From Azolla caroliniana (taxonomy: Eukaryota; Plantae; Polypodiophyta): a DNA stretch of 64,000 bases. Shown here piece after piece: positions 1 through 64,000 of this stretch. The notes below the pieces were generated by a model. It worked only from the letters and a program-made list of their open reading frames with translations. It did not search any database and was not told where the DNA came from. The translations under genes and the position numbers were made by a program. Location of the stretch: contig JBHGNT010000004.1 in NCBI GenBank assembly GCA_043228905.1, positions 19,096,001 to 19,160,000 on the forward strand. The letters run 5' to 3'. Positions within the stretch are counted from its first letter, which is position 1; each line of letters begins with the position of its first letter.

Positions 1-1446
1 GGTGTTAGACCAGTTGCAGAGTCACCCTTGATAAAACCTCAGATAACAGGTTCGAAACCACCTAGTGCCATACCAGTAGTGGAAAATTCTCCAATACCAA
101 AAACCGATCCAGTACTGAAGACTGCTCAAGTCCCCAAAAGCTCTCAAGTATCAAAAACCCATTTGGATGTTAAAGAAGATGTTGAAGAAAATGCTGGTTC
201 CCATGATATAAGCAATGAAAAGGTGGTTAAATCGAGGCAGATTGATGAGGAGCCTCCTGTTGATCTTGAAGCTCAGGCTCTCAAGCTTAAGGAGACCCTT
301 AGGCAGGAGCAAATAGCGAAAGCTAAGGAGGCGGAAGAGAGAAAGAAGAAACGAGCCGAAAAATTGGAACAGAAAGCTCAGATTCGAGCCAAGAAGGAAG
401 CAGAGCGCAAGGAAAAGGTGAGATATTTAAATCTCCATGACATTTTGGTTCACTATTTTGAAAATTTAATGAAAAATTGTTATTTTTTGGGGGGGAAGAA
501 GGGAGCAATGGATAAAGTGAGATATCAAAGTTCAATCAAAATTTACATTGAAACATTGAAAATTGAGTGATATTTTGTTTGAAAGATTGACATCCCAGTG
601 CTCGTTATGAAAGACTATATGTGTAGGCTATGAAAAAGAAAATGGATAAAATATTCGACTGCTACTTTTTACTTCGAAATCTGCTGCTTATGAATGTCCA
701 AGCACTTGAGAAATTTGGTAGCTTTAGAGAGTGCATAAACACGCCAAATTTTATGGAAACGTAAAAGCCAGTATGCAACTATCTCTTGATAGTTTTAAAC
801 ATAAATTGACAAAATTCTTCCCATCTGAAACTTGATAGATTTAGAGAATAAACATGCTAAATTTATGAAAACACAAGAACGTGTGAAGAATGTTTTTATA
901 GATCTTGGAATTTGACATAGATTATCTAGAAATCCTTAATAATACTTATGGAAAATAAATAAGTTTAGTAGTGTCGCAAAGAATAAACATGGAATATTCA
1001 TAGAACATGAAAACAAGTGCATTTTCATACATTTAAAGAAGTTATACATAATCTAATGAAGACATGAATCTTATGATTTGAGTCTGTTTCCTTGTTAATG
1101 CTCTTTACAGAAAAAAGTTCAAAATGTAGCCAGAGCCACGGCAGTTAATGACTCGATTTCTCAAGATGAAGAAGATACATCTTCAGCTGCCGAGAAGCAA
1201 GCTATACCCAATTTAGATGAAAGTTTGAAGAAACCAGGAGTTGAGGTAGTTCATACATCTAATAGAGGACAAAAAGGAAGCGTACTTGGTCGTAGGAAAA
1301 TACCATCAAGAGAGGTCAAAGGGCCTAGACCCAGTTTTCCACCCAGAGCGAATAAAAAGTCGGCATTTCCTATTCATCTTTGGGCATATATTGCGGTTGC
1401 TGTTGTGGCTTTCCTCCTTGCCATCTTCCTCTTTTTGAGAATATAG
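1..1446 (+). CDS. 3' part of a proton pump-interactor-like gene; exons <1-417 and 1111-1446
   Basis: Coiled-coil segment LKETLRQEQIAKAKEAEERKKKRAEK...RAKKEAERKEK resembles plant PPI1/BIP proteins. GT donor at 418 and TTTACAG acceptor ending at 1110 join in phase 0. The last exon ends in a tail-anchor TM (LWAYIAVAVVAFLLAIFLFL) and TAG at 1444-1446. Confidence 0.75.
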
Positions 1447-1885
1447 CTGGGCCCAGATGATTGTTGGCTTTAGTGGTGGTTCTGGCCCTTTCTGTGGTAA
1501 GTCACAATACGTCATGAGTTTGGCTATTTGATGACAACACAAGTCCTATTGGTAGTTGAATTGAGTTTTATTTTATTTTTTTAACTGGATTGCCTATCCT
1601 AGTCTCTTTTTGTGTATTGAGTTGTCAATGACATTAGTTTATTCTTTTGATATGTTACTACTGAAAAATGGTGTAGATGGTGGGAACGGAGTGAGTGACT
1701 CAATTTTACGTCCACTCCAGAGATGATCATGAGAAACATATGAGGAGCGTTTTTTCTCCATACATTAACATAATTTTGATAGCTAAGGTGTCCGTGTATT
1801 ATTATTTTAGTGCTATTGTCATTGTCTTCTTACTCAATGTATATATTGTGGAGTGTCATATTTAATGGTTGTGTCGAGCATGAAT

Positions 1886-2345
1886 TAGTAATTGGCAATG
1901 GCTCTTTGTGGGAGACTGGAGTCTCAATCTCAACTTGTTTCAAACCAAACTGTTCACAATTTTTGAAACACAAACCAAATCAAACCTAGCCGGAAAACCT
2001 TCAAACAAACAGTTTGAGGTAGATAGTTCAAGAGCTTGGCAAATAATTTAGTTATTAAGTTGTGGTATCAGCTCAAACTGGTTTGTTGACTATTGTACAC
2101 CCAGTTCTCAAATTGTATTAATATTTTGCATAATTTATAAAGTTAATTGCATGTTCAGTAAATATTTCCAACATGTTCTCTTAAGCCAATATATTGGTAA
2201 GTAGATACAGGCCGAAATAGAATGCCTAATGCCAAACTGAATAATTTACAAATTTATTAACTTCAATTGATCTAAACTGAATCAATTAAGCTGTTTACTT
2301 GTTTCATGGGTTGGTTCAACTTCTCGAACCATTTCCTGATTACTA
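1886..2345. mobile_element. Degenerate hAT-type MITE relic
   Basis: Starts TAGTAATTGGCAATGG and ends CCATTTCCTGATTACTA (imperfect inverted ends), with AAACC/GGTTT subterminal motifs like the MITEs at 19843 and 30988. No TSD recognisable. Confidence 0.35.
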
Positions 2346-4787
2346 ATGAGAAGCTGAATTAGTCGAGACAATGAATTTTGTTATCATTACTAAATTTGCA
2401 CAAGTTAAAGTATTCAAGCATGCATTGAACCTAGATTGTTTTTGAATTATGAGCTGTAAAAGCATGATGATATGATGCTAACCATGACCAAGTAATAAGC
2501 TCTAGGGTGTTTAGTTTTTTGTCTGATTTAGATATTGATATTACTACAAATAAAACAAAACATAAGAGATTTCTTTGATACACATGGTTATTGCCTGTTT
2601 TTGAAGTGCAATTAGTGAATCTCTCTACGCTCTAATTCAATGACTCTTGCAAATAAAGAAAAATTAAATGGAAAGTTTTTTTTTTTAAAAGAAAAAGAGA
2701 AAATTTAATAGGTCCAAAATACTTTTGTGAAGTTGCTAAATGGCGTGACAAAGAAAGCTGTTTTATAGGTATAATGTTTTTGGGAAAGGATTTTGGTAAT
2801 TTTATAAGAACATGGAAACCTTAACGTGAATGTGGACAATGGATATTTAAAGCACAAGGTATTTTATAGATAAAATGCTTTTTGGAGAGGAAAAATTTGT
2901 AAGAACATGGAGCAAAACCATGATTGCTATTAGTGAATACTTTTAGAACTTATTGGGATGTGGATTTCAGTATAACACTCAAAAGAGTTTATGATGAAAT
3001 CTCATTGATCCTTATGAAGATACCCATCAATTCACAATAGTTGTATGGCTAGTAATCCTTGTAATGTATCCTCATTTGTAACGAGGTTAAGAGGTCAATT
3101 TGTAGTTGTGCAAACCTAGAGAACCATAGGGTAGTGAAGGTTAAATGTATCAGGCTAGAAAATGTACACTTGACGGCGTATGTGGCATGTGCCATACTAT
3201 ACAAGGAAACATGTGGACTTCAACATGTTCATGGTCTCTCATTAAAAGGAAAAACTTTCTAGTACAAGATCGTGGTATTTCGTGGACGTTCAAGTTGGCA
3301 AGTATCTCCAAACCATCCACAAACACAAACGTGTTATAGAAAAAGTGGGATGATGCAAAGTAATACATTTTATTTTCTTATATTGTTGTACTCACAATTT
3401 TCTAGAAAATGCATAGAAGCCTAAAATCATGAGAAAAGCATTTAAAATGATGATATGTAGGAACTAAACAAATGTGGTTTAAGCCAATATTGTAGCTAAG
3501 TGATATTGCATGGGATAGAATGGAAGTATTTTTGAATGCAATGGTATGTGAAATACCGACAACTCTCTCAGCTCGATTATGACCGTCTAATCTTAAATCA
3601 TCCTTCCAAACTTATTATATTACCCAAAATTTAAGCAGAATCTTGCAAAAGACTTATAATAACCTAATATTACTGACATTTTTACATTTAAGAGATGGAG
3701 GCATTGAATGTGACCATAAATAGAGGGACAAGATCATGAATAGACAGATAGTGGTGATAACTTCTGTGCCAACCATATTGTTTTATAGATGAGACCCAAA
3801 ATGTTGGAGTATGGGCCTTGTGCACAACATAATAGGTGCTAATGTTATGTCTCTTCCATTTTGTTAATTGGCTTCGTATCATAGCCACATGCACCACCAT
3901 CATCATCACCATTAGTATTGCATGTATGTATATGCTCTCTTCACCTTTTGATCTACTATATGTTCTACCGAGCCGCATCCTATATTTCCATTTCTTTTCA
4001 TCTTTCTAGAGAAGTTGTATTTTGATTTACGAGAGCAACATAGAGATGATTAAAAATGTGCACATATGTTGGTGTGTCACTTGCATTATAGGTGGTGGGT
4101 ACATAAATGAGTCTTCTCATAAAGCAATGGTCGAATCTCATAGAGTTCACAAATAAATTCATGTAACCACTAGGCTTCCCATGAAGCTGAAGGGTGAGAG
4201 AACATCAACAATTAAGAAAACTATGTGCATGAAGAGTCCATGAAATCCTTAGATTCTTTATCGAAAGAAAGCATGTGGTCAATGTCATAAGTGTTGGAGT
4301 GTGCTAAAGTGTGAATGGGGAGATACAAAGAAGAAGATATACGGACAAACACGTACACTCTTATCCTCTTCCTAGTGTCCAAAAGGAAATGATATTAAAG
4401 AAACATTTTACTTTTAACTATGATGATGTACATCCCTATTTTTGTTTTGGATAAAGTCTCGGAATGCTACTTAACTATGTTGTAGTTCCCGAAATGGCCC
4501 TTGATTTTAAGACATGCCTCAAATCTTGAGTACTCATAGATCAATGCCAAAAACTATTGTCCCACAACTAGAGCCAAATGGATCCGAACCTCTATTCTAT
4601 CTTTTCGTAGCAACTATTACAAAACTTTCAAGTTTGTTAAACTTCAAAATGTATGATAAATCAATCGTGTAGTTTCCTTTCCTTCTTTAGAGACCTTTCA
4701 TGAATGAATGTTAAAAAGTTGTTTCTTAATTGGTAAGAAAACTAAAGACCTTGGGGGTCTAAATTCTATTGTGTAGAGACAATCATC

Positions 4788-6914
4788 TTAGCAACAACTA
4801 CATTTCCTAGAGCCCTTAGAGAGAGCACCCATGACTTGTTGCTCATTCATGTTGGGCTTTGAACCTCTCGTGCTTGCAAGGATGTTATGGCATAGCATAC
4901 CTTGAACAAGGGCTACATTTGATTGATAAACATCCATATGAAGCTCATGAAGTAGCATCATCATCTTCGAGATCGAATAATTCTCGCTAGAGCACTCTAC
5001 TCTTACCATGGCATGCTCTCCGAAGAGGAACTGAACATTGATAGCCATCTTCCCATGAGGACAAACACGAGAGGACGGACTCTCGGTCGAATGCGGCAAT
5101 AATGCGTTCACATGTGAACCCCCCGGACCTATACTACCTTCATGGAACTCTGGGACTCTCGTATCAGGCTCGGGCTCGGGCGCTCCACTCGCCAGTTGGG
5201 TTAGTAGGACCTTGTTTTCTAGCTCGAGCCGATCGACTTGTGCTTTAAGGTCCTCGATGCAAGCGGTCGCATCCCCTAGTAGGGACGCCTTGTCCATCCT
5301 CGACACGTTGGGCACGACGGCGCGCAACGCATAGAACCTCTGGTTCATCTTGTCTCGCCGTTGCCTTTCGGCTTCCACGTGGTTCAAGGGGGCATCTCGG
5401 CCGTTGGCCGGTTTCCTACCTCTCCTCCGGCCACCGGGCAACTTGACTAGGACCTGGTCCACGGCGACCGACTGGCTGCTACTCTCGGGGCCAGGGTTCC
5501 TCGACAACGACACTTCGGCATCGGAATTGTGCTCCGATTCGACCCCCGAAGGGACTGGAACCGGTCGAGCCATCCTGGTCCCGGTCCCCACCACCATCGT
5601 GCCGCTACATTCCTCTGGCCGATCCTCGATGATGATAGTGCTGGTGGTGGTCATGGCATTGGCCTTCTTCTCTTCTACCACATCATCCTCATGGAGCTCC
5701 TCCCAGGATCTGCCATGTTTGCCCCGGGTTTCCCCCGGACATACCTTCTTCGAGGGAGTAGGGTTGTGAAGGAATGGGAGATTGTCAACGATCATCTTCG
5801 GCATGGGATGGTCGACATTATCGCCGGTGAAGCCCGGGATGCGGTCGGTCATTCGGCCGAAAAGCCGAGAGACTAGGTTCAAAACCAAAGGATCCTCGGG
5901 GATGAGATCGGTCGATCCGAGCTCCACAACCCCTCTTGGTGTGGGGACACACACGAGTGTTCGGATCCCGAACCTCCCCGCAAACTCGACTCTCGGGCAG
6001 CAGGAGCCGCTCCGTCCGGACACAGACGCGGACGCGGACATGGACTCGGAATGGGCCGGCCCATCTTGGACCCACATGTGGCGAGAATCGGAGAATGCGC
6101 GGCTCGGGGTTGTCGAATTGCTCCCGATCGGGAAAGAGCAAGTCATCGACACGAGGAAGAACCACTCGGTGTCGGTGACCTCGCTGTCCGCCAATGCTGG
6201 GGGATCGGCACAGCCACCATTGTCATCTGGGCACACAACAAGCGCTTGGAGCTCTCTCAAGATCCTCCTCCGCACGCTTTGTTGATCTCCCTCCTCCTCC
6301 GAGACCAATCTCCCACCGCCTCCTCCTCGATCATTAGGAGTGGGTTCCGATGCGGAATTAGTGGCATCACTATTACTTCGATTATCGCCACTAGCTTTGT
6401 GAATAGTAGTAGTACTAAGCTTGTTGGGATTGAAGTAGCCATCACCCCATCCTAGCACTGCTTCATTCTTAGATGAGTTTGTTAGTTGCCAAAATATAGC
6501 ATAGGTCCAATGTGGGATGCCAAATCTAGAGCCATGGGGTGTCCCTTCAACAAGGGTTTGAAGAACATGATTATCTATACTGTTGTGATTCATGTTGGTA
6601 GGAGGAGGAGGAAGAGGAGGAAGAGATGGAGGAGGAGGTTCATGGTTACTTTGAGCTTGAGATCCTACATGAGGATGTATGATGGATTTACTAACATTAC
6701 TAGGCCCAGAATTAGGGTTACTGTTAGGCATCTCATCTTTCAATGGTTCATTAGAGGAAAAGGTTATGGAGAATGCCTCAAGGATTGCGGCATCATCGAC
6801 GACGACGACACCGGCTGTGGAGTTGGAGTTGGACCATGGATCTCCACTCATCAAGTAGCTCTCAATTACATCCATGTCTCTTGACATATCTAGCTGCATC
6901 AAACAATCTATCAA
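4788..6914 (-). CDS. MYC2-like (clade IIId/e) bHLH transcription factor, intronless, up to 708 aa
   Basis: bHLH-MYC N-terminal domain (WTYAIFWQ...[38 protein letters not shown]). bHLH motif [54 protein letters not shown], followed by an ACT-like C-terminus. Exact start Met uncertain. Confidence 0.93.
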
Positions 6915-7539
6915 TCAATCTATCTATCAGATGGTGTAGGGATGGATTGGACTATGAAAAGGCAAGGATAAAAGCTTCATCTGCATGTGTGTGTGGGGTA
7001 TGACCACAATAGGGGGGTTTGCATAGATCTGGATTCTGTATGTATATGACTAGGCTAAAGTGGTGATGATGTAGGCATTGATGCAGGGAAGAATATATCA
7101 GGCATGGTTCATCATCATGGATGACTCTTTACATCCTGAAGGCTGAGCTCATTCTCTCTCTCTCTCTCTCAATGATTTGAGAGCTAAAGGAGAAAGAGAA
7201 ACCAAAAGAAAGGTAATATAAGAGGAACAGAGATTATGTGGTGAGTTACATGAGAAGGTATGTGATGATGATGATAAGAGACATTGCAGATTTGCCATGT
7301 CACCATCATCTTTTGTTCATTTTGTTATCTCATGCTCAGGAGTCAGGACATCCGGTGCCCTAAAGTTCCCATCTACAAGAAGAAGAGTACACACACACAC
7401 ACACACACATATACATGTGACACCATCACCATCACCATGGCCCGACCCCGACACACGGGTTCGGCGCATCCTCCCCCCCACCACACGATCACGAAGGTGT
7501 CGAAGCCTTTTCACTTTAAAAAACATCCCGGCTTTGGTG

Positions 7540-7810
7540 TGAAACGTCTGCGGAATAACGTGTCACGATAATAAATAAATAAAAGGATCAGAAGGCTATA
7601 TACACATACATACATACATACATACATACATACATAAATGCACGTCCACATTCTTCTGAAACCTTTTCACGATGTTTGAGACTTTCCGAAACGCCCCATA
7701 ACTTGCTTTCCTTTCCTTTTCCTTCCCCCCTCCCGTCAACCTCCCAATCGAGGTGCGTGAAACTCCCATGTGAAATGATCCCTTCGCCACGTCGTCGTTC
7801 CCACGTTCCC
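7540..7810 (-). promoter_or_regulatory. Cluster of ACGT-core boxes (T/G-box AACGTG, ABRE-like ACGTGGC) upstream of the MYC2-like gene
   Basis: AACGTG at about 7557, GCCACGT at about 7786 and CACGTT at about 7802, 0.6-0.9 kb upstream of the ORF. These are short motifs and function is unproven. Confidence 0.3.
7605..7636. repeat. (CATA)8 microsatellite
   Basis: Directly visible. Confidence 0.95.
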
Positions 7811-8989
7811 ATTCTCTTTCTACCTTTTCGTTGAGCTTCGCTAAGAGGAGCAAAATACATATGGAGTAGGGCCAATGACCTGGACCATGATCGCAAACAA
7901 ACAAACAAATATTTTGTTGAATGTGTTGAAACTTCTACATCGATGGTCTACATGGGTGCCATCAACAAGAACGCATGCGTTTTTTGGAGCCTTTGTGGTT
8001 GTAACCTCTAGCCTTATAATGTGGTTGCAATTTCGTAAGATTGGATGCATGTCTCCATCAGAGGTTAAGGCACTTGAGGGGAGTCACAACCCTAAAGTTT
8101 AAACCCTACTTACTCTCTTTAATTGTCAAAAGATCAATTCTATCCCTAGTCAAAGAGGTAATGCAAATAATATAGTATTATGTGACCATCTGGTCGACCA
8201 AATATTTTTTAAAATTGTCTTGGGCTACTAATCCCGGGTCAAATTCCTACTTTCACACACCTTTGTTAAAACCATACATCACATCAATGCATCAAACTCA
8301 TCCTCTCTCTCCAAGCTAAGATCAAAAGGTCGTGTCTCTCTTTATCTTTCTCATACACAGATGCGCGCACGCGTGCATGCACACACATTTAATCAATATG
8401 ACATCATGTTTTCTATAAATTGAGACCGGATGGTCATGCATTAAGCCTCTATGTTACATTATGCGGGGTTTTTTACATTACATTACCTTTTACGACAAAA
8501 AAGTAAGTGTGGAGTACTCTTGATAATGCCCCTAATGTGAGGGATTTTTTACAGCTTCCAAGCATGTAAACAAATATATCTTGATTGTAGAAAAGTGAAT
8601 TTCTCCCTTGACCATATATTTATATATTGTGAAGGCGCTAGGAAGGATTTGATAAATGTCTCGTCTTTCATGGTCATGTGAATTGGGGGATCTTAGTGAA
8701 ATGCCACCAAATTGCATTAACTCTCACTAATGAATGTGTCACATCTTCCTACGACTTCAGAACAATCAATAATTTGTTATTTAATATCTTCAACATGCAC
8801 ATTATACTCAAATGGTTGTTTAATCTAACTTAAGGGGACCTTTATCTTCATTGGAAATCAAGAAACACATCCTCTACATTCAGGTCCTCCTTCCATTTCA
8901 ATCTTGTGATAACAACACATTTGCCTTCAACACATGTTGCTTTCAAAGAGATAGGGCGGAACAGCTAAACCCACATGGTCATGGATTTA

Positions 8990-9572
8990 GAGTGTAGGGT
9001 GGCAATGTATTCCAATGTGTTGGAGTGAAACCTGGCACAAACTTTGGTTTTTTTGAGGAGATATGGATGTTGGTGGCATGTTTCTCGGTTTGGCACATTT
9101 GGACTAGGCGATGTATGTTTGTTTTTCAGCAACGAAAGCTCCCAAGCGGTGAGGTGTTGCTAAACATTTGGTTCGAGCTGGTATCTTGGCTACGCGGATG
9201 ATAGGACTCAATTGAAGGGAACTCGGATGAAGTAGAAAGGGCTTGGTCAAAGTTTCTGCTGAAATGGGGTGGTTCTCCTATGATGGTAAAATCATCGTCT
9301 GGGCCTAAATGGAACTACCAAGCATCGAGATGGTTGTTTCCACCAATGGCTTCCATTAGTGGACAGGAGATGTAAATATGTATAGCTATGGTACAAGTAA
9401 GTTACCATGTAAAAAGAGTCAGTGGGATACTTTTGTTGTAAATGACGGGGTGGGGATTATGATTAGTTTTGTGTGGAGAAGTGTGAGTTTTGTTGAGTAT
9501 GGTTGAACTTTGATGTACTTCGTTTGCTAACTAATGGGAAGTAGTGCTTTTTCAGAAAAAAGAAAAGAAAAG
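8990..9572 (+). mobile_element. Degraded 3' end of an L1-like LINE
   Basis: Remnant WHIWTRRCMFVFQQ resembles the W-x-IW-x-x-RN motif of L1 ORF2 C-termini. Ends in CTAACTAATGGGAAGTAG plus an A-rich tail; the same tail recurs at about 10731-10768. Confidence 0.4.
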
Positions 9573-12500
9573 ATGTATTGTCTCTTATGAATAAAATTGA
9601 ATTGCAATTGGCATAAGTTCTCTATCCTCTTTTAATCTTGTATGATTGGATTTCCATCCTCTACATGCACTTTAACAATATGGGTGCTGCATAGGTGCTC
9701 TTATGGGGATTGAAGTTAGAAAAAGCTCGATTTTGTTTTCACGCCAGTTGTTTCAATTCTTTATTTTCCACATTTCCTTGTTATGTATGAAATTACGCCT
9801 TGGTGCCCTTGTTTCATGTGTTCCTTCACCACAACTTACTCTCTTTCCATTGTTATGTAAAGATGATGTTGATGTTGATAGAGTAAATATTACTAAAAGA
9901 AAATGTATTTATATAGAAAGAGTTAGGCCATAGTACTAGTATGTAAATAAAAAATGCATTGAAATGTATATAGTACATAACATTAAGAGCTTGGAAGATA
10001 GTGTATATAGATTTGACATGTGCACTATACCTAATAAACTAAGAGTGTTATCAATGGCATTATATCATGAGATTACAACATGACCCATTGCTAAGGAATA
10101 AAAATTGAGCATTGATCTTTTGTGTTATCGAGAAATATAATGTTTTGGAAGCATTGTAGACAAGCTACACGTTCTAACTGACTTCGTACATTATGGAATC
10201 ATAATATGAAATAGTGTTACTCGATGACCAATGGTATAAGGATGTATACATATATACTAAAACCAGGAAAACTTATCCCAAACTCCATACAGAATCCATA
10301 CTTGCATTCACAAATGTGTGTGTGCATGTTTGTACCTCTTCATTCACAAACACCCATAAAATCACGAGTAACCCTCTTCATGTACAATGGTTCTCTTGTC
10401 TTAAGGGCATTATTATAAAAAAAGCTACCTCCAGTAAATTTGAGATCATAAATCTTACCCATAGGACAATCTTTTATAGTTTAACAATAATCCCATAGTA
10501 CTCCTTATATTACAATTTACAGTTAATATAAAAAGTAATGTAATATGATGGCAATGACAACCATGATCTATGAAATCCTCTCTCTTCTTCGACTTCATCT
10601 TCAAACACGCTTCATCTTCAACATGCATGTTTGGTCCCTATCTATCTAACTATACGTCTCTAAAGTTCTACCTTTTAATGTATATTCCTATCAGAAAAAT
10701 TAATGTATAGTCTTTCTGTAAAAATCTCTCCTAACTAATGGGAAAGTAGCTCTTTTTTGGAAAAAAAGACTACAAATATTGAATTCTCTTTTTGTGAAAG
10801 AGTTGCAAGTTAAATCATTCTTATATTTGAACTTTTGCCACTAACAATTTAAATGAGAATATGTACCGTAGAAAATGAATAAGTGAGGATCACTCTATTT
10901 CAACATATTATGACATTACAAAAAACCTCCGTAGCTACATTGCGATTTTGTCTAGATTGAAGAATGTGTAATTATAGTCTTTCTAATTTTAGACTGGTTT
11001 ATGTTCCTATTTAAATTATATTTGTGTGACTACATGCCTAATTATGTCCCTACATAATTTGAGGAGACACACCTCTCACATATAGCATTAGGGAGAGCTC
11101 TAATAAGTTTCACCCTAATGTTTATAGTGATAATTCTATTCATCAAAACATAACGCTATTTCAAAGCGATCAACTCTTCACTTGCATGAGTCTATTCCAG
11201 TCTAAATGTTTATAGTAAAATAGCATTATTCAAAATATATCAAATATTCACCAACATGAACGTAGTCTAATTTACAAGAGGGATTGCCACACTTATTTAT
11301 TTGCAAACTAATGAATGTGGGTAATTTAGTGTGGTTCATTTTAATTAATTAGAACATGCAAATTAGTAAGGTTAACATCAAGTGTTTTGATACATTAAAT
11401 TGTGAGGAACAGATTGCCTAAGAAAGGTGATTTGTATTTTGGTTGGGGCGACAATTGGGTTACACAATTTTGATCTATTCAACTTCAGCCTAGGGAAGCT
11501 AAATCATGCATGGATGACGATGACCAATAACAAGAAACATGAATACCTATATATTTTATTTCTTCCACAACATTAGGTTTCACTAAGATATTGACAAATC
11601 CTATGAGTAGGAATCCCCTACAAATGGAGATTAGCATAAGTCCTAAATGTGGATTTCTTATGCTTTTTTATATGAAGTAATTACCATTTTGGACTGTGCC
11701 ATTGAAGTGAAGCGATCACTATCAATTGGGGGTTTGCATCCATCCATGTAATTTTGGTGGGTAATCAGTAAAAGTGATATCACCACATACAAAGATAAAG
11801 TATATTCACAAATGCACATACATCAAATTATAGCTAACATAAGAGACTTGGAATGGCATCTGATTCATCACAAGGCCTTAAAGACCTTCCAACCACAATT
11901 TACTATCAACATCCTTGGAATTAAAATTCGTAGATGACAAATGGATTCATAATCTTTGTGAAAGATATTAGTCAGAATACAAAGATAGACAATCACAAGT
12001 TATGAGTATGATATCCTCTTCTCTCTCATTGATGTGGAGGCTGATCATATCAATAGACTTCGCTAAACTGACATCGACATCACTTCTTGTACTAAAGCTG
12101 GAGTTTGTTGCAACAACTCCTTAAAGTTATTCTCAACCTCCTTCATCTGTCTCTGTAGATACTCTAACGATGCCTATAGATAACAAGTCCCAATATAAGC
12201 TTACAAGCAACTACTTCCAAAACATATGATCTTTACACTTCAAATATAAAACAAAGGAAACTATTAAAATATACCCGTAACAGTTGGACATCTACCAAAA
12301 TACCGTAACCCAGGGTTTCAAAAATCACCAGAATACCCTTAAATTTTCAAGTAGTTCACCAGACTACCCCAATATTGTAGTATAAAATGGAGAACATCGA
12401 CAAATACTTAAGAGCTACCAGAGTAAAATAAAGTGAGGAAACACCAAAGTACCAATATTATTCTAGTACAAAATTTGTAAAGGCAGAGATTTATAGTTTC

Positions 12501-12757
12501 AACTGATGCAAAGAAAAAAAAAAATGGACCTGTAAGGAGTTCAGTGTGGTTTCACACTCCTTGCTTCTTGTCTGATGTTCCTTGATGAGGTCTTCCTTGG
12601 GCTCTAGAATAAACCTACAGACACCTTACGGCAAAAAATCAACTCTTGAAGACCAAATGTAACCAGACAAACACAAAATGGAGAAGATATCAACGATCTG
12701 AACATGCAATATACTCACGCTCTTCCTGCATCAGAAACATACAATGTTACATCCACC

Positions 12758-12802
<45 letters not shown>

Positions 12803-12806
<4 letters not shown>

Positions 12807-12924
12807 GCATCAAATTCATAACATTGAGAGAACCCAGGTTCATTCCTTGCCATGGGTTAGGCCCCCTCTCATAGATCGCAATCAGTTTCCTATGGATATT
12901 AAAAAGATATCTCTCTCTACGGAC
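12803..12924 (+). mobile_element. Possible SINE-like relic with an RTE-LINE-type 3' tail
   Basis: B-box-like GGTTCATTCC at about 12837. Tail 12867-12924 is similar to the LINE 3' end at 14235-14293. Confidence 0.3.
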
Positions 12925-12999
12925 AAAAGTCTGTCGGTAAACATAAATAAAACAAAAGATGGTGTTTAACACCACTCACGCATTGTAACAAGATCAGAA

Positions 13000-14325
13000 C
13001 CAGAATTATTCTTGGGATAGGAAAAGGTTGCATGTACAGGATCCTACATGTATCTAGGAGTAGCATTCCAGAGCCACGGTTCTCCTTATGGTAGGCAGCT
13101 TATGCTTGACTTTTCATGGAAAGACAATGTGCACATTAACAGTTCCGAGAGCCATGAACTAAATTGTGGCTATTTGATACAATTGTGACACCAACTCTTC
13201 TCTATGGAGTAGAAACCTAGGGACCAAGTCTTAACAAGGAAAATAGATGGAAATGTTTAGAGAGACCTTCAGTCTCAATTATTAGTGCCTGCAAGATAAG
13301 GAGCAAAGTGTCAATGCCCCATAATATAATCTAGCCAGAGATGGGAGCAGCCCCAATAACCAGCAAGGCATTCTTCCTGTCAAATGATCAATATCCAATG
13401 GCTTTGGGAGCTACCCAATCAAAGGCATTCAAGGTTGGCACTATGTCATCAAAACAACTTGCTAAACATGGAGATATTCGTTGTTGGTATGATGAAATGC
13501 AACTACGGTTTGAGTCAGCATGGCATAGGCATAAATGCACTATATCCACTCCAATATAGCTTGGGTTGTCCCCATCCAACCATGACCAAAGTAGAAAAGA
13601 ATAGAGTGATTCAAACTGATATTATCAACTTCGAAAACAAAATAACATGTAACAGCCCCACAACATCTCTCAGTAGGAAGATGGCCCATTATCAGACACA
13701 CTTCTTACACACTAGAGGATGGATTCATCATCAGGCCCTCTTATATGGACATACATGTATCCTATGCACTACACAGAGTGATAGGACAACTAGGAACTTC
13801 TTCACATTAGTTGGAGAATTAAGTAGGCAGATATGCATAAACACCTCTAGGAATTTGCCAATTGTGTCATTGGGGTGTGAAAAGCACTATGTTCGTCATT
13901 GTACTTTGAAATAATAAGAGCGAGATTTGCAATATGGTTACTATCGATTGGGCAATATTTGTCGTTCATCACAATCTCACCGACCTTGTCAGACATAAAG
14001 GACATTATCTCCCACCACTATAGGTGTTTCCCTTGCTTCAGAGATCTCTCCATTCTGGATCAACATACGCTAGAGACCTTTTGAAGACAGACTTGAGAAT
14101 CTTACAGGCATAGATGATAAGATTATTTAGTCATGTCTTATTCTATTTCGATTTCCTTTTTACATAGTTACATTTATTTCAGTTTGTTGTTCCCAAAGAC
14201 GAGACAACATTTTAAGATGTAATCTCTTGCTTGGTCTCATAGATTGCAATCAGTCTCTTGTTGACGTTAAAAAGATATATATCTATCTACAGGCCATTTT
14301 GCTCTCTCTCTCTCTCTCTCTCTCT
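13000..14325 (+). mobile_element. Degenerate 3' portion of an RTE-like LINE
   Basis: Remnant EKHYVRHCT...IRARF (about 13878-13930) parallels the EDEYHFTCKCPTYAEIRAKY zinc-binding end of the LINE at 18.5-23.6 kb. Ends in a tail motif plus (CT)n. Left boundary approximate. Confidence 0.45.
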
Positions 14326-14329
14326 GGGT

Positions 14330-16080
14330 ATTGCATGCATACTAGGTTGGTGCCAATAGCTCTAAAATGAAGATTATGCTTGTGAAGAGCCAGAATAACG
14401 ATAAACCATGCATAATGTACAATAATGAACCACTTGAAAACGTGGAAAGGTTTAAATACCTTGGCCTTGAAGTTCCTTGAAATCATAAATGGAATGAATG
14501 TGCTACCTGCCACTTAGACACCAAACTATTTTGGATATATAATGGAATCAAAACCAAGTGCATGAACTGAAGAAAAGGGTGCAGGGTCTTACAAACAAGC
14601 TAGCTTTTTAATACATCTTAGCACCATCAATGACCTTGTCACCCTTTGAGTGTTAATGGAAGAAAGTCACTTTAGAGGGTTTATATTGTTGCTTCCTAAA
14701 CTTCAAAAAATCTTTAGATATGGTAAGTTGTGATCATCTTTGGGGGCACATTCGGGGTACCTAATGATATATGTGTGCGATTGCTTGAATCTATAACAAG
14801 CTTTTATGTCGTGCATATAGGTGATGAAATCTCAAAATTTTCAATAGCGCTATTGGTGTTAAGCAAGGATAACTACTCTCACCAACTCTACTTGTTCTAA
14901 GCGTTGCTGAATTAGATCAAATGGTTGCTAAGTTTGTAAACAAAGAAGGCATTGAAGAAGTTGCCATTGGAAATGTAGCCATTATTGCTTTTGCTCTATG
15001 CAAAAAATCTGTTGGTTTTGACACATACTTTAGAAGTTGCACAAACGCTTATGAGGTGCATACAAAGTTTAGTGTCAATAACTCTAAAAACAATAATGCT
15101 TATAAAGGGCTCAAATAAGGATAAACCGCGCATTTGTACAATAATGAGCCACTTGAAACTGTAGAAATCTTTAAATATCTTGGCCTTCAAGTTCCCTTAA
15201 ATCATGGATAGAATGAATGTTCTACATGTCGCTTATAGGGGCCAAAGAAAGCTTATTATGCATTTGAGAACTTATGCAATGGAAGAGAAATTAAATGTTA
15301 CGACCTCATCAAACACTTTTTCGATATTTTGATGGTATTGGTGCTTCTCCAATACGGTGGAAATATGGTGGGATAACATCCCTAAGACTGCTTAGAAAGA
15401 GTTTGAAATGTCCACTTTCTTGCAAAGTTCCTCTAAGTTGAGAAACAAATACCATACACCCTCCAAATGTGCTACTAGTCACTTAGCGGCGGGAAAGAGA
15501 GCTAATTATACATTTGAGAACATATGCAATGGTAGAGAAATTCAATGTTGTGTACTCAAGAAATACATCTTTGATACTTTGGTGACACATGCGCTTCTCT
15601 ATGGGGTGGACATACAGGGGGATACCATCCCTTAGTCTAATTAGAAAGAGTATGAAAATTTCCAAAATCCTTTTCCTACAAAGTTTCACTAAACCAAGAA
15701 ACAACTACCATACACCCTCCTTCAGGTGGGAAATCTTCCCATTGAGATCATGTCTGTGGAATCGGTTGACAAGTACATGCTTAAAGCGCAAAAAATCCCA
15801 TGTAGGCAAGCAAAAAGATCCAAAAGACACATAAAAGCAAAACTTTGTGTTCAAATTGGATGTAAGATATGAAAAAATGGTTTGGATAATGGGATGCAAC
15901 ATGCTTGATTCTCAATGCATCAATATTTTCATCTATGAACGAGGCCTTTCCCAACATCAATGTATCATGACATGGAAAAAATGTTGAGAGGACTTTGCTT
16001 CACACCTTGTACTATATATGATGTGCATAACTACAAAATCATATTCTTCATTGAACTAGGGAACCAGAAATTGCATACAA
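14330..16080 (+). mobile_element. Several degenerate RTE-like LINE RT fragments, locally repeated
   Basis: Segment TGTACAATAATGA(A/G)CCACTTGAAA...TTTAAATA(C/T)CTTGGCCTT (FKYLG motif of the RT C-terminal part) occurs at about 14416 and 15135. Segment CATTTGAGAAC..ATGCAATGG occurs at about 15261 and 15511. Confidence 0.5.
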
Positions 16081-18475
16081 TGATTAGCGGTTTTCATCAT
16101 CTGATGGAACTGAAAAGAAAAGTTAGGCCGGGAGGTAGTCTGTATATTTTGTTTTCTTTGCTTAGGCAGTTTTGTTTTTTGGTGGTCCTAAGCCCATAAG
16201 GCAGCATTAGGTAAAGGGAGTTCTCACTAGCTGGTATAAAGTCTTGATTCGCAGAGTGGCCTAAAGGGCAAGGGCGGGAATGGGTTTCTTTTTTTCTACA
16301 AGAAATTCGGATTCATTAGAGAGATAAATTGCTTGCTTGCTTGTGGGGTGAAGTAAATGGCTCACTCATCAAGCCCATGACTTGATTACTACAGGTTTAA
16401 ACCCTACCCCCACCGAGTTTGGCACGTAGCCGAAAGTTATGGAAGCATTTCATGGCACATTAAAATTGACGCCAGAATAACATCGTCAAATTCCCGCTTT
16501 TGCATAATTTGGACACATGAATGCTTTACATATGAACTAGTGTGCTTGTCCTTAATGCGATAAAATGAAAATTCATACAGGTGTTGCATGGCTGTTGTCA
16601 GCTTGAGTTGTGAGACGTTTTGAGCCCGTCTTAATGTTCGCCATCTGAACCGTTGCTTCCATATGGCTTAGTTCTCAGTCCCTTCAGAGTGAGATAGGAT
16701 ATTGAAGTGCATGTGATGAGCTTTTCAACTACCCAGATTTATCATTAAACAAGTTTGGGAGATTGAGTATCATACTTTGATCAAATGATTTGTCTTTGAA
16801 TACATTCAACAATGCTTTCCAAACATATTTGACCCAACCCCATACAGCATTAATTTTTTCTAAGGTCAAAATCTGCACTCTCAATTGCACACAGGTATTT
16901 ACTAGCTCATGCACCCAGGTCCAAATATCACTATCTACACTACTTTACTAGTGCCATTGAGGAATGTAGACGTCTCTCCTGGACAAGCCTACCACCTAAG
17001 CTACAACTGCCTAGGCTGCCCTTCACCCCCAATAAGAACTCCAATTTTCATACCAATGCAATAACAAGTGGTTGTGTTGTAAAGAATCCTTCAATTGTAT
17101 ACATGCACACCTTATTTATAAAAGTTAATGATTATGCCCATTGGAGCATCTACATATATAAGCATCAATATTAAATATAAAAAATCTTTCTGCAAGCAAA
17201 TCAATATGAAAACCTTTCTACAATAATCATAACATGAATTCATAGAACCTGAAGCCACAACTATGGAAGAAAAAAAAGGTCCTACTTTGGAATGTAAATT
17301 CAACGGATGTGGGTCTCAAATGAGTTCATCTTAATTTGCACTATTTTAATGGTTCCAAGTGAGAATAAGAAATAATTTACATCCCTTGGGGTATAAATTA
17401 TATTCTATTGCATACGTATAAAGTAAAACATTAATTTGAAGGCTAAAATAAAGTTTTCATGTGAAAATTTTGTATTTGATCATCAAGGTCCAAATTTGAA
17501 TGAGCCCTCAGAACTTACCACTTTTTCATAGATAGTTTATGTAGAATTTTTGTAGCATTGGTCTTTAATGCTACATTTTTGCAAATGTCAGGTTTCATGT
17601 GGAGCCCAAGTGAGCTTGAAAGTTACCACTGATATATGTATGTACATTTCCAAAAGGGGGAAAACATATACATACAGACCTGTACTCATAAATATACCTA
17701 GACATATATACACATACATATAAAAATGTTTATGTAGATGCAGAGATATGAATAAATTACATGCACAGTGCACATCATACATAAATCAACATGCACATAT
17801 ATCTATGAACAAATATACATACATAGCAGCATTTCATTTTTAGGTTGTGTACATGTTCTACAAAATTTCAAGTGTACATTCTACTCTTCAAGAGCTTACC
17901 AACAGATTTATAGGTATTTGCCTCAGAAATCCTTTCAAGCTCCTCAAGTGTAAGAATTATGCGTTTCTTCTCTGCTTCTTTACTCCTGATTTGCATCTGA
18001 ACCTACAACAAGTGCATCCAAACAGACAATGGAATATACAATATAAAGGAAAAACGTGATTTGCATATATATATATATAACACAACAATATGAAGGGAAT
18101 GGGATGTGCATATATTCCCACATGTTATGTTTTACCTGCTTGAGCTTCCCTGTGCATTCTACTAATCTTGATTGAAGTTCCAGGAAAGCCTAAAACCAAT
18201 CAGAAAGATCATCACGATGATGAGAAGAAGAGGAAGGTGAAGGAGAAAGAAGGAAGGACGAAAAACATGCGGAAGTTTTGCATTTTCTTGTCTGAAGAAT
18301 GTTAGAACACTGTAATGTTTTCTTACCTCCTTGTTAATTTCCGCCATTAGTTACTCGGGAGAAAGAGTGTGAATAATCGAGGGTTCTCAAGGAAATTACC
18401 CAGTTCAGTTTCCTGAAGAGGAAGAATCACAGCAGCCCGCCCCTCCCCTGCGCCTTCTATTCTTGGTGCCTTCGT

Positions 18476-20217
18476 TTGCAGAGAAACCATTACCAGAATA
18501 GCCCTGAGATTTTTTATATTTACAGAAGTAGCCACCCTTTCCCATTAGGGCCCAGAAAGTTTAATATTTTACCTACAAGGGTTCGTGTGGCCCATGTGAC
18601 AGAAAATGCACTTAGGATGACCCTATGGAATTGTAATGGCGCACTTTGGGCACACCCCGGCCGCCTAGAGGAGATACTAAAGGTATCTGATATACTTTTC
18701 TTGGTAGAAACACATCAGAGCCCAAATAGAGGACTCCCACGGGTCGAAGGATTCCGTTGGGAGTCCGCTTTTAGACAAACCTCACGTCGACACACTACTA
18801 GGGGATCTGGAGGTGTCGCGATACTATTTCGTAGAGAGCTACATAATAGGATAGAAATAACGAAGATAGACCCAGAAGCTCGTTTTATGTGGGTGAAAGT
18901 CTCCACAAGTAAAGACCATGCAGTATTTTTCGCCATTTGTTACTTTCCTCCAAAAGGATCCCGTTATAATATTAGTGGCTTGACGAGATTAGTCGATGAA
19001 GGAATGTCACATGGGCCTTCTCCATACGAACCCCTATCGGATGACATAATCCGATATTCTTCCCAAGGAGAAGTATTTCTTGTAGGAGACTTCAATGCGA
19101 GAACCCAATCCCGACAATGCACAGTATTTCAGATGAATAGAAACCTAGAAATGGTAAATGTTGATCCTTTAGACATAGGCACCACATGTAGATCAAAGGA
19201 TCAAGGTGCGGACGCCACGAGCTTTGGCCATCATCTGCTCGAACTTGGCAGTCGGCACCAGATGGTCATATATAATGGTTTAGCTAAGTGGTCGGGCTCG
19301 GAAGAGCTCACATGTTTCCCACATGGAGGAGGGGAAAGCACAGTTGACTATCTAATAGGGCGCCCTGAAGCTACCCACATGATTAACTCTTCCGAGTGGC
19401 CCCATGCCCTATTGGCGTAGACCATAGTTTCTTATACTTCGAGCTAAAATGTGATATCTCTAAGGTCACCAAGTCTAGTCAACCATGCCATCACACCACA
19501 ATACATTTCACACATGAGCTCTCTGACATATACTCTCAACATGTTCAGGCCCATCTCCCCTCCATTGATCCCTCCCTACCGTTAGAAAGCCTTAGTACAA
19601 AACTCACACACATCCTTCACTCCGCAGCAGCTAGCAGTTTTCCATATACAAAACACTCAAATCAAGGTAGATCAGGATCAATGCCACAAAATAAATGGTA
19701 TGACGAGGATTGTAGGGACCTACATAGACAACTTACAGTATCGCAACTCAATGGTAGTATTACCTCCATACAAGCTCGCAAAGAAATGCGTAAGATGACA
19801 CGTCGTAAGAGACGAGCGTGGGAGGCATCCCAATACTGGGAATAGGGATCGGCAACGGTTCGGTTTAGGCTTAGCCGGTTTGGCCTGATCCAAGCCAAAC
19901 CGGCTAAGCCTAAACCGTTTACAGGATCTCAAACCTGAGCCGAGCCAAGCCGAGCCGGTTCACAAACCGGTTTAGGCTAAACCGGTTTATGCTAAACCGG
20001 TTTGTGAACCGGCTTGGTAAACGGCTTGTAAACCGGTTTCCAAACCGGCTTGGAAACCGGTTTAGAAACCTCCGTCTCTCTCTCTCTCTCTCTCCCTACC
20101 TCCCTCTCTCTCTCAGATGATCCCTCCCACTCTCTCTCACGTCTGTGGTCTCGACTCTCTCTCCTTCTCCCTCTCTCTCCCCTCTATGTAAATCCTCTCT
20201 CTCTCCCCTCTATGTAG

Positions 20218-20253
<36 letters not shown>

Positions 20254-23200
20254 GTCTATGGTCTCGACTCTCCCTCCCTCTCTCTCTCTCTCCCCTCTAT
20301 GTAGTTCATCTCTCTCTCTCTCTCTCCCCTCTATGTAGTTCCTCTCTCTCTCTCTCTCTCTCCCCTCTGTGTAGTCTCTCTCTCTCTCTCTCTCTCTCTC
20401 CCCTCTGTCTCTCCCCTCTATGTAGTTCCTCTCTCTCTCTCTCTCTCTCTCTCCTTATATGTTGTCTCCCTCCCTCTCTCTCTCTCTCCTCGTTTGTGTA
20501 GTCTCTCTCTCTATCTCTCCTTATATGTTGTCTCCCTCCCTCTCTCTCTCTCTCCTCGTTTGTGTAGTCTCTCTCTCTCTCTCTCTCTCTCCTTATATGT
20601 TGTCTCCCTCCCTCTGTCTCTCTCTCCTCGTCTATGTAGTTCTCCCTCCCTTACTCTCTCTCTCTCTTTCCCCTTGTCTGTTGTCTCTCTCCCCCTCTCT
20701 AAAGTTTATAAACGGCTTAAACAGTTTATCCGGCTTAGCCGGCTTGAGCCGGTTTGGCAAGGCTCAAGCCAAGCCGAGCCGAGCTCAAACCGTTAAGGCA
20801 AGTTCAAGCCTAAACCGAGCCGAGCCGAGCCGCTAAGCTGTTTTCAAGCCGGCTAAGCCAAACGGTTTAGGCTTGAGCCGAGCCGTTGCCGATCCCTAAC
20901 TGGGAACTCTACCATATGCTCATGAGTAGCGATTGCGCCACGGCATGGAAGAGACTACGGGAGCCAAGACCACAAACACCCATCGAAGATCCCGAAACTT
21001 GGCACACATATACAGAGAGACTTTACCAAATCCCAAACCAACCACCCTTTCCAATGCCTTCCACACCCCGGCCTACCACGGGGACACTTTTCACGACCTC
21101 TAGGGTCATGAAGGTCATAAAGAAATTACAACATAGGAAGTCCATGGACCATACAGGATTGCGAGTAGAACACATTATATATGCGAGAGAGTGCCTAGCT
21201 CCCTTGCTAACTCTAATCTTCAATCGTGCCCTTGCGGAGGGTTTTCCACCACAGTGGACTATGAATACAGTGGCCCCCATACATAAAGGGGGGGACCCCA
21301 TGGACCCAAATACATATAGGACCATTATGATAGGCCATACCCTTGCTAAGTTATATGGTGCAGTAATGGAAGCAGAGCTTAGCGACTACATGGAGACCCT
21401 AAACCTTCGTGCACCTGAACAAGCTGGCTTTAGACGAGCCTTTTCCACTATTGATCATATCTTCACACTTAGATGCCTAATTGACCAAACTAAGGCTTGC
21501 AAGAAGAAATTATATTGTTGTTTTGTGGACTTCCGCAAAGCCTTTGACACAGTCCCTAGAGAGCGGTTGTTTGATAGACTTAAAAGCTTGAGGATACCAG
21601 ATGATATGGTATGGGCCATCTACACACTATATGAACAAGTGTCCGGGTGTGTCTGATGCCCAGGTGGCCTATCCAATCGTTTCACTAGCACTATTGGTGT
21701 AAAACAAGGTTGCCCCCTATCACCGACGCTTTTTGGGATCTACATTGATGAGATCACAGATTTTATTGCTCGTGAGGGAGGCACCGGAGTGGTCCTTGGG
21801 GATACGCAGGTTCGTATCTTGCTCTATGCGGATGACATAGTTTTGCTCTCTGAATCCGAACACGACCTACAGAGGCACCTTAATGCCTTAGATGACTTTT
21901 GTGTACAACAAGGATTGGTAGTGAATCTAGGGAAAACGAAAGTCCTTATCTTCCACACATCGGCCCAAGTTAGAGCTAAGTGTCACCTAACTATCTCCCA
22001 TAGCCTAGTCGAGGTGGTTGAATCGTACGTCTATCTCGGAGTCACTTTTAGTGCCCGCTCAGGTAAATTTTCGATGACACAGGCAGCGAAGGATAGACTC
22101 ACGAAAGGACATGCATCCCTCTCACTCCTAGAGAGACAATGCCACCAAGCACACTTTCAAGAGCCACGGACTAAAGGGTGGCTCTTTGACTCATTAGTGA
22201 CCCCCTCCCTCATGTATGCATCAGCGGTTTGGGCTCCAGGATTACCATCCTTCATGTGGACGCAATTAGAAAGACCATTGGTGATGATGCTATCACGCCA
22301 ACTCCGAAGCAAATCGACTGTACCACATGACATTATTAGGGCCGAGTTCACGTTACCCCCAATGCTAGTAGAGGCACTTTTTCAACTTGTAGTCTTCATT
22401 GATAGGATACATAGCCAACCACATGATAGAATATCTCATCAAGCCTTTAAGGCCTCTCGATCATTGTATGAGTCCGGCTATACTAGCTCATGGTATGGCA
22501 TGATGGTGAGTTGGCTTCTTGCGAATGGTCTAGACATTAATAACCTACCTCCCCTTAGGTACAACCACACGAGTGATAACACCTTAATCTCTCATGAGAA
22601 CCGCAATAAAGTAATACGCCAAGAAATATGGCAAATTTACACTCGGTGTAAATGGATCACCCCACTAGAGCCACTTCCATCTAAAATGTCGTACTATAAG
22701 AAACACTTCATGCACTTCTCTGAGTTAGGTTTTATCACGCGGCCAAAATATCTAGATGTATTCTTACCACATGCACTAAGGGTTGCCATTGGACAACTTA
22801 GAATATCATCTCACCAACTTGAGATTGAAAATGGCCGTACTAGTGGAGTCCCTAGGGAGGAAAGGATATGTAGGTTATGTCACATAGAGATAGAGGATGA
22901 GTACCACTTTACATGCAAGTGTCCAACCTATGCCGAGATAAGGGCAAAATACCAAGACATACTTGGTCCGTCTCCCACCCTCCCCAAACTATTAGATACT
23001 CTAGATATAAAGAAATTAGGCAAATACATTCTAGAGCTAAAACAACACAGAGAGAATAAATTACAAAATGATGACAATAATGTTGCTAATGATCACGAAC
23101 ATGTAACAAATGCAGTTTTTCAGGAACCTGAGGAGACAACGAATGCCGACACACTTGCACCACTCGGCCTTTCCATTGATGAGGCAGAAAACCAGAGAAG

Positions 23201-23595
23201 AACCAGACGTCCTCGGGTGCCGGGTTTCAAAGCAACTCGACGTGATGTGGAAGCAATATTGAAAATAAGGGAACGTGAGCTACACCGCCTAGAAGCCATG
23301 GCTAGGGCACTCTCTACATTGGAACCCACATCAAGACCCTTTGACCCCCCACTTCTTTTCGAGAGGCTTGGGTGGAAATAAAATTAGGCTTAGTGTATAG
23401 TCACTTTCGAGTATACTACATATTGTACACTACTAGAACTCTTTTAGTTTAAGTTCTATTTTTTTACTTAATTTTATTTTAGTTATGATGACTGGATAAA
23501 TACTCTATTGTTGTAAACCAATTGTCTCATGGGCCAAATTTGGCCTTAGAAGACGTTAATACATCTTTCTTTCTTTCTTTCTTCTCTCTCTCTCC
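18476..23595 (+). mobile_element. Near full-length single-ORF RTE-like non-LTR retrotransposon (APE endonuclease + RT + CCHC), inactivated and interrupted by a MITE
   Basis: APE motifs LWNCNG, LVETH, SGGVA, GDFNAR, STVDY. RT motifs EQAGFR, FVDFRKAFD, GVKQGCPLSP, LLYADD, YLGV. C-terminal CRLC..EDEYHFTCKC. Frameshift near 19395, TGA at 21654, and a (TCTT)n/(CT)n tail after 23563. 5' boundary uncertain. Confidence 0.9.
19843..20898. mobile_element. Non-autonomous hAT element (1056 bp) inserted in the LINE ORF
   Basis: Perfect 16-bp TIR TAGGGATCGGCAACGG / CCGTTGCCGATCCCTA. Perfect 8-bp TSD ACTGGGAA at 19835-19842 and 20899-20906. Subterminal AAACCG/AGCCG arrays and a central CT-rich minisatellite. 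Removing it restores the reading frame ASQYWELYHMLM. Confidence 0.95.
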
Positions 23596-23770
23596 CTCTT
23601 TTTGACACTTTCTCTCTTTAATATATCTCTCTTTAGAAGACGTTAATATATATCTTTCTTTCTCTCTTTTTGACACTTTGAGGAAACTTTTGGAATCATG
23701 TGCAAAAATGTCCCGAAACATCGTTAGCAATACCTATTTCATTTGTCTTGATCAATGTCTCAAACTACGT

Positions 23771-24473
23771 TGTCGCGGTGTGTCGGATAGGACGGGACCA
23801 CGGGGGTCTTGGACTAGGGAGTAAGAGGAGGGAGAGAAGCTTGGGAGTTCAACCGAGAAGGAAGAGAAAGATTAAGATTCAAGAGAATAAGATCTAAACA
23901 AGACAAGATACATTATGGAAAACACCACATCAATTACAGTCGTGGCCGTGTAGGCCGAATGTAAACCATCTAGATGAAATCCTAATCGGATAGGGGAAAA
24001 GAAGAAGAAGAAGACGAATGAAACCCCTAAAATGAGATCCTAAAACCCAAAATTTTGAAACCCTAATGGCAACCCAAATAAACCCAAAAAGTGGAAGCCC
24101 TTCAAAAGTGACCCCTCACTCCCTTTTATCGTAGTAAGGGGTGAGGCACATTACAAAAAGAAGTGGTGAAATCCCCTTTCTTTCAAAGGAGAGTATTTGA
24201 CCCCGATCTTAGGAGGTGAGATTGATGGGTCTTAACTCCCTCTCCTCTCACCGACATACTCAATGCCCACTACTCCCTACACTCATCCTTCATGTGCCTC
24301 CCTCTAGTCTACAAAGTGCACATCACCTTTATACCTTTACATCTTACTTTTCCTCCTTACATTTGTCTATTATTCCTATGTTACAATTTTCCTAAGTTCA
24401 TGTGCAATGTTACACATCTTGTTTTATTCCTCCCGCTAGGGTTTTCTCACCATGGCTGAAAATCCTCACGACA
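23771..24473. mobile_element. Probable solo LTR
   Basis: TGTCG...CGACA ends flanked by ACGT on both sides (23767-23770 and 24474-24477). No coding sequence. Confidence 0.4.
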
Positions 24474-25178
24474 ACGTTAGCCCGTTTGCAGCCTTGGACC
24501 TTTTGTGTCGTACTTTGTGTAGGCATCTTGTTGGCCAAGCATAATACAATTGCTCGCATTCAACACCGGAGCATGTAATAACTATCTTGGGTCTTTCAGT
24601 GTGAAAGGTCTCGCATAAAATGACTGGTTGCATTGAAAGTTAGGATCCATTCTAGTCATTCTTTTTCCTTTGTGATAACAAAATTGATCACCGGAACTTT
24701 GGCTAATTTGTTAACCATCATTAACTAGGCCCTTGCACCCACACAAGAACTTTGACCATCATTTTATTTTCTCTTCATGATTTTGAGGTTCTAAGCTATC
24801 AATATCAATGTATTGGATTTTTCTAGGTTTAACACTAAAGTGACGTTATGAGTGGGCGCTATTTTCAGCCAAACCAAATTCATGTGTAGGCAAATATATG
24901 TATATCCCTTGTGTCTTTCTTTGTCTCAACGCTACACAAACTAGAAACAAGGTGTTTCAAGCTAACTTCTCTCTATAGACATGGACTTTGACAATTCATT
25001 TTTTTCTCTATACAAAACAAGTGTGTTCTTAATATCTATATCAAATTTTAATATAGAAAATGACGATGATAAAGTGGCATTATATTGATCCCTTTATTGT
25101 AGAGTGTGCACTTAGTTTTTTGCAATCCAAGGTCATGAAGTCACCCTATAATGAAAGTTTATATTCTAACTAAGACAG

Positions 25179-25851
25179 GGTTGGTTGTCTACCTAAAACA
25201 TGGGGGTCTTGAAACTCAAGGAAACATGGTCGAGAGAGAGAGAGTATGCAAAAGAGAGGTTTCATTATCATTAATAAAATGTGATTACAAAGGTAGATTA
25301 GTTACAAGCTCATTAGAGCCAACATGATCAAGGAGAGTGAGCAAATCAAGGAATGAGGGCCAAATGAGGCATGGTCTTCTTTTATAGGCCAAATATGGCT
25401 GTTGGGACTAGCCATTGGGATAGTCCCTTGGGATTGCCCATTGGAACTGGTTGTCCCAACCCAAGGGTGGCACTCCTTTTGGAATTGGAATTGGGATTCG
25501 TTCTTGTCTTGGGTCCCAATGCAGATTGGGACTAGGAGGGTGCATGGGACTATCCCAACTCATATTGGGATTACGTGGAATTGTCCCAACCTTGCATGTT
25601 CCTCCTCAAGCTTGTCCCAACTTCGATCGAGACTCCTTGGGTCTCTCCCAACTCGTTTTGGAACTTCTTGGGTTCATTCCAACTCACTTTAGAGCCGCAT
25701 TCCGGTTGAGACTTTTGGGTGCACCACAAGGTTGATGGACTCAAAACAAGTTTCCATCATGCTACAATTAGATTATACAAGACATAGTGAGTTTCCACAC
25801 AATGAGAAATGTTGATGTTTGTCGCCCAACTCTCAATCATTGGCAACAACA
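25179..25851 (-). mobile_element. Possible degenerate solo LTR
   Basis: On the minus strand it starts TGTTGTTGCC, has TATA-like CCTATAAAA at about 25380-25388 and repeated TTGGGA/TCCCAA motifs. No TSD found. Confidence 0.25.
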
Positions 25852-27139
25852 CGTCACACATGGGGCTACAAATTTTTGTCTCAATTGTTGATTTTTAGAT
25901 GCAAATCGTTTCGCAATTGAATAAATCAAGTTCACCTTCACAAGATATAGAAGGTAGAAGAATTAGGAGGAAAACAATCTTGAAGTGAAGCTACATTTAA
26001 TGAATGCCTTGGTTTCTAAATAAAGTGAAAAATGTTGATGGTTTGACAATACATCGGTCAAACTAAATGTGTTTGGTTCTAAAATGTAAACACTTCTTGG
26101 TTTAACAAATAAATCTAATGTTTACAAGATATAGGTGGCAAAGGGTTGGGAGGAAAACAATGGACCTTCAAATGCGAAGAAAATCAATACATTGTCATTA
26201 GTTGCATAAATATTAAGTTAAGGAAGAAATGTAACACAAAGCATGAATAATAGTATATTTCCATACATATATCGGTGATATTTGCTCTTCCATTCTCTAT
26301 TGGGGGTGTCATAAAAAGTCTCTTTCCATCTATGTAAAGTGACAATTGAGTAAAACCTTAAGGCAAATAAAAACAAAACCAATGTTCTCAAAAGTATGGT
26401 ACGTGGATTAATTACAAAAAAGTTTGTGATCTCATTTATTCTACTTCATAGAAAATGACCTTACAAGTAGGAAGACAATTTGTTTGAACAAATAAATGTG
26501 TGAGAATTCCTTTCAATCATGCCAAGCACCACATATATTGTTGTATGACGGGCACCTTCATCTTTTGGTCATTTTTAAAATTACAAAAAAGCTTAAGATG
26601 ACATAGAACACTGAAAATGCTTGCATGCCATTGAGTGGGCAATTAATTGTAAGAGCATGGTATATTGATGGGCAAAATGATGCTCATGTTGGTTCTCTAC
26701 TTGAGAGATGGCCACCATCATGAATAGATACGGTATTTGGAGGATAAAACATTTTATGAAATCATGGGATTTGGACAAAATGCATTGTGTTCATATATAC
26801 CTGATATCTAAAAGAAATGTTTTATTCTTTGTTTTCAGAAAAAATCAAATATTTCACAATATTTTGAAACAATGTCTACTTGCTCTTTTCACAAACTCGA
26901 TTTCTTGTCATACAATTCATGATGGCTCTGTTCAAAATGCTCTTTGTTCATTCATGTAGGCTCTGAATGGTTCTCGCAAATCTTTGTTCAAAGGTTCTTT
27001 AAAACTGAGCACATCTCATGCTGACGCATTAAATACTATCAGATTTAATCATTCTAACTACTTTGGGAGACCCAACTCCTAAAGGTTATTTAGAATAAAG
27101 ATTTCACCAGCCAAAACACTAGGACAAGGGAATAAAGAA

Positions 27140-30100
27140 TTATTTTGATAACCAATATATTATAAGGAAAATCGTGCAAGCGGCAATCACAGCAGATAGA
27201 ATTATAGTATCCTTTGACTTCTTTCGCTTTATGGCACCTGAAGAGATAAAAATTAGCTTTAATCACATTTCCTGACATATAACCGAAAGCTTTGCATGTA
27301 AACATCACATTCTAGAAATCTTATCTAATATTGCACATATAATCTGAAAGAGAGTCATAAAAAGCTGTCCCAGTTACAAAGTAGTATTATCTAAAATTGC
27401 ATATATAACTTGTGAGATCACTTACCCAGTATGCCACGGATTGCAGGGAATTGATCACCTAAATGCTTCAGTCTCCCTTGCATATCTACAAACATACTCC
27501 TCTGTGATGACAAGGCTCCTCTTGTTATTTGTGCTTGATTGATTACCTCATCTAGCTGAAAATACATGAACCCACAAACTTACCACACATAACTAAACAG
27601 AAGAAGTTGGGAAAACTGCATTCCCATACCTGATTGATGTTTCCATAAATTGCAGATCTCTCTCTCAGCAAGCTTGCCTCTGGTGATAAGTTTCCTGATG
27701 CCTTTCAAATGGAGAATGTAACGAAAAATCCAGTGATGTAAATGCCACAAAGTTATCTAGGAATATAAGTACCTTAGAGTCACTAATATCATTGCGAACT
27801 GATGCCAGAAGTTCTGTGTGCTCTCGAATTGAATGTATATTACCTCTGGTTCTTTTGAACTCCTGTAATTTTGCAGATTTTATAGAGAAAATTTCTCTTT
27901 AGCTCCCTCTTGAATCTACACACGCATGCACACACACACATATCTAACTTCTCTGTATTATTTTGAAAAATTGTAAACAAGGATAAGACACCAAAATATC
28001 CCCAGCTCTTTGGATATCTTTAACCAGCATATTCCTATGTTTCGAAATTTTAGTTCCATTGCAGAGAGGTACTGCAATTTTTCAGAACTTACGAGGTATT
28101 GTTCTGCTTTTCCCTTTGAAACAATAAAACTGAATTGCAGAATTACAATAAAATCTGACTGACAATGTTTGGCTTTTAATGCATGTCATGATTCCCAAAC
28201 TACATGATGGTAAGCATCAAGTGTTTACAATGCATTGCCTCACAAAGCATACACATAAAGCAAGTTCCAGAAGTTCCTTTGATTTCTTATTCCAGAGACA
28301 GAACAGGTAATAGAATTCACAAAAAATTCAACTCTATACAATGAAATATAACCTGATTAAACTCGTGAAGGATATCTCTATGTCGTGCAAGTTTTTGGGT
28401 CACTGATGTAGTTATAGCTCCTTCCGATGTGATTCGGCTCATGGAGTCATTAACAGCAAGCAACCTCTTCAGCAGAGACTCTATTTCAGCTTCCATAGAC
28501 TTCCATGAAGCATCAGAATCGGATCTTCTTTCATTATATTCTGCATAGAAAAAAAGACTTACATTCATCATAGCCACTAATATTTTTCTACATTTTTTCT
28601 TATAGTTATCCCACATATGTACAGTCAAGTAGCTTTCCCTCTCCATGTCTTGCCTATCAATCTATCTTTCTTATAATTTCAATTTCAAATTGGGCTTCAC
28701 ATTAGAGTTCTATCTTACAATCTGACCCCACCATAGGTTTGCAGCTATTTATCTGGCCCTCTTTTAAATTTTGGACTGATATTGTAAAGCTGGTCTAGGG
28801 TTTCCGCGGCATATTTTATGTGTTTTAAGGGTTCCATGTTAGAGACTTTAGGTTTTTAAGTCATGTACAGTAATATTTTTAAGACTCTAATTGTATCCGA
28901 TGACATATAGGATTTTACAAACAGTAATACATGATTACATGAGATGTCGTGTGTCCAACAAGAGAGAAAAATTGCACAGCATATTTACAAAACTAGAATC
29001 TTTTTTTGCATATAAAGAGAATTGATGCAGTTTCCAAGTTAAGAACTACTAGTGGAACCCATGTAAATAAACACTCAATAGCAATCAACTTAAGGTCATG
29101 CTATGTATAGCAGCCAAGAAAATATAGTGTTGCAGAAACCAATATGATAGATTCCAATGCGATCATTGATTCTCTTCTAGAAGCATACACACACAAATCT
29201 GAGTCCTATTTAAATAATTTCAAAGTCTGTATGTCTAACTCAGAGCCTGTTAAGCAAAAGCCAAGTGCAGTGGATACAAATTCTGAGGATAAATGTAATT
29301 TTGATGCTACACAATATGCTCACAAAGGACTAGAAAATCCTTTTTATTTCACACTTAATTCTGCTCCATTACCGATAAAACTTTCTAGAAGGCATTACCA
29401 AGAATAAAAAACTCTCATCTAAAAATGTTTAGGAGGTGAACTCTAAAAAGAGATGTAGGTTATGCAACTGAAATGCAAGATGACTGATCAATCAATAAGC
29501 ACGGACATTACAAAAGTGATGGCAAGTCCAGAAAAATGTGAGAAATACACAAGACAGGTTAGGTGAATAGGCAAGGCAGGGAAATGAAACATGTTTGATG
29601 CAGTACAAGAGTAAAAGGAAAGAAAATGTATCTGATGACAAGCGTTGATCTGCTGGAGGTCAATCATTACATGATCCTCTCCACATTCTACATTTCTCTA
29701 TATTCTCCATCAAGCTTCATATTCAAACATTTATCAAATCTTCTGCATCAAGCTTCACATATTCCAAATCTTCTTCATCAATATCCGAACATTTATCTGG
29801 TCACTTTCGTCAAGCTTTACAATATTTTCACTAATCTTCTCCATTAAGCTTCGAAAATCGAGCATAGAGCATTTATATAGCATTTAAAACTCTTTTTTTA
29901 TTTTCTTCACCAAGTTTAATAGATCAAACATTTCTCTAATCTAAATACTCGAGCTTCGCAGATCAAGCAGAACACGGCTGCTTAACAATTCAAGGGAAAA
30001 GTTACAAGGAAAAACTGTCACTAAGATCAACCAGAATCTTGGATAAAAACTGATTTTCTCCTCAAAGCTAACAGATCAAAGGTCTCTCTGTTTCTTTCAT

Positions 30101-30731
30101 TAATGTTTACTCATCAATTTATCAATCTTTGCAGATGAAACACAGGAATGCTATTTTACGATTCTGGGGCAAAAAGATACCCGAAAAACACGTTTTTTTC
30201 TTCACTGAGCTTAAAAGATCAAAGGTTTCTTTAATTGTCTTCTTCATCAAGCTTCCCAGATGAAGCACTAGTACCTAACAATTTCAAAAGTAAAAATCGA
30301 CAAGAAACAATAAACGATTTCCTTCACTCGTTTCTTATCCCATGAGATTGATTCCTAAGAATTCAGAAGCAACCATCTACTATTAAAAAACTTGGCATTC
30401 TCTTATTTGATCGCCATACAAAAATAATACCAAGATCAAACAGAAAATAGACTATCACCGATGAATTTGAAGGCGTGAGGTGTGAGATAAATAGATAGAT
30501 AGATTATATTATCGCCTTCGGAGGTCAAATATGACCTATGAGAGAGGGAGAGAGGGAGAGAGAAAGAGAGAGATACAGGCGACAAGGGATGAGAGAGAGA
30601 GAGAGAGAGAGATACTGACTGCCATTGACGAGTGTAGAGGAAAGCTTGGCGTAAGAGGAAAGCTTGAGGTCGAGATCGCCTTCTATCTTTCTCGCTTCTC
30701 TGCGGAGGTCTTCCCAGCCTGAGACCTCCAT
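27140..30731 (-). CDS. GOS12: Golgi SNAP receptor complex member 1-2-like (Qb-SNARE); exons 30731-30620, 28540-28353, 27862-27773, 27701-27630, 27555-27426, 27237-27140
   Basis: Spliced product MEVSGWEDLRREARKIEGDLDLKLSSYAKL...WKSMEAEIESLL...QKLARHRDILHEFNQEFKRTRGNI...LLRERSAIYGN...FPAIRGILGAIKRKKSKDTIILSAVIAACTIFLIIYWLSK*. All five introns are GT-AG with consistent phases. Confidence 0.92.
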
Positions 30732-31048
30732 ACCCCTGCTATGACTGTGCACAGATCTGAATCACGTGAACAGAAAAGCATCAACATACAGAAGAAGACA
30801 AGAACGAGAACGAGAACAACAACTCGCCATAGCCATGGCCATGGCCATGGCCATCGCTAGGCAATCTTCTGGTGAAATTCTGAAGACTACCCCCCACCAA
30901 GGGTTTCCAAAATTCGAACGCCTACCCCTCTAAATGTGAGGTCTCCCATATCCATTTCCTCTCTCTTCTCGTTAAGGCAAGCAGGTGTAGCAATCGGCAA
31001 CAATGAACCAAACCGAACCGCGAAACCGTGCCTTAATGGTTTAAATGG

Positions 31049-31383
31049 TGTTAACAATCAAACTCAACTTCTCGTGTGTGGGAACACACTCTAGGTTACT
31101 CAAGTGTGTGACCACCCCACCTCCTTGTATAGTAACTAGTGTGTCATAGAAGTTAATATCCTATGACACATATTCTTTAAGTAGTTAAAACTCGAACTCT
31201 TTCTCCAGAGGCAACTCTAGTGAGAGAACCTAGAGAGAAGGTGACTAAATAAGCACCTTCTCCTTCTCTTTGTAAGGATGGTTTTTTTTGTTTTTTTCCC
31301 TTGTAATACAATTTTTTCTGTAATCTCTCTCTCTCTCTCTCTCCCAGTTCTTCCGCTGCACATAATCCCTCTGATTCTTTACA
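31049..31383 (+). repeat. 5' LTR of the copia element
   Basis: Direct repeat of 35701-36080, followed by a tRNA-Met-type PBS. Confidence 0.92.
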
Positions 31384-33248
31384 TGGTATCAAAGTGCATG
31401 GTAGCTTGATCCAAGCCCATCGCCTTTAAGTGTGTTGTGCCCAAGCCCACATTCAGAAAGAACCGATTGATCACTATAGCAACAATCTGCACAGTTCGTA
31501 TCAAAGAGAAGAAGAAGTTCGACAATGAACACTCATATGGGAAGCGCTCTTCCTACCGAGAAGCTCGACAGAAATAACTTTGCATCTTGGGAGTACAAGA
31601 TACACCAATACCTTGTCGGCCAAGGCTATTGAAGTTATATCAAGGGAGCACAAGAATTGCAACCCAACCCAACACATATCGACTACCTAGCTTGGGAGCA
31701 AGTCGTGAGTCGTGTGTTGTACTACCTTGCATCATCTGTCCATGATCACATGCTTGGCTACATCTAAGAGGCCAAAACGCCGAAGGAGGCGTCGGGAAAC
31801 CTCAAGAAGATTTTCGCGACCAACACGATCGCAAGAAAGCTTCAACTCTGTCAAGAGTTGAACGACATACAACAGAGGGACATGTCAATCGGCAGCCACA
31901 CCTCGAAGATCAAGGAGCTATGTGATGCCCTCAGGTCAATCAATGTTAGCATTGACGACGATGAAATGGTGCAAATTTGCCTAAGATGCTTAACACCTTG
32001 GTTCGGAGCCATTCGGTCGGCAGTCCTCGCGAGGGAGAATCCTCCCTCCTTCGATCTCTAGTCGATGTTGTTGGTCGAGGAGAATCATGTTCAAACAAGA
32101 AGCAATGCGCAAGAAGGACACATGCTCTATTCGAACTTTGATGGAAGAAGAGGACAAGGTCGTGGGAGAAGAGGCCGATTTGGCCAAGGCTGACACAACC
32201 AAAGCAACCCCGAGAACATACTTCTACTACCGACAAGACGCTTTGAACGTGTGAGGCGGAGCGTTCAGAAGAAGGGGGAGCAACCATACCGGACCCAACC
32301 GACAAAACAATCCTGCCTAATGCGGATACCGTGGTAAACTCAACCACTAAGAAGCAAAGTGTCGGAAAAAGAAGAGTGAGTTGAACTCTACAATCCGACA
32401 ACTCCGACTACGAAAATGGTGGCGGAATGTTCGTGATGAGGCATAGAATGAACTCGATGGCAGCCTCCAACCCGATCAACACCTCCAAACCATAAGATGT
32501 ATGGTTTGTCGACTCGGGTTCATCCAACCACGTGAAATCCCACGAGGATTGGTTCAAGGAGCTACGAAAGCCCGAACAACCCGACTATGTGGAAACTGGG
32601 GATGACACAATTTACCCCGTTCAGCATGTCGGCAATGTCCCATTTGGGGAAAAAGGCAACCAAACCTACATCAAAGACCTACAATAACGAATAATTTGGT
32701 CTCAGTTGACCAAATAGACGAACAAGGGATGCAAGTCTGCTTCAACGATGGAGGATGCTTCATCGAAAAAGAAGGTTGACTTATCGCTCGTGGTTGGAGA
32801 GAAGGTCGGATGTTCATCCTCGACTCTCATGAGATGAAATTGGCAAGGTATGCCAAGGGCCAGAGAGCCAACACTGACATAGAGTTGTGGCACAAGAGGA
32901 TAGGCCACATCAACCTCCAAAAGCTCAAGGGAATGTAGTTGAAAGGAGTCATCATCAGACTCTCGACTTTTACCGAAAAGGAAATTGTAGGCATGTGCGA
33001 AGCTTGTCAATTCGGCAAACAACATCGACAACCGTTCTCAAAGGAGAGGAATGTAAGCAAATGGATCCTGTATGTAATACATTCAGAATCCAGATGTATG
33101 GGGACTAGCCCAGACCGCAACATTCAGTGGTTGCTGGTACTACGTAACGTTCATCGATGACTTCTCAAGACATACCTGGATTTATCCAATGCTCTCGCAC
33201 TTCTAGAAATTCAAGAACGAAGTCGAAAAGGCAACCAATCATCATGTA

Positions 33249-33333
33249 CGATGCCTTCAATCAGACAACAACAAAGAATACTTCTCCGATGCCTTCAATC
33301 AGACAACAACAAAGAATACTTCTCCGATGCCTT
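33249..33333 (+). repeat. 38-bp tandem duplication inside the copia integrase
   Basis: CGATGCCTTCAATCAGACAACAACAAAGAATACTTCTC occurs twice, bounded by CGATGCCTT microhomology. Confidence 0.9.
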
Positions 33334-35700
33334 TACCACATACCTTCGACAAGAAGGAATCCGGTGGGAGTTTACTTGCCGACACACACCTCAGTAGAAC
33401 AGAGTAGCCGAATGCAAGCCCCGACACATACTCGAGGTGGCAAGGGCAATGATGAACGAGAAACATTTGCCAAAATCATATTGGGCTAAAGTGGCGAATA
33501 CGACGGTCTATCTAATGAATCGTTGCACAACATCAGGAGTGCACGATGTTGCCCCCTGCGAAAAGTTCTATCAAAAGAAACTGGATCTATCCCACGTCAG
33601 GATATTTAGTTCAATAGCATATGTACATATTCCCGATGAGAAGCGGCAAAAGCTCAATCCCAAGTCGGAGAAATGTATACTCGTAGGGTACTCACTTGAG
33701 CAAAAAGGGTATAAGTGCTTCAATCCTTCCACCAAGAAGGTACGAGTGAGTCAGGATGTCGCATTCAACGAGTCGGCATCCTGGTATACAGTCGAATCAG
33801 CCCATCCGACACAGTCAAAACCGAGTTCAAAACATATGCGGAGGAGGAGGATCGACCGAGGCTCACATTAGAGGAAAGTCCAATCTCAACCAGGTTGAGT
33901 GGACCACAAGAACCTCCAAGCGACCAAAGCACATCACAGTCGAGTCCGAAACAGGACAATGGAAAGGCCAAAATGCTCGAGTACGAAGACTCAAATGGAA
34001 ATGAATCGACTCACTCACCTGATAGTGAGTATGGTGGACTAGATATGCCCATCATGAGGACAACAGGAGAACCACGTCGCTCCACCCGAGAAAAGAACGT
34101 AGTCAGCTGATTCGGCTACAACAACTACATGGCATATCATTATGCATTCATGATGAAGGTGGCGACAGTCTGAGAACCGGAAACCTTTTCCAAAGCCACG
34201 AAGGATCCTAGATGGGTCGAAGCGATGAATGAGGAGATGCAAGGACTCTCCAAGAATGAGACATGGGATCTCGTCCCTTCTTCACACCACCAAAAGGCAA
34301 TTAGATGCCGGTGGATCTTCAAGGTGAAGCACAACGTCGACGGCACTGTCGATCGGTACAAGGCCCGGCTTGTGGCGAAGGGCTACGCATAGGCACACGA
34401 TGTCGATTACAAAGAGACCTTTGCCCCGATGGCAAAGATGACTACAATTCAAACTGTGATCACACTTGTAACAACAAAAGGGTGGAACCTCCACCAAATG
34501 GACGTGAAGAACACCTTCCTCCAAGGCGATCTAGAAGAGAAGGTGTACATGGTACAACCACCCGGCTTCGTGTCAAGTACGTATCCAATTGTTGTCTACC
34601 GACTCAAGAAGCCTCTCTATGGCCTCAAGCAGGCACCTAGAGCCTGGCATTCGAAGATAATGCAATATCTTCACCAAATCGGCTTTCGAATGTCCAAGTC
34701 CGACAACTCTCTCTTCATCCGGAGCAACTCCAGAGGACAAGTATTTATCATCATTTACGTGGATAACTTGGTCATAGGAGGAGAGCATCTAACAGATATT
34801 GAGCACATCAAGAGGCTTCTCTCCAGCCGATTCGAAATGAAAGACATGAAGGAGCTTCATTACTTTCTAGGACTAGAAGTAATGAAGATAGTGTGAATCG
34901 ACACTCTATTGACAGCTAGTCGGAAGCTTCATCTCACAATTACCTGACCCGACCTGAGTTACCCAGTTGGCCACCTCAACCAGTTCATGCAAACTTCCCG
35001 AGACATCCATCTTGACTAAGCTAAGTGAGTGCTAAGGTATGTGAGTGGAACCTTGGATTTTGGCATCTTCTACATATTAGACACACCGATTCGACTCGTA
35101 GGGTATACTGATGGCAACTGGGCCGACTACAGAGCCGACCAACGATCGACATCCGGATTTGTTTCCTCTCTCAGCAGTGGCACCATACTGTGGAGTAGTA
35201 AGAAATAGCCAACAGTCGCACTATTGAGCACCGAAGCCGAATATAGGGGCACAATCGTTGCCGCATGTGAAGCCATTTGACCCAAGAGAATCTTGAAGGA
35301 TCTGGGTGTTCCCATCAAGGATCTGATTCTCCTCTACTGCGACAACATGAGCAGTATTCACCTCGCTCGGAACCTAGTCTTCCATGCTCGGACTAAGCAC
35401 ATCGAAGTGCACAATCACTTCATTTGAGGGTGTGTCTTTGTCGGGGATGTCGACCTGCAACACATGAGCGCAAACCTATAGACAACCGACATCTTCACCA
35501 AGGCCTTGGGAGTCAACAAGCTACGACAATTCACGACGAACTTGGGTCTTTCGATCGTCGACCAACCGAGCTTGAGGGGGAGTGATGACTAGCAGGAGTG
35601 AACCAATCATTCGAAGCTGAAGCCGGAGTTGACTCAAAGACGACCCGAAGATCAGTCAGAACCAACCATTCAACGACCGGAAGTTGTGTTTGAAGGGGCG

Positions 35701-35979
35701 TGTTGAGAATCAAACTCAACTTCCCATGTATGGGAACAAAATCTAGGTTACTCAAGTGTGTGACCACCCCACCTCCTTGTATAGTAACTAGTGTGTAATA
35801 GAAGTTAATATCCTATGACACATATTCTTTACGTAGTTACAACTCGACCTCTTTCCCAAGAGGCAACTCTAGTGAGAGAACCTAGAGAGAAGGTGAATAA
35901 ATAAGCACCTTCTCCTTCTCTTTGTAAGGATGGTTTTTTTTGTTTTTTTCCCTTGTAATACAATTTTTTCTGTAATCTT

Positions 35980-36034
<55 letters not shown>

Positions 36035-36080
36035 ATACACACAGTTCTTTCGCTGCACAGAATCCTTCCGATTCTTTACA
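35701..36080 (+). repeat. 3' LTR of the copia element
   Basis: Direct repeat of 31049-31383 with a longer (CT)n tract, preceded by a PPT. Confidence 0.92.
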
Positions 36081-36219
36081 AACGGCTTAGACAGTTTTGG
36101 GTTGCCACTTGATTATTTTCTTAAATAGTTTTTGGACAAACTTTTCACTTTTATGTCTAATTCTGACATTTTTAGAAAAATCTGTAATACTTTAAAAACT
36201 AAATATTGAAAAATATAAA

Positions 36220-39200
36220 TTTTTAAAAAAATAAAAAAAATCCTCCATTGGTATTAAAATTAAAGTGGCCAAAGCCAATATGTACACAAATAGTCTAAGT
36301 ATAGATCATCCGAGAAAGGACCAAAGGTAAGTGTTAGCATGAATCTCAATGTTCATCACTGAAAGAGATGTTGTTCTAGATTTAATCTCAATGTTCATCA
36401 CCGCTGCCAAGAACAAATATTGCTTAAGATGTATAGGAGAACTATTATCTTTGGTTCAGCTTCAATCTTGCCCTTATTATCCAACAAAAGTAATATTGTA
36501 TTACCGTGTGAACTGATCTGATCTTAAATCACTATCAAGAAGGAAGAATGCTATAGCAAGATCACGACGGTGTTTTCCATTAGAACATATGTATTTTTAT
36601 GCAACAACCTGTTTTTTCTACTCCTAAAAATCTTGAGTTAGAAATACATATAAAACTTTATCCTTCTCATCTCTACTTAGCTTAAAAAGACTCACTAAAA
36701 CATTCTTCTATTGTAAAGCAAGGTATAACAGTGTACAATTTTTGGGATCCTTTTCAGACAAGTATTGCACTCTAGCTAGCTTCTCCATCAGTTAACCAAA
36801 AACCGATTCCCAATTCTTGCACTGCCTGCCATGCGTGTTTATGTAGATGCACTTGATATGAAAGGTCACCGCTTTGTTGAAAGCTATGGTCTCTTTCAAC
36901 TGCTCTTGGATTGTTATAGACATACGCATGTCCCAAAGCATTAGTAATAACAGTTATACATGGGCACATGCCTCATGTCGGTGGAGGAAATACCCAGAGT
37001 GGTGGCTGATACCTCCAACGTATACCACCATTAACCATGTAGAATACCTTCATCCTTTCCCATCTCTTCTTAAAAACCTCTTGCTTTCGAAAGACTACAT
37101 CTGAATCACCTTTGATAGCACCATATTCTCCTTTAAAGAGTGTATGTACCAAGGTCACCCAAATCTCCTTGACTACATCCACAACATTCCATTGAATTTG
37201 CTTAAATATCCTTCGACATCTACTAGTCCACAAAACCCATATGGTTATTGAACTAATCGTCTCCCAAACACTCCATTCTAGACTGAATTAATAGGCATAC
37301 ATGGTGACACTTCCTCAACATATCGACCTCTTGTATATAATGCAAAGTTAACCTTTTCTTTTTGATAATCTTGTACCTCACCCTTAATATAAGCCCACAT
37401 CATTACCCCCCATTTATATATTCTAGAGCCATAAACCTCATGCAAGAGACGTAAAAATCTTTTCCAAACCAATTTGGCAGTCGTGCATGACCAAAATAGG
37501 TGATGAAGTGACTCCACTTCTAACCCACAAAAATCACAAATTTTATCCACTTATTTATAATACATCCAAACCCTAATAGGAACCGCATAATGAACAATCA
37601 ACCATCTAGATAGAATAATCTTCTCTGGAATTTGCATAACCCATAGCCATTTCCAAAATGTTGTCATTTGAGTAGGATCAACATTATAAGTCAATCATGT
37701 TGTAGCTGTTGTCGGCCAATGGGGTACCCTACATCTTATCATCTCCCTTCCCAATCGAACGGAATACTGAAAAAAGGGAATCGGCCTAACATCCTCCCCA
37801 GAATATGATGTAGGTAGCCACTTCCATTCTCTTGGGTCCCATTCCAATTGACATAATGGTTTTTTCTCCACTACCCATAGATCCCACCATGGATGAACAT
37901 CATTAGGATTAGGGTCAAGGACCCAAACCTTATCTACCTTAGCTAGAATTCTAATAGGTTTTAATATAGCCTTAGCCAAACATTCATCTTCCCAGGGAAT
38001 CGTCCCTAATCTTCCATCTTGTAGAACATCATAAAGTAAGAAAGTACCATCATCTCTAAGGCCACAGACTCCAATTAAAACCTGAAATTTTGAAAATAAT
38101 CCCACCCACTTATGACAACTAGAAAGTATATTAATTATCCTGCAAGGGTTACTACAACTTCCTTAACTCATCAACTATCATCTTTCCTCCACTTATTCCT
38201 CTATACTTTTGTTGAATAATATGAGTAGGGTTATGAACAAATTGTTGCCAATTACTATGTGATGAGGCAAAAGATGAATCCACTTAAGCCCAATTTAATC
38301 TGACTCTCCTCCCCAACATAGATCCTTCAACATCTAGAAATAAAGGATTCCAAATGAAGGGCTAATGTAACCATTCATCCATCGAATTGGGTCAGACTTG
38401 TTGCAAATTATCCTTTATGGACCACCAGGCTCGCTTTATCACGGCGAATAATCTATCATGTTGAAACACTATCTTATGTGAATAGAAGTTAGGAATAAAG
38501 CACCATCAGAGAGACCTTGTCCATTCACCTCCAGTTTTCGGGAAGACCTCTTTCATTCTCAAATAAAGAAGTATCTTCCACGGCTCATTTCTTGGCAATA
38601 ATCCTCGTACTACAAATTTTGCCAATGACGCCTTACATTGCATCAGAGAATCTACCAAATTTAAACCCCCTTGAGAAGTCAGCGCTAGGTTTTCCATGTT
38701 ACCTTTGGTCTAACATTCTAAAATCAGTAGATCCCCATAAAAAATTCCTAATCAATCTCTGTAACTTTGACCCCAAAGATCTGTAGAATAACCAAGAGGA
38801 TAGAATATACCCCATTGAGGAGAGTAATGCTTGATTAGAAATAACTAGCCTCCCCGCAAGTGACAAATTCTTAGAACTCCAAAAGATCAACTTCTTCCTC
38901 AAAGAAAGTTGTAATGGTTGTATATGAGCTTCTGGAGGAAGATTAATTCCCACTTTGCACCCTAAATATCTCGCAGGAGATCCCTTTGGTATCCAACGAA
39001 ATCCATTGTTTGGACACCAAGTAGGAGTAAGACGTTTCCCAACCCAAAATCCCACTGATTTATGCCAATTAATAATAGCACCTGAAGTATCACAGAAATC
39101 ATGGATCATATTTTGCACATTACATAGATTTCTATTATCTCCTACAACGTATAATGCTATGTCATATGCAAATTCACAATCTAACACAACCTCCTCCACA

Positions 39201-39730
39201 CTTGGCCACTGTATTCCCTTAATTGATAACCTATTCTTATGCAAGAATGCACTAAAGGAGTCTCCTACAAATAGAAATAAATATGGAGACAAAGGATATC
39301 CTTGCCTCACCGATCTAGTAATCGGAAAAGTATTACCTAGTGCTCCTACAACAAGAACTTGACTAGATGTTGAATTATATAATGCAAAAACAACCTTAAC
39401 ATAGTCACTTGGAAGACCTAGACGACCCATAACTTCGTATAAGAAATTCCAATCGACTCTGTCAGATGCTTTCTCAAAATTCAAAAGCAATATTGTCAAT
39501 TCTTGTTTTGTTTCTTGCACTATTGCTATCATCTCCCAAAACATGAAAATACTAACAAATATGCTCATTTCCTATATAAAGCCTGTCTGAGTTTTATGCA
39601 CAATATGTGGAAAAAAAGGTTGCAAAAGTGTTGCTAATAATTTAGCATAAACTTTATGTATAGTATTTAAAAGAGTTATAGGCCTCCATTTCTTAATATC
39701 ATCCACCGCACCTTCTAACTTTGGAATCAA
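36220..39730 (-). mobile_element. 5'-truncated L1/Tx1-like LINE ORF2 remnant
   Basis: KWRPITLLN near 39690, NFEKASDRVDW, SVRQGYPLSP, RYLG, LSLAGRL, and zf-RVT-like CDFCGLEVESLHHLFWSC. Putative TSD ATTGAAAAATATAAA at 36205-36219 and 39731-39745; it is AT-rich, so the boundary is tentative. Confidence 0.8.
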
Positions 39731-40214
39731 ATTGAAAAATATAAAATTTTTAATTTGAAAATTGAAAATGTGAATTTTGACCTAACTTGAAAACTGAAAC
39801 CGTGGTTTTAACGGTTTGCTTTAAATGGTTTCGTGGTTCGGTTCGGTTTAAGTTTCAAATTTATTAAACGGTTTGAGTTTGACACTCAACACCGGGTCAT
39901 TTGAAACAGGTAATATGTCGCATTATGAGAACACTACGTCGAAAAAGGGCACAAAAGCACACAGTTTTCAAAAAGACACGACGCATGCGTAAAGCTTTTC
40001 AGAAAAGGTGGCAAAATATATTGAATTTCAACATGACTACCACTTTGAGGCATAAGTAAAATGCCTCCAAAAATACATCACCAAAATTACAAAATAATGT
40101 ACAACATGTCTACCAGTTACAATTATACATATTCGTGAGTTTACATCCAAAACAAATTTACAAAGTTTTCGATCATGTAGTAAAACAATCCCCAGCTTGA
40201 ACCAAACCAATATA

Positions 40215-42886
40215 TTAAGACATGTCTGATGGACTAGAAGAGCATTCTGACGTCTCATCCTCATCATCAGTGGCAATCAAAGCATTATCCTCATCCAATT
40301 CCAACCCAACATCTTTGTGGTTATGAGAATTGCTTTTGGTTATTCTCTGTATTTTGTTTGACACCATGTTTGGGATTTTCTCCTTTATTATCTTGATAGT
40401 TGCTTGTCTTAGATGACCTGATTTTGTCAATGAGAAGTCATATACTAGTATGTCAACACGGTCTAGTGCGAGAGTAGCCGTGCTCGGTATATTCTTTCTT
40501 CTTCTCTTTCTGCTTGAACATTCGACATCCTTAACCATCTCTAAAGAATACTTTCCTATAAATGCATCAGGTGAATTTGTCTGATACCAGTGGACTACTA
40601 TTGACTTTGTCTGACTACTTTCTTCATCCCTTACTAATTCAATAATTTTTGCAATCTAAAATGGATGGCCCAAGGTATCGTCCCCTGCTAATGTTGCAAC
40701 CAACATTCCCACTTGTAGTTCTTGCAAATTACCTTGCCATCTTGCCTCAACAGTACGTGACTTTCTTGGTCCCACATAAATATCTCTTTGCAGTGGCTGA
40801 ACTAAATCATGAAGCTCCATATTATTCGATTGTTGGTGATGAGTCTGCGATATCGTTGATGTCATCCCAATGTTCCATGTGAATGGGATATAGATTGGCC
40901 ATAAACCGGCGATGTAATTATCTAAAATGGTGCGTTGATGGGTGAAGAAAATCTCCCACCATTCAACATCCTCATCACCGGCATACTTCTTAGTCCGATC
41001 AATATTATTTTGTTTCTCTGCTAGACATCTCAACCAATATGCCCTTTGTTCATCAATAGTACTATTTGGTGCTACATTTTTACGATCATCATATGGCATT
41101 TGTTGTGCACCATGTAGAGGTTCATCTGGGATATGAAGAAGGAACCTACAACCTTCTTGGGGCTCCCATTGTGCACTAGATGAGTATTGTTTCGCAAACA
41201 ACACCGTCATCTTCAGGTGGGCCGATCTTTGTTTTATGAGGAAGACATGGTTGAAACTTATATTATTAAGACGTGCAAGCACCTACCTTTAGTCCCGTCA
41301 CTATCCATGCAGAAACGTTTAAAGTCGTATACTTCTTCCAAGTGTTGTACTTCAGGCTTTGGTGTATATGCTTCACTAATCAATTTGGATAGCGTGGGAA
41401 GTGTGAAAGCATTATAGCGAGCAAGTTTCTTTGAGAACCTACTGAACATTTGATCTATGTGATCATGGGTATGACCAACCAACAAGAAGTTAACCTTTAT
41501 CTTTTTAAATATGCCCCTCTCTACTAACATGCTTAGATAGCCAAAGACAGTTGAGTTCTTATTCTCTCTTGCTGTGTTGTCTAGTTGCACATATAGAACT
41601 GGCGGGAGTATACCTAACCATGATTGCAATACCCTGTGCATGACAGTGACAGTAAGATTAGGGTCGTTGTGGATATTGGGATAAGTTAAGAACACTTGCG
41701 GTCTTATAGTTTGACAATATGTCAAACAACCCACTAGATGCATTTGCACGAGACACTCATCTCCAATATCCTTGGGGAGTCTTTGAAAATGCGGCAAACA
41801 AGTTTTCTTTTGATCCATGCCGTCAATAATCATGCACATATACTTTTCGGGAGATTGAAACGCTTTTTGTCGGTGATGCATAACCTTAGTACGTTCCAAT
41901 GCCTGACTTTCACGATGTTCTTTTAACAGGTTCTTGTAATTCTTGATCTCTACATCTGATTTTCCACCCTTGGCCATACTTTTTAAACTCGCACATATTG
42001 AGCAGACTCCCATTCGCACCGTTCGTGGGATAACCACGTTATTAAATTGTAACCTCCATAGTCGATTAAAATGCTTGTACTGTATGTAAGGCTCAACATC
42101 GGAAGACATGTCGTCCTTGTACGATTGGTAAACTTCCCTTCGAGTAAAGTTATCTGACAAATGAAGTCTTCCTGTCGTTGGCATAACTTCGCACTGTTTT
42201 GAAAAATATACCTCCATCCACCTAATTGCATGTTGCCCAATTTGACCCTTACATCCAGAACCATTTTGATCGAACTGTACCCAGGAGCCCTTCAGAAGTC
42301 GCTCTTGAACTCGTTGTAGCCACATATTTCCAATGCTATGAGTGATTTTAAAAGCTGCTCGACAACACTTGGTATTTAGTCCAAGGAAATATTCAACTTG
42401 CGTTGAATTAGGCCCTGCTTTGTGATCCAATTTAAGTTGCATATGCGAAAGAAGAAATGTATCTTGCTCTTCCCCATTAAGCGACAAGTATTTTTGTCGT
42501 GTTTCACGTAACCTTGACTTTCCATAAGTTGATAGACAGAGATTCGCACAACACGATTTGTTCAAGTCGCATAGAAGTTGACGATCAGAACATAAGAAAT
42601 TAAATCTCTTTTCACTAACTTGTCGAGGAACTCTTTTAAATGCTAGAGGTTTAGTAATGCTATTGTTATCTATCGACGAAGAATCGTCCGCTTGTAAGCT
42701 TGCATGAAGAGGGCCATCAACAGGATCAATTGAAAACAGAGAATTCGAAGTACTAGGAGCCACACTTTTCTGTTTAAGCCGCAAATGTTTTTTGTGGTCG
42801 TACTCTTCTATTGAGAAATACGAGTTGTCTGACAATGAAAAGGGGGCAATAGAAAAAAGAGATGTTCTACTTGTAGAAGAAGACAT
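40215..42886 (-). pseudogene. Sola-like DD(D/E) transposase, about 890 aa when repaired, with C-terminal BAH-like motif
   Basis: Cys motifs (SCCANLC, CCRAAF, P..VRMGVCSIC...KEH) and acidic catalytic-type motifs IIDGMDQ, YVQLDNTARENKN, FLLVGHTHDHIDQMFS. One 1-nt frameshift near 41282 and one TAG at 40656-40658 join ORFs 41258-42886, 40656-41282 and 40215-40538. Confidence 0.8.
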
Positions 42887-43183
42887 TTGAGGGAGTCTAA
42901 CTGTATTCTAAAACCTTCTTTTGAGAAAATTAAGGAATGCTAAAGCCTAACTATATAACTACCCGAACACTTAGATTAACTATATTATTTTCCGAAATTT
43001 TCCTAAAAAACAAATAATTAAAAATTATTTTTTATTTTAAAAGGAATGCTAAAGTCTGATATATAAGGAGGTTAGAAATTTCATTTTCATTATCACGTGA
43101 AAGAATCCATCGAGCTCAGAGCACAGGCCAATTTTCGAGCACTCAGAAGCACATCGTCGACAGCACTACCTCCGGCACGAACC

Positions 43184-46100
43184 ATGAACAAGGGAAAGAA
43201 AATCGTCAGGTTAGTAATATTCTTTACATTTTTTAAGATTCCTAAAGATTCCTTAAAGATTCATTTCCTCAACACATAGAAATTTTATTTTATTTTGTAC
43301 AACGAACTTGGAAAGCAATTCTGAAAGGCAGGACCTTCAACCCAAATCCGATGCATTGCATCGGATTTTGGTTGAAGGTAGGACCTTTCAACCAAAATCC
43401 GATGTAGTGCATCGGATTTTGGTTGAAAAAAATGTTGTTTTTGCGATAAAAAACTATCACATGGGACCATAAAATTGACGTAATTTAAATGATAATTTGC
43501 GTGATTTAGATAAAATTGTAGGTTGTTTCTATGTTTTCACCAACGTTTTTAATTTCAGTGAACCCAGACAAAAAGTTCCTTCATTTAGATTGAAGATTCG
43601 ATCTCCGACAAAACGAGAATCTGGCTCCTTCATCAAGGACACGAGTAAAAAGATTTTATTTGACTCAACGGGGGAAGGAGGATCCAAGTCATCTGTGGCT
43701 ACTACCAAAATCAACAAAGGTAGTACGCAAGAGGAGAAAACGGTTGAGGTGAAATATAAGGATTACCCCGAACTTGAATGGTGTCTCTCTTATGTCGAGG
43801 AGGATGGGGTGTTGTTATTGATAACGGCAAAATCGGACGGGGAAGGGAAACTTTAGCTTGGAAAAACATTTAATTACGGGCATGTAACCAAGCTAGAGTA
43901 CGAAGACATTGACTCTACAAGTATTTTAATCGACGTCTCGAGCTCAGTTGGCAACAGGCGATTGCGACTTGATGAGGGAAACCTAGTACCCGAATCTTGC
44001 AATCCCAAGGCTTTGTGTAAAGACCTGCAAATGAAAAATAACTTGTTGGTAGCTCTTCGGCCGTACGTGATAGGAGAGATGATGACCGGTGAAGCAGAAA
44101 CTCTACCGAAAAAGTCTAGGAAGACAAATCCTGTTCAAAAGAAATATACTAAACGACCACGACCCGAAGAAGAAGAAGAAGAAATATTAGAGTTCGTGGA
44201 AGAAGAAGACGACCAACAAGTCGACGTCGTGGCTCCAGGCGGACAACTATCTTCTGGTGTCCTGACGTCAGAACAAAATAAAATAAGAGAAAATATTGTG
44301 AAGACTAAACTTGTGCGCAGGGGCCAGCTATTTCATTTGCCCATTACTTCTATCCAAAGGCCCCCCATTGACCCCGTGACTGGAAGACGTCCCTTGGAAA
44401 TTAGGGAGCCGCACTCCGTCCATGTGCAAAACCTGAAAAGCAAAATGAAAATCAATCCTCACGCTACTACGGTGCCATTTTTGGTAATGGTTGATCAAGA
44501 ACAATGCCCAACAGTAGCAGATTTCAAGTATAGCTCTGCAGACGATTACACATACTATGTAATCGGAGGATAACATTCGGCCGAAGCTCGACGACAGCTT
44601 GTCAAAGAATATCCTCTCACGCCGTTCTTCAAGTACGCCGAATGTAAGGTATATGCAGGACTAACTCACGAGGAGGCGAAGCTGCTCGCATGGGACCATA
44701 ACAATGACAACGATTATAGGCAAAAGATGTCATGTATAGAGAGGATAAGATTTTTTCATCATGAATACCTGGATGCCTTGAATCGTTTTGGTCCAAGATT
44801 GTGGCCTGGATTGCGACGCTAGTGTTTATTGGAAGTAGGGATTGCAGTGGATGAGAGTACCAAATCCGAAGGTCTCCGAAAATATGATTCTTGGTTTCAA
44901 CTAGCTTTTCGAACCGGAGAGGTGTGGGATCTCCAAGACAAAATATTCTCTATGTGGGAGCGGAAAGAAGTCAAGGGGCAAAGATAAAAAAAGGGAAGAA
45001 TTGATCCACAAGTTGAGATGAAATCAAAGACCAAGGGAAAAAGCGACTTGGTAATCGAGGAGTTAGCAGAGGACATGAAACTTTTACCTTGGAGATCATT
45101 ACAAGGTATCAAAGATGATAGATTGTTAATATCCGTGCTATCTCGAGTGGTCGCCAAGGAATTTAGTTTGGACGAGATGGTAACAGACTTGCAAAAGTAA
45201 GTGTTTATAGTATACCTTTTCATGAAAGTCTTCAATTATTTTGAATATCTTATTTCTAATTTCATATTGATTGTGCAGTCACAAGGTATACATGAAGATT
45301 CAGGAGTTGATGATGCAAAAACTGAGTTTACCAACATGGGAAGAAGTTGAACAAGCCTGCCCAATAACTTCTTCCTACAAGGCATTGGAGGAATATTTTA
45401 TTGTATTTAGAGAATGGGTATGTGTCTTTTGAATGTTGATATGTTAGAAACTAATGTTCCCTGCTAACAACAATGACACTTGCAGAAACCATCAAAATCG
45501 AAAAAGAATAACGACAATAATGACGGTATTCCAGCGGCCTTCATCACGCACTTAGAACGTGCGAAATATGAGAAGAGAATGACCAAAGGGAAGGAAATGG
45601 AACTGCCCGAGGATTCGGAGATTGTAAAGAGTTTTTTGCATAGGTCCGATCCTTTCAAACAGCTTCATTATAGTGTTTTCAATGGCGAAGTATCCCAGAT
45701 GCTCGAACTGTTACCGAGAAGGCACTACACTTTGTTGATAGCTGACATACCATATGGTTTCCGTATTGCGGGATCAACATATGATGATGTGCCTTTCAAG
45801 TACCCTCAGATCGAGAAAATGGTAAAGGATTTCGCAGAACTCACATTGGCCCCCTTGTGGAGGATAGTCATATTTCATAGCATGGGGTAATCACTGTCAG
45901 TCACAACAGCTTTGAAGTCCCGTTGTCATGCCACTAAACACATGCATTGGTGCGTTATAGTTCGCTTTTACTCATTACAGTACTTCTTATTATATGTACA
46001 CATTTACACCTCTAATACTTGATTTTCTTTCTCTATATGATCAAAACAAATATTACACGTAGCCCTGGCGATCCAATGGTTAGTGCGGTCGAACATTTTT

Positions 46101-46770
46101 GTGTGGGCTACTATGATTCAATTACAAAGAAGAAGGCTAGAGCACATGTCAATGAGCGTAACGTGGTTAACTACATCATGTGCCCAGCTGTAACCAAAAA
46201 ATTAAGACATGTGTCAGGGGATAAAAGTATGGTGAACCCTTATCAAAAACCTCAAAGATTGATCAACCGCCTCATAGAGCTCTTCTCGAATCCAGATGAT
46301 TGGGTCCTAGACTTGTTCTCTGGCACAGGTATAATATATATATATTTAATTTCAATCCTGTCGATCAAGTTTAAGACGTTACTTCTTATATATACTTGTT
46401 TGTGTTCATGCGACCATTAGGTACAACGACAGCTTGTGCATTGAAGATGTTTAGAAACTGTGTTGCATTGGAGAAGGACCCTGCTCAAGTTAACTTCATC
46501 AAAATGAGAATCACAGGAATCTGGGACTGTCCAGATCAGGATCAAGAAGTCGGAGCAAAACACATCAACGAGACAGAGATGTTCCAGATGACTTCACGAG
46601 AACCAATGGAACCAATTGATGAAGAAGCAGGGGAGCTGGTGGACCTGGAAGATGTAGCACAGTTTGACCATACATCAGATTTGGGAGAGCTTGGAGATGA
46701 CACAAATGAAAACAGTCTAGAACAATCAGCGCCAGAGGAGCCTGCTCTGCCTGATTTGCTTATAGATTGA
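43184..46770 (+). pseudogene. ParB/Srx-like domain + beta-class N6-adenine/N4-cytosine DNA methyltransferase; exons 43184-43209, 43559-45196, 45279-45417, 45486-45949, 46039-46328, 46421-46770
   Basis: ParB-like LFHLPITSI..R..HVQNLKSKM...PFLVMV...YYVIGG*HSAEARRQL...CKVYAGLTHEEAKLLAWDHN. MTase motif IV LLIADIPYG, then W/IKTN...VEHFCVG, NPYQKPQRLINRLIELFSNPDDWVLDLFSGT/GTTTACALKMFRNCVALEKD (motifs X-I-II). Five phase-compatible introns. Five in-frame stops (43854, 44571, 44820, 44985, 45888) and an apparently mutated acceptor before 46039. Confidence 0.85.
43333..43428. repeat. Two tandem near-perfect palindromes in intron 1 of the MTase gene
   Basis: ACCTTCAACCCAAATCCGATGCA-T-TGCATCGGATTTTGGTTGAAGGT (43333-43379) and TTTCAACCAAAATCCGATGTA-G-TGCATCGGATTTTGGTTGAAA (43386-43428). 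Confidence 0.9.
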
Positions 46771-47918
46771 TGTAGATGGCGTAATGTAAAAATTGAGGAT
46801 TTTGAGGCATAATGTTCACCATCACTTCATATTATATTTGTATATGAGAACATCTGTAATTGTTTATCGTTTAATTAAATTCACCTGTTCATAATTTCCC
46901 TTTTTAATCATTATTGGAACCGTAGTTTGTATTTACATATAATTGGTCACCATGCTCTTCTTCAGTTTGAGATATTAACATGATATTGTAATTTCTCATT
47001 TCCGTTAGCATGACTGTATATGAAAAGGCAAATGTTTTTGATAATAAGAGGTTTTTAGTTACCTACGGTTCAAGTCTACTGGTTCCACATAGTATAAATG
47101 AATGTCGTACATAATTGTTACTCTTACCAATTACATTGTCATGAACTATATGACATTATACAATGAAACTATCGATATACCCGTCCAACAAGTGGGGTAC
47201 TACTTTATTCCTAAACCCAAAACCACATATTTATAATTACGGTTTATGTAGTTTTACTCTACAATTTGAATATGGATACCAATTTTAGAACTTTATATTG
47301 AACCAAGTCTTCAATTGTGCTCCATGATATACAAATTGACACGAATGTGGACACATATACAATTTAGTAATTGCTAGGTTTTTTTTGTTCTATATTTAAC
47401 CATCAAGTTGCAAAAGGGGTACGCATGCATCGTATATTTTCGATATCAGGCTAAAATAGGGTACTTTTCTACATCTGGCCAACTATGCCAAAAGAGAATA
47501 CGACATATTACCTGTTTCAAATGACCCGGTGTTACTCTTGAACTAAACTGAACCGTTGTCAATTGCTAGGAAGGTGGGCAGGCAAGGGATGCACTTCATG
47601 GCCATGGTCATCGCTCACATTGTCTCTTTTCAGTTCCCGTTTCCGCTCTCAAAGATCTCCCTAATGAGTTTGTCCCCCTCGCTCCACATGATTTGCCTTG
47701 GGAACCATGAATCGCATCCTCGCTTGGCCTGCCTTGTAGAACAACAAATGAACGAGTAAAGCAATTCAAGAATAAATGCCTTTTGCTTATGCTAATCAAT
47801 TACATCAGTTTTTGGTGGATCGTGGATCATCTTCACTATTCCTTAGTTGTCCCTACTTCACATGCCCTACACCTTGGCTTAATGTATCATGCTTACCATT
47901 GGAAATCCTTTTATGGAT

Positions 47919-48071
47919 GAAAAACCTACATATCACACATCACGATGCCAACAATGAATTTTTGCATTCACTTTCAACCATAAGTCAATTTTTGAAAAAC
48001 CTACATATCACACAACACGATGCCACATTGAAAGATATTTGAATTCACTTTCAACCATAAGTCAATTTTTG
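47919..48071. repeat. About 75-bp tandem duplication
   Basis: GAAAAACCTACATATCACACA..ACGATGCCA...TTCACTTTCAACCATAAGTCAATTTTT occurs twice. Confidence 0.85.
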
Positions 48072-48618
48072 CCACTCTTCCTACTTGCTCAAAGGTGATT
48101 GGACATAGAACTTTGGTTTTACTACTCAACAATAGGTAATTCCAATGTTATGATAAGATAATCATGAGTTAATTAATTTACAAGAGCACGAGGCATGACG
48201 ATCACTTATTAAATTCATGTATTATTTTAACAAACACTTACAAGAATAAAAAACGCTCAAGAACTCAAAATTGACAACCTCAAAATAATGTAACAAAGTG
48301 AGTGGATATTAATGGCAACATTCAAGATCTTTCCGACCTTAAATTTTCACATCTCATTGTGTTCACTTTTCCCTAGTCCCCTTGTTATAGGTCCCTCTCT
48401 CTTACACGTATATATGCATATGTATAGGTAATAATTGCATGAGCACAAGTTGTGATAGGTTCTCCAAAGCCCTAAAGACTTTCTAAAGGGGATGCAAATA
48501 AGCCGTAAACATTTTGGCGTTGCATGCAAATAAACCCTAAAAGGCTTATATATATTTCTAAGAATATCTCTTTTGTCCCAATCAGGTGTTATGAATTATA
48601 ACAATAAATAATGTCCTC

Positions 48619-51030
48619 CTAAGGGAATTTTTGTCCCAATCTCATAGCTTCGATTTTCTTTGCTTCATTTTGCATGCTAGATGCCACATAAATGTTAATC
48701 ATACATATATACGCCGCCTCACATTTTTTATCCAATCGTATCATATGGTTGAATGCAAGTCTGGCAAGTTCAACATTGCCCCATTTTTTACAAGAACCTA
48801 ACAAGGAAGCCCACAGTGGAAAATGATTATAAACGGGCATCTTACTTATTATAGCCATCACATTCCGAAATAGTCCGGCTCGGCCAAAAAGATCAACCAT
48901 ACAAGTGTAGTGTTCTAGCGTTGCAACGATCCCATGATCAATGCTCATTTTTTCAAAATACATTTGGCCTTTCTCGAGTAGACCCGAATGACTACAGACA
49001 TTAAGCACAATAGTGTACGTGATGTGATTAGGCTCTAGACCCTCTTCGACCATTTTGTCGAATAAGTCCATAACGATCTCATCTCTCCCATGTCGGGCAT
49101 ATCCGGCTATTAATGCAGTCCATGAGACTTCGTCTTGAACTATAAGCTTGTCAAAGACCTCGTGTGCTTTTTGAGGTGCTCCACATTTCGCATATAAATC
49201 TACCAAGGCATTTCCGATCAAAATCTCTCTCTCTACCAATCCTTCTTTATCAATTTGAGCATGTATTGCTTTGCCTTTCTCAATCGCGGCTATGCTTGCG
49301 CAAGCTTTCAATATGCAAATAATAGTGACTACGTCTGGAGAGAATCCTTCATGTTGCATTTTACCAAAACATGCGAGAGCAGCTTCGCCTTCTCCAACGT
49401 GAACATATCCTGAAATAAGAGAATTCCATGAGACCACATCTCGGATCAGGGAGTCATCGAAAACTTTCTGTGATTTTGCTAACATGCCACATCTAGCATA
49501 CATATCCAGCAGTGCATTGCAAAGCAGGACATCTTGTGATAGAGATTCGTTGACAACAATCTTTGCATGTAACTTCTGGCCTTTATCAGATGCTCCTGAT
49601 ATGCCACAAGCTTTCACGACACAAACAAAGGTCACATTATTTGGGCAAATGCCCTCGCATTGCATCCTATCAAAACAATCAAATGCTTCCTCGTCATGCT
49701 CGTATTCAGTAAAAGCAACCATAAGTGTCGTCCACGAGACAACATCTCGAATTGGAAGTAGGTAAAACATTTCTTGTGCCTCCAAAAGTGCACCACATTC
49801 GGCATACATATCGACCAATGAAGTGCCAAGGACAATATCCCTTTCTAATAAATCCTCTTTAGCTATTTCACCATGTATTTCTTTTCCCTTTTCAAGTGCT
49901 CCTATGTGTGCACAAGCTTTCAAGATACAAACAAATGTGAATGAGTCTGGAGAAAGACCTTCATAGTGCATCAGTTGAAAGCAGCATAGTGCTTCCTCAT
50001 AATGTCTATGATCAACATACCCAGCCATTAACACATTCCAAGAGACCACGTCATGAAATAGAAGCTCATTAAACACTTGCTGTGCTTTTACTAGGGCACC
50101 CAATCTAGCATACATGTCAACCAATGCATTTCCAATTGAGTTTTGTTTTTCACTTGGCAACCCATCTTTTACAATCATAGCATGTATTCTTAGACCCTTG
50201 TCATTAGCTCTGGTACTACTACAGGCCTTCAATATGCATGTGAAAGCAACTTCGTTTGGTGCAACACTCTCACACTGCATCCGTTCGAAACAGTCTAATG
50301 CTTCGCAAATGTGGTCATGCTGGACATATCCTACAATCAATGCAGTCCAAGAGACCACATCATGGACCAAAATGTCATTAAACACATCTTGTGCTTTTAC
50401 AAGTACACCACACTTTGCGTACATATTCACCAACGCAGTGGCAATCAATACATTTTCTCTCATCGATCCATCTTCTACAATCTCAGCGTGTATTTTTTCT
50501 CCTTTTTCTATTGCTCCTATGATCCCACATGCCTTTAAGATGCAAAGAAAAGTGATAGCATTCGGAGATATGCCATGTGATTGTAATTGTTCATAATACA
50601 TTATTGCAACTTCACCATGTCCACATCTAACATATCCTGATATCAAAGCTGTCCATGAGACTATATCTCGAACAGGAAGATTATCAAACACCTCTTTAGC
50701 TTTTACAAGACAGCCACATTTTGCATACATATCGATTAACATGCTCCCAACATAATTAGCTTCTTTGCCAAACAACCCACTTTCAAGAATAGTGGCATGT
50801 ATTTTAATACCATTTTCCAGATCTTTTTGCTTTGAACAAGACTTGAGCAATGCCATAAGTGTACCAAAGCCATCTACTTCTTGGTCAATTTTACAGTTAA
50901 GATTCAACAAACATCGCATTTCTTGTGGTTCACAATGAACTGTCCCATTTCTCTTTCTTCTCTTTTCCACTGCATGCTTTCGTGTGGTTTGCCATATCCG
51001 TCTTCCTCTCCAAAGCACGTGGTTCTGCAT
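48619..51030 (-). CDS. PLS-class pentatricopeptide repeat protein with E domain (no DYW), intronless, up to 803 aa
   Basis: Repeating P-L-S triplets (LVDMYAKCG...A..VFD...RDVVSWTALI.GY...P...TF.CILKAC), then HYTCMVDLFGRAG and the E motif WASLLGSCKKWGNVELA...AAYICMINIY. Start codon uncertain. Confidence 0.93.
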   Translation of the reverse strand: MQNHVLWRGRRIWQTTRKHAVEKRRKRNGTVHCEPQEMRCLLNLNCKIDQEVDGFGTLMALLKSCSKQKDLENGIKIHATILESGLFGKEANYVGSMLIDMYAKCGCLVKAKEVFDNLPVRDIVSWTALISGYVRCGHGEVAIMYYEQLQSHGISPNAITFLCILKACGIIGAIEKGEKIHAEIVEDGSMRENVLIATALVNMYAKCGVLVKAQDVFNDILVHDVVSWTALIVGYVQHDHICEALDCFERMQCESVAPNEVAFTCILKACSSTRANDKGLRIHAMIVKDGLPSEKQNSIGNALVDMYARLGALVKAQQVFNELLFHDVVSWNVLMAGYVDHRHYEEALCCFQLMHYEGLSPDSFTFVCILKACAHIGALEKGKEIHGEIAKEDLLERDIVLGTSLVDMYAECGALLEAQEMFYLLPIRDVVSWTTLMVAFTEYEHDEEAFDCFDRMQCEGICPNNVTFVCVVKACGISGASDKGQKLHAKIVVNESLSQDVLLCNALLDMYARCGMLAKSQKVFDDSLIRDVVSWNSLISGYVHVGEGEAALACFGKMQHEGFSPDVVTIICILKACASIAAIEKGKAIHAQIDKEGLVEREILIGNALVDLYAKCGAPQKAHEVFDKLIVQDEVSWTALIAGYARHGRDEIVMDLFDKMVEEGLEPNHITYTIVLNVCSHSGLLEKGQMYFEKMSIDHGIVATLEHYTCMVDLFGRAGLFRNVMAIISKMPVYNHFPLWASLLGSCKKWGNVELARLAFNHMIRLDKKCEAAYICMINIYVASSMQNEAKKIEAMRLGQKFP

Positions 51031-52094
51031 CTCCTACTTATCATCCTCTGACCCTTGAATGCAAAATGGGGAATCCAAGCCATGGATCCTTTTAACAAAA
51101 CCTTCTCCTTCAACGATAGCAGAGCAAATATGTGGTCGTGTGGTGAACAAGAATGCTGTGTTTTACTAGACTTATAGCTTCCTAAAACTCTTCTGCACCG
51201 TGATTGTTGGAGGAAATCCTCTGTTCTATATACATATATGTATGTATCAGTGTCAATCATTTGGATGGATACTCATACATACTGATACAGACACATTTGT
51301 TGTGGGCTATTATGGCATGCACATTGACATGACCATACACCATAGCCAAGGATGTTTTCCATTCATTCCATTTCATGTGTAGTGAGCCCAGGTCTATTTC
51401 TCACTTCACACTCTCTCAGGCCCCATGAAATCCCATGCCCTAAATGTTCGATCGGCAATAACACATTGTATGTTTCAATGAAATTAGGCGTGGTTTAGGG
51501 TTTTTAGGGTTTACGGACACTTCAATCGCCTCTGACATTAGGCATAGTTCCATATATTTATTATTATATGTGGTTGGATTAAATTCATTGTTAAATCACG
51601 AGCAGTGAAAATCTTTGCATGGGTTTTGGTTGTGTTGAAACATATAATGTCTTTAAGTCATTCATAAACATTGTAAGGGCATTTCACATACAACTTGACA
51701 TGTGAAAATCATTGACTTGTCATACGAGCACTTTGTATCACAGTGTTATCAATGTACATATATATATCCTAAGAGTGTGAGTTTAACAACATTGAGTAAA
51801 CCCTCTCATACATTTCTCTTCCGTTCCTTAACTAATAATCACTCCACTGACCTTTTAATGCCCTTATCACCTTTTAATCATTTTCACCTCTATTACTACT
51901 TGGAAGCGAATATGACAACTTTCAGAACGAATAAGGCATCTCCGTGATGACCATGAAATATGGATGTGAATGTCGATGACAAGATAATAGGCTTTCGTAG
52001 CAAGGGGGCAATACAAAACAATATAATATCAGCTTGTGATTAGGCACTACATTGCAAGGATATAATAAACCATTTTTATGAAATCCATTAGTGT

Positions 52095-52558
52095 TGTTAC
52101 GGGCATGACCATATAATATCCTGTGGTAAGAATTTACCGTAGTATTCTATACACGTGAATAAGTGTGAGGGTTAAACGAGAGTGTAAAGAAGGGGAGGAT
52201 TACTTTTAAATCCTCGGGATTGAGACAACCCATTAGGCCAAGTGTGAACTTGCCTAGGGGCCTTGGGTATCGCTATAAATAAGAGGCCTAGCTACCCTCA
52301 TTTGATCATCTTGTTGACTACGTCGAGACTCTGTCTTTTGGTGGGTCAACTCTTGTAGCGAGCGCGCCAGCACCAGGTACGACTCGACGCCACGGCGGTG
52401 GTATGGGACGCTGATCGAGGCTCGAGTCTGTCTCGATCCCTCCACTCAGGAGTGGTCGGGTGGATCGGCACCTTTCTTTCTCTCTCTCCTTTCTAGATCT
52501 ATCTATTCATCTATTTTCTATCTTTATCTCATGCTTACATTAGTCTATGTCTCTAACA
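52095..52558 (+). repeat. Complete LTR in + orientation followed by PBS TGGTATC
   Basis: TGTTAC...CTAACA, TATA box CTATAAAT at about 52273, GT-TGGTATC at 52559-52567. Reverse complement of 57278-57743. Confidence 0.92.
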
Positions 52559-55500
52559 GTTGGTATCTTCGCAACTCATCATGATGTATATTAACATCAA
52601 TCGGGGCTCGTGGTTGAAAACCATACATCAACATAAAAGGACTATATCCTGTCGACGTATGCTTGGAGTTGTTATAAGCAAACTCCAAATTTGGGAGATA
52701 ACGTTCCCATTTTGTTGGTTTTGCACCAACATATGCTCGAAGCATGTCCTCAATAATTTGATTTACTCGTTCTGTTTATCCATCGGATTGAGGATGATCC
52801 GTGGAGCTCATGCTCAACGTAGTTTCTAACTTCTTAAAGACTTGCGTCCAGAAGTCACTAGTAAATTTTGGATCTCGATCACTCACGATATCCATCAGTA
52901 ACCCATTAAAACGAAATAACTTGTCAACGAATTGGTAAGCCAATTCAAGAGTTGTTACCGTGGTTTTAGTAGCAATAAATCTGGCCATTTTAGTTAGTCG
53001 ATCAACCACAACCCAGATGGCATCATGGCCTTTTTGGGTGCGAGGAAGCCTAACAATAAAATCCATGGATATACTTTCCCACTTATTGTTGGGAATGTCC
53101 AAGGGATATAAAAGTCATGCGGCTTTAAGTCGCTCGGCTTTGTTAACCTGACATTGGTGACATTTAGTCACATAGCTATGTATGTCAGGATGCATCTTAG
53201 GCCAATAAAATTGAGTGGAGATGAGAACGAGTGTATGATGTATTCCAAGGTGCCCAGCTGAGGGTGCATCATGGCATTAAAAAAGAATCCTCTTTTTGAC
53301 CTCGAGTAAATCTGGAACACAAACCTTCCCATTACGGTAGAGCAGACAGTTAGCAATGTGGAAGTATTCCTTCGAGGATGTGGTGGTGTCTGTTCCAGAC
53401 TCAACTCTTGCTCAGTATTTTGCAAAATAACTGTCATCAGGATACTTTCCTTGAAGGTGATCATAAAGATCTTATGTTATTTCAATGAAGCTAAGCATGT
53501 TAACTTCACGAATGCAACTTAGTGCATCAGAGACAGTGTTCATGGAACCTTTACGATATCGTATGGAAAAATCAAAGTCCTGGATGAGATCAGCCCATCG
53601 TGCCTTATGACCTTTCAGGTCTTGTTGGTCACAAAAATATTTCAAGGACTCGTGGTCCGTAGTTACCACAAAGCGATTTCCATAAAGATAATGGCACCAT
53701 GTTTTGAGCGCATGTATCAAATAATTCATTTTCTTGAACGGTATACCGACATTGAGCAGAATCAAGTTTCTTACTCTCGAATGCTATTGGTTTACCATCT
53801 TGATATAAGACAGCACCTATAGCATAATCGCTTGCATCAGTTTCAATGTCAAAAGGTTTTGAAGGATCGGGTAAAAGAAGTGAAGGAGCCTTGCATACTA
53901 GGTCCTTGAGTTCCTTAAAGGCGAGGTCTAGTGTAGCATTCCAAACAATAGGTTTTGTAGACTTACGCGTTTGACCTTTTAAAAGATCAATAAACAACGT
54001 CATCAATTGGGAGTAATTACGAAGGGATTTTCGCAAAAACCCAACAAAACCAAGGAATGATCGAACTTCTCGAATATTCCGAAGAGTGGGACAAAGCTTG
54101 ATTTTCTCGATGCAAGAAGGATCAATTGCAACTCCTCGTTCGGTTATGAGATGTCCAAGATAAGTAATTGATTTCTTGAAGAACTCACATTTTGAGATCT
54201 TCGCATAAAACTGTTTGACACGCAATGTTTGTAAAACAAAGCGGACATGTTTAGCATGTTCTTGTACTGTACGACTATAAACTAAAATATCATCCAAGAA
54301 AATAACGACAAATTTTCCAAGTTGTTCTCGGAAAATGTCATTCATTTCTTGTTGAAATGTAGTCGGAGCATTGGTCAAACCAAAAGGCATAACCAGAAAC
54401 TCATAATGGCCATAGCGCATACAAAATGCCGTTTTAGGAACATCGTCCTCACTTATACGAATTTGATGGTAGCCAGTACAAAGATCAAGTTTTGTAAAAT
54501 ACCGAGCTCCCTAGAGACGGTCAATTAGATCGTCAGCCCGGGGCAATGGATACAAATTCTTGATCGTCACTTTATTCAAAATTAATACACATACGCCATG
54601 TGCCCTCTTTCTTTTTAACCAAGAGAACTGGTGCACCCCATGGAGATTTACTATAGCATATATAACCCATTCGTAAATAGTCCTTGAGTTGCTTAGATAC
54701 CTCATCCTCTTCGGATCGACTTAAGCGATAAGGAGGTATACTTATTGGTGCAACGCTAGGTACAATATCTATACGATGGTCTATATTCCGTTTAGGAGGT
54801 AAACCATCTGGTAGTTCACTCGGAAAAACATCACAAAAATCATTTAAGATTTCATCAAGTTGTTGTTGTTCAAAATATGTTAATTGAACCGAGACATTAT
54901 CGATATTGTAAACGTGAATGTCCGGATCAAGTACACAATAAAATAGAGTAGAACAAGACAACTCGGATATTGATGGACACGAGGAAACAATCGAGAGGGA
55001 TTGTTTTTTGACACATTGAATAAAATGAGTACAGTCATTCAGTACAAATGTAATTGAATGATGAACCCAATCAATAGATAAAGAAGAGCTTTTATTATAG
55101 AACCAGGGATAACCCAGTATTACATCAGTGGTACAAAGATTCATTACATGGAAGTCTACTTCCTCTATATAAGTATCAATAGAAATTCCTAATGAATGAA
55201 TTGCCCCGTTGATGTATTGTACTCTTCCATTTGCCAAGTGCACCGTATAGGTCTGATCAGTTACAGTGAGTTGGATTCCCCATACCTGAACCAAACAATC
55301 ATTCACAAAGTTGTGTGAGCTTCCCGAATCAAATAAAAATTGTACGGGAGATGCATTGATATACCCGTTTGCACGTAGTAAATCATTGGGACCCAATACA
55401 TAGTGAGGGAAAGAACATTGACAATTACTTAAATGATGTGTATAGACCTGAAGGACATTAGGAATCTGACCTTTATGGTCTGCAACTTTAGCTTTGTTAT

Positions 55501-56795
55501 CGTGCTCTTTCCGTTGGAGCTTTCGACATTGCTCTTTTGTATGACCCTTCTTTTTGCAGAATACGCAAAAAGGATGTTGTTGCTTACAATCGCGATCCAT
55601 GAATTCGTTGGGTGTCTTGCGTTTCCCAACGAATTGCGACTGCTTAGTCCCGGGCGCTTCGTTGGGTTTGTTGTGGTCCTTCTTCGAAGTGCGTTGATAG
55701 CGAAGAACTATTTCAACGGCCTCTTCGAAGGATTTTGGATCCTTATCATGCACTATCCAATGATAGTCCGAATTGGGGATGACATTGACAAAACAAGCTA
55801 TTAACCAATTGTCCCCTTCTAGACCCGATTTTCGGATTTGGGTTCTAGCATGGTGGACATAATCTTCTAGCGAGGAAAACTTCCTGCTAGAGAGGTTCAT
55901 TAAAGCTTGTGCTGCCTTGGTTCGAGAGGGAGGTTGCAGAAATTGGCCCTTGAAAACTGTGACAAAATCTGTCCAAGTATTGGGCAATTTCCCCAAAGTA
56001 CGGAGCCCACACCACCAGGCGGCGGCCTTACCCCCTAGTTCTCGGCCGACATATGCAATCTTCGTACTATCTGGCGAAAAATACATCTCAATGGACATTT
56101 GTCCAGGAGGATTCCCTTGAGTTCCTTCCACTTGAGCGGATGACATCAGGTCGTTATTTTGAGCCATTAAATGATTATTTCTGGAAAAGAAATAGGATAA
56201 GGTCAAAGAGATAGTCATAACGTCATGTCGTGATGTAAACATATCATGGGCAAACATTAATCGATATCATGATCTCACGTCAATACCCCTCTAGACGTAT
56301 GAGATGAGGCTCAAGATTAGGTTACTATGGTAACACAAAGGTGTTTTAAAAACCATGGGGGTGACAAATAAATGTCTTTCCCCGATCTCTATATTGATTT
56401 TTTTCATGGTGGCTCCTGGAGGCTCAACCATGTATGTTCGCATCATGAATAGTTTATACACGAAAAAAATGTTAACAATAAACTATGTTTCGGGGCCCAC
56501 ATATGTGGTTTCGGCTCTTTAAGTCCTATTACGAGAACCCCGAAGTGCACTTAGACCGCAAGTCTAAACATGTGTTATAGTCATATGTATCAACGATGTT
56601 GTTTGGTCTTGGTCATATTTGAACTCGAGACCTTGAGAACAAATGCATTAAACACTTGAGCCAACCAAGTAGGTTGCTCTTCTTGAATGTTTAATGTTTC
56701 ATGCGTATAAGAGATATGCGAGGCATTTGCCCATATATGTTTTTTAAAATCACGTCATAACTTATATACATATATGTATATTATCACATATATAC

Positions 56796-57182
56796 GATCA
56801 ACTACGTATACACATGACCACATGTACTGATATTAAACAAATCATTATATTTAATAGCCAAAAATGACGTAATCGAGATACGTAATCGAGGCATATACCT
56901 CTACGCACATAAGACATCCAAAAATATGGGTTAATCGTAATACGCAATTGAGGTATTGACCTCTTACACATACGAGACCAAACGCATATATATGATCAAC
57001 TACGTATACACGTGACCACATGTGCCGATATTAAACAAATCATTATATTTAATAGCCAAAAATGACGTAATCGAGATACGTAATCGAGGCATATACCTCT
57101 ACGCACATAAGACATCCAAAAATATGGGTTAATCGTAATACGTAATTGAGGTATTGACCTCTTACGCATACGAGACCAAACG
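56796..57182. repeat. 198-bp period tandem duplication in the gypsy leader region
   Basis: GATCAACTACGTATACAC...GAGACCAAACG starts at 56796 and again at 56994. Partial sub-repeats continue to about 57280. Confidence 0.9.
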
Positions 57183-57277
57183 AATATCATTTACAACGAA
57201 TCAAGGTATTGACCTCATACGCAAACGTAACATATGTTTGTGAACGTAATACGCAATTGAGGTATTAACCTCATGCG

Positions 57278-57743
57278 CATAGACTAATGTAAGCATGAGA
57301 TAAGCATGAGATAAGGATAGAAAATAGATGAATAGATAGATCTAGAAAGGAGAGAGAGAAAGAAGGGTGTCGATTCACTCGACCACCCCCGAGCGAAGGG
57401 ATTGAGACGAACTCGAGCCTCGATCGACATCCCATACCACCGTCGTGGCGTCGAGTCGTACCTGGTGCTGGCACGCTCGCTACAAGAGTTGACCCACCAC
57501 AAGACAGAGTCTCGACGTAGTCAACAAGATGATCAAATGAGGGTAGGTAGGCCTCTTATTTATAGCGATACCCAAGGCCCCCAAGCAAGTTCACACTTGG
57601 CCTAATGGGTTGTCTCAATCCCGAGGATTTAAAAGTAATCCTCCCCTTCTTTACACTCTCATTTAACCCTCACACTTATCCACGTGTATAGAATACTACG
57701 GTAAATTCTTACCACGGAATATTATATGGTCATGCCCGTAACA
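57278..57743 (-). repeat. LTR in - orientation lacking the last 9 nt and PBS
   Basis: Reverse complement aligns to 52095-52549 with roughly 25 mostly transition differences (hand count) and a short duplication. Confidence 0.92.
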
Positions 57744-58401
57744 AGTGTAACCAATAGTCAATGATTGATGTGAATCTATGTCACTTGACCCCTTGGTTAA
57801 ACACTTTTATTACAATTTATAAGCTTTATTCTAGCTTAACTTATCTATGCTAAATAGAGTAGGACACCTAATCAAAGTTAATACTCTATTTAGGATATTT
57901 CCATAGAAACATTAATTTGTACGTGTCTTCTGCCACTATATGCATAATTTGAAATGGCATGCATGTACACTGGGAAACTCTTATCACTCTCATGAATGTA
58001 TGTCATGCACATGTTTATGCATATATTTACATCATAATGCAATCACCCATCCATGTAAATGGAATGAAGTCTTCATTCATTTGTGTCCATACTCTTTGAG
58101 GCCAAATTCATATCACATCAATGAAAGGATTCCATGAATAAGAGTTAAGGAGCATCCCAAACTTTCTTTAATTTTCTTCGTGTCTGGGAATATCCTCAAT
58201 TTAAAAGGAAGTTTAAAAGGTAATGCAAGATAAGGCCACTTTCATACGTAGCTCTGAGTGGCCTACATGATTTCAAAGGTTTAAGTTTACTTGACATTAT
58301 ATTATGATTATGTTCATAGCTTTCATTAGATGACTTATCGTATCATTCATCCAACTTCACTTAATGTTTTATGCTATAATTTATATCATGATTATTAAAT
58401 T

Positions 58402-58618
58402 TACCTTTCCCAACATTTTTACTCTTTTATTTTATCGATGCAACAGTTTGTCGGAAATAAAATTTTCCATCATAAATTATTTCAGCAACTAAAATTCAGT
58501 TTGGAAATTCAATTATACATTATTGATGTTATCATTCAATTTGAAACTTCGGTTCCTGAAAGAAAATTTTACACTTCTTTCATTATGTCATTCAAGTTGA
58601 AACATAGAAGCACACATG

Positions 58619-58662
<44 letters not shown>

Positions 58663-60832
58663 GCCAAAATTATATTGATTGCGTCAAATATTTATTTGTT
58701 CTAACATGAACTTGTAGTTTAGGAGGAGAATGTTGTACATACATACTTGAAAGGTGTATATGGTTTGTTGGTGGTTCATGATAGTAGAAGTTCCTTGACG
58801 TAAATGCAAGGTCTCGAAACAATACTTCTAACTACATTTTGAAGTAATTATGTTGCCTTCATTGATCACTTTCTTTTTCTTTTTTGTATTGAAGCTTGCC
58901 TTTTTATGTTATCAATAGAAAGATAGTAGCTTCAAATATTATTCATACTTTCCCACATATGTATTCATAACAATAGCAAATATGTCATTTCTCCTATTGT
59001 GTACAAGCTAATAGGGTTTACTCCTTTAGGATATCTATATTTACACTCCATAAAAGCAATAAAATCTCAACCTTTGGAGATGGAGACTTGTCTTTTTTGC
59101 TACCATAGCATTTTTGTCACATTGATAGGAAATGTTGTCTTCTCTCTCTCTCTCTCGTTTGTAGATTATGCTTCCTCATCGAGGCCTTTTGTTGAGGTAT
59201 CCCAATAACCCTAGACTCAAATGAACGATAACAAAAGTTTTGCATGCTCCTCAACTATTATTTGTTGAATCCTTTAGTCAATGTGATGTGTTTTCACCTC
59301 ATAGATATACAGATACAAATATATGAAGACTACATTCCATTTGCATGAATGCATGAATGAGGCAAATAAATGCATAAACATGCCCATCATAGACATGGTG
59401 GAGGTAACAAGAATTTTTCTAGGTTTTCATTTTTGTTGCTATAATGATATCATGGCATACTAGTTTTCATTTCCGTTGATGTAGGATATCCTGGCGCACT
59501 ATAGAACTTTGTTCAATTATGTGACTTGAAATAATGAAGATACATTTCTAATGAAGTAATGCTTGCAATTATATTGGGTTTAGCCCATACAAGCAACATA
59601 GCTATGTTGTGACTTCAACTCAAAACAACATATACATATTTGACCCAAGAAATAAAAATATATTATAACAAGTAAAACTAGGAATCTTTGAGCATTTTTT
59701 GGCCTTCCCGCATCCTACATGTCTATTAGTAATCCTATAGATTATTCCATAACGTAAACATGTACAATTGTTTTAATTAGGAAATTTGGATCATTGTTCC
59801 TTTGTTAAAAAATAGTGAGGAACACATAAGAGTATATTTTTTAATAGGTCCTTGGAATTATTAGGGTTTCCTAGAACATAGATCAATATGTTTTGACCAA
59901 GGTGTCTTTTCAGCAAGTCATTCCAAATTCCATGTCTACACCTCATGTGCCATGGATGATGGTATTGTAAATATGGAACTAATAAACATTTTGAATACCT
60001 TAGAATAATGAATTTAAGTGTACATATATCCCTTATTTAATGATCGCTCTGAGCGAGTTTTGATTCCCTGCAATGTTTTACGGTTCAAAAGGGCCTACTT
60101 TTCCTTGGGGGAAATAAGTTTTTTGACCTAAGATTATGATGACACCATGACTTATGATCCCATCCATTGAAGGTCACTCTTTATCTTACAATGTAATTTG
60201 TATTGCTAATAGGAAATCTTACTTTTCCCATCATTTTTACTCTTTATTTTATCAACGTAACCGCTTGTCAGAAATACATATTTGCATCATAACCTATTTC
60301 AATGACTAAAACCGATACCACAAATTCAATCAATATTAGTATTCAAATTGAATCTTCAACTTATGATTTAAAACTATAAACTCTTTGATTTTGTCATATG
60401 TCTTGGATGTGAAAATTGCCACTTTACTTGAACTGCTAAGAAACTACTTCGCTCGGGAAATGGGTTTCCTTGATTATCATACATATTAAATGCAAAGAGT
60501 AATATAATTACAAGGTAGGGATTGGGGAATGTGTGTATACATCACATAAGAGAGAGAGAGAGAGAGGAATCATCTTGTTGATGATTAAGTTGGTTGTTTT
60601 TGATGTCATGGAATTATATGTAATAAGATCATCTGCTCTAATATGCCAAGTAGTTTAGGAGAAGAATGTGGTATATGTTGGGAAATGTGTGTGATAGTGC
60701 AAATGTTTAGACTCAAGGCAATGGGTTGGTGGTTCATAATCACAAAATTTATCTTTGACTAAGATGTAGAGCATCCGAACAATCCTTCTAATTACACTTT
60801 GGAAGATTTGTTTTGCCTCCATTGATCACTTT
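58402..60832. repeat. Old diverged direct duplication (about 58402-58872 and 60219-60832)
   Basis: Shared blocks in the same order: TTTCCCA.CATTTTTACTCTTT, (GA)nGGAA, GTAGTTTAGGAG.AGAATGT, GTTGGTGGTTCAT, AACAAT.CTTCTAA.TACA, TTGCCT.CATTGATCACTTT. Confidence 0.7.
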
Positions 60833-62378
60833 AAAAAATCTACATTATGAGCTTGACGACACAATCTCCTTAGTGCTCTTACTAATGTGTTGTGATTTGT
60901 TGATCCATGTTGGAGGAATAAAGGCTCTATCATAAATTAAACTTGTATGGTATTATTAGAATTGCCATGGTATCATTTTCAATCAAATGATTGTATAAAA
61001 AAGGTACTGTTCGAGACAAAAGTACTCAATAAAAAGTATTGCAATGATTTCAAATTATGATATGAATTGCATGCTTTCATGAGCATCACCTTTTTATCAT
61101 AAAATGTTGGCATTTTCAACTCTAGGTTGTAGAAAATGAATTTGTAAATCCGGGTTTTCCGGAAAATACTCAAGTTGAGAGGTAGTATGATCATATCAAA
61201 ACTATGAACAAATTTGTAAAATTTCATTAGATAACAATGTCATTTTAAACCCTTAGGTTGTAGAGAATGAACTTGTACCATTTGGGGAGAAAATTGTTAA
61301 TTGTAATGTGATGATCTCAAACTTTAAATAATTATGATTTTTATGGTTTGAATCTAAAGTCATTTTACACCCATTGCTATAGACCCAAAACCAAAATCTT
61401 CAAGATTACAACATCATATTTAAAAAAATTGTTCATAGCAACAATTTGTAATTGGCTCGTAAAGGCAACTGTTTCACATTGTGATTAACCGCATAATGTT
61501 TTGCTTGCCATTTTATTGTAGCATCCTTCAACAAAACAATCAATAGTTATCTAGAGTATTATAGAGATTAAGCTTGTTGGTATTTTGGCGTCACCCTATA
61601 AAGCAAGCTAGGTTCTCCCCCCGGACATTGGTCATTGGTCTTGCATAGGTTAATAGAGTTAGTGGTTCTATATAAGTTATGAGATTGTACTGTTGTTACA
61701 CTTTTGCTAGCCATTGCATAATGTGATTGGAGATGGTCGCATGTAAAGAATATATTCTCCACATATCGATAAATATAGAGTGCTCAAAATCAAAGCATAG
61801 GAATCTCAATGTTTGAGGTGACATAACCATATATTAAAAGCTTCGTGTTTGTATACTCCCAATAGAAATAGTCGGCATCTAACACTTAATGGGAAATAAT
61901 AAAAAGACGTAAGTAGATTGATGCATGTGCTTTTTTAAGCACAATACTGCAAAGCAGGGTTAATATATATGAGGATAGCAAACAAACTTTATTTTATAAA
62001 TTCAATGGATCGGAGTGCCCAACACAAAAAATGCAACGGCATTATCGACACATTATTACACGCGAATAATTATCTATGAACAATGCAAGCGCATATTATT
62101 TTGTGGTGTGTGGATGTGCATATTGTATATGATTTTTGTGTTTCAAGATGCTGGTTGCGTGGATGATGTTGATCTACTACCATCCGATGAAAGCGAAGCA
62201 TGTTCGATTTGTAGGATCACCGAGCATCCACGCAAAACTAAGACGAACCCGAACCAAACCATGTGAGCAGGCTTCACATGCAATGCCATAGCTTGACGCC
62301 AAATAGTGTAGGGCAGTTGAGTCGACACACATATTGATATTGAATGTATAGGTAATGCGACCAATGAGAGATGGCCTC

Positions 62379-62379
<1 letters not shown>

Positions 62380-62443
<64 letters not shown>

Positions 62444-62453
62444 ATGTATGTGT
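62380..62453. repeat. Compound (TG)n(TATG)n microsatellite
   Basis: Directly visible. Confidence 0.95.
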
Positions 62454-63210
62454 GACTCATGAGTGTGATGTGTATATGTATTTGTGTGTATGTGTACAAA
62501 TGTATGTACATGCATTGCCGACACACACACACACATGATATGAGTGATCACAAATATGCATGCACACATAGACACATACATACATACACGCATAGTACGT
62601 AATATTATTCGAATGCATTGGCCAACATTCTTTTTCATACGAATGCAAATGTTACCAAAACATGCTTATGTTTTCTTTTTTACACTTTTTACCTTTAACT
62701 TTCTTACCTTATTATTATTATTACCTTATATTAAATAATGAATACAAAAGTATGGTATTTACCATACATCGAGGGGTGTTTACCGTACTCGAATGATGGA
62801 AGCATTCGCGAATGCGAATGGACGTATTGTACGTATGGTTCATATTATGCATACCCACGAGTACATACGTAGAAATTTCAAATACACAGATATGTATGTA
62901 CACATACGTATGTACGTATACGTATATGTATACCTTCATTGTCGTGCATGCAGAAATGGGTGCAGACTGCCCACCATCTCCCCCCCCCCCCCCTCTCACT
63001 CTCTGTCTATGGGTACGGGTAGATCAGTGCAGAGAGAAACAGGGGAGAGAGAGAGAGAGAGAGAGAGATTAGGAGGGGTCCACCTTCCATATCAAGTTGT
63101 CAATCAACCCTCGCACGTTGTTCATTTCATCCAGATTCGAAGTATGTACATATATTAAGTCAGCAGACAAGGAAGGAGGTCCTCTGCTAAGCAAGCTATG
63201 GATCTCTGAA

Positions 63211-63237
63211 CCCCCCCCCCCCCCCCCCCCCCCCCCC
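63211..63237. repeat. C27 homopolymer upstream of GLDP
   Basis: Directly visible. A shorter C run lies at about 62980-62993. Confidence 0.9.
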
Positions 63238-63405
63238 TCTCTTCTGTGTCCTTAGAGATCCTACATATTCCTGTTTTCCTTCCAGATCTATGTTCTAGCT
63301 ACTGGCCACCTCTTTGAGATCTGCTCCACATTTATCAGCAGAGACCTCATTTCTTTTGTTTGTAACCTTCAACCTTTGATTCAAGACTCTACTTTGTATA
63401 CCATC

Positions 63406-64000
63406 ATGTCTGGAATAGTCAGGAAGATGGTGGGTTCTCGTCATTGCGGTGGCCGCATCTCGTGTCTTCTTCTTCGAAGCAGAAATTACATATGGAAGAA
63501 GATCCCGGAATCTCCCACCCCTGCTTCTTACACGAGGAGAATATTATCATCCCCCCCCATGATTCCGTCGGAATACTCTATGGCAGCGACCGCGATCCCG
63601 GGATATTCCCGTGGAATCTCGATCCATGCGCTCGAGCCAACCGACACCTTCCCTAGACGCCACATCAGTGCCACGCCAGCAGAACAAAGTAGGATGTCTA
63701 ATATTTGTGGTTTCAATTCTATTGAAGATCTCATTGATGCCACCGTCCCCACTTCTATCCGACGACCTGAAATGCACCTACCCAAATTTGCTAATGGCCT
63801 CACAGAATCTCAAATGATAAATCATATGAGATCCTTAGCATCCAAGAACAAGATATTCAAATCATATATTGGAATGGGTTACTATAACACCCATGTACCC
63901 CCTGTCATCATCAGAAATATATTGGAAAATCCTGGTTGGTATACACAATATACCCCTTATCAAGCTGAGATTGCACAAGGTAGGCTCGAATCTCTACTCA
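63406..64000 (+). CDS. GLDP: Glycine decarboxylase P protein (mitochondrial), 5' partial; missed by the ORF track because it runs off the window
   Basis: Open frame from ATG 63406: Arg/Ser-rich presequence, then [21 protein letters not shown]...LIDATVP...[68 protein letters not shown]. Confidence 0.96.

Follow-up and report, generated by a model that had tools for sequence, protein, structure and literature searches.

The window, a stretch of 64,000 nucleotides, carries a cut-and-paste DNA transposon that belongs to a multi-copy family and has decayed in this copy; its host is a plant, likely a fern. Alongside its transposase the family has a second gene (gene 2) for a protein that models as a ParB/Noc-like fold joined to a β-class amino-methyltransferase (MTase). 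We give a probability of about one half to the joint reading that this protein binds a palindrome within the element and writes N6-methyladenine (6mA) on the element's own DNA, thereby countering host silencing.

The element, its transposase and its mobile family

The element is 7646 bp long and ends in terminal inverted repeats (TIRs) that are perfect over 33 bp (39888–39920 and 47501–47533); extended to 39888–39924 on the plus strand and 47497–47533 on the minus strand, they agree at 36/37 positions, with one mismatch. The 4-bp target site duplication (TSD) ACTC directly flanks both ends, at 39884–39887 and 47534–47537. A search of the window with the TIR returned two matches, both of them the element ends, against 0 expected (100 shuffles), and the cleanly bounded element of the original prediction is thus confirmed by coordinates and shuffles. 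TIRs combined with a 4-bp TSD are also what defines Sola1 elements; the TSD length was readable at one locus only. Inside the TIRs two genes lie divergently, in the head-to-head arrangement that had been described, the start codons being ATG 42886 (minus strand) for the transposase and ATG 43184 (plus strand) for gene 2.

The transposase is a single exon (40215–42886, minus strand) that matches the DUF7869 profile at E 2e-51 to 2e-52; DUF7869 presumably corresponds to Sola transposases. It contains the acidic motifs IIDGMDQK, QLDN and GHTHDHIDQ, and in a quick tree of 29 proteins the fern-like and Riccia sequences stood apart from those of animals and Cymbomonas. In the window copy its reading frame is broken: one base pair is deleted near 41281, and a stop codon stands at 40656–40658. 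Over both genes this copy has six stops, one frameshift and one lost splice acceptor, and it is dead.

The family as a whole is mobile, since 46 TIR junctions gave 42 distinct 20-bp flanks; the TIR is also present in 45 metagenome loci, and at 47533 30 contigs from one sequencing run diverge into other sequence. Summed contig depth, obtained over 43480–47700, was ~500–25,000 inside the element versus 14–21 in the flank (four runs, four organism labels), which points only roughly to a high copy number. One contig, L018 (7870 bp, coverage 111), covers the whole element at 98.4% identity and encodes an intact transposase of 890 aa, together with an intact gene 2 of 968 aa across five GT-AG introns. 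Both L018 and a further contig, L001, are collapsed-repeat assemblies and not single alleles.

When L018 was compared with the window, 46/65 substitutions were of the C>T/G>A type, at 4.1% of CG, 4.4% of CHG and 0.43% of CHH sites. This CG/CHG skew is counted as evidence of probable host silencing, and as the window copy was mutated at these very sites, any self-protection by the element would be incomplete.

Structure and conservation of gene 2

According to the L018 exon model, gene 2 (plus strand) begins with a short exon 1 (43184–43209, inferred start ATG), followed by exon 2 (43559–45196), which comprises a variable N-terminal region, the ParB/Noc-fold domain and a helical domain. Exon 3 (45279–45417) provides a helical linker, exon 4 (45486–45949) the first half of the MTase with motif IV DIPY, exon 5 (46039–46328) the YQKP motif and the SAM-binding motif I DLFSGT/G, and exon 6 (46421–46770) the MTase end and an acidic tail. 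Splicing of the five GT-AG introns is probable, because the 968-aa frame is open in L018 and exon boundaries are similar in diverged copies. The window copy is interrupted by four in-frame stops in exon 2 (43854, 44571, 44820 and 44985) and one in exon 4 (45888), and the intron-4 acceptor is lost at 46038; in four runs, the four stop positions listed and the acceptor showed sense codons instead.

The exon-2 part of the L018 protein (model pLDDT 86) had ParB, Noc and KorB as its top Foldseek matches (best E 1.2e-5). Fifteen matches reached E≤0.001, all those listed being ParB or Noc, with alignments of ~290 columns and TM-scores of only 0.24–0.40. In the model gene 2 thus has a ParB/Noc-like fold and, behind it, a helical part of the DNA-binding kind. 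Of the profile checks proposed with the original prediction, the one against N6_N4_Mtase succeeded (exon 5, E 2e-9), while the Pfam ParB families found no match in the profile search of gene 2. In ParB/Noc CTPases the arginine patch GxxRxxA serves CTP binding and hydrolysis. An arginine followed the histidine in 0/42 GGxH motifs of the ParB box; we therefore class the domain as ParB-like and not as a ParB CTPase, and a canonical CTP-driven clamp is doubtful.

As had been proposed, the C-terminal part takes in modelling the fold of a SAM-dependent β-class amino-MTase (CcrM/MboIIA/RsrI type): PF01555 scored above its cut-off, and the top Foldseek matches, on which the fold assignments rest, were CcrM (best, E 1.8e-12), M.BceJIV, M1.HpyAVI, N4CMT and MboIIA, obtained with a model of the homolog P0020 (pLDDT 77) and not of the fern protein. 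The predicted order of motif IV DIPY before motif I FSGTG also held, both in the window (45744–45755 versus 46310–46328 plus 46421) and in the L018 model (DIPY at aa 688, DLFSGTG at aa 847). The first residue of motif IV was Asp in 8/8 full-motif homolog hits as well as in L018 and L010, the variants being DIPY, DFPY, DLPY, DAPY, DVPY, DIPH and DALY, partly from broken gene models. The resulting D-x-P-Y replaces the canonical (D/S/N)PP(Y/F/W); DLPY occurs in 3/6 annotated phage MTases examined, themselves predicted enzymes, and the term DLPY was absent among the literature matches listed.

A full HMMER search with read-through exon 2 returned 452 relatives. A word-based search with the same query against proteins of 957–2730 aa gave no match, and the P0020 MTase region gave one match among short proteins. 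Homologs of gene 2 were found in Chara, Riccia, Adiantum and Ginkgo; a brown alga was absent among 30 homolog look-ups. The Riccia homolog R1sor_010796 sits between R1sor_010795 and R1sor_010797, both DUF7869, and a transposase tag was adjacent in only 1/5 Riccia gene-2 locus tags (partial lists).

Between L018 and L001, gene 2 has a dN/dS of 0.07 (956 codons), with 0.027 for the ParB/helical part and 0.031 for MTase exons 4–5. The gene is thus under strong purifying selection, with no less constraint on the MTase exons than on the ParB part. In the more distant L010 the gene 2 exons are open at 54–67% protein identity with synonymous sites saturated; its full-length gene 2 copy is interrupted by a TIR end, which counts against the reading favoured below. 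Gene-2 sequence was present in 8/8 right-end loci having at least 700 bp inside, not all of them independent. These data support the view that gene 2 is a family trait. A one-time capture of a fragment from a host or bacterial gene, riding along passively, would agree with both genes being broken in the window copy; we nevertheless count it as refuted by the intact L018 frames, the low dN/dS, the diverged subfamilies, the four organism labels and the Riccia linkage.

A candidate binding site and the proposed self-marking

Intron 1 of gene 2 contains a palindrome with the core ATYCGATRC-N3-GYATCGRAT in a 41-bp inverted repeat, which in the window copy occurs twice via a 51-bp duplication (43336–43427). 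In the window copy, L018 and L001 it sits within intron 1; in L010, a copy of 54% identity, it lies upstream of exon 2. Arrays of the palindrome were found in L004, L010 and L015 and are expanded in deletion derivatives of the element; shuffled sequence gave 0 matches (10 shuffles). The palindrome is a candidate for the site to which the ParB-like domain would bind. A parS-like CACGTG near 43095, spotted by eye, was set aside as a likely plant G-box or a chance occurrence.

Intact members of the family encode a DDE-type transposase and the conserved ParB-fold/β-class amino-MTase protein. We propose that this protein probably binds the palindrome in the first intron and probably writes N6-methyladenine on the element's own DNA, and that the mark would help to keep intact copies transcribed and mobile despite host 5mC silencing. 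The idea fits the presence of a ParB-fold domain together with an internal palindrome. Splicing, expression, catalysis, the adenine target, palindrome binding, action on the element and an anti-silencing benefit are all putative steps of this reading. Counting against it, streptophytes are reported to be without abundant 6mA, and transposon-encoded DAMs of a different class did not raise 6mA in E. coli (both bioRxiv 10.64898/2026.05.21.726589). The variable, non-canonical motif IV also weighs against it.

The same targeting could instead place N4-methylcytosine (4mC) within the palindrome or close to it, where the occupied cytosines would block 5mC. The β-class fold is common to both kinds of enzyme, the Foldseek matches include N4CMT and PvuII, both arms of the palindrome core contain CG, and plant 4mC is documented in Marchantia (bioRxiv 10.1101/2021.02.12.428880). 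However, SPPY has been tied to N4C and DPPY to N6A (PMC8885841), motif IV starts with Asp and never with Ser in all family members seen, and N6A enzymes are the best-ranked structures, so that we regard a cytosine mark as unlikely. To a similarly low degree we would expect a sequence-specific DNA-binding helper of anti-silencing or transposition, like VANC of VANDAL elements, whose MTase domain would serve in SAM binding or base flipping and leave little or no lasting mark. VANDAL accessory proteins are stated to work through hypomethylation that they induce (bioRxiv 10.1101/2025.02.11.637652), the motif IV of gene 2 is non-canonical and variable, the ParB arginine is missing, and the inactivity of transposon DAMs in E. 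coli, reported in one preprint (bioRxiv 10.64898/2026.05.21.726589), points the same way. Against such a helper, motif IV retains its Asp, its second Pro and its Tyr from Chara to ferns, as YQKP and the Gly-rich motif I are also retained, and the MTase exons are under the same constraint as the ParB part.

We consider it still less probable that the substrate is RNA (element transcripts) or single-stranded transposition intermediates and not chromosomal DNA, even though METTL3 (Foldseek E ~1e-7) and DpnA-type ssDNA enzymes share the β-class fold and such enzymes have repeatedly shifted to RNA (PMC4738411). The MTase is fused to a ParB/Noc-like fold of the dsDNA-binding kind, the DNA palindrome is conserved, and dsDNA enzymes rank first in Foldseek. 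Self-marking with 6mA remains our preferred reading. A broader version of it is more tentative and, in our view, less likely than not: an old Sola-like lineage spanning the streptophytes (Chara, liverworts, ferns, Ginkgo) may possess a self-addressed system of ParB-fold reader, parS-like palindrome and amino-MTase, which would place 6mA/4mC on the copies that encode it and would also act in trans on non-autonomous derivatives rich in the palindrome.

Relation to known systems

The original prediction held that canonical Sola elements are transposase-only. This is not supported, as Sola1-1_Ec32 of Ectocarpus (2025) already carries a ParB-like + N4C/N6A MTase gene, of 1104 aa, on the strand opposite the transposase; its authors propose that the protein binds and modifies its own element, and its best blastp match is the transposase Sola1-1_PPa (PMC12477816). 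The design of the element is therefore already in print. By description, the Ectocarpus element is of Sola-1 type and the present one Sola-like; they are alike in their 4-bp TSD, in termini that begin with AAC, and in encoding inside the TIRs one protein with ParB-like and N4/N6 MTase parts opposite the transposase (PMC12477816). The Ectocarpus element, however, is from a brown alga, measures 21.5 kb, has 282-bp imperfect TIRs and 2 intact copies, and its accessory gene is labelled Ectocarpus-specific in the supplement (PMC12477816), whereas the present one is from a land plant, measures 7.6 kb between perfect TIRs of 33 bp, occurs in many copies, is represented by an intact contig that resembles a consensus, and has a defined palindrome. 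Our literature searches found no land-plant report of a ParB + MTase transposon. What remains new is the streptophyte and land-plant range, the intact compact version and the candidate binding site.

Self-written marks on transposon DNA were proposed, not assayed, for algal elements (PMC12477816; bioRxiv 10.1101/2025.02.11.637652). The present family, compact, intact and high in copy number, provides a land-plant case whose candidate site is defined, which makes the idea directly assayable. If active, it would be a local and mobile source of 6mA/4mC in ferns and liverworts, would affect the reading of 6mA/4mC calls in fern and liverwort repeats, and could give a methyltransferase with a programmable site, addressed through a long palindrome. 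Should the streptophyte-wide system be true, a transposon would for the first time have been shown to self-methylate and so escape 5mC silencing, and 6mA/4mC would be written in plants thought to be without abundant 6mA.

Among other transposons, the Plavaka (EnSpm) elements of red algae likewise carry, as accessory genes PAG2/PAG3, a PF01555 methylase gene and a ParB-like gene, with inverted-repeat arrays proposed as binding sites; the best HHpred match of their ParB-like protein, 7BNR, ranks second in our Foldseek search (bioRxiv 10.1101/2025.02.11.637652). They differ in transposase superfamily and in using two genes, the methylase being fused to SET and the ParB to a 2OG oxygenase (bioRxiv 10.1101/2025.02.11.637652). 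DAM-DIRS and DAM-LTR elements, for which marking of their own copies has been proposed, also encode adenine MTases, but they are retrotransposons with NPP-type DAM, DAM-LTRs are reported absent from Streptophyta, and the main text of that preprint leaves Sola and ParB unmentioned (bioRxiv 10.64898/2026.05.21.726589). Bdelloid N4CMT (PMC8885841) and Marchantia DN4MT1 (bioRxiv 10.1101/2021.02.12.428880) are, like gene 2, eukaryotic β-class amino-MTases, and of bacterial origin, which for gene 2 would be putative; they contain SPPY, write 4mC, have become domesticated in the host and have a chromodomain fusion or no added domain (PMC8885841; bioRxiv 10.1101/2021.02.12.428880), whereas gene 2 belongs to a transposon and combines D-x-PY with a ParB fold.

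Scans with the MTase alignment found no close relative of gene 2 in viral genomes (43 pattern matches, 0 confirmed) or prokaryote genomes (3 pattern matches, 0 confirmed). PHROG DNA methyltransferase matches reach E 1e-27; identity to the phage proteins is only ~25%, over the MTase part alone. Phage fusions of ParB_N and N6_N4_Mtase have the same domain order among Atlas look-alikes (scores 0.87–0.88) and serve as a lead only; gene 2 differs from them in its introns and its added helical domain.

The element and an intact relative

The element at 39888-47533 of the window is cleanly bounded, in line with the original prediction. Over its 7646 bp the inverted ends are perfect for 33 bp (36/37 overall), the 4-bp direct repeat ACTC lies outside both of them, and across the 64-kb window the terminal inverted repeat (TIR) has just these two occurrences, with 0 expected. 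The two predicted head-to-head genes are also there, their start codons about 300 bp from each other. The gene on the minus strand has a DUF7869 match (E 2e-51); the closest named transposase comes from Ceratopteris richardii (60% identity), which together with the plant PPR and bHLH genes of the window points to a fern as the likely host. The plus-strand gene (gene 2) has a C-terminal N6_N4_Mtase domain in which motif IV (DIPY) precedes motif I (DLFSGTG), as expected. Both genes are disrupted in the window copy.

We searched metagenome contigs for family copies with a 23-nt TIR pattern and found 45 TIR loci. The TIR family is mobile and has intact members: 46 junctions showed 42 distinct 20-bp flanks, with a slight A/T bias at the target sites. 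Contig L018 (7870 bp, coverage 111) covers the whole element at 98.4% identity to the window copy and is probably a collapsed repeat, since its two flanks share no duplication. It encodes an uninterrupted transposase of 890 aa and, over five GT-AG introns, a predicted gene-2 product of 968 aa. Relative to it, the window copy has 65 substitutions and three indels, of which one deletes 1 bp of the transposase gene, one duplicates 51 bp of intron 1 and one adds 2 bp to intron 5. C>T/G>A changes make up 46 of the substitutions, at 4.1% of CG, 4.4% of CHG and 0.43% of CHH sites, which is the footprint expected from host 5mC.

The stretch is present in 20 of 22 listed sequencing runs, with four organism labels as well as plant or leaf metagenomes. 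Contig depth, summed for four runs over 43480-47700 only, was about 500-25,000 inside the element versus 14-21 in the flank, which is a rough sign only. In these runs nearly all depth had sense codons at four of the five gene-2 stops of the window copy (43854, 44572, 44820 and 45888), and the acceptor at 46038 was intact in nearly all of it. At the right TIR, thirty contigs from one run diverge from the reference. At 47507-47700, a single contig from run X10 (organism B) crosses the window's own TIR-flank junction, and a second, diverged flank version in X10 matches that of runs X11 and X15.

Gene 2 in the family and beyond it

Family members share gene 2, and it is under selection. Of the right-end loci that extend 700 bp or more into the element, 8/8 carry its sequence, and 4/7 left-end loci carry transposase sequence; these loci are partly redundant, several being one subfamily assembled from different samples. 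Between L018 and the family contig L001 (87% DNA identity, one stop in the gene 2 of L001), gene-2 dN/dS was 0.07 over 956 codons, and taken separately 0.027 for the ParB/helical region and 0.031 for exons 4-5 of the MTase. These figures argue against the one-off capture that the original prediction had named as one possible refutation, and passive capture of gene 2 is accordingly very improbable.

Three of the eight right-end loci have just the final gene-2 codons near the TIR. They are non-autonomous derivatives that share the element's right TIR (L004, 2371-4648; L010, 1-2604; L013). In L004 and L010 the gene-2 end is joined to its start, which makes them internal-deletion derivatives lacking both domains; in L013 the gene-2 end alone is visible. 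L010 holds a second gene-2 copy with four open exons, 54-67% protein identity and saturated synonymous sites, whose own ends are not visible because a TIR end interrupts it. This family TIR end lies within intron 5 of the diverged copy (L010, 2582-2640), and reflects either nested insertion into a relative or a chimeric assembly.

A HMMER search with exon 2 returned 452 relatives at E<=0.001, and the named ones among the 26 looked up come from Chara braunii, Riccia sorocarpa, Adiantum nelumboides, A. capillus-veneris and Ginkgo biloba. Several have the same N-terminal region fused to a full MTase. The Riccia homolog R1sor_010796 (PF01555) is flanked by two DUF7869 genes, R1sor_010795 (37% identity to the L018 transposase over 474 aa) and R1sor_010797; among the matches listed, one of five Riccia gene-2 tags has a DUF7869 neighbour. 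The Chara protein P0005 (GBG86584.1) is a gene model of 1825 aa in which a ParB-like + MTase unit occurs twice in tandem, perhaps because annotation fused two neighbouring elements. Two short Riccia members of the transposase cluster, P0279 and P0281, bear the UniRef name 'BAH domain-containing', a hint of a possible chromatin-reader-like fold in the C-terminal region of the transposase.

The homolog P0020, folded from a 28-row alignment (pLDDT 77), matched beta-class MTases, with CcrM (E 1.8e-12), M.BceJIV and M1.HpyAVI followed by N4CMT, MboIIA and RsrI. An exon-2 model from L018 (pLDDT 86) matched Myxococcus ParB, Noc and KorB, with a best E of 1.2e-5 and modest TM-scores. As the GGxH of the ParB box is followed by a non-arginine in 42/42 matches, we do not class this domain as a CTPase. 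Motif IV is the unusual D-x-P-Y and not DPPY; DLPY occurs in three of six phage MTases examined. Phage MTases align at about 25% identity, in the MTase region alone. Atlas look-alikes were streptophyte clusters first, then phage ParB_N + N6_N4_Mtase proteins (scores <0.9, a lead only), and scans of viral and prokaryotic genomes with the MTase alignment gave no close donor.

The earlier interpretation is partly supported: it holds for gene 2 as a family trait with a beta-class MTase part, and finds no support in its premise that canonical Sola elements are transposase-only. This kind of element was recently described: according to PMC12477816, Sola1-1_Ec32 of Ectocarpus has a 4-bp TSD and, opposite its transposase gene, an accessory ParB-like + N4C/N6A MTase gene (1104 aa). 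Plavaka elements combine inverted-repeat arrays with a PF01555 gene and a ParB-like one (Bostrychia preprint, bioRxiv 10.1101/2025.02.11.637652), and ParB-linked MTases are listed for chlorophytes, chytrids and haptophytes, with land plants said to have few N6A MTases (Iyer 2016, PMC4738411). The Marchantia enzyme (bioRxiv 10.1101/2021.02.12.428880) is separate and has TSPPY, unlike gene 2. In a literature of mostly non-subscription papers and bioRxiv main texts, we found no land-plant or charophyte transposon described as carrying ParB + MTase cargo. The value of the window family lies in its land-plant range, compact intact version, selection evidence and concrete candidate site.

A candidate site and the possible role of gene 2

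The candidate site is a palindrome in intron 1 with the core ATYCGATRC-N3-GYATCGRAT, found twice in the window and once each in L018 and L001. In the diverged L010 copy it lies upstream of exon 2, and shuffling the 177 kb 10 times produced none. It also forms arrays whose units are often 63-82 bp apart, with 5 units each in L004 and contig L015 and 11 in the derivative portion of L010. Being kept and expanded in L004 and L010 derivatives devoid of the ParB and MTase parts, the palindrome fits the pattern of a candidate cis-acting site served in trans.

We infer, at a probability of about 0.5, that the ParB-like half of the gene-2 protein would dock on the palindrome, that the MTase half would then methylate adenines of the element, and that intact copies would thereby be helped to remain transcribed where the host genome silences repeats by 5mC. 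Adenine is favoured as the target by the Asp at the first position of motif IV, given the contrast of SPPY for N4C and DPPY for N6A (PMC8885841), and the same protein writing 4mC is correspondingly unlikely. Against this model, one preprint (bioRxiv 10.64898/2026.05.21.726589) reports that abundant 6mA is absent from streptophytes and that no signal was obtained in E. coli from retrotransposon-encoded adenine MTases (DAMs); the 5mC footprint on the window copy itself also counts against it. A binding-only helper is doubtful, by a hair less so than a 4mC writer, and an RNA or ssDNA substrate is more improbable than either.

Neighbouring features

Just to the left of the element lies a decayed LINE reverse-transcriptase fragment (38699-39781, minus strand; RVT_1, E 1e-12). 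The 100-bp surroundings of the insertion site abound in CGGTT/AACCG repeats, and the element may therefore have inserted into a different repeat. At 1.1 kb from the right end lies an intact E-motif PPR gene of the organelle RNA-editing type (48619-51033, minus), and an intact single-ORF bHLH-MYC (MYC2-like) transcription factor gene is located at 4788-6914 (minus). Decayed retrotransposon remains are of Copia type (RVT_2; 33398-34896, plus) and Gypsy type (gag, protease, RT; 53629-56266, minus). A palindromic AAACCGGTTT-rich repeat cluster (19840-20075) lies in a LINE (18377-23381), between its endonuclease and RT portions, and adjoins a long CT-rich tract.
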